From IMG/VR virus record IMGVR_UViG_3300021375_000006: 64,000 bases of DNA. One strand, given 5' to 3'. Positions 1-64,000 of the stretch are shown here, piece by piece. Position numbers and translations under genes: made by a program. Each line of letters starts with the position of its first letter. Position 1 is the stretch's first letter. This DNA comes from a virus (taxonomy: Duplodnaviria; Caudoviricetes). Under the pieces are notes generated by a model. That model searched no databases, had not been told where the DNA came from, and was given only the letters and a program-made list of their open reading frames with translations.

Positions 1-425
1 TTTGCCATGTACAGGTTAACAATATCTTTACTTGTCATACCGATAGAAATTGCAAAGTTCATATAGAAATGCAAACCATCAATCCATTCATAGAATAATT
101 CTAATTTATCAGCTTCAGAAAGATCTTCGATCTTCATTTCGGCTGCTTGAGCATTAGTACTCTTCCAGTATTTCCATGCACCTGAGGCAATACCGTCGTT
201 GATACCTCCAAGGGCATCAAACATTTCATTTAATTCGTCTGACATTGCGTGTTTATTTACACACCAAAAGTCTGCGATTTGTTTTAAGTTCCAACCTGTA
301 AAGTCGAAACCTAAACGCTTTTGTAGTTCCACTTGCTTATTATAGATTAAGCCAAGTGTGTCTTCCGCTTCTGAATGAAAGTCTTGGACTTCCAAATCTG
401 CACATTTGTTATCTGCGTTCGCCAT
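1..425 (-). CDS. All-alpha NTP pyrophosphohydrolase (dimeric dUTPase / T4 gp56 dCTPase-like), truncated by the window edge
   Basis: Not in the ORF track; translated by hand from the ATG at 425: MANADNKCADLEVQDF...DELNEMFDALGG...WKYWK...ELFYEWIDGLHFYMNFAISIGMTSKDIVNLYMAK. The E-x-x-E...WKxWK...E-x-x-D pattern fits this family. A promoter lies at 442-470. Confidence 0.75.
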   Translation of the reverse strand, partial: MANADNKCADLEVQDFHSEAEDTLGLIYNKQVELQKRLGFDFTGWNLKQIADFWCVNKHAMSDELNEMFDALGGINDGIASGAWKYWKSTNAQAAEMKIEDLSEADKLELFYEWIDGLHFYMNFAISIGMTSKDIVNLYMA

Positions 426-441
426 ATATTTTTATTTAATT

Positions 442-470
442 GTTATAGTTAGATTTACTTATCTGTTTCA
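442..470 (-). promoter_or_regulatory. Class-2 promoter TGAAAC-N17-TATAAC
   Basis: Lies 17 nt upstream of the NTP pyrophosphatase ATG. Confidence 0.65.
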
Positions 471-1351
471 AGTATTTCGCCCCAAGCTCTTTCGGACTTT
501 GTTAACGATTTTGTGTTAATATCTTTTGGTTTTGGATCTCCACCTACATTCCAGAACCAGGCACCAGGAGATCCATGTTTAGTCATGAACTCCCAAGCTT
601 TAGCATCGTAGTTCATAGCCGATGGGAATGGTGGATTATACTGTGGGTCTACATCTTGTGTAAATGCTTTTGGATGAGACCATATAGTTGCATTACCTCT
701 TTCACCCTTCTTGATATTTCTTGCTACTGCAACTGCGTTAAACTTAGCGTCAGGCCAAGCTATTTGTAAAGAGCGTTGTAGAACTCCCGTAGAGATCGCT
801 GACCATACTTCTTCTGGATAACCATATTTCTCTGCAAGATCGTGCGCGACCTTCACAGCGGCTGCTGTAACCAATTCATGGCGAAGTCCTAAAGGAATAA
901 AAAATGCTCCGTTATCTTCTGCCCATTTCTTAGCATGAGCATTTAAGACTGGCATTGCTGCGATTCTCTTGAATTTCATTTCAGCTCCCATCTCAACACA
1001 AATTGCCTGATGGTCTGAAATCTCTTTTTGACTTGGACTAAATAGTACAAGTTTCTTATTATACTTATTTGCTAGGTATGCAAGTGAGATACCTGCAAAT
1101 CCATATCTAGGTTGAACATAGACTAGAGTATCTTGTTTACAAGTACTAACTAGAATATCTCCAAATCTACACTTAGAACCAAAACCCATTAGGTCTTCTC
1201 TGACTACTTTAAATCCATCATGGTCTACTAATTGTGGAGCCTCAAATGGATCTTGCCAATCACCTGCTAAATCCAACCATGCCTGTTTATTCGGCATCAT
1301 CAGATTTAGATCCTGGTTCATAAGTATATCTGTGTGTTTATTATGCGCCAT
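455..1351 (-). CDS. PLP-dependent enzyme, fold type II (TrpB/cysteine synthase/ACC deaminase-like)
   Basis: GSKCRFG (candidate Schiff-base Lys), SAISTGVL phosphate loop, YDAKAW and C-terminal WNVGG. Overlaps the stop of the upstream gene. Confidence 0.75.
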   Translation of the reverse strand: MAHNKHTDILMNQDLNLMMPNKQAWLDLAGDWQDPFEAPQLVDHDGFKVVREDLMGFGSKCRFGDILVSTCKQDTLVYVQPRYGFAGISLAYLANKYNKKLVLFSPSQKEISDHQAICVEMGAEMKFKRIAAMPVLNAHAKKWAEDNGAFFIPLGLRHELVTAAAVKVAHDLAEKYGYPEEVWSAISTGVLQRSLQIAWPDAKFNAVAVARNIKKGERGNATIWSHPKAFTQDVDPQYNPPFPSAMNYDAKAWEFMTKHGSPGAWFWNVGGDPKPKDINTKSLTKSERAWGEILETDK

Positions 1352-2570
1352 AAAATTCTGCTACTTTTTTCTTATATGCTTCTACTGTTAAACCAGCTTC
1401 TGCAATTATTTTATCATCACTAGGATGGTGTTTCATTCCGTTAAATGTTTCTACTAGACCTAAGTCTAACATTGCCTTTTGTCTACCGAATGGATGGTCT
1501 TTAATTACTGAAGAATTCCATACGCCGTCCATATCAATATGTGCATAGTCAGCTCCTGGTCTCATGTAATTCTCAATCCATCTAATAAAGTCACATGCTA
1601 CGTCCTCTGCATTATACGGCAGAGAACCTGTCTGTTCATATATTTTTGTCATCACTGCATCTAGGAAAGGTTCTGATTTTTTACCTTTACCTTCTACGGG
1701 ATCTGCAAGGTAACCAATACATTCTATTGCATTCGTACCATAGTAGAACATTGATTCCCTGTTAACATACTGTGGAAACCAATCTGCTATATCTGCTAAA
1801 ACTGCTGCATATTGGAATTTATATTGTCTTAATCCGTTTGCAACATTCCAATCAAACATCCATTGACCCAATTCTCTTAGGTCTTTCTTACCACCCTCTT
1901 CTAAGAACTTAGCCATGTCTCTAGCTAAGCGTGGTGCGAATTCACATAGGAAATAGTCGCCGCCTCTCTTGTAAGTAAACTGAGGGCCTTCGAACCCCGT
2001 CATCCCAACAAAGACTTCCTCGTTTTGCTGTGGAATCGGGGGTTTTGGGAAAGCTGGGAATTGATACCCAACAGAAGTGTAGAATGACTTGGTTGCTGCT
2101 TTCACTTGCTCACACATTTGTTCTATAGAATCAGATTGCCACAAGTCGAATAGTAGCGTGTTGTGATAGCCACTTGGTTTAGTAGCATAGTTAATTGCAG
2201 ATCCACATACTCTGTGCAGGATGAATATGTAGAGCCATTCTGGTAGGCCGAAGACTTCTTGTTTACCGGTCCAATTGGTAGCGACATCTTTGCGCTGTTC
2301 CGTAACTAAACCAGCCTGCATTCTTGACCAATACGGATGTGCTTCAGTCCAACCGTAAAAAACATCATTCACGATTTGACTAAACCCAGCATACTTCCTT
2401 TCAACCACATCATACAGCTCGATATGTTCCATCAGCGGATCGTCCATCCCGGACTCGGCATGTGGAATGTGGCCTAGGTTACTCTTTTTCTGCTGGTCTA
2501 AGGCTAACTCATAATACCTGATAAACTCATCATAGTATTTAGTAGTCTTAATTTTACACGTCGTACTCAT
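1341..2570 (-). CDS. aGPT-PPlase / amino acid:DNA transferase-like helical protein (thymine hypermodification family)
   Basis: Motifs LYDVVERKYAG, FQYAAVLADIADWFP, YYGTNAIECI and NAEDVACDFIRW resemble the HhH-glycosylase-like aGPT-PPlase clades. It is adjacent to a PLP enzyme, as in known hypermodification clusters. Confidence 0.6.
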   Translation of the reverse strand: MSTTCKIKTTKYYDEFIRYYELALDQQKKSNLGHIPHAESGMDDPLMEHIELYDVVERKYAGFSQIVNDVFYGWTEAHPYWSRMQAGLVTEQRKDVATNWTGKQEVFGLPEWLYIFILHRVCGSAINYATKPSGYHNTLLFDLWQSDSIEQMCEQVKAATKSFYTSVGYQFPAFPKPPIPQQNEEVFVGMTGFEGPQFTYKRGGDYFLCEFAPRLARDMAKFLEEGGKKDLRELGQWMFDWNVANGLRQYKFQYAAVLADIADWFPQYVNRESMFYYGTNAIECIGYLADPVEGKGKKSEPFLDAVMTKIYEQTGSLPYNAEDVACDFIRWIENYMRPGADYAHIDMDGVWNSSVIKDHPFGRQKAMLDLGLVETFNGMKHHPSDDKIIAEAGLTVEAYKKKVAEFYGA

Positions 2571-2736
2571 TCACTTCTAGTATTTCCCAATTTAAGGCTC
2601 TCCGGTTTCTTTGATATTGTTCCATCGACCATTCAATATTGTCTGTTGTCAACTCAATAGTATATGGAGCATCTCCGCGACCGTAAGTTTTTTCTATTGC
2701 AAGATTAGGTGTTATTTTAATTTTATATGTTTTCAT
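2554..2736 (-). CDS. Hypothetical protein, 60 aa
   Basis: ORF track; overlaps both neighbours in the operon. Confidence 0.6.
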   Translation of the reverse strand: MKTYKIKITPNLAIEKTYGRGDAPYTIELTTDNIEWSMEQYQRNRRALNWEILEVNEYDV

Positions 2737-2909
2737 ATTTGGTTGCCAAGTATCTGTCTCGTATTTAATTCAGAAGCTATTGCAGCTGCTGCCGATAACA
2801 GATGATTAAGGTTATGCTTTAATAAACTATCAGAGATATTCTCATCTCCATAAGTCTGTAAACTATTATGTGCAATTTCTACACTTTGTTTAATACCGTT
2901 TATATCCAT
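2733..2909 (-). CDS. Hypothetical protein, 58 aa (MDINGIKQSVEIAHNSLQ...RQILGNQI)
   Basis: Found by hand below the track cutoff. Its TGA overlaps the next ATG (ATGA) and it fills the gap. Confidence 0.6.
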   Translation of the reverse strand: MDINGIKQSVEIAHNSLQTYGDENISDSLLKHNLNHLLSAAAAIASELNTRQILGNQI

Positions 2910-2919
2910 ATTATTATTT

Positions 2920-3084
2920 TTAATTATTCCATCTTCTTAAGATATTCCAAACAATTAATATATTACAAATTACAGCCTGTAATACAATAAGAGTCCTAAA
3001 TATCGCAACAGCATCTGCTTGTTTATCGTCCTCTCCGGCTTTTTCACCAAGCGCTCTTGCCCAGTACTTCCAAAGCTTTTTCAT
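2920..3084 (-). CDS. Small membrane protein, 54 aa (MKKLWKYWARALGEKAGEDDKQADAVAIFRTLIVLQAVICNILIVWNILRRWNN)
   Basis: Found by hand. Has one hydrophobic helix, and the WxxALGEKAG...AD.vA.fRT pattern resembles a small protein common in aquatic T4-like phages. Confidence 0.65.
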   Translation of the reverse strand: MKKLWKYWARALGEKAGEDDKQADAVAIFRTLIVLQAVICNILIVWNILRRWNN

Positions 3085-3085
3085 T

Positions 3086-4162
3086 TTAGAAAAGTGCTTG
3101 AGTTACTGGCTTTAATTTCTGATTGGGTTCATCTTTTACTAAATCCCAACGATAATACTCACGAGCGATATGAACTGACTTAGGCTTTTCCATTACGTCA
3201 AATGTTAACTCTCCAAAAGAGTTTAAAAAGACTGCTGGGTGTTGCCATGTTAACCATCCATTTCTCTCGCACATTGCTTCTACTAACTTGTTAAATTCTT
3301 TTACAAGTTCAGTTCTCTCTGCCCAAGTACCAGCAAAAGGAGTACCTTTATAGTAGCCGGTTTTTGGTAGAGGTCTAGACTCATTCTCAATTGGAAGAGC
3401 CTGAATAACTTCAATATTTTCGATTTCTAAATCGATTAATTGTTTTTCATAATTAGATACCATATCCTTTAAAGATTTCGATGGATTATCTTGTCTCATT
3501 AGGTGGTGTCTTATATCTATATTCCCTAGATATATGCGTAGTGTTGTAATATTTTCTGGTACATAAGATCTAATACCTCTTCTTAAAGTTCCAAAAAGAG
3601 TTAGGCCATCATGTCTATCAGTCATGTAGCCGGGTGTATATTGGCTAAAACTATGTGAGTCTCCAAAACAGAGTTTATCTGTATTTTGTATTCTATCTAC
3701 TTTAGGAATACTAGCACATATTGCCTTAGCTTCTTCTATTTGTGTCTCAAGTGTTTTAAAAAGATCTGAACCTGTCTTTAAACGTTTCTCAATTAGAGTA
3801 CCTACACAAGGCATATCATGGTGGAGCGAATACATTCGTATACCGGGAGCGAACATTCTAATGATTTGATGGTATAAGTCATCGTTCGCCCCACCGAAGA
3901 TATTAAAATTGCCTTTAAATTCCATTCCGTGTTCAATAAGAATCACGTCGAAATCGTCTGCCTTCCAAGCTGAGTTATCTGTAATTATAGAAACATTGGA
4001 GTAACCAGCATGTTTTAATTGATTTGCTAGATGGAATGCCCATCCAGATTTATGTGAAGTTAGTTTGCTACTAAGTTTTCCAACTAGTGCAGAAATACCG
4101 ACACGTATATTAGTGTCTTTCTCTAGATCTGTAAAATAGACTAGGTTATTATTTGTCTCCAT
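3086..4162 (-). CDS. Two-domain protein: T4 beta-glucosyltransferase-like N-terminal domain fused to an SGNH/GDSL-hydrolase-like domain
   Basis: N-half DFDVILIEH...FNIFGG...MYSLHHDMP recalls T4 BGT (DYDRLIVVN...INFFGG...IYYLFTDIRLP). C-half has FGDSHS, LGNIDIR and KPKSVH, matching SGNH blocks I, III and V. Confidence 0.5.
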   Translation of the reverse strand: METNNNLVYFTDLEKDTNIRVGISALVGKLSSKLTSHKSGWAFHLANQLKHAGYSNVSIITDNSAWKADDFDVILIEHGMEFKGNFNIFGGANDDLYHQIIRMFAPGIRMYSLHHDMPCVGTLIEKRLKTGSDLFKTLETQIEEAKAICASIPKVDRIQNTDKLCFGDSHSFSQYTPGYMTDRHDGLTLFGTLRRGIRSYVPENITTLRIYLGNIDIRHHLMRQDNPSKSLKDMVSNYEKQLIDLEIENIEVIQALPIENESRPLPKTGYYKGTPFAGTWAERTELVKEFNKLVEAMCERNGWLTWQHPAVFLNSFGELTFDVMEKPKSVHIAREYYRWDLVKDEPNQKLKPVTQALF

Positions 4163-4481
4163 ATCCAGCGTCTGCGTCAGTTAAATTAATTGGCTTTTCA
4201 GTTTCACCATAGCCATACTTCTTAATATAATTGTCAAGACCGCCGATGTATGCGACGGCATCTAGAAGATTATCTTCTTTATAGTTGTAAGAATGTCTGC
4301 TTAATTTAAGTGCGACAAGTGCTGCATACATATCGGAACCTGACCATTCTTTACCGGTCATTCCTGAACAGATCATCGCGGCACGTCTCATGCCTTCTTC
4401 GAAAGGACCGTACATACGTTCTTTCTCTTCGGATCTGTTGTTAATAATTTCGTCTGCTGTTTTTAGAATGTTCTTGCTCAT
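4149..4481 (-). CDS. DUF6378-like / dNTP diphosphohydrolase-like helical protein
   Basis: ILKTADEIINNR...RMYGPFEE...LVALKLSR...DNLLDAVAYI pattern; promoter at 4506-4534. Confidence 0.6.
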   Translation of the reverse strand: MSKNILKTADEIINNRSEEKERMYGPFEEGMRRAAMICSGMTGKEWSGSDMYAALVALKLSRHSYNYKEDNLLDAVAYIGGLDNYIKKYGYGETEKPINLTDADAGYGDK

Positions 4482-4505
4482 AAAATAACTAATTAAATCT
4501 TAATT

Positions 4506-4534
4506 ATTATAGAGAAGAATGCTAGTTTGTTTCA
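4506..4534 (-). promoter_or_regulatory. Class-2 promoter TGAAAC-N17-TATAAT
   Basis: Upstream of the 4481 start; shares an identical 18-mer (GAAACAAACTAGCATTCT) with the copy at 5241-5269. Confidence 0.7.
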
Positions 4535-5218
4535 CTAATTAATATTAATATGGATAATAACTTCGTTGTAGTATTCTAGGAAACGTTCGTTCCATAGGTT
4601 CCATTTAATATCAGTACCATCTATTGCATAAATTTCATGGTTAGGGAAAAGTTTAAGATATAAATCTCTAAAATGTCTGAATTTTTCTTTAGACTCTGGT
4701 GTGTTTAGATGCCACTCTCCGACTACAAAATCTACATTATCTTTTATCCAAAATAAATTATCGACGTTAAAAATATCATATTCTCCTCCTTCGCAATCTG
4801 TTTTTAAGAAGTTAATTCTATCAATATTATTTTCTTTTATTAGGGTATCGAACCTAATAGATGGTATTTCTATATTTTGTCCATTAGCACCAAATACTTC
4901 ACTAATAGTAATAGTACCATCTACTGGTCCGATACCCTTTTCAATAATGGTTACATTATCTTGGTATACATTTTCCTTTAGAGTCTCATGTTCTAAATGA
5001 GATGGCTCTACGCAAATAACTTGTTTTGGATCTTTATTAAGAATACTATATGTAAATGGACCGATGCTTGCTCCTATATCTAAAACAACATCATCGGCTT
5101 TTACCTCTCTAACCTGTTCATAACATTTATCAATAAAGATCTCTTGAACTAAAGAGTTTTTATGCATTTTAGCTAGATTGGTAAATTCGTCCATCCAGCC
5201 CCACTTAAAAATAGCCAT
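4535..5218 (-). CDS. FkbM-family SAM-dependent methyltransferase
   Basis: VVLDIGASIG (SAM-binding motif I), CVEPS, and FLKTDCEGGEYDI (FkbM KxDxEGxE). Confidence 0.85.
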   Translation of the reverse strand: MAIFKWGWMDEFTNLAKMHKNSLVQEIFIDKCYEQVREVKADDVVLDIGASIGPFTYSILNKDPKQVICVEPSHLEHETLKENVYQDNVTIIEKGIGPVDGTITISEVFGANGQNIEIPSIRFDTLIKENNIDRINFLKTDCEGGEYDIFNVDNLFWIKDNVDFVVGEWHLNTPESKEKFRHFRDLYLKLFPNHEIYAIDGTDIKWNLWNERFLEYYNEVIIHININ

Positions 5219-5240
5219 ATAATTTTATTGGTATTATCTA

Positions 5241-5269
5241 GTTATACTCAAGAATGCTAGTTTGTTTCT
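5241..5269 (-). promoter_or_regulatory. Class-2 promoter AGAAAC-N17-TATAAC
   Basis: Upstream of the FkbM start at 5218; near-duplicate of 4506-4534. Confidence 0.7.
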
Positions 5270-5945
5270 AGAGTTCGTAGATAACCGGGACTCCATTTTC
5301 AATACAAAGATACTCATAAGGAAGTGTATCAATAAAATAGTGGTTATCATCATAGTCAATTTGATGCATGTGTGTATGTCCAGCGATTTGAATAATAGTA
5401 TCATCAAGAGGATTACGTCTTAGTGCTTCAGGTCTAATCCACATTGGACCTTCACCATCATAATTACCATACATTTCCATACCGCTATGATTAAATGATC
5501 TTTTATCATAAGACCAAAGATCATTAATCTGTTCTGAAATATTACCATCTTCTGGGAAATTGGCTTTATACCATTCTTTCGAAACACCAGCATGTGTAAA
5601 TAAAAACTTATCTACTTGATATGCAACTTGTAAGTGGTGCTTATTTTCTCTTAATAGTTCACTAATTTCAGCTGCGTGCCAAGCACTCCAACCACCATAC
5701 CTTCCTCCACAATCTGCCATGTAATGGAAATCATGGTTACCAATCAACATAGTTACTTTAATCTTTGACGCTTCTTTCCACTCAATGATTTCTTTAAAAT
5801 TAAAAATACACTCCGCATGGTTTCTAGTAAAAGAATCAAAGTAATCTCCGATGAATACAAATTCAGTCGCATCGCCATGTGCCTGCATAACTTGCTTCCA
5901 CTTGTTACAGCCATGAATATCTCCGATAACTACAATCTTACTCAT
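5268..5945 (-). CDS. Calcineurin-like metallophosphoesterase
   Basis: GDIHG, GDYFD, GNHD, THAG and GHTH metal-binding motifs. Confidence 0.9.
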   Translation of the reverse strand: MSKIVVIGDIHGCNKWKQVMQAHGDATEFVFIGDYFDSFTRNHAECIFNFKEIIEWKEASKIKVTMLIGNHDFHYMADCGGRYGGWSAWHAAEISELLRENKHHLQVAYQVDKFLFTHAGVSKEWYKANFPEDGNISEQINDLWSYDKRSFNHSGMEMYGNYDGEGPMWIRPEALRRNPLDDTIIQIAGHTHMHQIDYDDNHYFIDTLPYEYLCIENGVPVIYEL

Positions 5946-6099
5946 TGTCTTTGTTTTTGTGTTTCTTCTTTCTTGAGTACTTGGTTTTATCAGGCACTGT
6001 TTGTTGTGTCATCTTCTTAGAAATATGATGTGCAGCCTCACCTGGAGACCATCCTCCGTTAAAGTCTAATTTGTCATCATGTTTCTTTTTCTTGTTCAT
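5938..6099 (-). CDS. Small, highly basic protein, 53 aa (MNKKKKHDDKLDFNGGWSPGEAAHHISKKMTQQTVPDKTKYSRKKKHKNKDNE)
   Basis: Found by hand. The ATG lies 1 nt after the conserved early-type promoter, and the stop abuts the next start. Confidence 0.6.
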   Translation of the reverse strand: MNKKKKHDDKLDFNGGWSPGEAAHHISKKMTQQTVPDKTKYSRKKKHKNKDNE

Positions 6100-6100
6100 C

Positions 6101-6156
6101 ACAGTACTAATATAATAAAAAAGCCTGACATAAAAAAATATCAGGCTAATTATTTT
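6101..6156 (-). promoter_or_regulatory. Class-1 (putative early) promoter element, copy 1
   Basis: On the minus strand: AAAATAATT...TTTTTTTATGTCA-N11-TATATTAGTACTGT, with the same spacing as the copies at 20505 and 53543. Confidence 0.75.
6116..6147 (-). terminator. Intrinsic terminator-like hairpin overlapping the early promoter
   Basis: AGCCTGA(6122-6128)...TCAGGCT(6141-6147) stem followed by a T6 run on the minus strand, just downstream of the 6173-7930 ORF. Confidence 0.65.
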
Positions 6157-6172
6157 GTAAAAAGTTTGTCCT

Positions 6173-7930
6173 TTATAGTGGCCAAATCATGGATGTGCCT
6201 GCATCATGCCATTCACTATACCACCCTTTTTTATTAAGTTCCTTTTCCCATTTGTTATCTACACCAAACGTTCTGTTCTTGTAGTCTTCAGAATAGTAGT
6301 CATAAATTTCTCTACCTTTATACTCATCGCCATTCTCACCTGAAACCCAGATACCACCTTGAGAACCGTTGAACTCTTCAGTAGTTCTTACAAAGTCCAT
6401 ATACTTTTCGATCCACTTAATCATAGCGTCTCTATCAAGTTTCTTTTCAGTAATAGGTTCTACAGATTCAAATGCAACTTCTTTATCAACTATTTCAAAA
6501 CTAACTGAATTATGAATACTTGTTTTTCTCTTCTTTTCTTTACCTTTACTTATTTCAACAAATGCTTCTTGTCCTCCAACTTCACCAGCAACTCTTTTAT
6601 AGAAATAACCATGCTCTGTTTTGATATATTCACCTACATTTACACTCATTGCCTCAGTAACTACAGATTCTGCAAATGCCTCAATATCCCACTGGATTCT
6701 TTGCATTGGGTCATCGTATGGGAATTCTTTCTCTACCCAGTCAATTAGACCTGGTTCAAACTCAGCGTTTTGAGCCATATCAAAAGCATTCTTCCAGCCA
6801 TCATTAGACGCTACATCCTCTAACCACTGGTCATACTTCTTTTGATTCCATCTCTTCATGGCTTTCTTTCTGTTCTTCTCAGCCTCTTTCTTCATGGCAT
6901 CTAATTTAGCCATGTCTGCTCTTCTAAGCTTATCTTGTCTTAGTCTGATTAGAACAGGATCGTTATAGTCCGTCGCCTCTGTCATCATTTCCTCTTGAGC
7001 GAACTTGTTATACTCTTTTGACCACTTCTTCCATTCAGCTGGAGTAGCATAATCTTCTAATACATCAACTACATCTCTGTTACCTTTTTGTTCAATAACT
7101 TGGTCTGCAATCCATCTACCTGCTTTTGCATTTAAGTAATAAAGTGCGCCTGCATCAGAGAATTTGTAAGATTCAGTTAACCATGCCATTGCAGAATGCC
7201 AGTTATCTTCAATCTCTCTACGTTTAAAACCTGCAAGTTCTAATGTACCCCAGAAACCATAGGCTTCATTTACATCGTCGATTGAGTATTGATTTTTCTT
7301 ACCGAACTTAAATGCTTCATTAACTAAAGATTCGCTAACAAAATTATTAAATTGTGTAAATAGTTTAAATCCTTCCATCTCTAGTTTCTTTTTTGTTTTG
7401 TCTTTTTTAGCCTCCTCTTCGTCATCATCAATATCTGCTACTGAAGGTACATCGCCAGAACCTATACCGCCATCAGAAGGTAGAACCACAGGGCCCATAC
7501 CGCCTATATTAGCACTAGGTGTAATATTTTGTGCTGCATGTGCAAAATCTTCATCCACAGCAACACCTCTCTTTTTTAAGATCTTTTCAATTTCTTGGTA
7601 AGCTCTCTTGTAATCAGATTTAGAGTAGTGCATTCCTTTAGCATAGTTAGCATAACCATCTAATGCTCCGTTATACATTCCTAGTAATTCTTCATCTGAC
7701 ATTTTATCATTGAATACAAATGGTCCAATAAATGCTTCATCTACCGTCTCTGGTAGTTTATCATGTTTTGTAGAAGCGTATTTCTTTAAGTCTTTCTTTG
7801 TCATTCCGTCTGATAATGATTTTACTTTGTCTCTATAAGCTGGGTCGATGTCTGAGATTTCCATATCACCGGATTTAACAGCGTATGCCATTCCCATTAA
7901 TCTTTGTTGTGACTTACTTACAGATGGCAT
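6173..7930 (-). CDS. Modular putative internal-head polyprotein with an N-terminal DUF3008-like domain
   Basis: N-terminus MPSVSKSQQRLMGMAYAVKSG...KKYASTKHDKLPE is DUF3008-like. Small domains are separated by VDE/VNE/MTE/VTE/ITE linkers, and there is an internal FTQFNNFVSESLVNE motif. Confidence 0.55.
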   Translation of the reverse strand: MPSVSKSQQRLMGMAYAVKSGDMEISDIDPAYRDKVKSLSDGMTKKDLKKYASTKHDKLPETVDEAFIGPFVFNDKMSDEELLGMYNGALDGYANYAKGMHYSKSDYKRAYQEIEKILKKRGVAVDEDFAHAAQNITPSANIGGMGPVVLPSDGGIGSGDVPSVADIDDDEEEAKKDKTKKKLEMEGFKLFTQFNNFVSESLVNEAFKFGKKNQYSIDDVNEAYGFWGTLELAGFKRREIEDNWHSAMAWLTESYKFSDAGALYYLNAKAGRWIADQVIEQKGNRDVVDVLEDYATPAEWKKWSKEYNKFAQEEMMTEATDYNDPVLIRLRQDKLRRADMAKLDAMKKEAEKNRKKAMKRWNQKKYDQWLEDVASNDGWKNAFDMAQNAEFEPGLIDWVEKEFPYDDPMQRIQWDIEAFAESVVTEAMSVNVGEYIKTEHGYFYKRVAGEVGGQEAFVEISKGKEKKRKTSIHNSVSFEIVDKEVAFESVEPITEKKLDRDAMIKWIEKYMDFVRTTEEFNGSQGGIWVSGENGDEYKGREIYDYYSEDYKNRTFGVDNKWEKELNKKGWYSEWHDAGTSMIWPL

Positions 7931-7931
7931 A

Positions 7932-8474
7932 TTATTTTCCGTCTATTTGAATAACTTCGTTATCTCTAATTTCAAGATTGTTGTTACCAACTGATTCATC
8001 ATATTCACCGTAAATAACTTCACTTTTAGATGCTAATGGAGAATTCATCATTCCAGTCTTATCTATTTTTCTAGCGAATTTTTTACCGTTAACATCATCC
8101 ATAAAGCCTACGTTAATTACTACTTCGTATGAAAGATATAATGTGTTGTCCGGGTCTATATCATTTAAACCATTAACCTCATCTATAGCGAATCCATTAA
8201 AAAGATTGGCAGTAACAAATAAGATACCATCCATGCCACCTGCTCCTTTTTCTACTTGATCTAAAATGATCTTCTTAGCTTTATCTTCAAACTTAGCCCA
8301 CTCTTTATTAACTTCTTCTTGAGTTACTACATTAATACCTTCGTATTTTACTGTTTTAATTTCTTGTTTAAACGCTTGCATTACTTTACCTACAAGACCT
8401 TTAGCCGCGTAGATACCAGTCATTCTATATGACTTCTCGTTTAGGAATTGTTCGAATGTTGGAATTGTTTTCAT
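7932..8474 (-). CDS. Putative capsid-targeted protein, 180 aa
   Basis: Starts MKTIPTFEQFLNE, compared with the T4 capsid-targeting sequence MKTYQEFIAE. Confidence 0.55.
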   Translation of the reverse strand: MKTIPTFEQFLNEKSYRMTGIYAAKGLVGKVMQAFKQEIKTVKYEGINVVTQEEVNKEWAKFEDKAKKIILDQVEKGAGGMDGILFVTANLFNGFAIDEVNGLNDIDPDNTLYLSYEVVINVGFMDDVNGKKFARKIDKTGMMNSPLASKSEVIYGEYDESVGNNNLEIRDNEVIQIDGK

Positions 8475-8491
8475 ATCTTATATTAGTTTTA

Positions 8492-10864
8492 TTACCAAGC
8501 GTAATCGAACTTCTCGATCTTGTTTATTCTTTCTTTAATTTGTTTCGCGTAGTTCTTAGATTCTCTTTCGTAGTAAGATTCTTTTTCGCCATATCTAGCT
8601 TCAGATTCTTCTGCTTGTCTAATGTAATCTACATATCTAGAATAGTCATCTAAAATATTTGACATGTGTTGAGATGCATCTTTTGCTTTTACTTCTTTAC
8701 CTTTTGCGTTTTCACCAATTTTGATTTCTTGGTATCTAGTCTTCTCACCTTTTGCTAAACCATCTGAGATTTGCTTAGCCAGTTTATCGATTGCATCTGC
8801 TACCATTTTATCTAGTGGTAAGCTTGCAGCTTTATTAGCTAAGATCTTGTGGTATCTATTTTGGTTAGCCTCTTTAAAGTCTTTATCAGATTTGAATGCT
8901 GTTGCACCGGCTTTAGCTTCTGCTCTTGCACTTCTTAATTGGTCAGTAGAATACTTTTGTCTAATTAATTCTAGGTTAATAACAATAACTCTATCGGACA
9001 TCTCTGCAATTCTCTTACCGTTGTTAAGACCTGATGCACCCCAACCCCTGTATTTGTGGTTGATACCGATTTGACCCTCAGAACCTTTTTTCTCTTTAGA
9101 CCAAGATCTACCACCTGACCATCTTGACCATTCATTAGCATAGAATTGTCTGTCACCAGACATAGCTGCTAATACAATACCTCCACCAGGAACCATTTTA
9201 TAGTCATTCCATGATCCGTTGTTATGGTCATAGTATGGATTTTCTTTCTCGTTATCTGAGATAAAGAAAAGTACGTGGCTTGAACCGCCGTAGTTTTTAA
9301 ATATCTTTGATACATCGTTGCTAATAATAAAATCTTCATCTTCGATTTTATCAAGAGCTACTTTAGATAGGTTGTAAAAACCTTTAGCTAAATTAGAAAG
9401 ATTTTTCTTACTTTCTTTACCCTCTCTACCGTTCGATAGAACTGTTCTTAATATAGAGGATTTGATTGCTTCGTTAAGAAAGTTAGCTCCAACGAAGTCG
9501 CTAAATGACTCAAACAAGTTTATTTCGTTTTTCATATTTGTATTTTCTTCTAGTTTTTTAGCAGCTAAATCTTTATCTCTTTTGGATACGTTATCTAGGT
9601 AAGAGCCGTCTCCCCAGAATTTAACAACTAATTCAGTTTGAGTAGTTGAATGCATACCTGGTTTGTAAACTGCAATATCTCTTAATTTCTTGTTAGAAGC
9701 AATGGTTTGCTTCATGAAGTCAAGAGCTTGTTTCTCGTTTCTAAACTTTTTCATAGCACTTACACCGTCACTATAGATAACTTCATAGTTTTCAGTAACT
9801 GCAGATTCTTCTAAATATAAGTTTACATATTTACTACCTTTTTCTGAGTAAATTGAAGTAATTTTAAAATCACCTTTAATTGATTTACCAGTATCTTTTT
9901 TATACCAATCTGCATAATAAGCTTTAAAGAATAAGTTTGGTTCTAGTTCTCCAAAGAAGTGTGAAAGTTTACCTAAATAAAATTCAGCTTTAGGATATAC
10001 TTTTAAAATATCTTTTTCTGTTTCAGCATCTAGAACTGCTTTATCAAATTCTTTTACAAATTTAGCTTCAGTAACTTTTGACTCATCCACTCTCTTGATA
10101 GTATCGTGGAACCAATCTTCTGGCTCATCTCTATAATCAGTGTAAACATCAATTTCCCATTCATCACCGAATTGGTCAACGCCAACATAATACCAATCTT
10201 TGCCCTCGTTACCGTGGTCGTCAATAATATCACCTTGGTCAAACTCTACTTCATACTTCTTACCACCATCTTTAAATTCAATATATGGGAATTTATCTTT
10301 AGTAACTTTGATCTTCTCGTTTACTACTGACTCTTCGATATACTCGGCTAAATCTGGATCGTCCCATCCAAGTTCTGGATCTGCTAGTACTTTTTCAAGA
10401 TCCTTTCTCTTACCCTGCATTGTGATAACTGGAGTACCACCGCCTGGACCGTCCATTACTTTATTGATAATCTTAACTTTATTCTTCTTTAAGAATTTTA
10501 AGAAGTCTTTATCATCAGGGTTAATTGCATCCATCTCTACTGTAGCCTCAAATACCTCAGCAGCTTTAGGAGTTTCATCTAGCTCAGCTAGAATTCTACG
10601 TCCCCATTTTGAAAGCTTTACACCATCTTCAGAAACATTAAAGTACTTTCTATTTCTAGAAGCCCATTGATTTGAACTAGTAGATAATTCAGAAAGAATC
10701 TTATTGAATTCTTCTCTTGTTACCACGCCATCTGCAATTGCCTGTAAGACTGCGTTTCTTACGCTAGCAGTTTTACCTACAGTTTGAGCAGGGTGGTTCT
10801 CTGTATATTTTCTTTTGATTTGCAATTTCTTGCCTTCCGATAAAAAGTCTTCGAAGTTTATCAT
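8492..10864 (-). CDS. Modular putative internal-head polyprotein, 790 aa
   Basis: Starts MINFEDFLSE; linkers ESVVNE, ESKVTE and ESAVTE; internal LFESFSDFVGANFLNE. Confidence 0.55.
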   Translation of the reverse strand: MINFEDFLSEGKKLQIKRKYTENHPAQTVGKTASVRNAVLQAIADGVVTREEFNKILSELSTSSNQWASRNRKYFNVSEDGVKLSKWGRRILAELDETPKAAEVFEATVEMDAINPDDKDFLKFLKKNKVKIINKVMDGPGGGTPVITMQGKRKDLEKVLADPELGWDDPDLAEYIEESVVNEKIKVTKDKFPYIEFKDGGKKYEVEFDQGDIIDDHGNEGKDWYYVGVDQFGDEWEIDVYTDYRDEPEDWFHDTIKRVDESKVTEAKFVKEFDKAVLDAETEKDILKVYPKAEFYLGKLSHFFGELEPNLFFKAYYADWYKKDTGKSIKGDFKITSIYSEKGSKYVNLYLEESAVTENYEVIYSDGVSAMKKFRNEKQALDFMKQTIASNKKLRDIAVYKPGMHSTTQTELVVKFWGDGSYLDNVSKRDKDLAAKKLEENTNMKNEINLFESFSDFVGANFLNEAIKSSILRTVLSNGREGKESKKNLSNLAKGFYNLSKVALDKIEDEDFIISNDVSKIFKNYGGSSHVLFFISDNEKENPYYDHNNGSWNDYKMVPGGGIVLAAMSGDRQFYANEWSRWSGGRSWSKEKKGSEGQIGINHKYRGWGASGLNNGKRIAEMSDRVIVINLELIRQKYSTDQLRSARAEAKAGATAFKSDKDFKEANQNRYHKILANKAASLPLDKMVADAIDKLAKQISDGLAKGEKTRYQEIKIGENAKGKEVKAKDASQHMSNILDDYSRYVDYIRQAEESEARYGEKESYYERESKNYAKQIKERINKIEKFDYAW

Positions 10865-10866
10865 AA

Positions 10867-11250
10867 TTATGCTTTAATTTTTGCTAGTTTACCCTGTTTC
10901 TCTTCATACTGGAATGAGAACTTAGACTTTGCGAAAAGTGTTCCCATTGAGAATGAGACATAAACTCCGTCTGGTTTTTTCATAGCAGTCTTATATGCTT
11001 CTGCTGCAGCAGCCTCATCGTCAAAAATACCAATGTATTGTTTCTTGCTACCACCATTCTCTAGTCTAATTCTTTGACCATAGAAGTCTACTTCATTGTG
11101 AGCAAATACTAAATACTTTGTATTACCTTTTTCTGGTAGGTTGTCGCTATGCTCTCCAAATGAAGTTCTATCATTGTAGTAGTAAGAACCAAATTGAATA
11201 GACTCATTTACTGAATCTCTGAAGCCTTCGAATGTTTTTATGTTTTTCAT
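10867..11250 (-). CDS. Putative capsid-targeted protein, 127 aa
   Basis: Starts MKNIKTFEGFRDSVNE; late-type motif GAATATATA at 11271-11279. Confidence 0.5.
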   Translation of the reverse strand: MKNIKTFEGFRDSVNESIQFGSYYYNDRTSFGEHSDNLPEKGNTKYLVFAHNEVDFYGQRIRLENGGSKKQYIGIFDDEAAAAEAYKTAMKKPDGVYVSFSMGTLFAKSKFSFQYEEKQGKLAKIKA

Positions 11251-11269
11251 ATTAATATGCTATATTTGT

Positions 11270-13129
11270 TTATATATTCTTTAAAAAATCATCGAAGGTT
11301 AGGAATTCTGGTTGTGCAGATTCTGCAGCAACACCCATCGAGTCTTCTAATTTCATTTTAAGTTCTCCATACATACCATGTATATCCTTAGGAGTTAATT
11401 TCTTAAATAGTCTTTCGTCACCATCAAGCATTGCGTTTCTAACCTGAGTTGCTGAAATATTCTTGCCTGATCTTGGAATTTCAAATAAACCAAAATCGTC
11501 TCTTACACCTAGATCGTCTCTGTATTCTTGTTTATCTGCTTGATAACTATAGACTTTCATTCTATCAGTTCCAGTTCCCCATAATACTGGCTCGTATTGT
11601 GGTCTTAATTCATTAAACATTTTATCAATTGCTGCAGTAGGTAAAATCTTTACATCTTCAATTGGATAAGAAGATTTTAATTTTTGTAACATTGATAGTT
11701 GAGTCTCTTCGTCGTAAGGTCTCTTGAATGCATCTTCTGCTTTCTTAGTTTTAGACTTAATTAAAAAGATAACTACTGGATAACCGTTTTGTTTATAGAT
11801 AGTTTCAATAACTTTAGCGTGTCCTAATGTAAATGGTTGAAATCTACCAACAAACATATTTACAGGCTTCTTACCTTGATCTTTATACTTAACAGTTAAG
11901 CCTTCCATGATTGGACTAACTTGAGCTGAAATTTTTTGGTTTAATAAATATTGTTTAAAATCCATTACGTCTGATTCATTTGCTTTTGCCATTATTAAAC
12001 CCTCAATGGTTTCAACGATCTCGTTGATCTGCTCCATTAAATCTTTATTAATAAGGTCGGTTTCTTTAGTTCTCTTTTTTCTAAAAGAGCCTAATACAAT
12101 CTTAAATAACTCAGATAATATCTTATCTTGTACTAAAGTAAGTGTCTTTTCGTTTTGAATAAACTTATTATTTAATTCAAACATAGGAGATTCAGAAAAG
12201 TCTGCAGAGTCAAATTTAGCACCAATATATTTTGTAGCATTTTTTTCTACATAATTATTAAAAATAGATGACATTAATTCTAAATATCTTCTATCTACCT
12301 TTCCTTCTTTTAATTCTATTGATGAGAAATCAAATTGTACTAAATGTTCTACAACATCTAAAATTGTAATTTGATACATGTCTGATGGTTTTCTTGGATC
12401 CATCGGTTTTTTATTAAACTTCTCTAATTTAAAAGATTGTAATTCTGTTCCGTCATGAAAATTAATAATAAACCCTGCAACATCTTTTGAAAGATCGTTC
12501 ATTAAAGCAGATTGCTTCATATTCTCATTAAAAATACCGAATACTGTTCTTGTAAAGCTAGGCTTCTCAAAGTCTTCAAATGTCTGTTCAAATTCATTAA
12601 CCGACATTGCAAGAATTTGTTTTAATCTATCCTTTTGACCTGAGTCAAGTTGACCTTCAAATAATATAGGTGGTTTTGAAACATTTAGTTTATCCGCCCA
12701 CTTATTAAGTATTTTGGTATCTCTAATTACCTTTCTAACTTTATTAGGATTAGATGGTTGTAAAACTTGTATATGCGTTAAAATTAAATTTGATTCTGGT
12801 AAAACATCATACTCCACATCAATTGTTTTATTATCGCCAAGATATTCAAATCCAAACTTCCAGTCAAATGGCATATCTTCTATAACTTCTTTAGAAACAG
12901 ACTTAAAGTGGCGAATTGCGTTCTCATAGTATCTGACAATTGTACGATCTACTATATCCATTGGTTGCTTAGAACCAGATTTATAGTATGCAAAATCAGT
13001 ACCTTGTCTTCTTGCATGAAAAGATGAACCGTTGATTTTCTCAGTCACAATACATTTGTGGTTAAGTAGTTTATCAACGTCTGCTGTGTTAGCTCCTTCG
13101 AAATATGTTTTTAAATTGTCTAATGCCAT
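11270..13129 (-). CDS. RNA-ligase-like nucleotidyltransferase domain fused to an HIGH-family cytidyltransferase-like domain
   Basis: N-terminal VTEKINGSS (ligase motif I variant). C-terminal FVGRFQPFTLGH and RSGKNISATQVR (HIGH/KMSKS-like motifs). Confidence 0.7.
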   Translation of the reverse strand: MALDNLKTYFEGANTADVDKLLNHKCIVTEKINGSSFHARRQGTDFAYYKSGSKQPMDIVDRTIVRYYENAIRHFKSVSKEVIEDMPFDWKFGFEYLGDNKTIDVEYDVLPESNLILTHIQVLQPSNPNKVRKVIRDTKILNKWADKLNVSKPPILFEGQLDSGQKDRLKQILAMSVNEFEQTFEDFEKPSFTRTVFGIFNENMKQSALMNDLSKDVAGFIINFHDGTELQSFKLEKFNKKPMDPRKPSDMYQITILDVVEHLVQFDFSSIELKEGKVDRRYLELMSSIFNNYVEKNATKYIGAKFDSADFSESPMFELNNKFIQNEKTLTLVQDKILSELFKIVLGSFRKKRTKETDLINKDLMEQINEIVETIEGLIMAKANESDVMDFKQYLLNQKISAQVSPIMEGLTVKYKDQGKKPVNMFVGRFQPFTLGHAKVIETIYKQNGYPVVIFLIKSKTKKAEDAFKRPYDEETQLSMLQKLKSSYPIEDVKILPTAAIDKMFNELRPQYEPVLWGTGTDRMKVYSYQADKQEYRDDLGVRDDFGLFEIPRSGKNISATQVRNAMLDGDERLFKKLTPKDIHGMYGELKMKLEDSMGVAAESAQPEFLTFDDFLKNI

Positions 13130-13137
13130 AATAGTTT

Positions 13138-14409
13138 TTATCTACCGTATTTAATAATACCCATTAACTGGTTAATAGCGGCAAAAGTTCCAGTTAACTT
13201 GAATGTTTTACCATTGTATTTAAAGACTAGGCCTTCTGTTGGAATGATTGACTCAATACCGCCGATACCTTCTAGTCTCTTTAATTCTTTTTCTACTTTC
13301 TCAATTTGTTTTAGATCTCCGTTCTTTTTAACTTTGTCAGCTTCAGTTCTGATTTGCTTATGTAATCTTGCTTTCTCAGCCTCTGGGTTAGCAGCAACAA
13401 AATTAGAAACGTTCTTTAAAACATCTGCACCTAATTCTAAAAATAGGTTCTCGAAAGGTAGAATGTTTTCTTTATACTTCTTATTTCTTTGACCATCAAA
13501 ATCTTTGACAGCTTTTGCTTGTTCTGGAGTAACTGCTTTCTTTAAGTCTCTCATATTTAGAGTCTTCTTGTCTAAGTATGCCCATCTTAATAGAAGTCCT
13601 TCTTTTAATACTGGGTCTAAATCCCCAAAGTTCTCTTCGATTTGGTTTCTCCACCAAGCCTCGTGATACATTTTAACCTCATCTTGATCTGATAGACTAT
13701 AAGTATCTCTTAGTTTATTTATCGCCTTTTCGTAATAGCCGACTCTCTCATCAAAGTTAATATCTTTTCCTAACTTTAAAATTTGAGGGGGAATTATTGT
13801 AAAGGTCTTTTGCACATCAGCTTTTAACTCTCTAAGTGCTTTTACAATCTCACCTGCAATATTCTCTTCACCTATGATATTACCAGCACCATCAGTAACT
13901 TTCATACCGTGGAATTGAATAACATCTCTGTCATAATAGATTACATTAGGATTCTTAGAGTAAATTAGCTCCATGTTGATAAATGAGTTACCATCTTGGA
14001 ATACAGATTGGTCCTTAAGCTTTGGGAGCGCATCTGCTAGATCTTTAGCAGCAAAGATAAATGTTTCTTCAACCAGCTTTGAAGCATGGCCAGTAAACAT
14101 CTTAATGATACCATTTAGGTCGAGTGGATTAGCTAGTTGCCCTTTATTTCTAGCGAACATAGCTTTACCATCTTTTACAGTTGCAAATACATTCTGACCA
14201 TCTGTCTTTTCAGTTGGTGCCTCTTCAAAATCAAGACCTCCTTGTAGTGCAGACTTTACAATTCTCTTGAAATCTGCAAACGTTAATGAGTGGTCATCGA
14301 ATGGGTGCATCATGTGACCAGCGGCACCACCTTCAAATACGAAATTGTCCAAGTTATTGACCTGGACTTTCTCGTTTAAGAATTCTTTAAATGTATATAG
14401 TTTCTTCAT
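13138..14409 (-). CDS. Ligase-fold (KxDG) nucleotidyltransferase-like protein with a capsid-targeting N-terminus
   Basis: MKKLYTFKEFLNE; EGGAAGHMMHPFDD; motif I TEKTDGQN; motif IV/V EGLVFKYNGKTFKLTG. Confidence 0.55.
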   Translation of the reverse strand: MKKLYTFKEFLNEKVQVNNLDNFVFEGGAAGHMMHPFDDHSLTFADFKRIVKSALQGGLDFEEAPTEKTDGQNVFATVKDGKAMFARNKGQLANPLDLNGIIKMFTGHASKLVEETFIFAAKDLADALPKLKDQSVFQDGNSFINMELIYSKNPNVIYYDRDVIQFHGMKVTDGAGNIIGEENIAGEIVKALRELKADVQKTFTIIPPQILKLGKDINFDERVGYYEKAINKLRDTYSLSDQDEVKMYHEAWWRNQIEENFGDLDPVLKEGLLLRWAYLDKKTLNMRDLKKAVTPEQAKAVKDFDGQRNKKYKENILPFENLFLELGADVLKNVSNFVAANPEAEKARLHKQIRTEADKVKKNGDLKQIEKVEKELKRLEGIGGIESIIPTEGLVFKYNGKTFKLTGTFAAINQLMGIIKYGR

Positions 14410-14428
14410 AAGAAGTTTTAGATTGTTT

Positions 14429-15967
14429 TTATCCTAATGATGATTGTAATGCACCAACTGCTGCACCATAGTCACCGTCGTGTTTAGTTAATAAACCGTC
14501 TACTACTTCTTGAGCTTTTTCTTCATCGAATTCGTCACCGAACGCTTGTTGTAAAACTGAGAATGCATACTCTTTAAAATCTTCGTCTGATTTTACTTCA
14601 GCTTCGTTAGTAGCTTCTTCAGCAACTTCTTCAGTTTCTTCTACTTCTTCAGTTTCTTCTACTTCTTCAGTCTCTTCAACCTCTTCAGTTTCTTCTACTT
14701 CTTCAGTCTCTTCAACCTCTTTAGTTTCTTCTACTTCTTCACCTTCTTCAGTAGCTTCACCTTCTTCGTGGTGTGCTTCTTCAGTAGATTCTGTTTCTTC
14801 TTCAACTTCTTCTCCCTCTTTAATTACAGGATAAGTCTTACCGTTAAACTCAAACTTTTCAGCATCTTCTTCGATTGCTTTAGCTCTTGCGGCTAAAAAA
14901 GCGTTACCTTCATTCATCACAGACTCGTTAGCCCAGATTAATTCAAATGCATCTACAATTTTTTGAGCAGTATCACCATGTCCGAATCCATCTAAGAATA
15001 ATGCCATACCTTCAACGATACCAATACCTGACCATCCAGCTGCATTAGCTAGACCAGAGTAATGTTCGTCTAATAGGTTAATGATTGATTTTTTACCAAC
15101 TGGAACTGACATTCCACCTAAATTATCGATGTCTACCATAATAGTAACAATCTTACCACCTAGTGCTTTACTTACTGGATCTCTATATCTGTGGAAGTTA
15201 GCGTCTGTTAGGGCTTCAGCTAATAAGTATCTACAAACACCTAATAAAAGTGGTCCGTCCATTAATGCAGTATGGTTCGTAAAGAATGATTCTAACCATT
15301 TAGCAACTTTCTTAGCGTCTCTTGCATTACCTTTACTTGGTTTAAATGCTTCATTAATAATTAGTGACTCAAATGCTGGAATTAATTCTTTATCTCCATA
15401 TACATCTGCCATATACCATTTGCCATCTCTTTCATCAAATAGGTAAACGAATTCTGCTCCTGCTCTATCGCTAGCATCAGAAATATAATCGTCGACTTTC
15501 TTAACATCACCTTTTAGTGTTGTTTTATCTCCGTAGAAATTAATCTTACTTGGATCTGCTTCCAAACCTGAGCCACCCCCTTTCTTAAGTAAAAACTTAA
15601 CTGTTCCGGAGTTCATGTAACCCTTCTTAATTGTAGGTAACATGTGGTCTGGATAACCATCGTAGTGCATATACACTGACTCTATTTTTCCTCTTTTAGA
15701 AATAATACCAACTTGTGATCTGGTACCTTCTTCAATGATAGCTAAAGACTCAGATACTTCAGAAGCACCTAGCTTAGCAAAAAATTTGTTTCTATCTTCT
15801 TCGTTTAAATCTTTTACAGATGTAACGCCGAACTCAGATAATAATGTTTCGAATTGGTAAGCTGACTCTGTACGAGCTACTTTTTGTTCTTCTTCTAATT
15901 TCATTTTTGCTGCTTTAGCGGAAGCATTAGCGAAATCTTCAAAAGACTGTAGTTTTAATGAACCCAT
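14429..15967 (-). CDS. Modular putative internal-head / scaffold-like protein with a Glu-rich repeat
   Basis: MGSLKLQSFEDF; a domain GTRSQVG...VYMHYDGYP of a type common in phages; linkers ESLIINE and ESVMNE; (EETEEV)n tract. Confidence 0.5.
   Translation of the reverse strand: MGSLKLQSFEDFANASAKAAKMKLEEEQKVARTESAYQFETLLSEFGVTSVKDLNEEDRNKFFAKLGASEVSESLAIIEEGTRSQVGIISKRGKIESVYMHYDGYPDHMLPTIKKGYMNSGTVKFLLKKGGGSGLEADPSKINFYGDKTTLKGDVKKVDDYISDASDRAGAEFVYLFDERDGKWYMADVYGDKELIPAFESLIINEAFKPSKGNARDAKKVAKWLESFFTNHTALMDGPLLLGVCRYLLAEALTDANFHRYRDPVSKALGGKIVTIMVDIDNLGGMSVPVGKKSIINLLDEHYSGLANAAGWSGIGIVEGMALFLDGFGHGDTAQKIVDAFELIWANESVMNEGNAFLAARAKAIEEDAEKFEFNGKTYPVIKEGEEVEEETESTEEAHHEEGEATEEGEEVEETKEVEETEEVEETEEVEETEEVEETEEVEETEEVAEEATNEAEVKSDEDFKEYAFSVLQQAFGDEFDEEKAQEVVDGLLTKHDGDYGAAVGALQSSLG
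14625..14740. repeat. 18-nt tandem repeat encoding EETEEV, about 6 units
   Basis: Unit acttcttcagtttcttct with synonymous variants, seen directly. Confidence 0.9.
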
Positions 15968-16003
15968 TTTTATTAAATTTATTTTTAATACTTTACTATT
16001 GTA

Positions 16004-17512
16004 TTATATATCACCGTCAAAAGTCACATTTTTTACCTCAAACGGGAACTTCTGTTCCTTATAGATCTTTTGACGCGCTTTGGCATGTCGAATGAGATAG
16101 TTATCCCAGTCTGGTGATGATAAGTCATCTACGAAATCAATGATATTTACCTCTGATTTTGTGTGGTGTTTTCTTAACCCTCTACCGATTGATTGTCTAA
16201 TTATGACTTCCGATTTAAACGATTCGGTAAAGAAGATATTATGTATTTTCTTAATCGAGATCCCTGTTGAGAACGTACCATAAGAGGCAACAATGACAAC
16301 CTGCGCGCCTGCTTCCATCTTCTTCTTGTATTCTTCACGGATGTCCTTGTCGGTATTACCATCCACATAATAGATGGGTTTGTCACTATCTTGGCGCAGT
16401 TTCTCATAAATTCTTTTGCCGTGTTCGATTCGGTGGAAAAGAACAAGGCTATTCCCACGTACTCTGGAAATAATGTTGCAAATGAAAGCCAAGCGCCCTG
16501 TTGAATTGATGACATAATTACTTTCAAATCTGAAAACGTCTTTACTTTCATATCTGTTTTGGGACATCTCATAAAAAGCATTCTTTGTGCTTTGAGGTGC
16601 ATAATCCATTTTTATTACTTTCACATTACAACCTGCAATGTGACCTTCATCTTGAAGGAATGCCGCATTGACCTCTGTAATTACAGGGCCTGTATGTGCC
16701 ATTAGGGTTAATCTATCTAACGTCTTTGCTTTTGGAATTGTCCCCGAGAGTCCAAATCGATAGTTTGCAGCAGTACATTTTTGTAGAATTGTTTTAATAG
16801 AGGTAGACTTAGCCTTGTGAGTCTCATCGATAATTACAGCGTCAAACTGTTCAAAATATTCTTTGTCTTTCTTAACAAGAGATTGATACGTACCAATTAC
16901 CATGTTTCTACCCGGTCTAATCTTTTGACCAGAATAGATCTGTTGTACCTTAATATTCGTTGCATTACGCCAGTTATAGTCCATAAAGTCCTCAGAGGCC
17001 TGTACAACTAACGAAACGTTTGGGACGATAAGTAATATCCTTCCAGCCTTGCCCTTCTCTAACATATACGCAATAGCCATATACGTTATCAAGGTTTTAC
17101 CAGCTGATGTGGCTAACTCACTTAGACATCTTCTAAATTTTAGAATATTATATGCCGCTTCAATTTGATAATCTCTTGGGTTTAATTCATGGCCATCAAA
17201 GTAGTCTTCTGCCCATTTTGTAAACTCTTCTTGTTTTACCGAAGGGTCGAATAGTGTGGTTACACCATTCATCTTTAACTCGAACTTATATTGTTTACAC
17301 AGATCCATCACCTCTTTCCAAAGTCCAGATGGAATCCACTTATCATCCTTAATATAGGAGATATAGCCATCCCATAGACCTTTCTTCACAAGAGGATGAA
17401 AGCGCCAGTTTTCAATTCTACGATTAAATGTGATATTGAGTTGTTCTATTTCTAGTTCACTCGCCTCATCAATACGCAGAAACTGCTTATTATCTGTTAA
17501 ACTCAGTTCCAT
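16004..17512 (-). CDS. uvsW: UvsW-like superfamily 2 DNA helicase
   Basis: LATSAGKT (Walker A), IIDETH (DExH), GLSGT, ASYGTFSTGISIK, QSIGRGLRK. Length 502 aa, adjacent to uvsY. Confidence 0.92.
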   Translation of the reverse strand: MELSLTDNKQFLRIDEASELEIEQLNITFNRRIENWRFHPLVKKGLWDGYISYIKDDKWIPSGLWKEVMDLCKQYKFELKMNGVTTLFDPSVKQEEFTKWAEDYFDGHELNPRDYQIEAAYNILKFRRCLSELATSAGKTLITYMAIAYMLEKGKAGRILLIVPNVSLVVQASEDFMDYNWRNATNIKVQQIYSGQKIRPGRNMVIGTYQSLVKKDKEYFEQFDAVIIDETHKAKSTSIKTILQKCTAANYRFGLSGTIPKAKTLDRLTLMAHTGPVITEVNAAFLQDEGHIAGCNVKVIKMDYAPQSTKNAFYEMSQNRYESKDVFRFESNYVINSTGRLAFICNIISRVRGNSLVLFHRIEHGKRIYEKLRQDSDKPIYYVDGNTDKDIREEYKKKMEAGAQVVIVASYGTFSTGISIKKIHNIFFTESFKSEVIIRQSIGRGLRKHHTKSEVNIIDFVDDLSSPDWDNYLIRHAKARQKIYKEQKFPFEVKNVTFDGDI

Positions 17513-17513
17513 T

Positions 17514-17936
17514 TTATAGTCCGTTTAGAGACAATCTATTTCTTATTGCAAAGCCCATATTATCTAGGGTCTTCACTGAATCTCTAAAAAATTCTAATTG
17601 GTTTTCAAGATGAGATAATACCATGTTCTCATCTGCCATATCATTTTCTAGAAATTTCTCTTTAACTTTTTCACCTAATTTATAGTCGTAATTATAGTAA
17701 CGAATATACGCTTCTCTATATCTAGTAGAGACCGAAATCTTTTGTTCTTTTATCTTTACGTTTAGGTATGCAATCTGATCTACACAGGTCTGTCTTGATG
17801 ATAGTACATTGGCTATCACCTCTTCCATTCCATCTACTTTCTTAAGTCCTTTCGCTAAGGCTCTAATAGTATCAGACCATTGTTGTCTTTGAGCACTCAA
17901 CTTTTGGTCTAGTGCCTGAATCTTTTCTTTACTCAT
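17514..17936 (-). CDS. uvsY: UvsY-like recombination mediator
   Basis: 140-aa helical protein next to uvsW, with C-terminal VKTLDNMGFAIRNRL. Confidence 0.65.
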   Translation of the reverse strand: MSKEKIQALDQKLSAQRQQWSDTIRALAKGLKKVDGMEEVIANVLSSRQTCVDQIAYLNVKIKEQKISVSTRYREAYIRYYNYDYKLGEKVKEKFLENDMADENMVLSHLENQLEFFRDSVKTLDNMGFAIRNRLSLNGL

Positions 17937-17946
17937 ATTAGTTATA

Positions 17947-18156
17947 TTAGAACAACGACTTTTTGTTTGGATTTGACCTTACAAACTTAGCGGCCTTTTG
18001 GCCCTTCTTAAGTTTAGGTTCTTCCACAACAAAGTCTTTGCTCTCTACGTTAAACTCTTCAACATCAAAACCCACGATGAGTTTGTTGCCCTTAAATCTA
18101 TCAGAGTCCTTAAAAAAGTCTTCTAAATTATCTTCCATTTCTTCTATACGTACCAT
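17947..18156 (-). CDS. Hypothetical protein, 69 aa
   Basis: ORF track; overlaps the primase stop. Confidence 0.55.
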   Translation of the reverse strand: MVRIEEMEDNLEDFFKDSDRFKGNKLIVGFDVEEFNVESKDFVVEEPKLKKGQKAAKFVRSNPNKKSLF

Positions 18157-19220
18157 AGATCTAATTCGCTTGATGTGAAATACTTTTCAATTTGTTTCCA
18201 TGCATCTGATTTTTGCTGGTAACATACTTTCACCAAGTCGTTTAAGTCCTTGATATTATATGTATCTAGCTTAAAATCAGTAAGAAATTTAGACCACATA
18301 AACACTGGCCTACCCTTCTTTAGCTTCTCTGCCATTTTCTTTTTACCTGTAGTATCGTTATCAAACATATAACGTACCGTTGCCATCTCATCAAATTCTT
18401 CTGTCGATCGACCGGCAGTGGCCAATGCTAATGAGTTGTGCATAAACTTTGCGTCAAGTGGTCCTTCAAATAGAGTTACTGGCTGTTGGAAATTAACCTG
18501 CATAATTCCAAATAATGTTGAAGCCTTTGCAAGTTTATTTAATTCCTCTTGTGGTAACTCAAGTGGTTTCTTCCACTCTTCATAGAGTTTAGGTAGGTCA
18601 TAAGTCAAATATCTTGACCCATAGCCTTTCATTCGTCTGGATTGTGCGCCGATAATTTTACCTTCTATTCCCTTGTTTAAAATCCAAAGGCGATTACCTT
18701 TAGGGGAAAATAAGAACTCATCAGCTTTATTGTGTAATAGCCTATCTTTAAGCTGGAACCATATCCAGTCTCCTGGTTCAATTTCTTTAGCGCCAAATAT
18801 CTGTTTAAACTCTGCTACAGTTAATGCCTTTTCTTGGACGCTTGCAAGTGAGGCGTTTTGTAATACTTGTTCTTGGCTAACCTGAGTCTTATTGGCTTTA
18901 ATATAGTCAATAATAGTAAATGAGTCACCTGAGTTAGGCATTCTCACTTGATGGTCTTTCAAGAACGAATGTAAATTTGTGTGGTGTGAACAGTTGTAGC
19001 AGTGATACTGTAAAGTGTCCCAATACATGTTACCTCTTTTCTTGGTATCATCTTCATGGGAGTCACCACAATAAGGACATGCCAGGGTTATACGCCCCGG
19101 CATGTCTTTAAGTAGTTGCTTGTTAGGAGTAGAATGTTGTTCTACGCAAACTTGTTTAAGTGCTTTCTTTATTCTACTCTTAAGCTCCTCTGTTATTTGT
19201 ATATTAGAGGTTGAGGTCAT
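18144..19220 (-). CDS. gp61: DNA primase (T4 gp61-like)
   Basis: Zn-binding CPYCGDS...HCYNC; TOPRIM motifs LFEGPLD and MFDND; KDLNDL. Confidence 0.85.
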   Translation of the reverse strand: MTSTSNIQITEELKSRIKKALKQVCVEQHSTPNKQLLKDMPGRITLACPYCGDSHEDDTKKRGNMYWDTLQYHCYNCSHHTNLHSFLKDHQVRMPNSGDSFTIIDYIKANKTQVSQEQVLQNASLASVQEKALTVAEFKQIFGAKEIEPGDWIWFQLKDRLLHNKADEFLFSPKGNRLWILNKGIEGKIIGAQSRRMKGYGSRYLTYDLPKLYEEWKKPLELPQEELNKLAKASTLFGIMQVNFQQPVTLFEGPLDAKFMHNSLALATAGRSTEEFDEMATVRYMFDNDTTGKKKMAEKLKKGRPVFMWSKFLTDFKLDTYNIKDLNDLVKVCYQQKSDAWKQIEKYFTSSELDLWYV

Positions 19221-20130
19221 TCAAGAAAGAATCTAAATCATCATCCGTATTGGCCTTCGCTGGTTCTTCAGTCTTAGTTGCTGTTGCTGTTGCAGCGGCT
19301 ACTGGAGTTGCTTCTCTCTGTGGCTCTGCCTTTGGAGCAGCTTTTGTAGCCGGAGTTGAAGTTACCTCTGCGATAGAATCACCTGGATTTAGATACATTC
19401 TTAGAACGTTATTTACGAATGCTCTTGTGTCTTCGTCCCACGCCTTATAGTCATAAGTTGCAAGTGAAGGAGCGTCTTCTAGTTCTGCTTTAATCGCCGT
19501 CATAGTTTCTTGAGATCTTTCCGCTGGAGCGTCTCCCATTACGATAGCTGATGTGTTAGCTGAGAATTTCGACTTATCATAGTTATTATATTCACCTTGT
19601 CTTGTGATAACTAACTCAAAGTTCTTACCTTCGAAAAGGTCGAATACTTGTGTTGGCTCACCGAAATCAGGCTTCAATTCTGAGTCAATTTTCTCTTTGA
19701 TCTTGTAACCAAACTTGAATACTTTGTAAGTACCCTCTAGTTCTGGGTTTTGTGGATCTTTAATAATTTTGATAAGAGAATAATACTGTTGGCGTCTCTT
19801 TAGTTTCTCAGAAGACTTTCTGTCTACTGCTGAATCTGACTTTCTCAATTTCCAGAATACATCTGCAATTGGACAGTGCTCGCCGACTGTTTGTGGAGAG
19901 TCCACTAGTTTTCCATCTCCATTAGAGTTAGTTAACCAGTGTACGTACTTTTGAATCAGAGATTTTCTTGGGTTCTCTGGGTTTGGAACAAAACGCACTA
20001 GTGCTTTGTAAGTTCCGTCTTTGCCGTCATCGGCGGTTGGTTTGTAAACTTCGTTTACGCTTGTTCTTTCAGGCTGGTGTGTTTCCACATCTTCCACGCC
20101 TAAATTAAAAATGTCAAATGAATCACTCAT
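19204..20130 (-). CDS. gp32: Single-stranded DNA-binding protein (T4 gp32-like)
   Basis: ALVRFVP, CPIAD, YYSLIKIIKDP.NPELEG..KVFKFG.KI, FDLFEG.NF, NYDKSKF; acidic tail DDLDSFLNDL. Confidence 0.92.
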   Translation of the reverse strand: MSDSFDIFNLGVEDVETHQPERTSVNEVYKPTADDGKDGTYKALVRFVPNPENPRKSLIQKYVHWLTNSNGDGKLVDSPQTVGEHCPIADVFWKLRKSDSAVDRKSSEKLKRRQQYYSLIKIIKDPQNPELEGTYKVFKFGYKIKEKIDSELKPDFGEPTQVFDLFEGKNFELVITRQGEYNNYDKSKFSANTSAIVMGDAPAERSQETMTAIKAELEDAPSLATYDYKAWDEDTRAFVNNVLRMYLNPGDSIAEVTSTPATKAAPKAEPQREATPVAAATATATKTEEPAKANTDDDLDSFLNDLNL

Positions 20131-20189
20131 AACTTTTAAAATTGTTTAATTGTTTAATACTTGAAATTACTTTAATGTCCTTTCGTTAC

Positions 20190-20219
20190 CTTATAGTTGT
20201 ACAATATACAATAGTTTCA
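20190..20219 (-). promoter_or_regulatory. Class-2 promoter TGAAAC-N18-TATAAG upstream of gp32
   Basis: Direct motif match 60 nt upstream of the ATG at 20130. Confidence 0.65.
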
Positions 20220-20411
20220 ATCTAGTGTCAAAATAGCTGGACGGCGCCCAGACCTTGGGTCTGCAGGCAATTCCTTCCAGGTCCCGTCCTCTTGCTTAAT
20301 CAGCCCTGATTTGTGTAGCAACTCCTCACGTTCTTGCGAAGTGATTGCGTTGGCTTCCACCATTTGTTTGAGAATCTCATTGAGACGGAAGTAGTCCGCT
20401 GTTATCAACAT
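20217..20411 (-). CDS. Hypothetical protein, 64 aa
   Basis: ORF track; preceded by overlapping class-2 (20440-20468) and class-3 (20442-20449) motifs. Confidence 0.6.
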   Translation of the reverse strand: MLITADYFRLNEILKQMVEANAITSQEREELLHKSGLIKQEDGTWKELPADPRSGRRPAILTLD

Positions 20412-20504
20412 GTCAATTGTACTTTTGTTTATTATACATATTATATATCTGAATTTAGATTTGTTTCTTCATAATATGTTAATAACTTTTTTGCAAAAAA
20501 ATGC

Positions 20505-20570
20505 AAAATAATTGCAAAAAAGGTTTCACATGTCATATTTTTTTCGTATATTAGTACTGTAATTAAAAAC
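20505..20570 (+). promoter_or_regulatory. Class-1 (putative early) promoter element, copy 2
   Basis: AAAATAATTGC(20505)...TGTCA(20531)-N11-TATATTAGTACTGTAATTAAAAAC, about 10 nt before the ATG at 20580. Confidence 0.8.
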
Positions 20571-20579
20571 ATATAAAAC

Positions 20580-20912
20580 ATGAGTAATCCACACTACGAA
20601 CACCAATTAAAATTAGACGCTATGAAGAAACATACTAAATTATCGTCGAGAAACAAAACCCTTCTTTTAATGGGGGCTAAGACCACTGGAAGCTTTCTAG
20701 AGGGTTATTATTATATAGAGGAAAGTTTATACATCGATGAGGCTAACTCGCTTCATTCGTTCTGTACGTGGATTGATGACCACATCGGTGGCGCAGGTCC
20801 AGTTAATATTGATATGTTATGGCTAGGGTTTAAATACCCTGAAGTAGACAGATACTCTAGAGCCTGTGTAGATATTAAGAAACAAATGGACGAAATTAAA
20901 GCATACTGTTAA
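20580..20912 (+). CDS. Hypothetical early protein, 110 aa
   Basis: ORF directly downstream of the class-1 promoter. Confidence 0.7.
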   Translation: MSNPHYEHQLKLDAMKKHTKLSSRNKTLLLMGAKTTGSFLEGYYYIEESLYIDEANSLHSFCTWIDDHIGGAGPVNIDMLWLGFKYPEVDRYSRACVDIKKQMDEIKAYC

Positions 20913-20914
20913 TT

Positions 20915-21061
20915 ATGAAAGATTTTAAATGTGTCATCTGTAAAGAGACTATCAAAGACCAATACGGTAACAATCCAGACCCGGTAAAAACTAGGGGTAA
21001 ATGTTGTGACTCGTGTAACTGGAAGGTTGTAATTCCTGCTAGAATGGTTTACAGCTCTTAA
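20915..21061 (+). CDS. Small zinc-ribbon protein, 48 aa (MKDFKCVICKETIKDQYGNNPDPVKTRGKCCDSCNWKVVIPARMVYSS)
   Basis: Found by hand. CxxC...GNNP.P...CCxxC...VIPAR pattern; starts 2 nt after the previous stop. Confidence 0.7.
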   Translation: MKDFKCVICKETIKDQYGNNPDPVKTRGKCCDSCNWKVVIPARMVYSS

Positions 21062-21124
21062 GTGCCTTAACATGCTAAAAAAATAGCTAGATATATAATA
21101 CATAGATAAACAAATTATATAGAA

Positions 21125-22105
21125 ATGACAGCTAATCAAATATTAGGAAACTCAGATTACCCAATGATCGCGTATAGCGGATTTAGAGGCAAGTCTAGAG
21201 ACGTGGAACCAACCATGGAACAGATCAAAGAAGATCTACAATTACTTGCTGGGAACGGATATAAAGTCATAAAGACTTACGATCTTCAACATGAGTTTGC
21301 TTCAAATGTGCTTAAAGCTATTAAAGAGTTAAAGACTGAGAATGAAAACTTTGAGATGTATGTAATGCTAGGTACATGGATAGAATGTCGTAATGCATGG
21401 ACTCCTGAAAAAGATCACTCTAGAGGAAATTCTCAACAAAATAATGATGAAATAAACAAAGCGATTACCTTAGCTCATGAGTACTCGGATATAGTTAAAA
21501 TCATATCAGTAGGAAACGAGGCTAGAGTACATTGGGCTCATTGGAATTTTGTTCAACCAAAAGAAATTTTAAGGTGGATTAAAGTTTTAAGGGTCTATAT
21601 AGATAATGGTTATTTAGATTCTAATCTATGGATTACAAGCTCTGATAATTATGCTGCATGGGGTGGGGAAGAACTCTATCAATCAGAAGATCTTATAGAG
21701 TTAATTAATGCCGTGGATTATGTTTCAGTACATGTATATCCTTATATTACTATTGGAGATCTACCAGAAGGTATAGATTTAATAGAGAATACATTTAATA
21801 CTGCTATAAATGACTTTATGAAAGTAAAAGAATATCTAAATGAAATTGGTGTTGATAAAGCTGTACATATAGGTGAAACCGGCTGGGCAACCAAAGCATC
21901 AAACTTCTTATCTGATATTTCTAACGAAGAAAACCAGGCTGCATATCACGATACTCTTAAAAACTTTGCAAAACATTCTGAAACTTCTATTTGTTTATTT
22001 TCAGCATTCGACGAACAATGGAAATGTGAATGGGATGCAGACGATCATGAAAACAACTTCGGAATCTTTAACCTAGATAGAACTCTTAAAGGAGCAGGAA
22101 GATAA
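21125..22105 (+). CDS. Glycoside hydrolase family 17 (beta-1,3-glucanase / laminarinase)
   Basis: IAYSGFR...PTMEQIKEDL; SVGNEA (acid/base Glu); ITSSDNYAAWGG; SVHVYPY; IGETGWAT (nucleophile Glu); FSAFDEQWK; NNFGIF. Confidence 0.88.
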   Translation: MTANQILGNSDYPMIAYSGFRGKSRDVEPTMEQIKEDLQLLAGNGYKVIKTYDLQHEFASNVLKAIKELKTENENFEMYVMLGTWIECRNAWTPEKDHSRGNSQQNNDEINKAITLAHEYSDIVKIISVGNEARVHWAHWNFVQPKEILRWIKVLRVYIDNGYLDSNLWITSSDNYAAWGGEELYQSEDLIELINAVDYVSVHVYPYITIGDLPEGIDLIENTFNTAINDFMKVKEYLNEIGVDKAVHIGETGWATKASNFLSDISNEENQAAYHDTLKNFAKHSETSICLFSAFDEQWKCEWDADDHENNFGIFNLDRTLKGAGR

Positions 22106-22143
22106 TCTTACCAAACATCAACTAAAATTACAGGAGGTGTCCT

Positions 22144-22329
22144 ATGTCATGGGACCACAGACCTTGGGAAATGCAATCACGCCAACGCTATGAAATGGAG
22201 TGGGAAAGACGTGAGTTTAAACGGCTTGAAATAGCTGAAGAACTAAGACTTGAAAAAAAGTTGAATAAAATTGAAACCTTTTCTGGGAAGTCGCATATAA
22301 GGCATGTCTTTAAGGCCAAAGAAAGATAA
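22144..22329 (+). CDS. Hypothetical protein, 61 aa
   Basis: ORF track; AGGAGGTG at 22132-22139 just upstream. Confidence 0.5.
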   Translation: MSWDHRPWEMQSRQRYEMEWERREFKRLEIAEELRLEKKLNKIETFSGKSHIRHVFKAKER

Positions 22330-22415
22330 GTACCATTCCAGGGCTGAGGGCAGAGACTAGGCTGAAGGCAGAGATTAGGACAGTTTTGGAGTCCCGCGGT
22401 TTGAAGCAGATTTGG

Positions 22416-23114
22416 TTAGTCTGGCAAATTTTCCCCAAGTTGCTGAAGCAAATAATGATTAAGGAACCAGGCATCGACAATGTCATCAAAAGGCTTCGGC
22501 ACTTTTTTCACCTCACCAATTTCTTTCTGACAGTAAGCAAACAACGGCGAGCTAGCTAACTCATCACTCTCACATACATTATCTAAAAAGGATTGCCAAA
22601 GAGCTAACTTATTCATATTCCCTTTACCAGCATGTTTCTTAATTGTAGTAGGTGCAACGGTCAGTAGATTTTTGACGTCGAGCTGAGCAATCATTTGCTC
22701 TTTTAGAATAGCAGCTCCTGCAGCCATATCAATCATATTATTAGTTCCCATTTTAGAACCGTATGACGTACCTTCAAATGCAATATGATAATCTTGTTTA
22801 GTCTGCGTTATATTAACGATCAGGTTAATAATATCATCAGCAGTCTTAATGTATCTCTTGATTTTTGCGAACTCGTTCTTAGAGTAATCTCCAACAACTA
22901 ATTTCCAGTCAGGTTGATGAACTAGAGTCACGTCTGAGAATGTGCTTATTTCTTCTTGTCGCTTTTGTTCAGCTTTCGTACCTGAACCAGCTTTAATATA
23001 GGAGATAAAGTGATACCTATTCGTGTCAGATGACCAGATACAGATACCAGGGGAATTAAGCGAGAAGTCAACAGTAACTAAATTCAAATTAGAATCTTTT
23101 ACCCATCGCAGCAC
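22416..23114 (-). CDS. ruvC: RuvC-like Holliday junction resolvase
   Basis: VTVDFSLNSPG, IAFEG.SYG, VAPTTIKKHAGKGN and DDIVDAW carry the RNase H-fold acidic residues. The true start may be internal. Confidence 0.75.
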   Translation of the reverse strand: MLRWVKDSNLNLVTVDFSLNSPGICIWSSDTNRYHFISYIKAGSGTKAEQKRQEEISTFSDVTLVHQPDWKLVVGDYSKNEFAKIKRYIKTADDIINLIVNITQTKQDYHIAFEGTSYGSKMGTNNMIDMAAGAAILKEQMIAQLDVKNLLTVAPTTIKKHAGKGNMNKLALWQSFLDNVCESDELASSPLFAYCQKEIGEVKKVPKPFDDIVDAWFLNHYLLQQLGENLPD

Positions 23115-23460
23115 CTAGAGCGGCACCGACTAATCTGGAAGTTAATAGATCGTAGAATATACCTTTTTGAATACCTAGTACTTTGGCTAACATCTTACCG
23201 ATAGATTTTCCTAGTGCAAAACCAGTTAAACCACCGATGATAGAACCTAAAAGACCCTCTTCAACTAGATCTTCTTCTAATCTATCTAAATCAAATTCAC
23301 CAGTCTCTTCATTTAAGTATTGTTTCACAAACTCTTCTAGAGCTTGGTCAACTTTTTCCTCTAATTCAGGAGTCCACTCAGACTGTAGGCCTTCTGTTAA
23401 TAGAGCCATATCAGTTTCTGTGAGTTGTTGTTCAACTAAGTAATCATTAAATGTTTTCAT
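23089..23460 (-). CDS. Capsid-targeted precursor: acidic N-half plus Gly-rich cationic amphipathic C-half
   Basis: MKTFNDYLVE start; C-terminus GLLGSIIGGLTGFALGKSIGKMLAKVLG...; GATATATA at 23465-23472. Confidence 0.55.
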   Translation of the reverse strand: MKTFNDYLVEQQLTETDMALLTEGLQSEWTPELEEKVDQALEEFVKQYLNEETGEFDLDRLEEDLVEEGLLGSIIGGLTGFALGKSIGKMLAKVLGIQKGIFYDLLTSRLVGAALGAAMGKRF

Positions 23461-23474
23461 AATGTATATATCGT

Positions 23475-24026
23475 TTAATCTATTTCTAAATCTAGGCTCA
23501 TCTTATTGTAAACAAAAGTACATTCAAATGTAGAAAAGTCAGCTACATTTTCTGACATATTTAGATTTAACTCGTTAATAGAGTTTAGTATTATTTTTTC
23601 AAATTTCATAAAAGCAACAGAACTGCCTTCTGCATCTAGAATCCTTAAAGTAAATGGTTCAATATAAGGCTCTTTAGTAGTTCTTGCATAATAGTATAAT
23701 AGAGTGTCCATCATAATCCAATAGTTAATAAAACCATCTAGTAACTGGAAAGTAACTGTAAATTCTCTTGTTATTGTATTTTGGATTGGGACTGCGCCTC
23801 TATGGTATCTAGTTGTACCGTCATTATCTGCTTGAGTAATTGGGTCAAATGTAATACCAGGAATATTAATCCCTTGGATAGAATAGTTAACAAAATCCAC
23901 TGGCTCTGCTAACAGTCCACCTGGAATTCTGTTTAAATACTTTTTGTACTTATCTACAACTTCCTCTGGAATAAACTTTCTAGGAAATCTAAAATCGTAT
24001 GCGTTATTTCTACTATTTAAAATCAT
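23475..24026 (-). CDS. Tail tube-fold protein (T4 gp3/gp19-like, tail completion)
   Basis: YSIQGINIPGITF...FTVTFQLLDGFINYWIM...LRILD...FECTFVY pattern. Confidence 0.55.
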   Translation of the reverse strand: MILNSRNNAYDFRFPRKFIPEEVVDKYKKYLNRIPGGLLAEPVDFVNYSIQGINIPGITFDPITQADNDGTTRYHRGAVPIQNTITREFTVTFQLLDGFINYWIMMDTLLYYYARTTKEPYIEPFTLRILDAEGSSVAFMKFEKIILNSINELNLNMSENVADFSTFECTFVYNKMSLDLEID

Positions 24027-26095
24027 TATCCAAGAGTAAATTTACCTTTAGTAACCATAGATTCATCAACACCGTTATCTAAACTAATATAGAAATCTCG
24101 GTTTTGCATACCTCTAATCGAATTTGCATTTTGTTCGTTAATCTTAAATAAGACTTCACCTTTACCCATATCAATATCTTTATTATAGACATGGTTAAAC
24201 TTTAATTTAGATTTACCGTCATTAAAAGTTAAAATAACTAACTCAGCGTTTTCAAAAGATACTAATTCGAAATCATCACCTCTTTTCTTTGCAATCACAA
24301 ATTTAATATATGTAGAAAAAGGAGGGATTGTGATTGATAGATCTCCCTCGTTAACGAAATCAGAAGTATCAAACTCTTCAACCTCTTTTAACATCTCATT
24401 ATTACCTGTACCTGTAAGTTCTACTTTAGCAGAAGAAGCAATTACATTATGTCTTTCAATAAATGTAGGCACGTACTTTGTTGATCTTGGTAAATTATCT
24501 GTAATAAAACCAGAGATCGTTTTGTTAGAAGTTAAACTAGGTAAAACGTTGTAAACTTCCGTCAATATATTTGGGTTGTCAATTTTAAGAGTAGATAATT
24601 TCTTGCCATATTTAGCTGGGTAGTTTACTGTTAAAGCTGCTTTCTTTACAATTTGAGTATTATCTGTTTGATTGTAAATTCTCATCGTCACATCGATCGA
24701 GAAGTTAACCGCAACATTAGCATTTTTAATCACAGGTCTAAAGACAATAGGTGTACTAAAGTCTTCATATTGTGTAAATGTAGTATCTGATGTTTTAATA
24801 AAAGACGTACCCACTTGTTCAAATACTTCAATGTCATATATTACAACAATGTCATCTGAGCTGGTTTGAATTCTATTTAATATATTACTTTCAAAGCCGG
24901 AAATTGAATTATCTTTTTCTCCGTAAATATTAAAGTAATCTCCATCTTCAGCATCTTCAACTACTACGGTAAAATCAGAATACTCATCTTCTCTAGAAAC
25001 TGTAAATTTATTCTCTTCTCCGGTATAGACATAATCAAAACCTGCTATAGTTTCTAATCTATCTAGTAGTTTAAAATTAATACCATAATTAGCAAGTGGA
25101 TTTATATCACTAGTATTAAGAGTACCATCACCATAAAATCTATCTAAGAACTCTTGGTTCTGTCCGATTAATGATGGGATTTTAATATTAATATATTTAG
25201 ACCAAAGTACTTCACCTAAAATAAATGGTTTAGGATTTGAAAATTCATAGTTACTTTGATTTAAGTAGACTAGTTGAGTTAAAAAGTTTTTAATACCAGT
25301 GTTTCTTTCAGTAGTTACCTCGAATAGAAAACCTTCATAACCTCTTGCTGCAAAACTAAATCCAGATCTTAAGTGTAGTCTAACTGTATCATATTGGATA
25401 TAGTTAATATTTTGAGTTGCTTCAGTCTGATAATTTAATAAATCGTTTTCTCTAGAACCTGTCCATTCAACTGCATTATTAATAAAATTATGCATTTCAT
25501 AATCTCCGGTAGAGTCGTAACCCAATAATGCATATTTAGTTTTATCGCCACCAGGTGCGTTAATAGCATGGTATCTACCAATAGTCTGATTAAGATCATT
25601 ACCTGTTGCTTCGTCCGGTGAAGCAAATAGAGGGTTAGCTCTAGTATCAACAATAGCTTTACCACCAATTAAACCAGGGTATGAATATTCTACTGTACCA
25701 TTTTGGTTCGGGGTATATTCTGCGATATTAGTTATTGCTGAGAATGAATAAATACCCAATTCACCGCTAATTGCAAAATCAGCTGGATTAGGTAAAGCGC
25801 TTAAATCAAACTTATATGTCTTTCCATTTTGTAGAAGTAAAGTTCTAGCTGCAAAATTCTCAACAGCTAAATAACCAGATATAGATGTCACATCAAAATT
25901 CACTACCGCAGAACCTAACTCATTAATTAAGTGCCTAGTACTGAAAGGATCTCCCTGGACTGTGTCTAAGAACATCACTTCACTACCATTATCGTCTACT
26001 TCTATACGATATGGCTCAGGATTACCCTGGTCGTGGTAGATAAACTCAAGTAAGATGTCTTGGTCTATCTTAAAATATCTGGATGATTGCGCCAT
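24026..26095 (-). CDS. Virion structural protein, 689 aa
   Basis: Beta-rich; translationally coupled within the structural operon. Confidence 0.5.
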   Translation of the reverse strand: MAQSSRYFKIDQDILLEFIYHDQGNPEPYRIEVDDNGSEVMFLDTVQGDPFSTRHLINELGSAVVNFDVTSISGYLAVENFAARTLLLQNGKTYKFDLSALPNPADFAISGELGIYSFSAITNIAEYTPNQNGTVEYSYPGLIGGKAIVDTRANPLFASPDEATGNDLNQTIGRYHAINAPGGDKTKYALLGYDSTGDYEMHNFINNAVEWTGSRENDLLNYQTEATQNINYIQYDTVRLHLRSGFSFAARGYEGFLFEVTTERNTGIKNFLTQLVYLNQSNYEFSNPKPFILGEVLWSKYINIKIPSLIGQNQEFLDRFYGDGTLNTSDINPLANYGINFKLLDRLETIAGFDYVYTGEENKFTVSREDEYSDFTVVVEDAEDGDYFNIYGEKDNSISGFESNILNRIQTSSDDIVVIYDIEVFEQVGTSFIKTSDTTFTQYEDFSTPIVFRPVIKNANVAVNFSIDVTMRIYNQTDNTQIVKKAALTVNYPAKYGKKLSTLKIDNPNILTEVYNVLPSLTSNKTISGFITDNLPRSTKYVPTFIERHNVIASSAKVELTGTGNNEMLKEVEEFDTSDFVNEGDLSITIPPFSTYIKFVIAKKRGDDFELVSFENAELVILTFNDGKSKLKFNHVYNKDIDMGKGEVLFKINEQNANSIRGMQNRDFYISLDNGVDESMVTKGKFTLG

Positions 26096-26098
26096 GTT

Positions 26099-26905
26099 TT
26101 AAAATTGTAAAAATTTAGGTGACCAGTAAAGTCCCACGCCTATTGAAGGCCCTGTGCTAATTACTTGATCGTTATTTAAGTTAATACCATATCCAACTCC
26201 AAAACCAACTAACCATCTAGATTTCTTTTGGTCTTGTCTATTTAATCTGCTATTTACTAAATTAATATTTTCAATATCTTTAATTTCTAATCCAGGGTAG
26301 CTTGTAGATAATTTTAATCTATCAGCACCATCTACGTTCTCAATTGCTGCCATTAAGCTTAGAGTTTGTATTAACTCAAATTTAGTTTCTAATACTTTAA
26401 ATTGTTCAAATTCATATTTAAAGGTAGAAAACCCTGTTAATTCTCTAGAGTTACCATTGCCAAAATCTTCAGCAGATGAAAATGTAACCCTAGTAGTTGT
26501 CGTGTCTATAGTCTCAGTTGTAGTAGTTACATCTAGACTATCTTTAATTTTTAAGTTAGCTGAGATTAACGAGTTAACCTCTTTTAAATCTTTATTTAAC
26601 GCTAACGCTTTCTGATACTTCTTCGTTAACTTAGTTTGACTAGATTGCATATTTGATAAATCAAATTCATACGATCTAATCTGAGCAAGCTGGTCGCCAT
26701 TATCATTTCTTAATATAGTAACAGAGTCTTGAGCTGCTTTAAAATTATTAAGTTGTCTATCAGCATCTTCTTGTGCTAACTTGACGTCTTGTTTTAAATT
26801 CTCAATACTGTTACACTGTCTAAGAAATAACATAACGACAAGAGCTCCAGCGATAAATGTCACTAGAGTCTTGTTCGAGAGTATATTTTTTATTTTGTCT
26901 TTCAT
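26099..26905 (-). CDS. Membrane-anchored coiled-coil protein, candidate spanin / lysis accessory
   Basis: N-terminal hydrophobic helix ending LFLRQC (Cys31), then a coiled coil, then C-terminal amphipathic beta strands RWLVGFGVGYGI...SIGVGLYW. Confidence 0.4.
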   Translation of the reverse strand: MKDKIKNILSNKTLVTFIAGALVVMLFLRQCNSIENLKQDVKLAQEDADRQLNNFKAAQDSVTILRNDNGDQLAQIRSYEFDLSNMQSSQTKLTKKYQKALALNKDLKEVNSLISANLKIKDSLDVTTTTETIDTTTTRVTFSSAEDFGNGNSRELTGFSTFKYEFEQFKVLETKFELIQTLSLMAAIENVDGADRLKLSTSYPGLEIKDIENINLVNSRLNRQDQKKSRWLVGFGVGYGINLNNDQVISTGPSIGVGLYWSPKFLQF

Positions 26906-26923
26906 AATTTAATTTTTATAGGC

Positions 26924-29008
26924 TTACGAACAAGTCCCTTCAAAGGTTATAGTACCGTTACCTGATGACCATGTTGGACCGCCCGGGAATAAATCGTAAT
27001 CAACCTCATGACATATTGTCATTGAAGGAGTTCCGTAGCCAGGACAACCGGGGTGGACTTGACCAATTGGAGATGACATTTGTACAGTTCCGTCACAATC
27101 ACGCCATTGGAGTATATTACACTCGTTCGTGTATGAACTAGTTACAGTATACTCGTTACAAAGCGGTGGTGCTTGTGTTGTCGCCGGAGTTTGTGTTGTT
27201 GTCGCAACAATATTCCATCTTGCCCAAAGATTTAATTTATCATAAATTCCATCAACCCCTGTATATGCTGATATTGGTGGTTGGTCTCCAGTACTATAAA
27301 CTGTACCAGTACCCATATAACTAGTATTCCAAGAATCAAATGTGTAACCGTCGCGTACGTATGCTGTATTAGCGTATACTGATAATGGGTGTGTACCAGT
27401 TTGATCTGGGATTCCCGTTGACCCACTACCAAGAGTACCACCATTAGGATCGTAACTAATCTTGTATACAGGTGTACCAACTGCAGTATCTTGTGCAACC
27501 ACTTGGGCTCCTGCGTTACTATATCCACTAGGTACTGTAAGAACTAAAGAATAAGTCTCTGAACCTTCTACCATAATTGATGGGTTAAACGTTACTACGC
27601 TAGGACCATTCTGTGCCCAAGTCCATTGGGTTGTGCTACCTTCTACGCCGTCACTAACAGATAGGCCAGCCATCGATGCTGTATATTCTGGTAAAGGAGC
27701 TTGTGTTGTCGCCGGAGCTTGTGTTGTTGTCGCCGGAGCTTGTGTTGTTGTCGCCGGAACAGCGTTCTGTGAAACAGAGATAGTTCCTATCGTATTCGGA
27801 TCTTGTGGGTGTTTAATAGATAAGCTACCACTTCTAGCAGAATATGATGTGTTCGCTTCTACTGTAATATCAATAGAACCTGCAACAGATGCATCAAAAG
27901 TAATCCAGCTAGGTTTACTAGTAATATCACTTGCACTAAATATTAAGTTATCAACAGGACCTGTTTGAATAAACAGTTCTATACCTCCTCCTGCATTACT
28001 CAATCCTGTAAGTACATTTGGATTTTCAAAGCTAATTGTATAATTAGTTGGTGCTTGTGTAGTTGTCACCGGAGCTTGCGTTGTCGTAGTCACTTGAACA
28101 CCAGCCCAATCATTACCAGTATTATCATACTCGTAACTTTCAGTAGGTGGCGTTAATCCAATACTTGGATCGATTGATGTATAAGGAGTACCATATTGAT
28201 TAACTAAAAGATCTCCGTCTGGTTCGATGTTAATAGTATAACCTCCACCGCCTTGACCACAAGGAGCCATACAGAAGTCTACCCAAGTAATATTAGTACC
28301 GTCAGAAATACCACCTTGGAATACATTAGTACTAGAGTTATATCTAATAAGACCTGTATCTGGAGATAATGTATTATTTGCAGGTACTTTAAATGATGAG
28401 TTATCTGCAATAGAAAATCTATTAAAAGCAGCATTAAACTCTACATTAACTGCAGCATCTAAATCAAATGATTTTCCAAAAGTATATTTAACAGAGTTAT
28501 CTGCCTCATCGCTAGAAGATATATCAATAGATACATTTTTACCATTATTATCAGCACCGTGCCATAGTCTTAAATATTCATCAGAGTCTAAACCGCCTTG
28601 TACGCCCTGTGCATGTTTACCAATAGTTAATGTAGCTCTTAAAGTAGTCCAACCATCTGCTGGTGTATTTTCATTAAAAGTCTGATCCCCTAAAAATATA
28701 GTAGGGTGTAAATTATCAGTTGTAATTTTAGGCTTTAATATAGAATAAGTCTCATTAGCTGAGTCAGGATTGACATTAATAACATGCCATGGTGAAGTTG
28801 TAGCGCCTGTTAAACCTTGTGGCCCAACATCACCTTTTTGCCCCTTGCTACCAGTGTTACCCTTGGTACCTTGTATACCTTGGGAACCCTTCTGACCAGA
28901 AGGACCTCCTCCATTCGCTACAATTTGATCAAAGTTATAGTTTATCTTCTCAAACTTAATAGCGTCCGAATCACTAGGGTGTAGTATTTCTTGTATATTA
29001 ATGGCCAT
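26924..29008 (-). CDS. Tail fibre / receptor-binding protein (collagen, BACON-like and InlB B-repeat-like domains, Thr-rich linkers)
   Basis: N-terminal SDS...KINYNF (gp9/gp10-type trimer motif); about 12 Gly-X-Y triplets; SWITF...VEANT...RSG (BACON-like); YDPNGG...GYTFDSWNT...G..Y..G (B-repeat-like). Confidence 0.7.
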   Translation of the reverse strand: MAINIQEILHPSDSDAIKFEKINYNFDQIVANGGGPSGQKGSQGIQGTKGNTGSKGQKGDVGPQGLTGATTSPWHVINVNPDSANETYSILKPKITTDNLHPTIFLGDQTFNENTPADGWTTLRATLTIGKHAQGVQGGLDSDEYLRLWHGADNNGKNVSIDISSSDEADNSVKYTFGKSFDLDAAVNVEFNAAFNRFSIADNSSFKVPANNTLSPDTGLIRYNSSTNVFQGGISDGTNITWVDFCMAPCGQGGGGYTINIEPDGDLLVNQYGTPYTSIDPSIGLTPPTESYEYDNTGNDWAGVQVTTTTQAPVTTTQAPTNYTISFENPNVLTGLSNAGGGIELFIQTGPVDNLIFSASDITSKPSWITFDASVAGSIDITVEANTSYSARSGSLSIKHPQDPNTIGTISVSQNAVPATTTQAPATTTQAPATTQAPLPEYTASMAGLSVSDGVEGSTTQWTWAQNGPSVVTFNPSIMVEGSETYSLVLTVPSGYSNAGAQVVAQDTAVGTPVYKISYDPNGGTLGSGSTGIPDQTGTHPLSVYANTAYVRDGYTFDSWNTSYMGTGTVYSTGDQPPISAYTGVDGIYDKLNLWARWNIVATTTQTPATTQAPPLCNEYTVTSSYTNECNILQWRDCDGTVQMSSPIGQVHPGCPGYGTPSMTICHEVDYDLFPGGPTWSSGNGTITFEGTCS
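27697..27760. repeat. 18/21-nt tandem repeat encoding (A)TTTQAP linkers
   Basis: ggagcttgtgttgt(tgt)cgcc x3, with near-identical copies at about 27166-27200 and 28050-28090. Confidence 0.9.
28799..28906 (-). repeat. Collagen-like Gly-X-Y repeat
   Basis: GPSGQKGSQGIQGTKGNTGSKGQKGDVGPQGLTGAT. Confidence 0.9.
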
Positions 29009-29012
29009 CTTC

Positions 29013-32000
29013 TTATGACGTTATTTTTATCATAGGTCTTATTCTATAAGAGTAACCTAATCTTTTATTATATATCAATCTAAAATTAAGGGGCTTTTGT
29101 TCGTGCGCCTTAAAAGTAAAGTTTTGGTCTTGTGTATATCCACCATCGTCTAATGCGTCGATAGTAGCTGCATTTTCAAAAGCTGAAAACTGTCCTTTGA
29201 TTCTACGCGTAAATAGCTTAATTTGATTTAAGCTAAATAGGTTGACCAAATTTTCTTCAATATAAAGTTGGGCATCATCAACCAAAGTGGTTTTATCTTC
29301 AGCAGAATCAGCCACGGCAACATATTGTTGAATTGCATTGAATACTCCATCCGACGATAATTTATTTTTAATAGTATCTGTAATATAAAAATCTACAATA
29401 ATGTTATCTTTATTTTCAAATATAACTAAATCAGTAGTATTAGTATTATCTAATAAAATTACGTCTTGTTCTTCTTCTGACCCAACATACTCTGAAGTAA
29501 AATTAAGTAAATTATAGCTATCTTTTACTTTCATAATAGTTGAAGCCAAATATGATTTCTCTTCTTTAGTTTCAAATGTACCAGGTACCTGTTCAATATT
29601 TCCACCGGATAAAGATCTAGTATAATAGTTTTTATCCCATGAAGATTTAAACACATGTACGTCTTTTTTATCAATAGCAACTTCACCAATTAATGGGTAA
29701 AGAGGTAGTTTATCTGTAGACGTAGATAGTTTAGTTACCGATGCGGCGTTAAATTCATTTACCTTTCTATAGAAATGGTTTTTAATATAACCCCATTGAT
29801 TATCATGAGTACCACCGTCGTATATAAATCCTAAGTTAAATGCAACACCACATCTATTATATCTCTTATAGTAATCTTTTGCAAGATTAATTTCATTTAT
29901 ATCTGTTAGAGAGTGTTTATACATTTGTTCTTCTAAAATTATCTCTGTAGAATCCGATGTACTCTGTAAAGTATTAGTTTTCATGTGGCCATATACATCT
30001 GTAAAAGTAACCACAGGTTTAGTATCAACTGTATATCCACCATTTTGTCTAACTAGGAATGGATAGTATGTAAAACCATCTGTTAAATCATAACCAATAT
30101 TACCTGAAAACAGTTTAAAAGATTCTGGCTTATCCGTATCAGGAATAGTTTGTACTTTAGAGTCTTTTACAATTTCAGTACCATCTTCTAAATTAATAAC
30201 AAACTGGTTATTTAAAACTTGACCATCATTATTTACGGTTGTAAATACTATATTGTTAGGTTCTCTTAATAACATTGTCGCTACATCTCTAGCGGATAAT
30301 GCGTCTAAAATAGATTTATATGCATTTATACCTCCTTTTTCATAAGTATATTCTGCAGTTGATTGTAAATACGCAGGTATATTTTGTAAATTTGCATTTG
30401 GTGTTAGTGGAACACCATTTGAATCTAACTCGTCACCATTATCACCATCTGAAATATCTTTAGGTGGTTGTGTTAATACTAAAGTATCTTGTCCATCTAA
30501 CCTTGCGATATTTAATCTTAAGAACATCTCACCGAATGGAGATTCTATCTTAACTATTAAGTTACCAAACTTAGAATCATCATCCTTATTAATTTGCTCT
30601 AAAAATTGAGGAATTGAACCATCAGTATGCTGGAATCCATTTACCTCTAAATAATTAGAAGCACTTGGGTCTGTAAAATTAGCATCTCGTAAGTTAAGAG
30701 CTCCATCAATTTTAATATCTGAATATTCAAATGTTAGGTTTTCTGCTTTCCAAACTAATGAATGGTTTAATTCATATAATAATTTTCTGTTTAAAGTACC
30801 ATCTGACCATAAATCATCTAGACTTAATGAAATCATAAAGACAACAAATTTAAACTTTTTATTTTGTATCACTTCATAGTCGATACCATTTGATTCTTGT
30901 GCTGTTTTTACATTTAGTAAAATACTAAATCTATATCCATTAAATTCAGAAGACTTAATAAAATCTACTGGATTAGAGGCAGTAAACTCTTTTCTACCTT
31001 TAAATATAAATTTCAAACCTTTAAATATAGTACTTGCAAATGCAGTATTATTACCACCTTCGACTCTAGCATACTTTTTCTGTCTAGCTGTTTTTACAAA
31101 AGTCTTATAGTTATTATTACCCTTTGTCTCAAATCCTTCTGTTACAAAGAATCTATCAAAATAATCATAATTAGTATCTTTAAATATAGCAGGAGTAATC
31201 TCAAAGTTATCCATAAAGTTAATATAACTAAAAGAATCATTTAGCCTATATACAGGATTAGCATCACTACCCACGTTATTCTTAAAATAAGCTGGTAAAT
31301 TATTAATGTAAAACCACTCATGAGTCATACCTAATCTATTTCTACCATCGGCAGATAAATCAGGTGCAAAATTAGATCTACCGAAAGCCTCATTAGCGTT
31401 TAGGTAGTATGGTTGTTCTCTAACAGTTAAGCTATCTTTTAAAACCCATTTATTAATAGAAGGTACTACTCTTGAATTGATAGCATATTCTTTTAAATAG
31501 TTTTCTTGTAATCTATCAAACTCACTAGTAATTTGATTTTCATTAAACTCATCTGCTTGTTCTTCTAATAAAATATCACTTAATCCGCTAAAATAATCAA
31601 CTGGATTTAACGTATATTCTGTGTTCTCTTTACTACCAAATGGGTATATGTCATTTGAATCATCTTGTTCAGGCTCGTATGCTATATTAGCAGGAGTCTC
31701 GTAAACTAACTCTTTTAAGTCTGAGTTTGAAGTATCATAAAAATCAAAATTCATATCATGAATATCAAACGCAGAAAATAAACCTACTTTAACTAGATTA
31801 TCTGCATAGGTTTTAATTTCACCAGCCTCAATCGTATTAGGTTTTTCCAATACAATTTTCTTATATTGTAAAGGTAATCTTTCAATATCATCTACAATAT
31901 CAATAACTTTATTATAGATCCCTCTAGATTTTGTATTAATATAATCATTTACATTAATATCACTAGCAGAATCTAATGTTACTAATATTGATTTGCCAGT

Positions 32001-35000
32001 TGAATTACCACCATTGAAATAATAAATTGAACTATTATTAATTGTGTTACAGTTCTCTGGGCTATCACACACATTAATATCTAATCTAAGTAAATTATTT
32101 ACATCTAAATTATTTGAATCAACACTAATCCACTGATTAGCATTTGCATTAGGGATTGCAATACCTGCAGATAATAGTCTATAACCTTGTACATCTGTTT
32201 TAATATAGAAGTGGTCAGCTCCATCGTATGATAGTGCTGTAAACCCATTATCTATAGAATTAATAGATTTCACTATTGCACTTGTAACTTGAGGTATGGT
32301 TCCTTGGTTAGAGAAATTAACTCCACCAAATTGACCTGCTGGTATATCTAAAGCAAAGAATGTATTATTATCAATATCATAAGGTACTTGTAGCTCTTCA
32401 ATTCTAACAATAGAATTATTAACACCACTTAATTGCCCTGGAATAAAATCAGGCTGTAATGGTTTTAATGTAGCTCTTTTTTCTGATAATATAATAGATC
32501 TATCTGACTCTACCTCAATGTTTAAATTATTGTAAAGTTCTGGATATATCTTTGCTCCAGTAAATTGGTCTTCCTCTCCAATCCTAGCTTGAATATAATT
32601 AGCAACACCTTGTATACCCTGTCCATCGATATAAATAGGCCCAAACTCTAACAATTGGCCATCAGTAGGATTAACTATTGTAAATTTCCAATCCTCTTGT
32701 CCTAGCGATTGTTGTGGAATTAGCCTAGTAAACTTAAGTCTATATGTTTGTTCTTTTGAAGGGAATATTGCAAACCCATCGTTTATAGCAGGGTTATCTA
32801 AGATACTTACCTTTACAAAGTCACTGCCTGGTTTTCCATCAACCTTTATATCGATCGAATTTCCAGTTTCAGCTAATTTAATTTCTGAAGCAATTGAATT
32901 TCTAGAATCTTCAACATTTAACTCTAGGTTACTAGGGTTGTATACTGTTTTTGAAGATATTTTATAGAATTTATCAGATGTTGCCGCGTACCCTAATGTA
33001 GGAGTTTCAGATATTAATTTATATGGTGGAATAGCAGATGAATTTTCGCTATTAATATATGAATTAATATTTTTAAACTTAAGTCTTCCTGTGTTTGCAG
33101 AATCTAATGTACCGTAACCTGAATCAATATCATTTACATATAAACCAAAATATCTACTAACAGAATAATCAGTAGCAGCGTTATCATTAAATAGGAACTC
33201 TAGGTTAATTAAATTTGCACATGCTAATTTATTTCTTTGGAACCCACTTGTAATTAACTCATTAGCATCGATTAACGTAGAATCTTGACTAATAAAATCG
33301 CTATCTAAATACTCTCCTTTAGAAGTAAACCCTCCGTTTTTTAAATCAATACCATTAAATGAAGACCTTTGTAATTTATCAAAGTTCATTGTAATTGGAG
33401 TTTTAGGGAATGACTCAGATTGTATATGGTTTCTAATATATGTACCTAATTCAGAATCTCTAGATAAATCAAATGTTTTTACAATTTCACTATTCTTTAA
33501 AATCTCTTTTATATTATCTAAATTAGATTGTGTATCAAAGTCTAAAGTACCAATAGGATCTTTTACTCTAAAGATTACAAATTTGTTAGGTATTATTTTA
33601 TCTAACCAAATAGGAGCCATCATTCTAAAGTCTTCATCATGTATCTTAGAATAGTTATAGACTGTACCGTAATGGTAATCCTCTTCTATTTGATTTTCAA
33701 AAGTATCTTGTACTGCAAAGTTTGAGTAAGACTCTTTTACTTTGTATATTTGATCTGCAGGAGTTTTAGTATTTTTAAAGAATCTTTGTAGATCGTATGA
33801 CCATTGTCCATCTTTATTAACTGCCCATTTTTTATATTCAACTGATGCTAATTCTTTTGTAGCCTCTATTGACTCAATATACATTTTACCATTACTATTA
33901 ACTACTAGCTTCGCGTTAGTTGATAATTTAGGGTTTGTTCTTAATAGTGGTTTAGAAATATCATCTAAACTATAATTCTTTTCTAAGTCAAAATTAGGAA
34001 TTGATTTGTTAATAATATCAGCATCATCAACAGTCGCTAATGTGTATGTTTGGGGCAACTCTGTTTGCATCAAACAACCTTCACAATCAGTATATCCATA
34101 ATTAATTACAGCCGCAGAGGATAGCCCTAAATCAACTGGGTTAACCTGAACAGTTCTAATAGAATCATTGTTATATTCTGTTATATTATCTAATATATCT
34201 TGAGCATCATCAATATTAACAGCAACAATTTTATGTTGCATTGACATACACTCTAATACAGTAGGACCGTTTATTATTCCTCTATCACCAATAACCTCAT
34301 GTAATTCTTTTATATAAGAACTCCCATTTTCGGTATCTTTATGTAAACCATCTATGACATATAAATTCCAATAAGGAGATCCATCTTGAAATCTTGCAAC
34401 ACATGATAAAAATGCATAAAATACATTTTCTCTAGAAGCAATCGACTGGAATATATTAAATGTAGAAGAACCTGCAGGTCTTTCAAACTGAGTACTACAT
34501 GTACCTAAAATTATATTAGTATCTTCGGTGCCAGCATTACCAGTACTACCTTGTAATAAATCTGTATCGTTTCCAACTACGCCCTTCCATACATAGTTAC
34601 CAGTATAACCACTTGAGTTATAGTTTTCCCAAACAGCAAATCGCCTATCTGTGTCTAATGAATAAGTTGCATTATTGGAACTATCAACGATAACCTTACT
34701 AGCTAAGAACGTAGTACTTGGCCATGATAATCCATAATCAACTTGGTGCGCAGCCTCTAATGAAGTAAACGGTACTATATTATGTTGTAATATGTATTGT
34801 AATTTAGCCAATTCAGATAAAGACCCTACTCCATCTTCTTGATTAGCTCTAAAATAAAGTTTTGTAAGAACTAAATCACTGTCATTAGCTAAACAAACAT
34901 TATCAATTCTAATAGGATCTACTGTATTATAGTAAACACTAACATCGTATGTTTGGTATTTTATCCTTGCCGGGCAATCTTGTGCATACCCGTTACTTCC

Positions 35001-37547
35001 TTCTACCCAAGCACCTTGTTGAAATTCAAAGTATTTGTCATCACCGGCTGAATCATCATCATTATAGTAACCTGTTAATGCCGTAAACTCGGCAGGCGCA
35101 GAATTACTAAGATATGTATTAGCTATAACTTCATCAGTAAATATCTGTCCTCCTGCTGTAATAACTTGGCTTAATAAGACTGGCTGATTACTTTGATTTG
35201 TAGCATCTATTACGTTTTGCCAAACAGTTTGGCCGCCGTACTCATAAGTGCCTGCACATAAATCATTTACATCTTCATCAAAGTTAACTGTTAGTTCCCA
35301 TGCATTCCCTAAACTAACTTGACATTCTACAATAGTTTCTATTTTATCATAACCAAATGTATCAAGCTGTATAGCTTTGGCATCACCGCCACTATCAGCC
35401 GAAATCGATAACCATCTAGCATTTGGGTTAGAAGCACTAATCGGCGTTGCAAAAGCTGCATCTAAATAAATTTGATCTCCTGGCGTTAAATCAGCTATGC
35501 TAGTATTCCCGCTAGCTGCATCTAAATAACCAGTATTACTTCTAGTTGCTGAACAAGCTTCGTCCGAGTTTGTTACAAATGCAGAATACTTTATTGCAAC
35601 AGCTGTGGTTGGGTTAACAGTTATCACTACAGTATATGGGGTAGTTGCATCTGCATACCCATCATTAACCTGTATTACAAATGTAATTTGATCCTGTTGT
35701 GTTATATTATAGTTAGCCTCATACGTCCAAGCACCAGTTGTATTATCTAAATTTAAAGAACCTGGGTTAGTAATGCCACTCGAAGAAGTTGGCCCTGATA
35801 CGATACTCCATGCTAATGTATCTCCAGTATTAGAGTCAGAAGCAGATGCTGTACCACCAGTACTACTCCATTGATCTAAAGTAGTATTAAATGAAGTATT
35901 TGAAAATGTTGGAGGATTATTACCAGGTGCTAAAGTTCTTAATGTAATTGTACCAACACCACTTGATTCTTCACCATCTGTATCAGTTACCTTGTAATAA
36001 AAATACTCTTCTAGATTACTATTATTAGGTGTTAAATTAAGACTACTCTTTTTTGTATAAGTAAACGTAAAAGCACCTACGTTTGGGTTAACTACAAAAT
36101 CACCGTTCGTTAAACTTGCTGCAACTTGTGCTTCAGTTAGTGTATTACCGGTATTATCGCATAAAGTATATGTTAATGTTATGGGAGCATCATTATCATC
36201 TGTTGAACCAGCTGAGGCAAGATCTTGTTGTGTTGATATATTAGTAATACCAAATCCATTAATAGAATATGTTGCATCTCCAGGAACTGGGGCTTGATTT
36301 TGTGGCGGGTTAACTGTAACTTTAATAGTTCCAGATGCAGTTCCACCGTCACTATCTATTGCAGTATATGAAAAAGTATCTACCGCAGCAAAACCAGTAT
36401 TTGGTGTGTATATTATAGATGGTTGATTTCCAGTTAAAACATCACCTGCCGATAAATTTGACCCCTGTGCATTTGCATCCTGAATATTACCATTTTGCGA
36501 CACACTAGTCATTTCAATAGTTAATCCATTACCAAATTGATCTTCGACATCAGATACATTACCCTGTTGCCCTTGGTCAACTGACCAACCACTACCACTA
36601 GCAAAATTTAAAGTTATTGGAGTACCATTCATAGTCATAGTCCTACTAAAATTAGGAGCTACTGGAAAGTTATTACCACCGGTTTGTGAAATTGTGAAAC
36701 TTGTTGAAGCTACACTACCATTACTATACTCTGGATGTTGTAATGTAAAAGCTTGGCTTCTACCATTAGCAGTTGGGTTAGCATTAATATTAAATTCAAT
36801 ACTACCACCAGTTACAGTTGAAGATATAGTGGCTGAAATCCAATTAACTGTACTAGGATTAGGCACAATGTTACTCGAGTTAAATGCAGTTGAGTTATTT
36901 GTAATTGTAAAAATCCTAGTTGTACTATCTGCCCCGGCCGGAGCATTATATGTGGCATCATTATTCCAAGCAATCGCTGGAGCTAAAGTTGTCGTTGTAC
37001 CTGTCGCACTAGCTTGGCATGGTATAGTCTCACCGGAATTTGAATATCCAGTAGGTGCAATAACATCAACATCATAAGTTGTACTACCTAGTTGATATTC
37101 CGAAGGTGTGATAGTGCCTACTGTACCCTCATCTACAGCTACTGTAACAGTATCTCCAACTGCACCGGCTTGTATTAATACATTAGCTTCAGAACATGTA
37201 AACAGCGGTAGTGTTGTCGTTGTTTGAGCTATAGTTGTCGTACTTGTTGTAGTTGTCGTAAGTGTACTAACTAGACCTGCTGCATCTATTTGAACTGCAG
37301 CAATAGTACCATCTGATTTTTCAAATGCAAAAAAGTCATTTGTCCCTGCAAACGCATTACTTAAAGTACCTGAATCTGCATCAGGATTTTCATCATTGTT
37401 CTCGTAAACAGTTTCTCCGTTGGCAAGATCTAGCCCTGCCATATCAGCCCAAGCAGTAATAACAGTACCAGTCCCCCAGTTTGCTATCGCACTAGGTCCA
37501 TCGGTAAATCCAGTTGTAGTATTAAGTTGAAAACTTATATTTGCCAT
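29013..37547 (-). CDS. Giant virion protein, 2844 aa: N-terminal Ig/cadherin-like (Big) and BACON-like repeats, then a large C-terminal baseplate-type region
   Basis: Repeated N..P.A...YTP..GF...DTFSYT..D.DG motifs; Thr-rich linkers; late motif GATATATA at 37585-37592. Confidence 0.6.
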   Translation of the reverse strand: MANISFQLNTTTGFTDGPSAIANWGTGTVITAWADMAGLDLANGETVYENNDENPDADSGTLSNAFAGTNDFFAFEKSDGTIAAVQIDAAGLVSTLTTTTTSTTTIAQTTTTLPLFTCSEANVLIQAGAVGDTVTVAVDEGTVGTITPSEYQLGSTTYDVDVIAPTGYSNSGETIPCQASATGTTTTLAPAIAWNNDATYNAPAGADSTTRIFTITNNSTAFNSSNIVPNPSTVNWISATISSTVTGGSIEFNINANPTANGRSQAFTLQHPEYSNGSVASTSFTISQTGGNNFPVAPNFSRTMTMNGTPITLNFASGSGWSVDQGQQGNVSDVEDQFGNGLTIEMTSVSQNGNIQDANAQGSNLSAGDVLTGNQPSIIYTPNTGFAAVDTFSYTAIDSDGGTASGTIKVTVNPPQNQAPVPGDATYSINGFGITNISTQQDLASAGSTDDNDAPITLTYTLCDNTGNTLTEAQVAASLTNGDFVVNPNVGAFTFTYTKKSSLNLTPNNSNLEEYFYYKVTDTDGEESSGVGTITLRTLAPGNNPPTFSNTSFNTTLDQWSSTGGTASASDSNTGDTLAWSIVSGPTSSSGITNPGSLNLDNTTGAWTYEANYNITQQDQITFVIQVNDGYADATTPYTVVITVNPTTAVAIKYSAFVTNSDEACSATRSNTGYLDAASGNTSIADLTPGDQIYLDAAFATPISASNPNARWLSISADSGGDAKAIQLDTFGYDKIETIVECQVSLGNAWELTVNFDEDVNDLCAGTYEYGGQTVWQNVIDATNQSNQPVLLSQVITAGGQIFTDEVIANTYLSNSAPAEFTALTGYYNDDDSAGDDKYFEFQQGAWVEGSNGYAQDCPARIKYQTYDVSVYYNTVDPIRIDNVCLANDSDLVLTKLYFRANQEDGVGSLSELAKLQYILQHNIVPFTSLEAAHQVDYGLSWPSTTFLASKVIVDSSNNATYSLDTDRRFAVWENYNSSGYTGNYVWKGVVGNDTDLLQGSTGNAGTEDTNIILGTCSTQFERPAGSSTFNIFQSIASRENVFYAFLSCVARFQDGSPYWNLYVIDGLHKDTENGSSYIKELHEVIGDRGIINGPTVLECMSMQHKIVAVNIDDAQDILDNITEYNNDSIRTVQVNPVDLGLSSAAVINYGYTDCEGCLMQTELPQTYTLATVDDADIINKSIPNFDLEKNYSLDDISKPLLRTNPKLSTNAKLVVNSNGKMYIESIEATKELASVEYKKWAVNKDGQWSYDLQRFFKNTKTPADQIYKVKESYSNFAVQDTFENQIEEDYHYGTVYNYSKIHDEDFRMMAPIWLDKIIPNKFVIFRVKDPIGTLDFDTQSNLDNIKEILKNSEIVKTFDLSRDSELGTYIRNHIQSESFPKTPITMNFDKLQRSSFNGIDLKNGGFTSKGEYLDSDFISQDSTLIDANELITSGFQRNKLACANLINLEFLFNDNAATDYSVSRYFGLYVNDIDSGYGTLDSANTGRLKFKNINSYINSENSSAIPPYKLISETPTLGYAATSDKFYKISSKTVYNPSNLELNVEDSRNSIASEIKLAETGNSIDIKVDGKPGSDFVKVSILDNPAINDGFAIFPSKEQTYRLKFTRLIPQQSLGQEDWKFTIVNPTDGQLLEFGPIYIDGQGIQGVANYIQARIGEEDQFTGAKIYPELYNNLNIEVESDRSIILSEKRATLKPLQPDFIPGQLSGVNNSIVRIEELQVPYDIDNNTFFALDIPAGQFGGVNFSNQGTIPQVTSAIVKSINSIDNGFTALSYDGADHFYIKTDVQGYRLLSAGIAIPNANANQWISVDSNNLDVNNLLRLDINVCDSPENCNTINNSSIYYFNGGNSTGKSILVTLDSASDINVNDYINTKSRGIYNKVIDIVDDIERLPLQYKKIVLEKPNTIEAGEIKTYADNLVKVGLFSAFDIHDMNFDFYDTSNSDLKELVYETPANIAYEPEQDDSNDIYPFGSKENTEYTLNPVDYFSGLSDILLEEQADEFNENQITSEFDRLQENYLKEYAINSRVVPSINKWVLKDSLTVREQPYYLNANEAFGRSNFAPDLSADGRNRLGMTHEWFYINNLPAYFKNNVGSDANPVYRLNDSFSYINFMDNFEITPAIFKDTNYDYFDRFFVTEGFETKGNNNYKTFVKTARQKKYARVEGGNNTAFASTIFKGLKFIFKGRKEFTASNPVDFIKSSEFNGYRFSILLNVKTAQESNGIDYEVIQNKKFKFVVFMISLSLDDLWSDGTLNRKLLYELNHSLVWKAENLTFEYSDIKIDGALNLRDANFTDPSASNYLEVNGFQHTDGSIPQFLEQINKDDDSKFGNLIVKIESPFGEMFLRLNIARLDGQDTLVLTQPPKDISDGDNGDELDSNGVPLTPNANLQNIPAYLQSTAEYTYEKGGINAYKSILDALSARDVATMLLREPNNIVFTTVNNDGQVLNNQFVINLEDGTEIVKDSKVQTIPDTDKPESFKLFSGNIGYDLTDGFTYYPFLVRQNGGYTVDTKPVVTFTDVYGHMKTNTLQSTSDSTEIILEEQMYKHSLTDINEINLAKDYYKRYNRCGVAFNLGFIYDGGTHDNQWGYIKNHFYRKVNEFNAASVTKLSTSTDKLPLYPLIGEVAIDKKDVHVFKSSWDKNYYTRSLSGGNIEQVPGTFETKEEKSYLASTIMKVKDSYNLLNFTSEYVGSEEEQDVILLDNTNTTDLVIFENKDNIIVDFYITDTIKNKLSSDGVFNAIQQYVAVADSAEDKTTLVDDAQLYIEENLVNLFSLNQIKLFTRRIKGQFSAFENAATIDALDDGGYTQDQNFTFKAHEQKPLNFRLIYNKRLGYSYRIRPMIKITS

Positions 37548-37584
37548 TTAACTTTAATTCTATTTTAGAGAATTCCTTCTCTAG

Positions 37585-37592
37585 TATATATC
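37585..37592 (-). promoter_or_regulatory. Class-3 (putative late) promoter GATATATA, representative copy
   Basis: The same octamer precedes starts at 16005-16012, 20442-20449, 21090-21097(+), 23465-23472, 51262-51269, 52598-52605 and 62621-62628. The variant GAATATATA occurs at 11271-11279 and 52980-52988. Confidence 0.7.
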
Positions 37593-37613
37593 CTCACTTT
37601 GAGATACTACTTA

Positions 37614-40600
37614 TTACTGAGATATTGGTCTAAGTAATCTTGCAGCTTTAATAGAATTTAAGTTCTTTCCTTTAGCACCGTATTTAGCAAATACTTCTAA
37701 GTCAAATGAGAATTGTTCACCATACTTATCAAAAATATCTAAACCGATTTTCTTAGTATATGTTAAATTATTAAAAGCAAGTCTAGCTAAACCACCAACT
37801 CTACCAGTATCTATTTGTTCATCATTACCAAAGTAATCAGTCATTCTATATTGAAATACAATATCTACAGAAACTGCATTAGACTCATTATCTTTTTTAG
37901 CTTTAATTGATTTTCCAGATCTTTTGGTTTCACCGCTTACTTTTAGTGTGTCAATATTAACAGGCGATACAAATAAGAATGCACCACATGATTGTCCACC
38001 TAATAGGTATTGGTCACTAGCATCAAACGACATTTTAAGAGGTCTTTCATTAGCTATATCAGAGTCTGACGTTCCCCATAGACCATTACCATCGTGGTAT
38101 GCCATTTGTTGTTTTGAACTAATTTGATTAGTAGTTAAATCATAACCAAAAATACTTAACAACTGAGAACCAGTACCTTGTGTAGCCGACTTAGTCATTG
38201 AAAAAATCATAGATTTTTTAATACTTTCTAAGTCATAATTAGCGGCGTTGTTTTCAACACTGTCCCATATATTTGCTAATAGTGGGTGGTCTTTATGTAA
38301 GAATAAACCATTATTATATGCAGTTAATCCAATTGTTGATGTAGAAGTAACTTTAATTTTATTAGTATTCCAATCCCCAGTAAAGTCCTCAAAATCACCA
38401 GACCAAATAAAATCAGAATCACTATAAGTTCCAGTTGAAGTCCAAGGTAGTACTGTATTGTTTGCGTCAGTATAAGTACTTAAATCATATTCGTAATCTG
38501 AAATTGTAGGGTCTCCAGAAATATTACTTAAAGGAGCTGTTAAATAATGTGGGTTTTGATTAGCCACATCCATATATCTACTATAAACAAATTGACCTCT
38601 TCTTTGAGCAGATTGATATGGAGCCTGATATGTTTTTTCATATAAACCTGCTCCAGAACCTGAACCTACGTTCTGATACTGAATAGGTACTAAATCATAG
38701 TTACCTTCTTCTTGATAGTAATTATCTCTATTTACTTTATTATCAATTCCTGCGCCACCTTGATCGTTTAATCCAATACCAAAATTATTAGAACTTGCAG
38801 GTAAATCATTATTAGATGTAAAAGATCTATATACTGGTTTTATTCTATCACCGATTAGTCTAGATACTAATTCTAATTTAGTAGCCTTACTATTTTCTAA
38901 TTGTAGTTTAAATGTCTTAGTAACAATATGTCCCTTTCTAACTGTTAAGTCTGCAACCTCATCCACATAGTAACCAGCAAATAGCTGCGATGTAGTGTCT
39001 TTTGCAATATTAGTAACAGTACCTTCTTCGTCAACAATCTTAACAACCAATTCACCAACCTCTGCTTCAACCTCAGACTTAAGACCTGCTATTTGAGCTT
39101 CTAGTTGTGCAATTTTATCATAGACTGAAATTGGCTTTTGCTCTGGTGATAAAAATCCAGATGCTATATTAGTTGCAACGTGTGCGTAATAGTTTTCATT
39201 AGCAGTAAATGCATCACTAACGTGAGTAAATACACCTTGTGCAGTTAATTCTTCTGTAATTTGAACTTTAGCAAGTTCTGCAGTATTAACCTCAACTACA
39301 GCAGCAACATCAGTTGTATCAATTTCTTCTTCTGGGAATGAAACTTGAATTGGCTCTGACCAATCAGATAACATTGGATTAGCAGGGAAACCAGCTTCAG
39401 AAACTGACTTAACTCTAATCTCTACTAATTCACCTTGATTAATAGCAATATCTAATTGATTAAAGTTAATCTCTTGACCATCTTCAATCCTAGTATCTTG
39501 CCATGTAAACTTGCTAGAAATATTTCCATCATTATCAATAGATTTAGCTCTATCTCTAACTTTAGTTTTAGCCTCATTCCAATTTGAGAATACCGCTGCT
39601 TTTTCTCTATCTTCTTCTGTAAATTTAAGTTGTGCAACCTCAGCGGCTTTACCAGAAGTTGATAAGTATCTATATTGTACAACAAACTGTACAACGTTTT
39701 GATCTAAAGTATCTGCAACCTGTTTCGGTGCAGGTACAGACCAAAATCCTCTAATTCTATATTTAGGAGAAATCTTAGCTACATTAGATGAAGAAGATAA
39801 TGCCTGAATTTGTGTTACAATCGAGTTGTATAATTTAGCCTCAGAAGTTCTCTCTTCGATCAGCGAGTTTAACTCAGATTTATCTTTATCTTTTTGTACT
39901 TGAGATGCGTATTTTTTAGTTGCAATTTCAGTTCTCTTCTTAGAAATAGTATCATCTAATTTCTTAACAGCCTCTTCAACTGCAGCTTTATCAGCAGATA
40001 ATTTTTTAATCTTATCAGCAGAATCATTTTCAGTTAAGTGTTTATTAATCTGAACTACTTTAAAATTATCAGCTACTAGAGTTGGAGCATTAGGAGTTAC
40101 ACCTACCGTCGCCGGAGGAATATTATCTTGTTTAATAGACGTAATAAGTCTACCAAAGTCAGCCACATTCTCTTTGTAATAATCAGCTAATAAAATAATT
40201 GAACCATCTTCTTGAAGAATCTCTAAATCATTTGAATAGAATCCAGCACCAGGTGACCAGCTTTCAGCTAATATCTTAGATTCAGGATCTACTGCTTTTA
40301 CAAACATTAAGATTCTCTCATCAAATCCAATAGGTACTTCAATCGATAAATTATTATCTTCTACCTTGTAAATAGATAAACCACCTGCACCAATCTTAAT
40401 AGCTTCATAGCCCTCTAGCAATTCTAATTCAACCTGACGCGTCGAAGCATCAAGCTTATTAATCTTATATCTTGTGTTTTTAGAACCACCAGTGACCATC
40501 AATTGATCTCCTACGCGTAGTAATTCAGTCTCATCCAGATCTTTAGTATTATCTGAATACGTTAGTCTATCTAAAGTATAAAGTTTAATAGGCTGTTTAA

Positions 40601-41291
40601 CTGTTACTCCGTTCTCAACAACTTCTCTTTTAGAGTTAGAAATTGATAGGACATCAAATCTACCAGTATATTGTGTAGTTCTATATGGCATATCTCTTAA
40701 CTCTTCATCAAGTGTATATGCAATGTTGTTATTGACAATATCTCTAATCGCAGTTAGATAGTCAATACTATCCTGGTTTCTATAATTTTCATTAAAGAAA
40801 TCTACTGCAACTTGATTTGTACCATCAAATAAAATTCTTTTTACTAAGACTCTTTCTGTATCGTTTGGAATCTGCCCACTTACATCGATTGACGTAGTTA
40901 ACATTGGGTTTAAGAAATCCTCTGCAAAATAATTAGGCTTAGACTCAAACGCAGTCGGTCTTGATAAAGTAGTAATATCGTTTGCAGGCGTCTTTAGCGA
41001 AGTAGTAACTATATTTTGAAAAGTACCATCGGCTAATTTAACCTTAGTTGTACCTTTACTTAGACCTGCTAAAGCTTTTAGATTATTATCTAATCTCTCA
41101 AGCTCTTTTTTCATATAGCCAAAGCCAGGAACTGATACTATTTTAGTGCCCTCGTCAGTTAGTATCTCTAACGGGATGTCCTTAGCATTTGTAGTTACTG
41201 CTTCATTAATACGCTCAAAAGTCTTTAGAGAATTAGTATTAATCTCTAGCAGCTTCTTCAAAGAATTGGATATAGAGTTGTTAGTGTTCAT
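37614..41291 (-). CDS. Large virion structural protein, 1225 aa, with a central coiled coil
   Basis: Position in the tail/baseplate block; coiled coil KIKKLSADKAAVEEAVKKLDD... flanked by beta-rich regions. Confidence 0.5.
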   Translation of the reverse strand: MNTNNSISNSLKKLLEINTNSLKTFERINEAVTTNAKDIPLEILTDEGTKIVSVPGFGYMKKELERLDNNLKALAGLSKGTTKVKLADGTFQNIVTTSLKTPANDITTLSRPTAFESKPNYFAEDFLNPMLTTSIDVSGQIPNDTERVLVKRILFDGTNQVAVDFFNENYRNQDSIDYLTAIRDIVNNNIAYTLDEELRDMPYRTTQYTGRFDVLSISNSKREVVENGVTVKQPIKLYTLDRLTYSDNTKDLDETELLRVGDQLMVTGGSKNTRYKINKLDASTRQVELELLEGYEAIKIGAGGLSIYKVEDNNLSIEVPIGFDERILMFVKAVDPESKILAESWSPGAGFYSNDLEILQEDGSIILLADYYKENVADFGRLITSIKQDNIPPATVGVTPNAPTLVADNFKVVQINKHLTENDSADKIKKLSADKAAVEEAVKKLDDTISKKRTEIATKKYASQVQKDKDKSELNSLIEERTSEAKLYNSIVTQIQALSSSSNVAKISPKYRIRGFWSVPAPKQVADTLDQNVVQFVVQYRYLSTSGKAAEVAQLKFTEEDREKAAVFSNWNEAKTKVRDRAKSIDNDGNISSKFTWQDTRIEDGQEINFNQLDIAINQGELVEIRVKSVSEAGFPANPMLSDWSEPIQVSFPEEEIDTTDVAAVVEVNTAELAKVQITEELTAQGVFTHVSDAFTANENYYAHVATNIASGFLSPEQKPISVYDKIAQLEAQIAGLKSEVEAEVGELVVKIVDEEGTVTNIAKDTTSQLFAGYYVDEVADLTVRKGHIVTKTFKLQLENSKATKLELVSRLIGDRIKPVYRSFTSNNDLPASSNNFGIGLNDQGGAGIDNKVNRDNYYQEEGNYDLVPIQYQNVGSGSGAGLYEKTYQAPYQSAQRRGQFVYSRYMDVANQNPHYLTAPLSNISGDPTISDYEYDLSTYTDANNTVLPWTSTGTYSDSDFIWSGDFEDFTGDWNTNKIKVTSTSTIGLTAYNNGLFLHKDHPLLANIWDSVENNAANYDLESIKKSMIFSMTKSATQGTGSQLLSIFGYDLTTNQISSKQQMAYHDGNGLWGTSDSDIANERPLKMSFDASDQYLLGGQSCGAFLFVSPVNIDTLKVSGETKRSGKSIKAKKDNESNAVSVDIVFQYRMTDYFGNDEQIDTGRVGGLARLAFNNLTYTKKIGLDIFDKYGEQFSFDLEVFAKYGAKGKNLNSIKAARLLRPISQ

Positions 41292-41292
41292 A

Positions 41293-43233
41293 TTATCTTA
41301 AAATATCTACTTCAAATACAAAGTTAACTGGATCTGTACATACCAGTTCAATGTATGGTTTATTCGTTAGTAATTGCGATGGGTCAATATCTACAATATT
41401 TTGCCAACCGCCTGATTTGTTTGTCCAAACTTTAATGTTGTGACCATCTACATCAATAGTATCAAATGCAATTCTGAAAGATTGTCCTAATGTCCAACCT
41501 GTTACTGAATCATCAACATATATATTTAGGTTCCCATTTAGTGGATCGGCACTTAATTTATTCTTTAAGCTTAATCTATTACTATAAGAATTTAATTTAG
41601 TCCAAACACCATTAATATTAGAGTTTGAGTTATCAAATAGATTAGTACCTCCTAATACGCTACCACTTACCACACCAGATGCAATATCCCATTGGAATAC
41701 ATCGTTGACTACATAGCCTTCAACAGAGTTATTAACCTTAATTTTACCAGCAATTGATTTATCAACATTAGTACCTTTACCTGCAAAGATTACATCTGTA
41801 TTATACTGTAACTCTACTGGAATTGTACCATCAATTAGCTGATTAATTTTTGTATGTGCATTATTAATTAGGCTTAATAGTGCATTTGAATCTTGTAGTT
41901 GTAGAGACGATGCTGTAAAGTCATCCTCTAACTCTTTAATTCTACCCTCAAGTGTAGCAGCTTGTGCTGTGCCTAGGATAATATTCTCTAAAGAGTCTAA
42001 TCTCTCTACAATTTTATTATATCTATTATTAGCCTGTAATAACAGATCGGTTGCATTCTCTAACGCAGTGGTTGTGTCCATAAATAGGTCCATTGAGAAA
42101 GTAGTAAAGTCATTTACACTTGTCTCAACACCCACGTTATCTAGTGATGAATTAAATTTAAGATTTAATTTTAAAGAGTATGCATTACCATTTAAACCTG
42201 TAACTTCATTTGGCTTAAACTTAATTTGTTCATGGATTTTAGATCCAGGGCCATAAGCATCTGTAATATCATCTAAGATTAAGATACCATATAGGTTTGT
42301 TGCTCTATTCGCAGGAATAGAAGAACTATATAAATCGTAATAAACTAAAACAGCATTAAATCTGAACTGTTGTCCAGTCTTTGCATAATCCAGTAGTGAT
42401 TGAACATCTGGATTATTTTGAATTGGCTCATAAGATACAGTGTCCCAGTCAATTTGAACTGAGTTTGTAGCATTAGTTTGAATATCATAATATGCTGCAG
42501 TATTTGCCGTTGAACCAGCATCCACTATAGGTAATAAGTTGATATTTGGGTCAGGGTGCGTTTGCCCTTCTCTACCCTCAACATTAGTATTATTTACATC
42601 TAAATAAAGTTTAGTTGCAGACGTATTATAGTCTGTTGGTTTAAATAAAACTAGAGGTGTATAACCTACCGATGTCGGCACGTTAATATAAACTTCATGA
42701 TAAGTATTACCTTGATATGCTACGTCGTTCTCTGCGTCAATACTACCTAAGTACTTAACTACTTTATCGTAGTTCGAGCCACCTAAGATCGCATTATCGT
42801 TCTCAGCGTAGGCTCCTGTAGAAGACTCATTAGAGTCAGTTGGTCTAAAATCAATTGCACCCAATGAAGCTAACCACTTAAAGAAAATCTTTTCTGAATC
42901 TGATTGCAGTAAGATTGGGTCATAGTCATCGTCCTTTAGAAGTAGCTCTTCTAAATTCAATGCATAATTTTGGAATGTTTGTGCGAAATCCACATTCGGC
43001 ATATTGGCGTTATATGCTGCACCAGATTGTTCTTTCAAGTTCAGTTCAAAGTCGATAGTATTAGAACCATTAACAGAGTCTGTAAAATCAGGTAAGTCTA
43101 GTAAAGCGAATTTACTAAACTCAAAATTGATGTCAGCGCTATTAAATGCTCTAGTAATATCTTTTGCTGATGAAGCAAAAGCATACATCGTGCCGCCCTG
43201 CGGTTGTGGTATTCTTACTAATGGTGTTGCCAT
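41293..43233 (-). CDS. Virion structural protein, 646 aa
   Basis: Coupled within the structural operon; contains a short coiled coil. Confidence 0.5.
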   Translation of the reverse strand: MATPLVRIPQPQGGTMYAFASSAKDITRAFNSADINFEFSKFALLDLPDFTDSVNGSNTIDFELNLKEQSGAAYNANMPNVDFAQTFQNYALNLEELLLKDDDYDPILLQSDSEKIFFKWLASLGAIDFRPTDSNESSTGAYAENDNAILGGSNYDKVVKYLGSIDAENDVAYQGNTYHEVYINVPTSVGYTPLVLFKPTDYNTSATKLYLDVNNTNVEGREGQTHPDPNINLLPIVDAGSTANTAAYYDIQTNATNSVQIDWDTVSYEPIQNNPDVQSLLDYAKTGQQFRFNAVLVYYDLYSSSIPANRATNLYGILILDDITDAYGPGSKIHEQIKFKPNEVTGLNGNAYSLKLNLKFNSSLDNVGVETSVNDFTTFSMDLFMDTTTALENATDLLLQANNRYNKIVERLDSLENIILGTAQAATLEGRIKELEDDFTASSLQLQDSNALLSLINNAHTKINQLIDGTIPVELQYNTDVIFAGKGTNVDKSIAGKIKVNNSVEGYVVNDVFQWDIASGVVSGSVLGGTNLFDNSNSNINGVWTKLNSYSNRLSLKNKLSADPLNGNLNIYVDDSVTGWTLGQSFRIAFDTIDVDGHNIKVWTNKSGGWQNIVDIDPSQLLTNKPYIELVCTDPVNFVFEVDILR

Positions 43234-43258
43234 CTACAGTTTCGGTTTAATTTAATTA

Positions 43259-43816
43259 TTATGATATTGTACAAGCGTGTGCGCTAATTACATACCATAC
43301 GTTTTCAAAACATCTTAGTGTTATCGTTGAGTTATTGCCATCTAAAGAGATTGAAGCAGCTCCTAAACTAACTGTACCAGATGCTGTTACAGTAGCAGCT
43401 CCGCCGCTCTTGTTGATTAAAGTAACCTCTTGTCCGTCTACACCTGCTGGAATGTCATAGTTGCCATTCATAAAGTAAGTGCTCTTATCGATAGTCGTTG
43501 GAGCAGCTACTGGTGCACTTGCAGAACCACCTACACCTGATTTAACAATTGAACCACCAAAGCTCGTAGATGAAGAGAATGTAGCTGCTGTGCCAATTAA
43601 TGCACCTGCAGTACTTACTCTAAATAATGTAGATCCATTGACCACATTAAGTTCTTGAGATGTAGCATTTGTTAAACCGGCTAATACTGCAGTTGTTGGG
43701 TCTAATAGACCTGTAACTGTAGCTAGTTCGTCGTTTAGAAGTTCGAAGTTACTGTTGATAACTGGTCTTGAAGATGAAACCGAGTCTGTACCTAAAATTT
43801 CAGTAATGTTTGCCAT
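43259..43816 (-). CDS. Short baseplate/fibre-like trimeric protein
   Basis: N-terminal EILGTDS...VINSNF motif shared with the 26924-29008 fibre; Ala/Gly/Ser-rich beta region. Confidence 0.5.
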   Translation of the reverse strand: MANITEILGTDSVSSSRPVINSNFELLNDELATVTGLLDPTTAVLAGLTNATSQELNVVNGSTLFRVSTAGALIGTAATFSSSTSFGGSIVKSGVGGSASAPVAAPTTIDKSTYFMNGNYDIPAGVDGQEVTLINKSGGAATVTASGTVSLGAASISLDGNNSTITLRCFENVWYVISAHACTIS

Positions 43817-43823
43817 TTTTTGT

Positions 43824-46589
43824 TTATTTTACTTTTAACATGTTGCGTTGTACAACGTTCTTATTTCCATACGTGTCCTCCGCTTCCAGTTGTATCGAGT
43901 AATCACCCGGCTCCTGGAAAATGTACGTGAGCCACATATTATTATAGTATATATCATTCACATTTGGGTTACTTATATTAGTAATCGTCCATTTTGGGTT
44001 TCTTGCGCCCGGGAACTTAGAAATGTCGGTTGATATAGTGACATGGGTAGATCTTTCAACTTCTGCCCAGTTTTTAAATACTTTTAAATTATCCCATGAT
44101 GGGTTATATGTTACAGCGTGAACTTCACCACTTACCTCTGAATTTACGTTACCTCTAATGCTTACGCTTTCAAAATCGTATGTTTTAGAATATTCTTGTC
44201 CAGAACATAAAATAAATTGAAATTGATCTTGTGTATCAATATCATTATCGCTGTCCATATCCTTAAAAATAGCATTGTAATTAAATTTAGAAATAATAGG
44301 GTTTTGACTAGCCTCTAATTCATTTGCTATTGACTTCCATGATTCTACATCATTTACACTAGTTGGTGTTGATGACATAACCACATGCGTACCAGTTACA
44401 ACCTCATTAGTTATAGGGTTTTTATGTGTAATAGATAGTTGATCTCCCTGTTGAATCCAATCTATTTTAAAAGAAGAACTTAAATCCGGTCCTACTCTCA
44501 TATTATTCCACCAGTTATGTACTGTATCTTTCCATCTAAAAGAACACTCGTCCCATTGGTATGGTCCAGTAGTCTCCGAGTAACCAGTATCTGAGTAGAT
44601 GTCAATAAATCTTCTCACTGTTGAGAATCTTACACCCTGATCTGTAGCGTCTTTTGGATAATTAGCTCTATCTAATGTCAGATAGAAAGTAGCAATTGAA
44701 TCCTCTACTTTATTTGTATTATCTTGTGGGAAATCCCAATAACCACCAGAATGATTCCAATCTAATACTTTATTATTCCAAGGTGCTATATTATCTTTCT
44801 TATCAGTTTCTAACCAAGAGTAAATACCATATAATTCAATCTCTTTTAATTTAACATCAAAAAGATCTTTTTTCTTATAGTAAGACATGTGACCAAATAG
44901 ATCGTAATATCTTAATTCAACTGTATATGAACCTACATAGGGTAGATTAAGTGGCAATCTCTTGTAGTCATCGACAGGTCCTCTATATTCTTTGTGCCAT
45001 CCTTCTGGTCCATCAATAATCCATTCAACTTCATAGACCCATCTCTTCCACCAGTTTTCCCAGGTTACTTTAAGGTTTGCGTTAGCGTCGACGGCATCAT
45101 CCCATACAAATTGAGCCTCGTCCCATACATCATCCCAAGATTCCATCGAGTCTAAAATAACTGGACAACCAATTGGAATTAAGTTTTGACCGAAGTTCTG
45201 GTTCCATGAGTTCATCTCTCTATCATGATATGTCTCATAGAATTTTTCATAGACAGTTTTTAACTCTGTTCTTTGAGCCTCTGTTAAATTAGACTCATCA
45301 CCAATGCCTAAATTTAAGAATGTAGTGTAGTCATTAGTTAAATCGTTTTGATCTAGGTAAGACTTTAATACCATTGAAGTATCTTCAATAAATAAGTCTC
45401 TATCTTTAGGGAATACATCAAACTTTACTCTATGTCCTTCGGTGAAGAATCCAATTGGATTTTGAATCTTCCAGATGTTTAAGTTCTTCTGAGCGAAATA
45501 GTCGCCTTCCCCTGTGATGTCTACGATTTTAGCTTCGAGGGGTAAAAAATCTCGTTGTAATCTATTCTTTAAACCGTATAATTTAATTAGGACTTCTTCT
45601 GGAGTATAATCAAATACTTCATCTACATTAGCAAAATCCCACTGATCGAATGTACCATTAGGCTCATTTAATCTGTAGACTAGAGAGAATCTACTAGTTT
45701 TCTTCTGCGTAGCAGAAGGCATTTTAAACTTAAGTAGTTTTCTAGTCATCTCACCTCTTACAGATGAGTTAGGTACTGGGATTGCATGTAACTTACCGAA
45801 AGTCTTCGAGTCTTTATCTACATTAATCCAATACTCTTTAAGTGTAATCTTATCGTAACCAAAGAAGTCGATAGCATTTAGGATAGCCTTATATGTACCA
45901 ACGAATGGTTTAATATTATTTAGTTCTAATAGTAACTCCTTTCTCTTTTGGTTTAAGAGTTGATAGTCTGGATGCATTTCAGAAATGTCATGCGATTTGA
46001 ATATCATAAAGTCTTCGTCTTCTAAAGACGCACCTAAGTTACCTAATAAAACTTTTAGTCTTTCATCCTCTGCTTCTACTTCTCCGTAGAATTCAATCTC
46101 AGCGATTAGTGTTGTACCGGCTTTAACCTGCAATACTCTCTTGTGAATACCTTCGTTCTGTGAAGAGACCGCGATATTGATTTGTAGTGCAATATTCTCA
46201 TGTACATTTACATTCTTTAGATAATCACCATCCTGTGATGTTATCGTTGAATAGTCTGCTAAGTCTAATGATTGGGATTTAAGCTCCTTTATATAGGCCT
46301 TACCACCATCCATTCTCATACCATACATAATAACATCTTTCGACTGATCTTTTTCTAAAGCCTTCCAGCTAAAGTCAAATTTTGTTATTATACCATTTGG
46401 TGAGATTGGCTTATTGATTAAAGTTTGCCCTTCTTTTAAAACCTCTTCTAATACAAATAGATTAACAGTTTCATACAGATTTGCAGATACTTCAGGTAGA
46501 TAGACCTTACCAGTCCAAACACCTGCTGCGTTCTGTACCAACTGTAATTCAGAAGTAGTACCATTAAAGAATCTTAAATTATTCCACAT
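43824..46589 (-). CDS. Baseplate wedge-associated protein with a C-terminal PKD-like domain
   Basis: GTYKAILNAIDFFG (wedge gp7/P2 I-like); C-terminal YIFQEPGDYSIQLEAEDTYGN (PKD-like). Confidence 0.5.
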   Translation of the reverse strand: MWNNLRFFNGTTSELQLVQNAAGVWTGKVYLPEVSANLYETVNLFVLEEVLKEGQTLINKPISPNGIITKFDFSWKALEKDQSKDVIMYGMRMDGGKAYIKELKSQSLDLADYSTITSQDGDYLKNVNVHENIALQINIAVSSQNEGIHKRVLQVKAGTTLIAEIEFYGEVEAEDERLKVLLGNLGASLEDEDFMIFKSHDISEMHPDYQLLNQKRKELLLELNNIKPFVGTYKAILNAIDFFGYDKITLKEYWINVDKDSKTFGKLHAIPVPNSSVRGEMTRKLLKFKMPSATQKKTSRFSLVYRLNEPNGTFDQWDFANVDEVFDYTPEEVLIKLYGLKNRLQRDFLPLEAKIVDITGEGDYFAQKNLNIWKIQNPIGFFTEGHRVKFDVFPKDRDLFIEDTSMVLKSYLDQNDLTNDYTTFLNLGIGDESNLTEAQRTELKTVYEKFYETYHDREMNSWNQNFGQNLIPIGCPVILDSMESWDDVWDEAQFVWDDAVDANANLKVTWENWWKRWVYEVEWIIDGPEGWHKEYRGPVDDYKRLPLNLPYVGSYTVELRYYDLFGHMSYYKKKDLFDVKLKEIELYGIYSWLETDKKDNIAPWNNKVLDWNHSGGYWDFPQDNTNKVEDSIATFYLTLDRANYPKDATDQGVRFSTVRRFIDIYSDTGYSETTGPYQWDECSFRWKDTVHNWWNNMRVGPDLSSSFKIDWIQQGDQLSITHKNPITNEVVTGTHVVMSSTPTSVNDVESWKSIANELEASQNPIISKFNYNAIFKDMDSDNDIDTQDQFQFILCSGQEYSKTYDFESVSIRGNVNSEVSGEVHAVTYNPSWDNLKVFKNWAEVERSTHVTISTDISKFPGARNPKWTITNISNPNVNDIYYNNMWLTYIFQEPGDYSIQLEAEDTYGNKNVVQRNMLKVK

Positions 46590-46591
46590 AG

Positions 46592-46867
46592 TTATCTAGT
46601 TGTCTCGTCGTCTTTTTGTACTGTAAAGTTTTTATAGTTCTTTAAATATCTTACTTGATCTAAAAGAGCTACCATATAATCGTTGATAAAGAGTAAAAAC
46701 TCTCTTATCGTTTGGTTTCTTTGAATATGAGGGGAAACTTGTCTACCAATTAGACCTCTTTGACCAGACTTATAGTCGTACTTGGTATTCTTAAGATCGT
46801 CTCTTCTATGCTTGGCCACTTTATACAGCCTTTTACGCTTGTAAACTAATAGGTCTTTAAATAACAT
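46592..46867 (-). CDS. Hypothetical basic protein, 91 aa
   Basis: ORF track; coupled to the gp6-like stop. Confidence 0.6.
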   Translation of the reverse strand: MLFKDLLVYKRKRLYKVAKHRRDDLKNTKYDYKSGQRGLIGRQVSPHIQRNQTIREFLLFINDYMVALLDQVRYLKNYKNFTVQKDDETTR

Positions 46868-48696
46868 TATTTCAAGGCTTTTCTATTTCCAGCCTGTACT
46901 CTAGTGTATATTGTTCTAGGTACCGGCGTTTCATCAAAATTCACACTAAGTGCAGCTTCAGCATTAATACGGGCGTCGTCAATAATAGGGTCACCATCTC
47001 GGTCTTGCCATCCGCCTCTAAAGACAGCGACTTCTTCTTTCTCCATGATGATGTCACCCCATTCGTCTAAGCCTGCAACTGTATAAGGAATTTGGGTAGT
47101 AGCATCTACATCCACGGTCTTAACTTCCTCAATGCGCTTAAAGAAAATATATTTTTGTTTGCCGTTACCAATATCTTCTAAAACTACAGGTTCTTGTGGA
47201 ACAACAGATACAGTTTTAGACTCATAGTAACCTAGACGTCTAGCTGTCTCTTCTGTTTCTGAGATAAATCTCACATTTACTGAATCAATACCATCAATTT
47301 CTTCTAGAATATACACAATATCAGATTTAGGCAATTTATCTCTTCTTGTAATATTCAATAAGTAGTCACTTACTCTAGCTCTAACTTCGCTAAAGATTTC
47401 TTGTTTCGTATAGCCCTCAAAATATCTAATATTAATATCTAAGCTATATTTTCTAATTTGAGGTTTAACAAATACCACTTCAGTAGTAACCATTTGTTGG
47501 CCACTATCTTGAATCACTTGTGACATTTTGTCATATTCGTTTTGGTCAAAGAACATTTCATTCTGTGGAATAGAGAAATAGTCTTGACTTGCTAATAGTT
47601 TTCTTTTTATATCTGGTACAGCAAAAATATAGATAACATTATCATCATCTAAATACTGATCCGATGTGGTATTGTAAGCATCCACATACGAGAACATACC
47701 ATATCTTGATAAGAAATACTCGTAATTGTCTGGAGTTGCTAAGACGTAAGATTTGGAAGCGAGAGGTGCCATTAACTTAGTAAACTCTATCGACTCTTTA
47801 TCTGCGCCCATTTTAGGTGAAGAAGTTACATTAACCTCTAGGTATTCATTTAAGTCAAAATCATCACCATTAGAATCTACACCATCTGATAACCATTGAA
47901 AAATAATATCTTGACCATCGTCAATATTACCTAAAGCACCTTTGTGTTTTACATATTCGATTTGAATATCAGATCCAGCTGGTGGAATTGCACCAAAATT
48001 ACCAGTACCAAAGTAAACATCTAATCCGCCTGAAATACCCGTTTTAAGTATATAGCCTTTTTCTTCGTTTAATAAGTCATACATGGACTCATGTTTAGTC
48101 CATTGCTCTCCGTTAATAGCAACTGTAACTTTTGAATGATCTGTTAACTCATTAATTTTTATATTGTAAGATTGCATTGGCTCTCCAGTTCCAGTAAATG
48201 TTTGTTGTTCAAACAGACCCTGAATAATAGCACACTTAACTTTAAGTTTATTAGATTTTTCCAATCTAAACTTTTCTTGTTGGCTTAATATAGTATATTT
48301 TAAACCATTTAATTCACATGATAGTTCTGATCTAGCATCAATATTTAAACCAGTACCTGCAATCTTACCAAGATCTGCACCTACTTTCCATCTAAATTCA
48401 ATCTCACCAGTTGCAGCAAAACCTCTAGTTGCATCATGACCAGTTAATCTTGATAGACCATATATAGACTCTGGTTGCTGAGCAGTATAAATGTTTTGTT
48501 CTACCGTAGCATCTTCTACATAGAACATAATTAGTTCACCAAGCTCTGCCATTACATTTACAATCTGAGCAAATGGTGAAGCCTCTGTAAATAGAGTACT
48601 TGCACGATTATATACTCTTGCAATATAAGTACGAGCGTCTACCTTAATTTGGTTAGCGCTGGTTCTTAGTGTACTTAAAAATTTTAATTCTGCCAT
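46867..48696 (-). CDS. gp6: Baseplate wedge subunit (T4 gp6 / baseplate J-like)
   Basis: YIFYVEDATVEQNIYTAQQPESIYGLSRLTGH; YFGTGNFGAIP; GADKESIE...AP..YVLATPDNYE. Confidence 0.8.
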   Translation of the reverse strand: MAELKFLSTLRTSANQIKVDARTYIARVYNRASTLFTEASPFAQIVNVMAELGELIMFYVEDATVEQNIYTAQQPESIYGLSRLTGHDATRGFAATGEIEFRWKVGADLGKIAGTGLNIDARSELSCELNGLKYTILSQQEKFRLEKSNKLKVKCAIIQGLFEQQTFTGTGEPMQSYNIKINELTDHSKVTVAINGEQWTKHESMYDLLNEEKGYILKTGISGGLDVYFGTGNFGAIPPAGSDIQIEYVKHKGALGNIDDGQDIIFQWLSDGVDSNGDDFDLNEYLEVNVTSSPKMGADKESIEFTKLMAPLASKSYVLATPDNYEYFLSRYGMFSYVDAYNTTSDQYLDDDNVIYIFAVPDIKRKLLASQDYFSIPQNEMFFDQNEYDKMSQVIQDSGQQMVTTEVVFVKPQIRKYSLDINIRYFEGYTKQEIFSEVRARVSDYLLNITRRDKLPKSDIVYILEEIDGIDSVNVRFISETEETARRLGYYESKTVSVVPQEPVVLEDIGNGKQKYIFFKRIEEVKTVDVDATTQIPYTVAGLDEWGDIIMEKEEVAVFRGGWQDRDGDPIIDDARINAEAALSVNFDETPVPRTIYTRVQAGNRKALK

Positions 48697-48703
48697 TAGT
48701 TAT

Positions 48704-49060
48704 TTATCTTAAATTTACTTGGATTGTGTACTCATTATTTACAGTAATGTCTACATAACAAATATCTCTAACTTCACCTTTGAAAAACTTAACATCTACT
48801 GACGTATCGTATTTTCTAGAAAGGGGTACATAATTAGATAGTTGTTTTTCAATCTCGTTTCTAATTTGGAATTCATTTTGGTTTAAACTATACACCAAAT
48901 CTTCTAAATTACATCCAAAATCAGGTTCACCTAATACATCATTCTTTCTAGTAAAAAGAGTATTCTCGATCTGTACCAATAACTGCTCTATCTCACCGTT
49001 GTTTTGTACAACATTTGTTTGATAGTTAGGGTCACCTATATGTTTAATGTAAAAATCCAT
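48704..49060 (-). CDS. gp25: Baseplate wedge / sheath initiator (gp25-like)
   Basis: IENTLFTRKNDVLGEPDFGCNLEDLV, a typical gp25 motif; upstream of gp6. Confidence 0.8.
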   Translation of the reverse strand: MDFYIKHIGDPNYQTNVVQNNGEIEQLLVQIENTLFTRKNDVLGEPDFGCNLEDLVYSLNQNEFQIRNEIEKQLSNYVPLSRKYDTSVDVKFFKGEVRDICYVDITVNNEYTIQVNLR

Positions 49061-49080
49061 TTATATATGTATTCGGCTCA

Positions 49081-49923
49081 TTATGAGTGGAACATCCAGT
49101 CCACGCCTTCGTCACCCTTAATTTCCTCAATAATCGACTCTAATTCGGTGTCTCCCATGTCTTTTATTGCGTCATAATCAAATTCTACATTACCAGGTAA
49201 TGCAAATTTAAAGATACCAAGTTTGGCACCTAAAGACTGCTTTATTTTAGCAGAACAATATCTAAAAAATATTTCATCTTCATAAATAGCACAATCTGGT
49301 AGAGTTTCATATACGTGTAGAATTACATCCTTCTTTGGTGTATCACCTAAGATCTTTAACTCACCAGTTAATCTTGAGTATTGAAATGAAATAGGATTTT
49401 CCATAATTTGTCTAGACAAATCAGCTAAAGATTGATTTAATACATAGTATTGTAATTCTTCTGCAGCTTCCGCAGCTCCAGCACCTTCATACATTCCTCT
49501 AAATAACATTTTTTCTAAAGCGAAGTCTCCACCACTTTGAAATCTTACATCTAATCCACCTCCAGTAGAATTAAAACCAGAACCAGTATCATGGACACCA
49601 AATACAGAAAATACTGCACCTGAACCATCTACACTTGCATTAGGTAAATTTAAAGACCTGTGGTTTTTAAAATACGTAGAAGCAAATACTTCTGCTGGAA
49701 CATGATAATAGTTCTCTCTAACAGCGTCTTCATAGTTTTTATAGAACCATTTCTTAGCTCTTTTAACTATATTAATAATTTCTCTTTGAGGTAGGTTAAC
49801 AGGAACCATACATGCACCAGTCATGTCATCACCCAATTCTTGAAGGAATGCGTTTAAACAACTATCGCCGAATGATCTTTCGGTGCTTAAGTTAGTTTCG
49901 TTACCTGATCTTATTTCACTCAT
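49081..49923 (-). CDS. gp13: Neck / head-completion protein (T4 gp13-like)
   Basis: YCSAKIKQSLGAKLGIFKFALPGNVEFDYDAI resembles the gp13 C-terminal LPGGV motif. Confidence 0.7.
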   Translation of the reverse strand: MSEIRSGNETNLSTERSFGDSCLNAFLQELGDDMTGACMVPVNLPQREIINIVKRAKKWFYKNYEDAVRENYYHVPAEVFASTYFKNHRSLNLPNASVDGSGAVFSVFGVHDTGSGFNSTGGGLDVRFQSGGDFALEKMLFRGMYEGAGAAEAAEELQYYVLNQSLADLSRQIMENPISFQYSRLTGELKILGDTPKKDVILHVYETLPDCAIYEDEIFFRYCSAKIKQSLGAKLGIFKFALPGNVEFDYDAIKDMGDTELESIIEEIKGDEGVDWMFHS

Positions 49924-49924
49924 T

Positions 49925-51235
49925 TTAACTATTTATTTTTGTACTTACCACTATTTCAGTATCGTCAAATCTAGCATGTGGACCAATACCACCCTCTCTG
50001 AAAATACCTCCAACCATTCTACCTTTGAAAATACCATCCTTCCCAAAGACAAAACAATTTGTTAATTGACAACTACCGTGCACATAAGAAGACTCAACTT
50101 TTGAATCCTTTACCTCACAACCTTTATAGAGTTGTGATCTTACTATTTGTGCACCATCAACAACACCACCGTAAATACCACTATTTTCGATGTTACCTGA
50201 TAGCTCGCAATCTATAAACTCAAAGCCATCTAACAAGTATGCAGTTTTAAATTTACCGCCTTTAACCTGTACCATACCATAGTCGGAATCGTAGTTAATA
50301 ATACCTTCTTCCATACCACCGTGCGCGAGTAGCGCTAGAACTTTATGTTTAAATCTGTCCCATTGTACCTCGATTACTTGCTCGTTATCTGTTAAGTCTA
50401 CTAATATATTTATCTTCTTCCAATATTTATTTACTGCTTTGTAATCTTTTAGCATTTCCATTAGAGGTCTATTCTTCTCTAAGATGCGTTTAAGTTCAAT
50501 TTTATTCTCAGGAGTAAATTTAGGATTGAAACAAGATTTAAAAACAGACATGATAAATCCATCCGCAAGATGTAGAATATCATCTGTTCTTTTTTCATAA
50601 CCCTCACCACCTAAATATCTAAACTCTAAATAGTTCTTCTGTGCCTTTTCAAAGTTAATACCATAATATTTAGTATTAGCAAAAGTAAAGTTATCTGAAC
50701 TAATTAGATTTTCGTTATAGTAAAAAGCTTCATGTTTAGGCATAATCCATTTAATAGATTTTGCATAAGTAGAATCTTCTCTGTTTGGGAAATACTTGTA
50801 TACTCTAGCCTCATCAAACTCTAGGATAAATTTCAACACAGACATGCGTTGAACCATATTTTTATCTACTAAATAATCAGGGTTAAATGACATATTAAGG
50901 TGGATTGAAGCTCGGTCATTTGTATAACCATTCTTTTCAATCCATCTTAACATTTTTTGAATTACAATTCTAGCATTTCTATAAGGCATAGGACCCGTTA
51001 CGAGTTCAATTAAGCCTTTACCACCTGACATATCAGGTTCCATCTTAAAGACATCAGCGCTTGGCTGGAAATCAGAATGTGCTTTATCTTCTAACCTAAT
51101 CTTTCTATTTACTAACTCAGATACAGATTTTTGTGTTTCCTCTAATTCTAGATTAGAATAAAACTCAAACTCAATTCCAATCTGGCTAGCGTTTAGAATA
51201 GATTGCCTATCCGAAGATGCGTTTAATTTTTGCAT
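49925..51235 (-). CDS. Putative amidoligase (COOH-NH2 ligase type 2) with a C-terminal beta-helix-like tail
   Basis: IGIEFEF, EPDMSG...IELVTGP, ASIHLNMSF, KYYGINF and YLEFR motifs. Confidence 0.75.
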   Translation of the reverse strand: MQKLNASSDRQSILNASQIGIEFEFYSNLELEETQKSVSELVNRKIRLEDKAHSDFQPSADVFKMEPDMSGGKGLIELVTGPMPYRNARIVIQKMLRWIEKNGYTNDRASIHLNMSFNPDYLVDKNMVQRMSVLKFILEFDEARVYKYFPNREDSTYAKSIKWIMPKHEAFYYNENLISSDNFTFANTKYYGINFEKAQKNYLEFRYLGGEGYEKRTDDILHLADGFIMSVFKSCFNPKFTPENKIELKRILEKNRPLMEMLKDYKAVNKYWKKINILVDLTDNEQVIEVQWDRFKHKVLALLAHGGMEEGIINYDSDYGMVQVKGGKFKTAYLLDGFEFIDCELSGNIENSGIYGGVVDGAQIVRSQLYKGCEVKDSKVESSYVHGSCQLTNCFVFGKDGIFKGRMVGGIFREGGIGPHARFDDTEIVVSTKINS

Positions 51236-51286
51236 GTTAAGAGTATGATATTACTTTTGAATATATATCAAACTCTGTTGGGATAG

Positions 51287-52570
51287 TTATTGGGGTAATT
51301 TTAAAAATACCTTCATAGACGATTCATCAATTCTAGTAATTTGTACATCTAAAGAATCACCTATCATATATTCTTCAAGTTTATTATCTGGAAGCTCACT
51401 TACATGTAATAAACCAGTTACGCCCTCTTCAATATTTACAAATATACCATAATCCTTTTTAGTCTTTACTTTTGCAGCAACAATAGAAGGTATTTGGTAT
51501 CTTGATGAAATATTAATCCATGGGTTAATAGCAGTCCCCTCTTTTTGAGTTAATGTAATTTTGTTATCGCTAATAATATCTTTTACAAAGAATTTAATTG
51601 GCTCGCCAGGTTTAATATCTCTATTCTTAAATCTAATTAGAGTATCTTCATTTAATTCATTATTATGAATCATTCCAGTTAAACATTTATCAAACTCAAC
51701 AAATACTCCATATTTTGCAGTTCCTGTTACGTTACCTTCTTTAGGTTCTTGTATATTCTCTTTTAAGTTATTAATAGCCTGTGGAATTAAAGCTTGTAAA
51801 TATTTTCTATGTGATACTACAATTGTACCTCTATCTGGAGAGAAACTAACTGGTACTACATAAATTTCTTCACCGACAATAGAACTAAAGTCAGATAGTT
51901 TATTAATACCTGCAAGTGAACCTGGCATAAAGCAATCTATACCTTGTACTCTTACAATATAACCACCGTTCTCAATCATATTTTTAACCTTACCGATCCA
52001 GGCAGTATTACCCTCTTCGATACCAGCTCTTAGGTCCATGAAAGTTTTATGTTTCACTCCACCTGTAATAGATCCAGTTAATGTACCCCTTGTTTCTGTA
52101 ATTAAGACTGCAGTCTCTTCACCAGGCAACATCATTCTAACTTCTTCAGATTCTTTTGAAGCCTTTACATATACAGACTCTCTATATCCTATATCAACAG
52201 TAATCCATTCTTGGTCTACTGCATAGATATTACCTGTATGGATTTCTCCAATATTTAAACTTGGTTTAATTTCAGGGCTATTTTCAACTAAAATATCATA
52301 TAACTCTTGCGCATAAGGTTCTCTTGAATAGACCTTATCACCATGTCTAGTCTTAATATGTGGATTTGGTTTTCTGGTTTTAGTAACACACGTAGCTTCG
52401 TATGCGTCCCATAAGAATTCGCCGTTCTCATCATAGAACTGTGCATGGGGATCTTGAGTTTCCTCTTTTACTTCTTTAATTTCTTCTGTGGGTTTTTGAA
52501 TAGTTTCAACTAATTCAACTGTGCTTGCTTCTTGGGTTGCAGAAATTCTGCGTCTTTTTTTATCTGACAT
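51287..52570 (-). CDS. rpsA: Phage-encoded ribosomal protein bS1 homolog (four S1/OB domains)
   Basis: D1 VDIGYRESVYV; D2 GGYIVRVQGIDCFMPGS...IVVSHRK; D3 YGVFVEF...GMIHNNEL; D4 NPW...YGIFVNIEEGVTGLLHVSEL. The N-terminal FLWDAYE recalls Bacteroidetes bS1 (FNWDAF/YE). Confidence 0.85.
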   Translation of the reverse strand: MSDKKRRRISATQEASTVELVETIQKPTEEIKEVKEETQDPHAQFYDENGEFLWDAYEATCVTKTRKPNPHIKTRHGDKVYSREPYAQELYDILVENSPEIKPSLNIGEIHTGNIYAVDQEWITVDIGYRESVYVKASKESEEVRMMLPGEETAVLITETRGTLTGSITGGVKHKTFMDLRAGIEEGNTAWIGKVKNMIENGGYIVRVQGIDCFMPGSLAGINKLSDFSSIVGEEIYVVPVSFSPDRGTIVVSHRKYLQALIPQAINNLKENIQEPKEGNVTGTAKYGVFVEFDKCLTGMIHNNELNEDTLIRFKNRDIKPGEPIKFFVKDIISDNKITLTQKEGTAINPWINISSRYQIPSIVAAKVKTKKDYGIFVNIEEGVTGLLHVSELPDNKLEEYMIGDSLDVQITRIDESSMKVFLKLPQ

Positions 52571-52604
52571 TTATTTTAGATTAACAGTGTAACATATTAT
52601 ATAT

Positions 52605-52973
52605 CTACTTAAGTATTCGTTTTATCCAAGCGTAATGTTTTCTACCACTTAGGTAACTTAAGTTATCATCGTTATCATAAGCCTCTCTTTCAAACGAGAT
52701 ATTATAGTAGGCTTTTTTACCATAAAAGAATAGTTTAATAAACCACTCAGTTACATACCAAATATAAAATGGTATAATTAACATCTCTTCTTGTTGTTTA
52801 ATATGAATAGTCTCGTGGTTAATTATCCTAGCCGCCCTTCTTCTCCACGGTGGAGTCGAATTGTAAATCTCTCTTAAGATAACATACGGCCAGAGAGTAA
52901 TACCACCGATTCGCATAAATATGCCAATTCGATCTAGAAACTTATCATTATACTTAATAATAGGTGTTTTCAT
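52605..52973 (-). CDS. Small HEXXH (zincin-like) protein
   Basis: INHETIHIKQQEE...AYYNISFEREAY. Confidence 0.65.
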   Translation of the reverse strand: MKTPIIKYNDKFLDRIGIFMRIGGITLWPYVILREIYNSTPPWRRRAARIINHETIHIKQQEEMLIIPFYIWYVTEWFIKLFFYGKKAYYNISFEREAYDNDDNLSYLSGRKHYAWIKRILK

Positions 52974-52987
52974 ATAATTTATATATT

Positions 52988-53461
52988 CTATTTACAAACC
53001 TCCGCGCTGGGTATAAATAGCGCGTCTGTTACTTTTTCAGCATGTTGCTCCCATGGTCTATCTTCCCATGGTTGTTTCCATGTAGATATTTGACCTCTCC
53101 ACGTAACTAGGCCGAATCCTTCTTTTAATAAACCCCTTTCAAATTGATAAACATGAACTAGTTCATGAAAGAATGTTCTCTCTAATCTTTCTAACGTATA
53201 TCTACTATTTAATTGAATTAGATAAATGTTAGGTAATATTTCTGTAGTTAGTCCAATAATCCTAAAATCTAATGGGGCCATTTCTGTTTTAATCACAGGT
53301 GACATAAGAGGTGGATTTCGTAACAGGGAATCTCTTAAAAACTTTTTTGAACTTTCATTATCAATAACCTCTGCTACAGTTGGTCTTTTTTTAATTAAAA
53401 TATTACTGTGCTTCGGCGTATTATCTTCTGCAATCTGAGCTGCAAAGAGATAAAAGGCCAA
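52988..53461 (-). CDS. HEXXH metallopeptidase-like protein with a probable signal peptide
   Basis: FFHELVHVYQ...PWEQHA. The reading frame is open upstream to 53503, giving LKRFIFLLAFYLFAAQIA. Confidence 0.65.
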   Translation of the reverse strand: MAFYLFAAQIAEDNTPKHSNILIKKRPTVAEVIDNESSKKFLRDSLLRNPPLMSPVIKTEMAPLDFRIIGLTTEILPNIYLIQLNSRYTLERLERTFFHELVHVYQFERGLLKEGFGLVTWRGQISTWKQPWEDRPWEQHAEKVTDALFIPSAEVCK

Positions 53462-53542
53462 CAGAAAGATAAATCTTTTAAGGATAATGTTAGGATTTGA
53501 TTGTTATTATATGTATCTGCAAAAAACTTTGCCATTTTAGAC

Positions 53543-53608
53543 AAAATAATTGCCTCTAGATTTTTTTATGTCAATTATTTTTCGTATATTAGTACTGTAA
53601 TTAAAAAC
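53543..53608 (+). promoter_or_regulatory. Class-1 (putative early) promoter element, copy 3
   Basis: AAAATAATTGC(53543)...TTTTTTTATGTCA-N11-TATATTAGTACTGTAATTAAAAAC; 31 nt identical to copy 2. Confidence 0.8.
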
Positions 53609-53619
53609 AAACAATAACT

Positions 53620-54096
53620 ATGTATATTAAAGAACACAAGGGGTATAGCGACGAAACAGTCTACTCTATCGAGCAAAACATTAACGGTAAAATGCACAAG
53701 TTCCATACCAGCGAATATGGCTTCAAATGGGATGTAGAATATGACTATAGGGTCGTTACGAAATGTGTAGCCGGATGGATGACTATCTCAGAAGGTAAAT
53801 CAACTCTGCAAGCCCTAGTTAATAGGTATAAGAAGAATGCCTTACAGACGATCGAACTTAAGTCTACCCACCCAGGGTCAGATACGTATTTAACTGCTCT
53901 TGCACTTAAAGCCAATAAGTTCGCCACAGTGGCCAATTGTATCTTGGAGAATATAACTATAGGTACGATCCATAGCTCTTTCCCAAAGATGGCTGACCAC
54001 GGACACTGGAAATCTATCGGATCTAAAACTTGGGCCGACAACGCTTACAAGTTGGAAGATCAATTCAAAAATATGACAATCGAAGTTATCAAATAA
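53620..54096 (+). CDS. Hypothetical early protein, 158 aa
   Basis: Directly downstream of the class-1 promoter. Confidence 0.7.
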   Translation: MYIKEHKGYSDETVYSIEQNINGKMHKFHTSEYGFKWDVEYDYRVVTKCVAGWMTISEGKSTLQALVNRYKKNALQTIELKSTHPGSDTYLTALALKANKFATVANCILENITIGTIHSSFPKMADHGHWKSIGSKTWADNAYKLEDQFKNMTIEVIK

Positions 54097-54097
54097 T

Positions 54098-54508
54098 ATG
54101 AAACAATTTAACTATAAAGAAATCAAATGTAACGGTATTGGTGGCTCAGGCTACCAAGCCGTTCTTAAACACAAAGATCAAATTCAATCTATCTGTCAAG
54201 AGGTTCGAGACTTACTCGGCGATAAACTCTGGGAAAAGATGATTAAGCAAGCGTCTGAAGTAGATACTTATACTGACTATCACTCAGGTCGTAGATACAA
54301 TAGTGTAGAAGATAACTCTTACCGATTAGTTACCGGAATTGCAAAACATGTATCTTCTTACCTTAACGATGATTTGCTAATTGAGATGCACGTAGGCGCG
54401 GTTCTAAACAACCTAACTATTGACGAAAAGGTTTATATGGTTCTAGATGCTCTTCGCGACTGCGCGTCTGCAGACCATTGGTATACTTTCGAAAAGGACT
54501 GGGGTTAA
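54098..54508 (+). CDS. Hypothetical early protein, 136 aa
   Basis: Coupled to the previous ORF; convergent with the 54505 ORF. Confidence 0.7.
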   Translation: MKQFNYKEIKCNGIGGSGYQAVLKHKDQIQSICQEVRDLLGDKLWEKMIKQASEVDTYTDYHSGRRYNSVEDNSYRLVTGIAKHVSSYLNDDLLIEMHVGAVLNNLTIDEKVYMVLDALRDCASADHWYTFEKDWG

Positions 54509-56313
54509 AATACAATCGGTACAAAACCTACCATTGGAACTGGTCCGACAGGAGTCGGAATACCACCAAGATAAAGCAACTTAAATTCTAGTAGATGCAG
54601 GGCATAAGCTCCTGCAACTGCTGTACTTACTGCCATCGCGGGTGGTTGTTTTGCCGGCAACTTACTAAAAGACTTACCTGTATTCCAGGCTCTTCTTAAA
54701 TTATTAGCTAGGCGATTTGCACTTCCATAATAAATTGGAATGTAGATACCTGTTAAAGGTGGAGCAATTAACGCTGGAGGAGCAGAAGGAGTTGGCTTAA
54801 ATGGCTTAACAACACAAGCATACCAATATGCAATCGTTACTCTAGCCATCATCATATATGGATCTCCAGAATAGGTCTTACCTCCAGGTGTTGAACCACT
54901 AGGATCCCATGGATGTGCTACTTCTGTTAAATCTTCTTCACATTCTTCGGCTTTCTTTTTAGCACATTTAGCTCTATGGTATTCAAATTTAAAAAGAGTG
55001 CCTTCTGGTTTTGGATTAATTTGAAAGAATGCTTTTTGTGCATCTGCCTTTTTAGAAGCAGCCCTTAATTTAGACTTTGGTACTTTTCTCCACTTCTTTT
55101 CCCATTCATTCTTTTCATACTTACTCTTTACCCAGTTTTTTGATTTAATAAACTTAGGTGCATTAGTAACTACACCGCTTGCATTTGCAGTAAAATTACC
55201 ACTTCTTACTCCAGGGTACCAACTAAAAGTAGCCACTACATTTGAGGTTAAAATCTTTGGTCTTTGGCTAGGGTTTTCCGGTGGGTAGTGTTCAAAATCA
55301 TAAGCCACTTGAATTTTATATTCATTTAATGGGCAGTCTAATTCATAAGGTAGAGTAATCGGCCCTGTTGGATCTTTTTTAATTCTATTTCTTAATAATG
55401 TAGTATTAAAGAATGTCCATGTATTCTCCTCTTCTTCAGGATGTACTTCATGAATAGCTTCAATACAAAGAGTACTAACATTATCTACTAATTCCTTCCA
55501 ATCATAACCAGCATCTTCAATATCATTTCTAGCAGTAGTATTAACATTAGGATAAGGCATGCCAGACCAACCACTGCCAAATCCACTTGAATTGCTATAG
55601 TTCTCTGAGCCAAGACATGCTAACCAAATATAGAATTCCCATTTAGTATTCTTATTTGTAATCCTTTCAAATTGCTGTAATAGTCTAGATGCAAATATCT
55701 TTTCTAATTCATCTTGAGTCTCATTACCATCAATACATGGAAATTGAAAAAATCTAAATTTATATAAGTCGTATTCCTCTTTAGCAGCATCAACGAATTG
55801 ATTAAAAGCCTTATCATTTTCTTTTTCTAATTCTGCTAATTCTTCAGCACTTGGTGGTTCTACTTCTGGGCAAAAATCAGCATAGGCAGGATGTGACTCT
55901 TTCCCCATCTCAATTAGATTACCATCTTCATCATATTGGTCTTGTAGAGGTATATCACCCTCTCTTAATAATCGTTCGAATGCAATACCATATCCCTGTT
56001 TTAACAACAGCTCAGCAGCACCATTATTAATATGGAATTCTGCAACATGGGTTTGTGCATTATTTTTTACAGCTTCAATATAATGTTCTGCAACCTGAAC
56101 TCCAAAATCATATCTACCAGATAATGGGTTTGGATTAATCGCATTTATATAATCAGCTTTATTAGATTTTAAACTATTATTAAGTGGATTACCTACCTCG
56201 GATTTGAACTCAGGAAGATCGTAAGAAACTACAGCTCCACCTGGTTTAGTAAACTGCTGACTTGTAATAGTGTTAGCCAAGTCAGGAATAAATTTAGGCC
56301 ACATTGCAGGCAT
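54505..56313 (-). CDS. Hypothetical virion-associated protein downstream of the spike gene, 602 aa
   Basis: Directly follows the gp5-like gene; Pro-rich hydrophobic C-terminus. Confidence 0.5.
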   Translation of the reverse strand: MPAMWPKFIPDLANTITSQQFTKPGGAVVSYDLPEFKSEVGNPLNNSLKSNKADYINAINPNPLSGRYDFGVQVAEHYIEAVKNNAQTHVAEFHINNGAAELLLKQGYGIAFERLLREGDIPLQDQYDEDGNLIEMGKESHPAYADFCPEVEPPSAEELAELEKENDKAFNQFVDAAKEEYDLYKFRFFQFPCIDGNETQDELEKIFASRLLQQFERITNKNTKWEFYIWLACLGSENYSNSSGFGSGWSGMPYPNVNTTARNDIEDAGYDWKELVDNVSTLCIEAIHEVHPEEEENTWTFFNTTLLRNRIKKDPTGPITLPYELDCPLNEYKIQVAYDFEHYPPENPSQRPKILTSNVVATFSWYPGVRSGNFTANASGVVTNAPKFIKSKNWVKSKYEKNEWEKKWRKVPKSKLRAASKKADAQKAFFQINPKPEGTLFKFEYHRAKCAKKKAEECEEDLTEVAHPWDPSGSTPGGKTYSGDPYMMMARVTIAYWYACVVKPFKPTPSAPPALIAPPLTGIYIPIYYGSANRLANNLRRAWNTGKSFSKLPAKQPPAMAVSTAVAGAYALHLLEFKLLYLGGIPTPVGPVPMVGFVPIVF

Positions 56314-56316
56314 AGC

Positions 56317-57033
56317 TTACTTGTTCTTTTGTTGATAGTTAATATGTGTCGAACCTAATTTTGCAACTGTTGCCGGAGTAGGAGGCATCGGAGGACCAGA
56401 TGGCCCAACACCAGTTGGATGGATATGTGCATTGTAATCATCTAATAGAGCCTGTAACCAATCTTGTAGAGATTGACCTCTTACCGCAGGTTCTGTTTCA
56501 TCTGCTCCAGACTCACCTGTATTAGATACAAATATATCTCCACAATCTAAAAAGACTTTAGCGTCTGTAGAAATCTTAATAAAACCCTCTTCATCAATTT
56601 GAAGCATAGGTCTTTCTTTTGCGCCCTCACCTCTAGTAATGACTAAGCCATCTTCTGGTGAGTGGTAAATTCTTAAGTTACGTTCTGCATCGTAAACCAG
56701 GGATATAACATCTTGTGGTGCGTCAGATGACTCTAGGATGTCTCCCTTTAAGTCATCATTCTGATCTACTTGAAACCAGTATTCTGGGTGGTAGATATTA
56801 CCATTATCAAATCTAACTGCAACAATATCACCAACTCTAGGTACAGCATGTGCACCCACCTGATCTCTATTCATAGGAGTTGCCCATGGAATCTGGTCGT
56901 CTGGTAATTTATCAAATTTACCGAATACTTTTACTCTAACCCTACCTTGAAGAAGTGGGTCTTCATTAATAACCACTTCACCTAACCAATGAGTCTCTCG
57001 TAAATTATCTCTGTAAAGTTCATTATTATTCAT
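56317..57033 (-). CDS. gp5: Baseplate central spike (gp5/gpV-like OB fold, no lysozyme domain)
   Basis: WLGEVVINEDPLLQGRVRVKVFG...IPWA...VPRVGDIVAVRF; C-terminal HIHP metal-binding tip motif. Confidence 0.8.
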   Translation of the reverse strand: MNNNELYRDNLRETHWLGEVVINEDPLLQGRVRVKVFGKFDKLPDDQIPWATPMNRDQVGAHAVPRVGDIVAVRFDNGNIYHPEYWFQVDQNDDLKGDILESSDAPQDVISLVYDAERNLRIYHSPEDGLVITRGEGAKERPMLQIDEEGFIKISTDAKVFLDCGDIFVSNTGESGADETEPAVRGQSLQDWLQALLDDYNAHIHPTGVGPSGPPMPPTPATVAKLGSTHINYQQKNK

Positions 57034-58447
57034 GTACGTTTTCGTTTATTGGTCCATCAGTATCTGGTGGTGTATCACCGTGAATATTATCTGGGCCTAA
57101 TGGGGCTTCTGGTTGAAGTAGTCCATCATTAAGCTCATCATAAATTCTACCTAATTTTATATTATCTGGAGTAGAATCAGATCCAGCTAAACCTACATTA
57201 CCTAAACCACCAATACCAGGACCTCCATTACCATCGTTATTTTTACCTATTAGATTTCCTACTAGGTTGCCGACTGCATTTAAACTACCTGTTTTTAAAG
57301 CAGTTGATATATCATTTATTGTACCACCTAATCCGTGAACATTACCTAAAAGTAGAGACCCTGTTAAATCGTCAGTTGCCTTATCTAAAAGGTTTTTAAC
57401 AATACCAGGTTGATCTGGGTTAGCGAACGAATTAGCAATACTATTTGCTTGAGCAGTAGCTGCGTCTTTTGCATTTTGTAAGACAGATTCAACTTTACCA
57501 ATTGTTCTACCTCTAATAGCATCTAAATATTTCTGACCAGTGGATTGACCCGCACCGTTATCTACTCTACCAATCTTTTGAGCCTCTTCTATTCTTTTAT
57601 TAATAGGTTTATCTGAATCTTCTTTTTCGTTAAACAAGTTCGAACCTAATTTTTGATCTATTTGTCTACATGTACCCCAATTAATTTTAATGCTTGGTCT
57701 TACAGCTTCTGGGTTTTTAGTTAATTCACCAAAAAACGACGCTAAAGAGTCTTTATCAAATTCACAATGGGTAAATCTTAATCTAACAAAAGGAGTTACA
57801 TCAGCCGATGTAAAGTCTTTATTAACATAATTTTCATGTAAATCAGTTACTGTACCACCAGCAGAATTACTTGAATTACCAAAATTAGAATCTTCATTAT
57901 CAGTACTACCTAAGTTTCTAGAATTAGTATCTTTTTGAAATACTCTAATCTCAGATACAATTATATCCATTGAAAATTCTCTTAAGTTTCTAGGTACCAC
58001 CTCTACATATCTTTCAAAATCAAAACAGGCTCTTTTATATAAGTCCATCAAACCAATTGCTGTAAACTCCATGTTTTCTTCTAGACATGTAATTTCTAGT
58101 TCTGGTTTTTCAGCACCTCTCCATGGCTCTGTCATATCACCATAAGTCATAGCAGCATCTAAGCCTTTTAAACCCTGCCAAAACCAAGGCATTTCTTGAT
58201 TAACCTTTCTTAATACTCTATTAAAGTTCTTTAAATTAGCAGCAAGTTTATTTCCAACATCGTCTCTAATTACATCTTGTAGATAACGTTCTGCCGTACC
58301 ATCAAGCAGGGGCGAGTGCCCAACATCAGGGTGGTCGTCAAAATGGAATAATATAAGAAAACTCAAATACGTAGGATCTTCATCAATCAAACGTATTCGA
58401 GAGCCCTTTTTAAACTCATTCCTTGTTCTAAAATCTAAATCTGCCAT
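57026..58447 (-). CDS. Tail-tube-fold baseplate protein (gp54/gp48-like) with a Gly/Asn-rich tail
   Basis: Position between hub and spike; LEITCLE...LMDLYKRA...FSMDIIVSE pattern. Confidence 0.35.
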   Translation of the reverse strand: MADLDFRTRNEFKKGSRIRLIDEDPTYLSFLILFHFDDHPDVGHSPLLDGTAERYLQDVIRDDVGNKLAANLKNFNRVLRKVNQEMPWFWQGLKGLDAAMTYGDMTEPWRGAEKPELEITCLEENMEFTAIGLMDLYKRACFDFERYVEVVPRNLREFSMDIIVSEIRVFQKDTNSRNLGSTDNEDSNFGNSSNSAGGTVTDLHENYVNKDFTSADVTPFVRLRFTHCEFDKDSLASFFGELTKNPEAVRPSIKINWGTCRQIDQKLGSNLFNEKEDSDKPINKRIEEAQKIGRVDNGAGQSTGQKYLDAIRGRTIGKVESVLQNAKDAATAQANSIANSFANPDQPGIVKNLLDKATDDLTGSLLLGNVHGLGGTINDISTALKTGSLNAVGNLVGNLIGKNNDGNGGPGIGGLGNVGLAGSDSTPDNIKLGRIYDELNDGLLQPEAPLGPDNIHGDTPPDTDGPINENVHE

Positions 58448-58467
58448 AGATTATCTATCTTACTTTT

Positions 58468-59976
58468 TTATGCTAGATTTCGAGAACGAGACGGCCACTC
58501 TCTCCTAAGTAGAGTGAAGTAGGTTATCATACCATCCTCTTTATCGTATTTATAGTCAATATTTTCTACCACGTAAAACCCAGATATAAATTTATCCATC
58601 ATCTGGTCCATTTCATTTAGGTCTACTTTAGGTTTACCAGCTTGCATAGGCCTTTCTGTTAAACCAGCCTCTTCTCTCTTTTGATCTGCCTTTTGTTCAG
58701 CTTCGATCTTAACTTTATCATAGTGATAAATGACTACAGGTACTTTAGAAAATTTATACAATGATGGATTAAAACCTTCAACTGTAAGCTTTAATTTCAT
58801 TTTCTCTAATTCCATTTGGTTTTGAGCTCTATGTAGTTTAGTAAATGCAGCGTTGGCATGTGTATTACCTAATCCATCATCACCAGCATTTTGTCTACCT
58901 ACATATTTGTACTTAACCTGATCTTTATACCTCTCGTCCTTTCTATTACCCTTTAGTGGTTCGTCTAATTCAGATAATTCTTCAGTGGTTAAAGGTTCTA
59001 TTGTAAACTCTTGGAATCTTTCTCCAGGTTCAGAATTATTATCATAAATCTGTACGTTTCTAGAGTTACCCGCCTTTAAACTTATTTTAGAAGAATTATT
59101 TACTATTTCAAAGTCTCTAATATAACAACTTAAACCTGTAAGTTCTACATGGTTAGTTAATAATAAAGGTACTTTTACGTTATCTGAATCTGTAGTATCT
59201 TCTGCAGTTCTTCTCTGTGCTTCTGAATTAGCAAACGAAGTTAATACAGACATTACTTCATCTAGCTTAGGATTTTTAGAATTGAATATCTTATTAATAT
59301 CCACATAGGTTAGATAGTAATACTGGTCAATATACCATTTAGCAAACGCGTCATCTGAAATATATGAATCTTCTACAATAGACTTAATAAAATCTAAGAA
59401 AGTTTCATAAGCTTGAATTCTAGACTGCTTATCGTCTGTGCTTTCTACATTTGTAGCCAATCCTAACTCTAAATCTCTAGCAATCTTTTCTAAATGTGCT
59501 AATGAAGTATCTGAATCTAATACTTGACAGTCTTCTCCAAATAACCTAGGTATTTTAGCAATACCCTCTAATGTTATTTCGCTACCACCTTCTACATCCG
59601 GGGAATCCGGTGCTGAAATTACTTCTATTATATCAAAATCCATGTGAACTGACTTAAAAGTCTCTTGGTGTTTTGAATTTAATAGGATTGTAAAGAAGTC
59701 ACCATCTCTGGGCATTGAATCAACTTTAAAAGCACCTAGATCTGTAAAAGATACTGAACATTTAGGTACATTACCACTTAACTCAATTTCAAAAGACTCT
59801 ATATTAACTCTTTTTACCTGTACGCCATTACATAAAATGAAAGGTTCAAATGCACCAATAGCTTTAGTTTGCTTATCTACATTATCACCCTTCTCTTCTG
59901 CTAGGGCTTCCATCTTAATCTCGGTAGGCATAAGAGCCGGCTCAACTACCGCTAATATATGATTATCTAATTCCAT
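58468..59976 (-). CDS. Baseplate hub protein (gp27-like)
   Basis: Lies between the gp53-like and gp5-like genes; C-terminal ISGFYVVENIDYKY...YFTLLRR is typical of hub proteins. Confidence 0.5.
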   Translation of the reverse strand: MELDNHILAVVEPALMPTEIKMEALAEEKGDNVDKQTKAIGAFEPFILCNGVQVKRVNIESFEIELSGNVPKCSVSFTDLGAFKVDSMPRDGDFFTILLNSKHQETFKSVHMDFDIIEVISAPDSPDVEGGSEITLEGIAKIPRLFGEDCQVLDSDTSLAHLEKIARDLELGLATNVESTDDKQSRIQAYETFLDFIKSIVEDSYISDDAFAKWYIDQYYYLTYVDINKIFNSKNPKLDEVMSVLTSFANSEAQRRTAEDTTDSDNVKVPLLLTNHVELTGLSCYIRDFEIVNNSSKISLKAGNSRNVQIYDNNSEPGERFQEFTIEPLTTEELSELDEPLKGNRKDERYKDQVKYKYVGRQNAGDDGLGNTHANAAFTKLHRAQNQMELEKMKLKLTVEGFNPSLYKFSKVPVVIYHYDKVKIEAEQKADQKREEAGLTERPMQAGKPKVDLNEMDQMMDKFISGFYVVENIDYKYDKEDGMITYFTLLRREWPSRSRNLA

Positions 59977-59985
59977 CTTTTAATA

Positions 59986-60783
59986 TTAGTTACAAGGAGC
60001 GCCGTCGTTAGAAACTCCATCTGCATTACCAGTACCCTGAGGGCCATCACCAGTATTTTGATTACTAGAATTTTCTGTAGCTGTTACACCTCGGCCACCG
60101 CCTGAACCAGAAGTAAGTTTACCTTTACCAACTCCTTTATCTAATAATTTATCAAGTTGATTTTCAGTTAAACCTCTACCGCCGCCAAAACCAGATCCAC
60201 CGCCAGATTCTACGTCAGTTGGTGTAAATGTAGCGGCCAAATCAGGAGCCACATCTTCTAATATATTTTTCACTACAGGGTCATTAAGCTCTCCTCTTTG
60301 AGCCTGCGCACCAAACGTTACTAAACCTTTATCAAACTTATAGTTTTTCTTACCAATAGGTATTACGTTAGGTGGAAGTAAAACTTCTTTATTGTATTTC
60401 TTCTTTAATGCCTCTATTCTTCTATCATCTTTTTTAGAGAATCGCTTACCCTGTAAAAACTGATTTTTAATAGCATTATCTTCGCCTCCTTCTGGTCTAT
60501 CTAATTTATGAAATGCAATTCCAGATGAAGGTATTTCTAATACATCTCCAGCCTGTAATGAGAACGGATCGGAAATGCCGTTATATTTTAAAATAATATC
60601 AGTCTTAGTCTGATCTCCATAATATTCTAATGCGATCAAATCAGGTCTAGTTGCTTCATCATCTTTAACAATATGCTCGCGCACTCCAGTCTGTTCAGCT
60701 TTATTTGTAAATAACATTGTAGGCTGAGTCATTATTAATTTGACTGTATCTTTAGTCTTATTTAAAAGTGTTCTAAAATCCAT
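59986..60783 (-). CDS. gp53: Baseplate wedge gp53-like LysM protein
   Basis: RPDLIALEYYGD...IILKYNGISDPFSLQAGDVLEIP. Confidence 0.75.
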   Translation of the reverse strand: MDFRTLLNKTKDTVKLIMTQPTMLFTNKAEQTGVREHIVKDDEATRPDLIALEYYGDQTKTDIILKYNGISDPFSLQAGDVLEIPSSGIAFHKLDRPEGGEDNAIKNQFLQGKRFSKKDDRRIEALKKKYNKEVLLPPNVIPIGKKNYKFDKGLVTFGAQAQRGELNDPVVKNILEDVAPDLAATFTPTDVESGGGSGFGGGRGLTENQLDKLLDKGVGKGKLTSGSGGGRGVTATENSSNQNTGDGPQGTGNADGVSNDGAPCN

Positions 60784-60786
60784 CTA

Positions 60787-62598
60787 TTAACCTGCAGCGA
60801 AGTCTGAATTTCTAAGCGTTCTATCGCCAGTCATTCTTCTTCTATCTTTATTTCCAAATTGTGATACATCCATTACATCGTCTAGAGATTTACCTTCAAC
60901 TTCTGGTTGTAAGTACATTCTACCTCTACCTGCATTAAACATAGACTCAATTTCTGATTTATCTCTAGGTCTACCGGGTTTTAGAGTTACTACCATCTTT
61001 AACTTAGATGGAAAACCTTCAAAACCTAAAGGACCTTCAAATTCAAATTTAGCATTTTGTAATGCTAAGTTACCACAAACCAGCATAGGGTTCATAGGAT
61101 TACCTACCGTTAAGTGCCATTGACCTGTTGGATCGCCTGTTAAAAAGGCTTTTACAATATCACCACCAGAGGGAGAACCTAAATGTTTCATTAACGCACC
61201 ACCAACTAGGTTATCCATAATCTTTGAATCACCAATTGCATTGACATCACCTGATAATAAACCTTTTACACCTTTTCCTAAGTCTGCAAATCCAGATCCT
61301 AATGAAGATTTTACTTGTGTCATAACAGAACCCAAATAACCAGCATAATCACCAGACTTTAATTTGTTAAAGTCTCCAAATGGTTTACCCGTAGAACCAC
61401 TACCTGAATATCTAGTGGCACCACCCCAGAAAGGAGCATTGTTATATGTAATCGCTAGTAGATTCGACAGTACGTCCATAAATACTACCTTTGGTGATGT
61501 ATTATCAAAACCTCTTAAGTCATAGTAGAAATTAAGAGTAAATTCTTTATCAAAACTTAAACCTTTATCATCTCTTGCTAATACAGATTTAATTGCATTG
61601 TAAGGTCCATATACGTGGTTAGGATATGTGTCTGATAATGGATCGAAACCATGGCCTTTAGTAGAAATCATATCTGATTGTGCAGCGGAATAACCGTTAA
61701 CACCAGCCTCAACTCCTTTTGCAAAAGGAGACGCTTCAATCATTGCACCTAAAGTACCTCTTCTCTTATCAGCACCTGCAGTTTGAGCTGTTTGAACCGA
61801 TGACTCAACATTTGTCCAACCAAATCCAGTTCCGAATGATAGAATATCTTTCATCTCATTACCTAATTTAGGGGACATCCATGTAATTGCACGTGCTAAA
61901 TCCGGTTCTGATTTATCAAACTCTTTTCCGGCCTCATCATAAGTTACAGCATTTCTAATATCATCTCCTACTGGAAATGCAAATCTTCTTAAAGTAACTA
62001 AAAACTCATTCGAGATTTGACCATAATGTTCAGCCTGAATAAAGTCTCTATAACTATAAGAAAAACCTAAACCACCATTATTTCCAGCATACTCTACAAT
62101 ACGCTTAGCAGTTGGGTTTAAAATATTATCTTTATCTGAGTGTAGTACTGTTTTATTATAGTCTCCATATTTTGGGTTTGAATATGTAGTACCACCTGCA
62201 TAGTTTCTATAATTTAATAATGTCCATGCATTAGATTTAGATCTTATAGATTTAACACCTTCGATAGTTTTTTCCGGGTCTTTAATCTCATAAGCTCTAC
62301 TACCTAAAGCGGCGTTACCATATATTGAATTTTGTTCACCAGAACTTGTACCAGTATTTGTAGTATTACCGGGTGAAGTTACTTCTTGTGACTCAGCTGG
62401 AGTTGACCCTAATGCAGAATTTTCAGAATTAGCTTGTGCGCCTGCATCAGTATTAGCCTCTGACATTGGATTACCATTTGAATCTAATGGTGTATCACTA
62501 GTTACAACGTCTCCAGTCTCAATATTTTGATATTGAAATGCTGAAGACATTCCTCCACCTCCTAATAAAAAGCTAGTATCTATTAATTCACCGCCCAT
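60787..62598 (-). CDS. Baseplate tail-tube cap-like protein (gp48-like)
   Basis: FTLNFYYDLR...WHLTVGNP...FPSKLKMVVTLKP; late motif at 62621-62628. Confidence 0.4.
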   Translation of the reverse strand: MGGELIDTSFLLGGGGMSSAFQYQNIETGDVVTSDTPLDSNGNPMSEANTDAGAQANSENSALGSTPAESQEVTSPGNTTNTGTSSGEQNSIYGNAALGSRAYEIKDPEKTIEGVKSIRSKSNAWTLLNYRNYAGGTTYSNPKYGDYNKTVLHSDKDNILNPTAKRIVEYAGNNGGLGFSYSYRDFIQAEHYGQISNEFLVTLRRFAFPVGDDIRNAVTYDEAGKEFDKSEPDLARAITWMSPKLGNEMKDILSFGTGFGWTNVESSVQTAQTAGADKRRGTLGAMIEASPFAKGVEAGVNGYSAAQSDMISTKGHGFDPLSDTYPNHVYGPYNAIKSVLARDDKGLSFDKEFTLNFYYDLRGFDNTSPKVVFMDVLSNLLAITYNNAPFWGGATRYSGSGSTGKPFGDFNKLKSGDYAGYLGSVMTQVKSSLGSGFADLGKGVKGLLSGDVNAIGDSKIMDNLVGGALMKHLGSPSGGDIVKAFLTGDPTGQWHLTVGNPMNPMLVCGNLALQNAKFEFEGPLGFEGFPSKLKMVVTLKPGRPRDKSEIESMFNAGRGRMYLQPEVEGKSLDDVMDVSQFGNKDRRRMTGDRTLRNSDFAAG

Positions 62599-62652
62599 AT
62601 AAATATGATTTCTTTTTTATTATATATCTGACTATGTATCAGGATATTATAT

Positions 62653-63249
62653 TTAGATCCACTCTCCTCGGTCTAATTCATCATGATTTGGTCTATAAAG
62701 TATAGTATCGACCCAATCTTTATCCTTAGGGTATCTATCTACTAAAAACTTTTGAAGAGCTTTAACGTATTCACCTTTACTTTGAAACTTAAATTGACCT
62801 GTATATTGAGTACGGCTTGTGAGCTCATAGAGTTCCTTTAGAGCCACTTCTACCTGAAAGTCTTGTATCTTATTGAATAGTTTATCTTGTTCGGCCTTGG
62901 TCTTCACACAAAATACTGAATCGACAGTAATAAGATATTGTTTCCATTTCTCGCCATCAAAGACTCTTTCTTCTAGTGCTTTAACAGTTTTATATTCCTG
63001 TCTTTTTAGGTTAATTCTAGTCTCTTTACCTTCAAAGTCTCTGATAAATCGGCCACCAAATAAATACGCTTTTAAAAAAACTATATTATCATAGAACTTT
63101 TTAATACGAATTTGATACCTAGGGTTTACATCGTCAAATTTAACGTCGTAAATTAGGGCTCGAACTGGAATAAGTACATTTGGGTTTTGTGTAGTAGATA
63201 TTAAAGCTTGTACGTATTCACCTTTAGTAAATATCTTATGCTTAATCAT
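62653..63249 (-). CDS. Hypothetical protein, 198 aa
   Basis: ORF track; coupled to neighbours. Confidence 0.7.
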   Translation of the reverse strand: MIKHKIFTKGEYVQALISTTQNPNVLIPVRALIYDVKFDDVNPRYQIRIKKFYDNIVFLKAYLFGGRFIRDFEGKETRINLKRQEYKTVKALEERVFDGEKWKQYLITVDSVFCVKTKAEQDKLFNKIQDFQVEVALKELYELTSRTQYTGQFKFQSKGEYVKALQKFLVDRYPKDKDWVDTILYRPNHDELDRGEWI

Positions 63250-63649
63250 GGTCTATAAATCTAACATTATCAAACTTACTGAGTACACCTCTTTTAGGGT
63301 AATCGCATCTGTTGATAATAATTAGATCCATATCATAAAGTTCACCTGTTAGGTCCGCTATAAAATGTTTAAAATTTAAAACAGCATTGCTATCTAAGTT
63401 TTTAAACATATAGAGTAACTTTGCATCATTATTTTCACCTTCTAATTTATCGTTAATTAACTTTTGAATTAATTTACGAATATACAGTGAAACAATTACA
63501 TCTGATGGTTCCTCGCTATACGGGTCACTTTTAACTAGTCTATTTACAATATCGAAATAGGATATAGTTAAATCATAATCACCAGACTTTGCTAATTTTT
63601 CAAACTCAGTCCTAGTTTTACACCAAACACCTTCTATTTTTAGTGTCAT
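63242..63649 (-). CDS. Hypothetical protein, 135 aa
   Basis: ORF track; overlapping start/stop. Confidence 0.7.
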   Translation of the reverse strand: MTLKIEGVWCKTRTEFEKLAKSGDYDLTISYFDIVNRLVKSDPYSEEPSDVIVSLYIRKLIQKLINDKLEGENNDAKLLYMFKNLDSNAVLNFKHFIADLTGELYDMDLIIINRCDYPKRGVLSKFDNVRFIDHD

Positions 63650-63969
63650 TTCTTTAGTTTAGCCTCCAGTATTTTTAGTTCTTTTTTTAATTCTGAGGCT
63701 CTTAATTTTAATTCAGCTTCATTTGGGTTATACTGTTTACCCCATTCAGTTTTGACTACTATTTTATCTCTATCTAGGTCACTGCCTGTAGCAAGACCTA
63801 AGTCTAAAACAATATCTTTTAGAAACTTAACCTGGTTTGCTCGACCTAAAGCACTGTCAAATTCATATACAACGCGAGAGGTGAATTCCTCACCTCCGCC
63901 ATTGACATTATCATCAATTAAAAACTTGACCACACCATTATCAGCCGGCTCAATTTGAATAGTAATCAT
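63646..63969 (-). CDS. Hypothetical protein, 107 aa
   Basis: ORF track; ATGA overlap. Confidence 0.7.
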   Translation of the reverse strand: MITIQIEPADNGVVKFLIDDNVNGGGEEFTSRVVYEFDSALGRANQVKFLKDIVLDLGLATGSDLDRDKIVVKTEWGKQYNPNEAELKLRASELKKELKILEAKLKK

Positions 63970-64000
63970 TAACTAATATTATTTTTTACGAGAATCTAAA

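What the first reader, a model, noticed from the sequence alone, without database searches (positions are those of the whole stretch)
51287..52605. Phage-encoded, four-domain ribosomal protein S1 under a late-type promoter
SEEN: four S1/OB repeats matching bS1 D1-D4, a Bacteroidetes-like FxWDAYE N-terminal motif with a roughly 40-aa insertion, no D5-D6, and GATATATA 28 nt upstream. KNOWN: bS1 recruits and unfolds A/U-rich mRNA leaders; Bacteroidetes largely do not use Shine-Dalgarno pairing; S1 homologs have been reported in some huge phages. INFERENCE: it replaces host bS1 late in infection to bias ribosomes toward A-rich phage structural mRNAs.
Basis: partly seen in the sequence, partly recalled or inferred. 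Interest (0 to 1): 0.68.

Follow-up and report, generated by a model that had tools for sequence, protein, structure and literature searches.

The report
Phage copy of ribosomal protein S1
A large marine T4-like phage of Flavobacteria-type hosts carries a shortened, four-domain copy of ribosomal protein S1 that keeps the parts used to dock on the host ribosome and sits behind the phage's late promoter. It is a well-supported example of a gene type reported in huge phages in 2020 and never tested at the bench.

Summary
A 427-aa minus-strand ORF (51287-52570) has four S1/OB domains, a Bacteroidia-type F-x-W N-terminal motif, and GATATATAAT 27-28 nt upstream.

Three corrections:
- Only D1 and D2 match bS1 D1 and D2 specifically. 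The last two domains are generic RNA-binding S1 domains of the D4-D6 type.
- The extra loop after the F-x-W motif is about 18-23 residues, not about 40.
- The family is not nested in host bS1. It is an old, phage-only four-domain lineage.

The gene has a fixed place (baseplate hub, S1, amidoligase-like gene, gp13-like neck gene) in relatives down to 30-41% identity, including the published 462-kb phage LR756500. Prevotella Lak phages carry the same family without that synteny.

GATATATA is a real promoter-type signal: 8 of 10 copies lie within 70 nt upstream of gene starts, mostly virion genes, and it is conserved upstream of S1 in relatives. Leaders lack Shine-Dalgarno cores in 47 of 48 genes.

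A fold of residues 40-185 with F. johnsoniae uS2 and uS8 supports docking (0.70, best control 0.26) but may reflect memory of solved S1 complexes.

The most likely function is a late-made substitute for host bS1 on Bacteroidia 30S subunits. That idea was published in 2020 (Al-Shayeb et al.), and this scan has already met the family in at least eight other genomes. Verdict: a new member of a known kind, of modest interest.

The parts
51287..52570 (-). Phage S1 gene, 427 codons plus stop (protein P0001)
   Evidence: ORF list and translation. Pfam S1 four stretches, E 4e-28. rpsA models 139-149 bits, below their curated cut-offs. E. coli bS1 E 8e-37. Foldseek best match is E. coli bS1 9gut_B, E 4e-27. 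dN/dS 0.10-0.20 against five relatives.
52596..52605 (-). GATATATAAT, the late-type promoter element; its 5' end overlaps the TAG stop of the upstream gene
   Evidence: Sequence. 8 of 10 GATATATA and 8 of 9 ATATATAA copies lie within 70 nt upstream of starts on the coding strand; these are the two most enriched 8-mers. The element is conserved upstream of S1 in L002, L007, L008, L010 and L082, and as GAGATATATAC in L084, whose S1 is 41% identical.
52451..52570 (-). Residues 1-40: disordered tail with a conserved basic patch (KKRRR, R8 invariant)
   Evidence: pLDDT 35-40 for residues 1-38. R8 invariant and I9 nearly invariant in alignment A1.
52262..52441 (-). Residues 44-103: the ribosome anchor. 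Helix 1 carries F52-x-W54-x-x-Y-E, a loop of about 20 residues follows, then V80-Y-S-R-E-P-Y-A-Q-E-L-Y-D (helix 2).
   Evidence: Model helices at 54-60 and 87-96. Both elements align with Bacteroidia bS1. F. johnsoniae bS1 residues 4-40, including FLANFNWHNF, were seen on uS2/uS8 by cryo-EM (PMC13000457). Predicted contacts at 52-66 and 77-103.
52031..52261 (-). Residues 104-180: domain 1, of the bS1 D1 type (protein-binding, without the YG-F-V / H RNA-binding signature)
   Evidence: Domain HMM D1 22.5 bits against 5 bits or less for the other five. Predicted contacts of 116-134 and 163 with uS2.
51773..52021 (-). Residues 184-266: domain 2, of the bS1 D2 type; the best conserved part of the family
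   Evidence: Domain HMM D2 59.7 bits against 16 bits or less for the others; 53 of 53 family members match D2 best. BLAST hits only the D2 region of Bacteroidia bS1 at E below 1e-6. G203, P216 and S253 are invariant across 108 sequences.
51527..51763 (-). Residues 270-348: domain 3, a canonical RNA-binding S1 domain (K-Y-G-V-F-V ... G-M-I-H)
   Evidence: Alignment to E. coli D3. Domain HMM scores: D4 39.7, D6 33.5, D5 30.7, D3 19.9 bits.
51290..51517 (-). Residues 352-427: domain 4, a canonical RNA-binding S1 domain (D-Y-G-I-F-V ... G-L-L-H-V-S-E)
   Evidence: Best Pfam S1 stretch, 363-422. Domain HMM scores: D6 55.3, D5 52.3, D4 51.6 bits.
51262..51269 (-). Second GATATATA, 26-27 nt upstream of the next gene
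49925..51235 (-). Conserved downstream neighbour: 436-aa virus-only protein with a weak Amidoligase_2 match. Listed as context; no link to S1 function is shown.
   Evidence: Pfam PF12224, E 2e-6. Adjacent to S1 in L082, L084, L088 (LR756500) and L011. Atlas clusters are 100% viral.

Best explanation
The gene encodes a phage version of small-subunit ribosomal protein bS1.

Proposed mechanism:
- It is transcribed from the phage's T4-late-like promoter (GATATATAAT) together with virion genes.
- The protein docks on the host 30S subunit at the bS1 site. The host is a Flavobacteriaceae-type member of class Bacteroidia.
- Docking uses the N-terminal helix-loop-helix (F-x-W helix on uS8, strand and second helix on uS2) plus domains 1 and 2.
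- Its two C-terminal RNA-binding S1 domains capture the A-rich, Shine-Dalgarno-less leaders of phage messages.

Shown here: homology, domain identities, conservation, fixed gene position, a promoter-type motif, and presence of the gene in RNA libraries.

Inferred: docking (computer model only), late timing, displacement of host bS1, and any preference for phage mRNAs.
For: (1) It is a bS1 relative. It is collinear with E. coli bS1 19-347 and with rpsA models. The model has four OB barrels and Foldseek's best match is E. coli bS1.

(2) D1 and D2 are specifically of the D1 and D2 type, the ribosome-binding half of bS1. D3 and D4 keep the YG-F-V / H RNA-binding signature.

(3) The N-terminal F-x-W motif and the following Y-S-x-E...L-Y helix align with Bacteroidia bS1. 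The F-x-W motif occurs in 17 of 20 Bacteroidia bS1 and 0 of 30 other Bacteroidota bS1. In F. johnsoniae this very segment is bound to uS2/uS8 in cryo-EM maps (PMC13000457).

(4) Fold of residues 40-185 with F. johnsoniae uS2 and uS8:
- Score 0.70, best of three controls 0.26.
- That mark was reached by 58 of 80 solved complexes and 2 of 110 mismatched pairs.
- The runs agree in at least 89% of their contacts, and the partner's pLDDT is at least 78.
- Similar complexes are solved (E. coli S1-S2, F. johnsoniae 30S), so the pass may come from memory and shows likeness rather than binding.
- Predicted contact residues overlap family-conserved positions: 17 against 11 expected, p 0.012.

(5) Purifying selection: dN/dS is 0.10-0.20, and more than 120 clusters share 65-98% identity.

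(6) Promoter motif: positional enrichment p about 4e-12. It sits upstream of the tail fibre gene, the 2844-aa fibre-like gene, genes in the tail and baseplate modules and a capsid-cargo-like gene, and of none of the helicase, primase or SSB genes. It is conserved upstream of S1 down to 41% protein identity.

(7) 47 of 48 leaders lack a Shine-Dalgarno core. A is about 50% at positions -20 to -1 against 36% overall. [quoted passage not shown]

(8) Contigs of RNA libraries from four studies cover the ORF at 95-100% identity.

(9) Host: a 69%-identical copy lies in a Flavobacteriaceae MAG that also has its own 633-aa bS1.
Against: - No experiment of any kind bears on this; docking rests on a model that may recall solved S1 complexes.
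- The protein scores far below every curated rpsA cut-off (139 against 577 bits).
- It sits on a long branch outside all cellular bS1, so its function may have drifted.
- A third of the wider four-domain family keeps the F-x-W motif and the rest lack it (24 of 77 representatives have it), so the anchor is not universal.
- The gene's fixed place among baseplate and neck genes is odd for a translation factor.
- RNA-library contigs can contain DNA and give neither strand nor timing.
- 'Late' is by analogy with T4 TATAAATA. I did not test for a gp55-type sigma factor.
Confidence: 0.65

Rival explanations
1. It is a free RNA-binding protein that acts off the ribosome. It would be an RNA chaperone or a protector or organiser of phage late mRNAs, for example against host RNases or as a cofactor of a phage nuclease, in the way host S1 serves T4 RegB.
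For: Two intact RNA-binding S1 domains. S1 domains are common in non-ribosomal proteins, and Al-Shayeb et al. left open a role 'on or off the ribosome'. The long branch away from cellular bS1. Two thirds of the wider family lack the F-x-W motif.
Against: D1 and D2 are the protein-binding, non-RNA-binding half of bS1, and D2 is the most conserved part of the family. The Bacteroidia-type anchor is kept in 111 of 121 close relatives. The fold with uS2/uS8 passes its controls.
Confidence: 0.15
2. It is a decoy that shuts off host translation. It would occupy the bS1 site but, lacking two RNA-binding domains, fail to recruit host messages.
For: The same docking evidence as the best explanation. It has only two RNA-binding domains where Bacteroidia bS1 has four.
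Against: Phage leaders in the window are themselves SD-less and A-rich, so they should need an S1-type function. A late-made shut-off factor would come late for take-over. This differs from the best explanation only in emphasis.
Confidence: 0.12
3. It is a virion or assembly protein: an OB-fold part of the baseplate or neck, or cargo delivered with the DNA. Its place in the genome would then reflect its job.
For: The order hub, S1, amidoligase-like, gp13-like, gp25-like, baseplate J is fixed down to 30-41% identity. It shares a promoter type with virion genes.
Against: All four domains are S1-type, with D1/D2 specificity and a ribosome anchor. PHROGs has no structural family for it. Its N-terminus is unlike the T4-type capsid-targeting N-termini (M-K-T..F-x-E-F-L-N-E) carried by the putative cargo proteins of the same window. 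In Lak phages and L087 the gene lies outside this module.
Confidence: 0.05

Closest known systems
'Possible rpS1' genes of huge phages (Al-Shayeb et al. 2020, PMC7162821), e.g. LR756500, and the S1-like gene of Prevotella Lak phages
   Same: Same protein family. tblastn identity is 35% over 81% of the query for LR756500 and 30% for Lak. LR756500 has the same order of hub, S1, amidoligase-like and gp13-like genes. Lak-A2 has the same F-N-W..Y-E and K-V-F-S-H-E-S-Y-A-Q-E-L-Y-D elements. The paper also links rpS1 to genomes without Shine-Dalgarno sequences and proposes ribosome hijacking.
   Different: This copy is from a marine clade, with contigs up to about 250 kb, that had no megablast (near-identity) DNA match in the phage collection when window 46000-58000 was searched. 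The paper did not describe the anchor motif, the domain identities, the fixed position or the promoter.
bS1 of class Bacteroidia, e.g. Flavobacterium johnsoniae bS1 (PMC13000457; PMC7797042)
   Same: An N-terminal F-x-W helix, then a loop and a second helix, then D1 and D2. The host type uses SD-less initiation that bS1 stimulates.
   Different: The phage protein has four domains instead of six, 427 aa against about 590-630. It has about 18-23 extra residues in the anchor loop and a 40-residue disordered basic tail. It is only about 27-32% identical to cellular bS1 and lies outside the Bacteroidia clade in the tree.
E. coli bS1 (PDB 6H4N, 6BU8, 9GUT)
   Same: Collinear over residues 19-347. 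Best sequence and fold match among solved structures.
   Different: E. coli uses a different N-terminal helix on uS2. It has six domains and works on ribosomes that use Shine-Dalgarno pairing.
[quoted passage not shown]
   Same: A phage-encoded bS1 proposed to replace the host protein.
   Different: The PhiMa05 gene groups with Vampirovibrio bS1 and appears to be a capture from a cell, one of six ribosomal proteins in that phage. The protein here belongs to an old, phage-only four-domain lineage.

Membership tests
Ribosomal protein bS1 (rpsA; NCBIfam TIGR00717 and PRK06299 equivalogs) | Score above the curated equivalog cut-off | tested here: not met
   139 bits against a cut-off of 577 for TIGR00717. 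The best of all rpsA models is 149 bits against 524.
Ribosomal protein bS1 (rpsA) | Tandem S1 domains in the order D1, D2 (protein-binding) then RNA-binding domains | tested here: met
   Four S1 stretches. D1 matches D1 and D2 matches D2 specifically; D3 and D4 are of the RNA-binding type.
Ribosomal protein bS1 (rpsA) | Six domains, as in Bacteroidia and Proteobacteria | tested here: not met
   The protein ends after the fourth domain. Bacteroidia bS1 of 572-717 aa carry two more.
Ribosomal protein bS1 (rpsA) | N-terminal segment plus D1 docks on uS2 (and on uS8 in Bacteroidia) | tested here: inconclusive
   The motifs are shared with Bacteroidia bS1. The fold with uS2 and uS8 scores 0.70 against a best control of 0.26; the mark was reached by 58 of 80 solved and 2 of 110 mismatched pairs. 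This is a model and may be memory of solved complexes.
Ribosomal protein bS1 (rpsA) | Branches within cellular bS1 | tested here: not met
   The phage four-domain proteins are one clade (100/100) on a branch of about 1.7 changes per site from all cellular bS1. A clade with Bacteroidia bS1 is not rejected (p-AU 0.135).
Ribosomal protein bS1 (rpsA) | Physically part of the 30S subunit | not testable with these tools
   Needs pull-down, sedimentation or cryo-EM.
Huge-phage 'possible rpS1' family (Al-Shayeb 2020) | Multi-S1-domain protein encoded on a large phage genome that lacks Shine-Dalgarno sequences | tested here: met
   Phage context of baseplate, neck and fibre genes. Contigs of relatives reach 235-250 kb. 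1 of 48 leaders has an SD core. Homology and synteny with LR756500.
T4-type late promoter | A single A/T-rich -10-like element without a -35, upstream of late (virion) genes | tested here: met
   Positional enrichment and gene classes. Conservation upstream of S1. No sigma-70-type promoter excess.
T4-type late promoter | Read by a gp55-type sigma factor with gp33 and the clamp; late timing | not tested
   There is no gp55 search here; the window's own assembly is not held. Earlier notes of this scan report a short gp55 in this phage group. That is a lead only.

The most novel reading that the evidence does not exclude
The four-domain proteins are an ancient, phage-only branch of bS1 that builds specialised ribosomes late in infection. 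By swapping the six-domain host bS1 for a two-RNA-domain version, the phage would change which leaders Bacteroidia ribosomes pick, for example the position of the A-rich tract. This might happen together with the always-adjacent amidoligase-like enzyme acting on a ribosomal protein, as RimK does on bS6. The enzyme link is pure conjecture from gene order.
Probability: 0.12. Interest if true: 0.75.

Novelty: new member of a known kind. Interest (0 to 1): 0.35.

Why it matters
If the protein really replaces bS1, these widespread marine and gut phages reprogramme the one ribosomal protein that chooses messages in bacteria that do not use Shine-Dalgarno pairing. That makes the family a natural probe of how Bacteroidia ribosomes select start sites. 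A reconstituted F. johnsoniae translation system and 30S cryo-EM already exist for that question.

For this window alone the gain is incremental. It pins down which parts are bS1-specific (anchor, D1, D2). It shows the gene is a fixed, late-promoter-driven member of the baseplate/neck module. It also shows that the family is old rather than a recent host capture.

Tried and rejected
- PHROGs has no family for the protein.
- Megablast of window 46000-58000 against the phage collection found nothing.
- The window's own assembly is not held.
- The first scan of genome contigs with the single protein found no relative.
- The phylum-level sample of bS1 turned out to be non-Bacteroidia lineages without the motif, so I repeated the search at class level.
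- The quick LG+G4 tree was not the best tree. The AU run found a constrained tree 45 log-likelihood units better. I therefore replaced it with a careful site-heterogeneous tree and repeated the test.
- The PDB entry 'Ribosomal protein S1 homologue' (28jw/9tvu) is from the Chlamydomonas chlororibosome, not from a phage.
- A literature search for a solved phage S1 returned nothing.
- Sigma-70-type promoters are not enriched, and there is no minus-strand terminator near the gene.
- Capsid packaging through a T4-type targeting sequence is rejected. Putative cargo proteins of the window start M-K-T..F-x-E-F-L-N-E, whereas S1 starts M-S-D-K-K-R-R-R.
- RNA libraries: no contig of the four runs lay on 52562-52925, the gene upstream of S1, and contigs ended at 52523-52568. 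Without a DNA run laid beside them, this gives neither a transcript start nor silence of the upstream gene.
- BLAST of D1 and of the N-terminal segment alone against Bacteroidia bS1 found nothing. Only profile and multiple-alignment methods show the relation.
- The amidoligase-like neighbour has no informative solved relative.
Full report
**What is there.** The finding's span holds one ORF on the minus strand, 51287..52570, 427 aa.
- Pfam finds four S1 domains, E 4e-28.
- Every NCBIfam rpsA model matches, but far below its curated cut-off, for example TIGR00717 at 139 bits against 577. The alignment runs from model position 7 to 343, the first four domains.
- Against solved structures the best match is E. 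coli bS1, with query 106-426 aligned to residues 19-347.
- An AlphaFold2 model built on 108 family members has mean pLDDT 76. It shows a disordered tail (1-38), two short helices (54-60 and 87-96) and four OB barrels joined by long helices.
- Foldseek's best hit is E. coli bS1 in the 30S mRNA delivery complex, 9gut_B, E 4e-27.

**Which domains.** I built HMMs of the six domains from 46 cellular bS1 and scored the four domains of 53 family members.
- Phage D1 matches D1 best in 48 of 53 members.
- Phage D2 matches D2 best in 53 of 53 members, at 57 bits against under 10 for the others.
- Phage D3 and D4 score about equally with D4, D5 and D6 and lower with D3.
- BLAST agrees.

The protein is therefore the ribosome-binding half of bS1 plus two generic RNA-binding S1 domains. 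'D1-D4' is correct as an order but not as a one-to-one identity. D3 and D4 keep the YG-F-V ... H signature of RNA-binding S1 domains, and D1 and D2 lack it, as in bS1.

**The N-terminus.**
- I took Bacteroidia bS1 from 30 genomes of the class. They carry [D/N]-F-[D/N]-W, about 10 residues, then a Y-S-x-x-E...L-x-x-L-Y helix, then D1.
- The phage protein has F52-L-W54-D-A-Y-E, a loop, then V80-Y-S-R-E-P-Y-A-Q-E-L-Y-D, then D1, and the two align.
- The phage loop is about 18 residues longer and the spacer before D1 about 5 residues longer. It is not about 40.
- The F-x-W motif occurs in 17 of 20 Bacteroidia bS1, 0 of 30 other Bacteroidota, 2 of 48 unnamed bacterial bS1, 111 of 121 close relatives of the query and 24 of 77 distant four-domain relatives.
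- A 2026 cryo-EM study placed residues 4-40 of F. johnsoniae bS1, including the helix FLANFNWHNF, on uS2 and uS8 of the 30S subunit (PMC13000457).

**Predicted docking.** I folded residues 40-185, given as an alignment, with F. johnsoniae uS2 and uS8.
- The score was 0.70 and the best of three controls was 0.26. That mark was reached by 58 of 80 solved complexes and 2 of 110 mismatched pairs.
- The runs agree in at least 89% of contacts, and the partner's pLDDT is at least 78.
- Contacts fall on residues 52-66 (F-x-W helix), 77-103 (strand and second helix against uS2 32-45) and 116-134 of D1.
- Similar complexes are solved, so the pass may be memory. It shows likeness, not binding.
- The contact residues overlap the family's conserved positions: 17 against 11 expected, p 0.012.

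**Family and origin.**
- More than 120 clusters at 65-98% identity, 425-447 aa, come from marine samples, on contigs up to 250 kb.
- An exhaustive search finds many 340-460-aa four-domain relatives at 30-49% identity. They mostly rank above cellular bS1, which is 27-32% identical.
- A careful tree (LG+C20 PMSF, 50 rows, 328 columns of D1-D4) puts the 21 sampled phage-type proteins in one clade (100/100). That clade sits on a branch of about 1.7 changes per site from cellular bS1. Bacteroidia (100/99) and Bacteroidota form their own clades without them.
- Forcing phage plus Bacteroidia together costs 17.6 log-likelihood units and is not rejected (p-AU 0.135).
- The family is therefore old and phage-specific. 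Whether it came from Bacteroidia bS1, as the shared anchor hints, is open.
- dN/dS against five relatives is 0.10-0.20.

**Context.**
- The window is a dense, mostly minus-strand phage region of 31-38% GC.
- It carries nucleotide and replication genes (helicase, primase, SSB), then tail fibre, a 2844-aa protein, baseplate J, gp25-like, a 280-aa gene matched as a head-tail adaptor whose counterparts in relatives carry Pfam Phage_T4_gp13, and baseplate hub genes.
- The order hub, S1, 436-aa amidoligase-like gene, gp13-like, gp25-like, baseplate J recurs in an 85% relative on a 235-kb contig and in a 41% relative.
- A shorter run, with S1 followed by the amidoligase-like and gp13-like genes, recurs in the published 462-kb phage LR756500, where the hub gene is also present, and in a 30% relative.
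- Lak phages of Prevotella have the same protein type, with F-N-W..Y-E, but not the synteny.
- A 69% copy lies on a 57.8-kb contig binned in a Flavobacteriaceae MAG that also has its own 633-aa bS1. This is weak but consistent host evidence.

**Promoter and leaders.**
- GATATATA is not over-represented overall: 10 copies against 6.7 expected.
- However, 8 of the 10 copies, and 8 of 9 ATATATAA copies, lie within 70 nt upstream of a start codon on the coding strand. That zone is 2.4% of positions (p about 4e-12), and these are the two most enriched 8-mers.
- The genes behind the motif are the tail fibre, the 2844-aa protein, a gene in the baseplate module, two genes with capsid-targeting-like N-termini, the amidoligase-like gene, S1 and one unknown. 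None is a replication gene.
- GATATATAATATGTTA is kept upstream of S1 at 98-69% protein identity, and GAGATATATAC at 41%.
- This resembles the T4 late promoter TATAAATA. The sigma factor was not sought here.
- Only 1 of 48 leaders has an SD core, and A is about 50% at positions -20 to -1.

**Expression.** Contigs of metatranscriptome libraries from four studies cover the ORF at 95-100% identity. Such contigs may include DNA and give no strand, start or timing.

**Reading.** The most likely function (0.65) is a late-made substitute for host bS1 on Bacteroidia 30S subunits that captures A-rich phage leaders. The rivals are an off-ribosome RNA-binding role (0.15), a shut-off decoy (0.12) and a virion or assembly role (0.05). 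The last is weakened by the lack of a capsid-targeting N-terminus.

**Novelty.**
- Al-Shayeb et al. 2020 reported possible rpS1 in huge phages, linked it to genomes without SD sequences and proposed ribosome hijacking.
- Mizuno et al. 2019 had set S1 aside as ambiguous.
- This scan has already met the same family in at least eight other genomes, with the same conclusion, and the GATATATA promoter in many.
- This is a well-supported new member of a known kind.
- The details (anchor, domain identities, fixed place, old phage-only lineage) do not appear in the papers I could search.

Noticed in passing
window 49925-51235 (-): A 436-aa virus-only protein with a weak Amidoligase_2 N-terminal match and a repeat-rich, glycine-rich C-terminal half. 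It is always the gene after S1 in T4-like relatives, including LR756500. Whether it is linked to S1 or merely part of the module is unknown.
   Followed up: partly
window 52605-52973 and 52988-53461 (-): Two small proteins with H-E-x-x-H-type metallopeptidase-like motifs (PHROG 'protease' E 1e-27; DUF6782-like) lie just upstream of S1. In the 85% relative L082 the called genes show a 122-aa gene next to S1 and no 157-aa gene.
   Followed up: no
window 20510-20579 and 53550-53619 (+): The only two plus-strand gene groups that I compared (20580-20912 and 53620-54508) share a near-identical 32-nt upstream element, TTTTTCGTATATTAGTACTGTAATTAAAAACA. This is a second promoter class, different from GATATATA.
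   Followed up: no
window 4482-4551 and 5219-5288 (-): A third shared upstream element, GAAACAAACTAGCATTCTT followed by a TATAA-like box, precedes genes 4149-4481 and 4535-5218.
   Followed up: no
window 7932-8474, 8492-10864, 10867-11250, 13138-14409, 14429-15967, 23089-23460 (-): Several proteins start with a T4 capsid-targeting-like N-terminus (M-K-T/N..F-x-E/D-F-L-N/S-E). Two polyproteins carry repeated E-S-x-V-[NT]-E linkers. The small gene 23089-23460 beside the tail-tube-like gene has the same N-terminus.
   Followed up: partly
window 52547-52570 (-), residues 1-8: The basic patch K-K-R-R-R (R8 invariant) at the very N-terminus of S1 is kept even in 42-48% relatives, inside an otherwise variable, acidic, disordered tail. 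It may be an rRNA contact, like the basic extensions reported for phage bS21.
   Followed up: no
L013 (Candidatus Muiribacterium halophilum MAG, JALOAD010000029) and L011, L012: Four-domain S1 relatives at 30-37% identity sit on contigs binned in MAGs of other lineages. L011 keeps the phage synteny and L013 does not. These are probably phage contigs swept into bins.
   Followed up: partly
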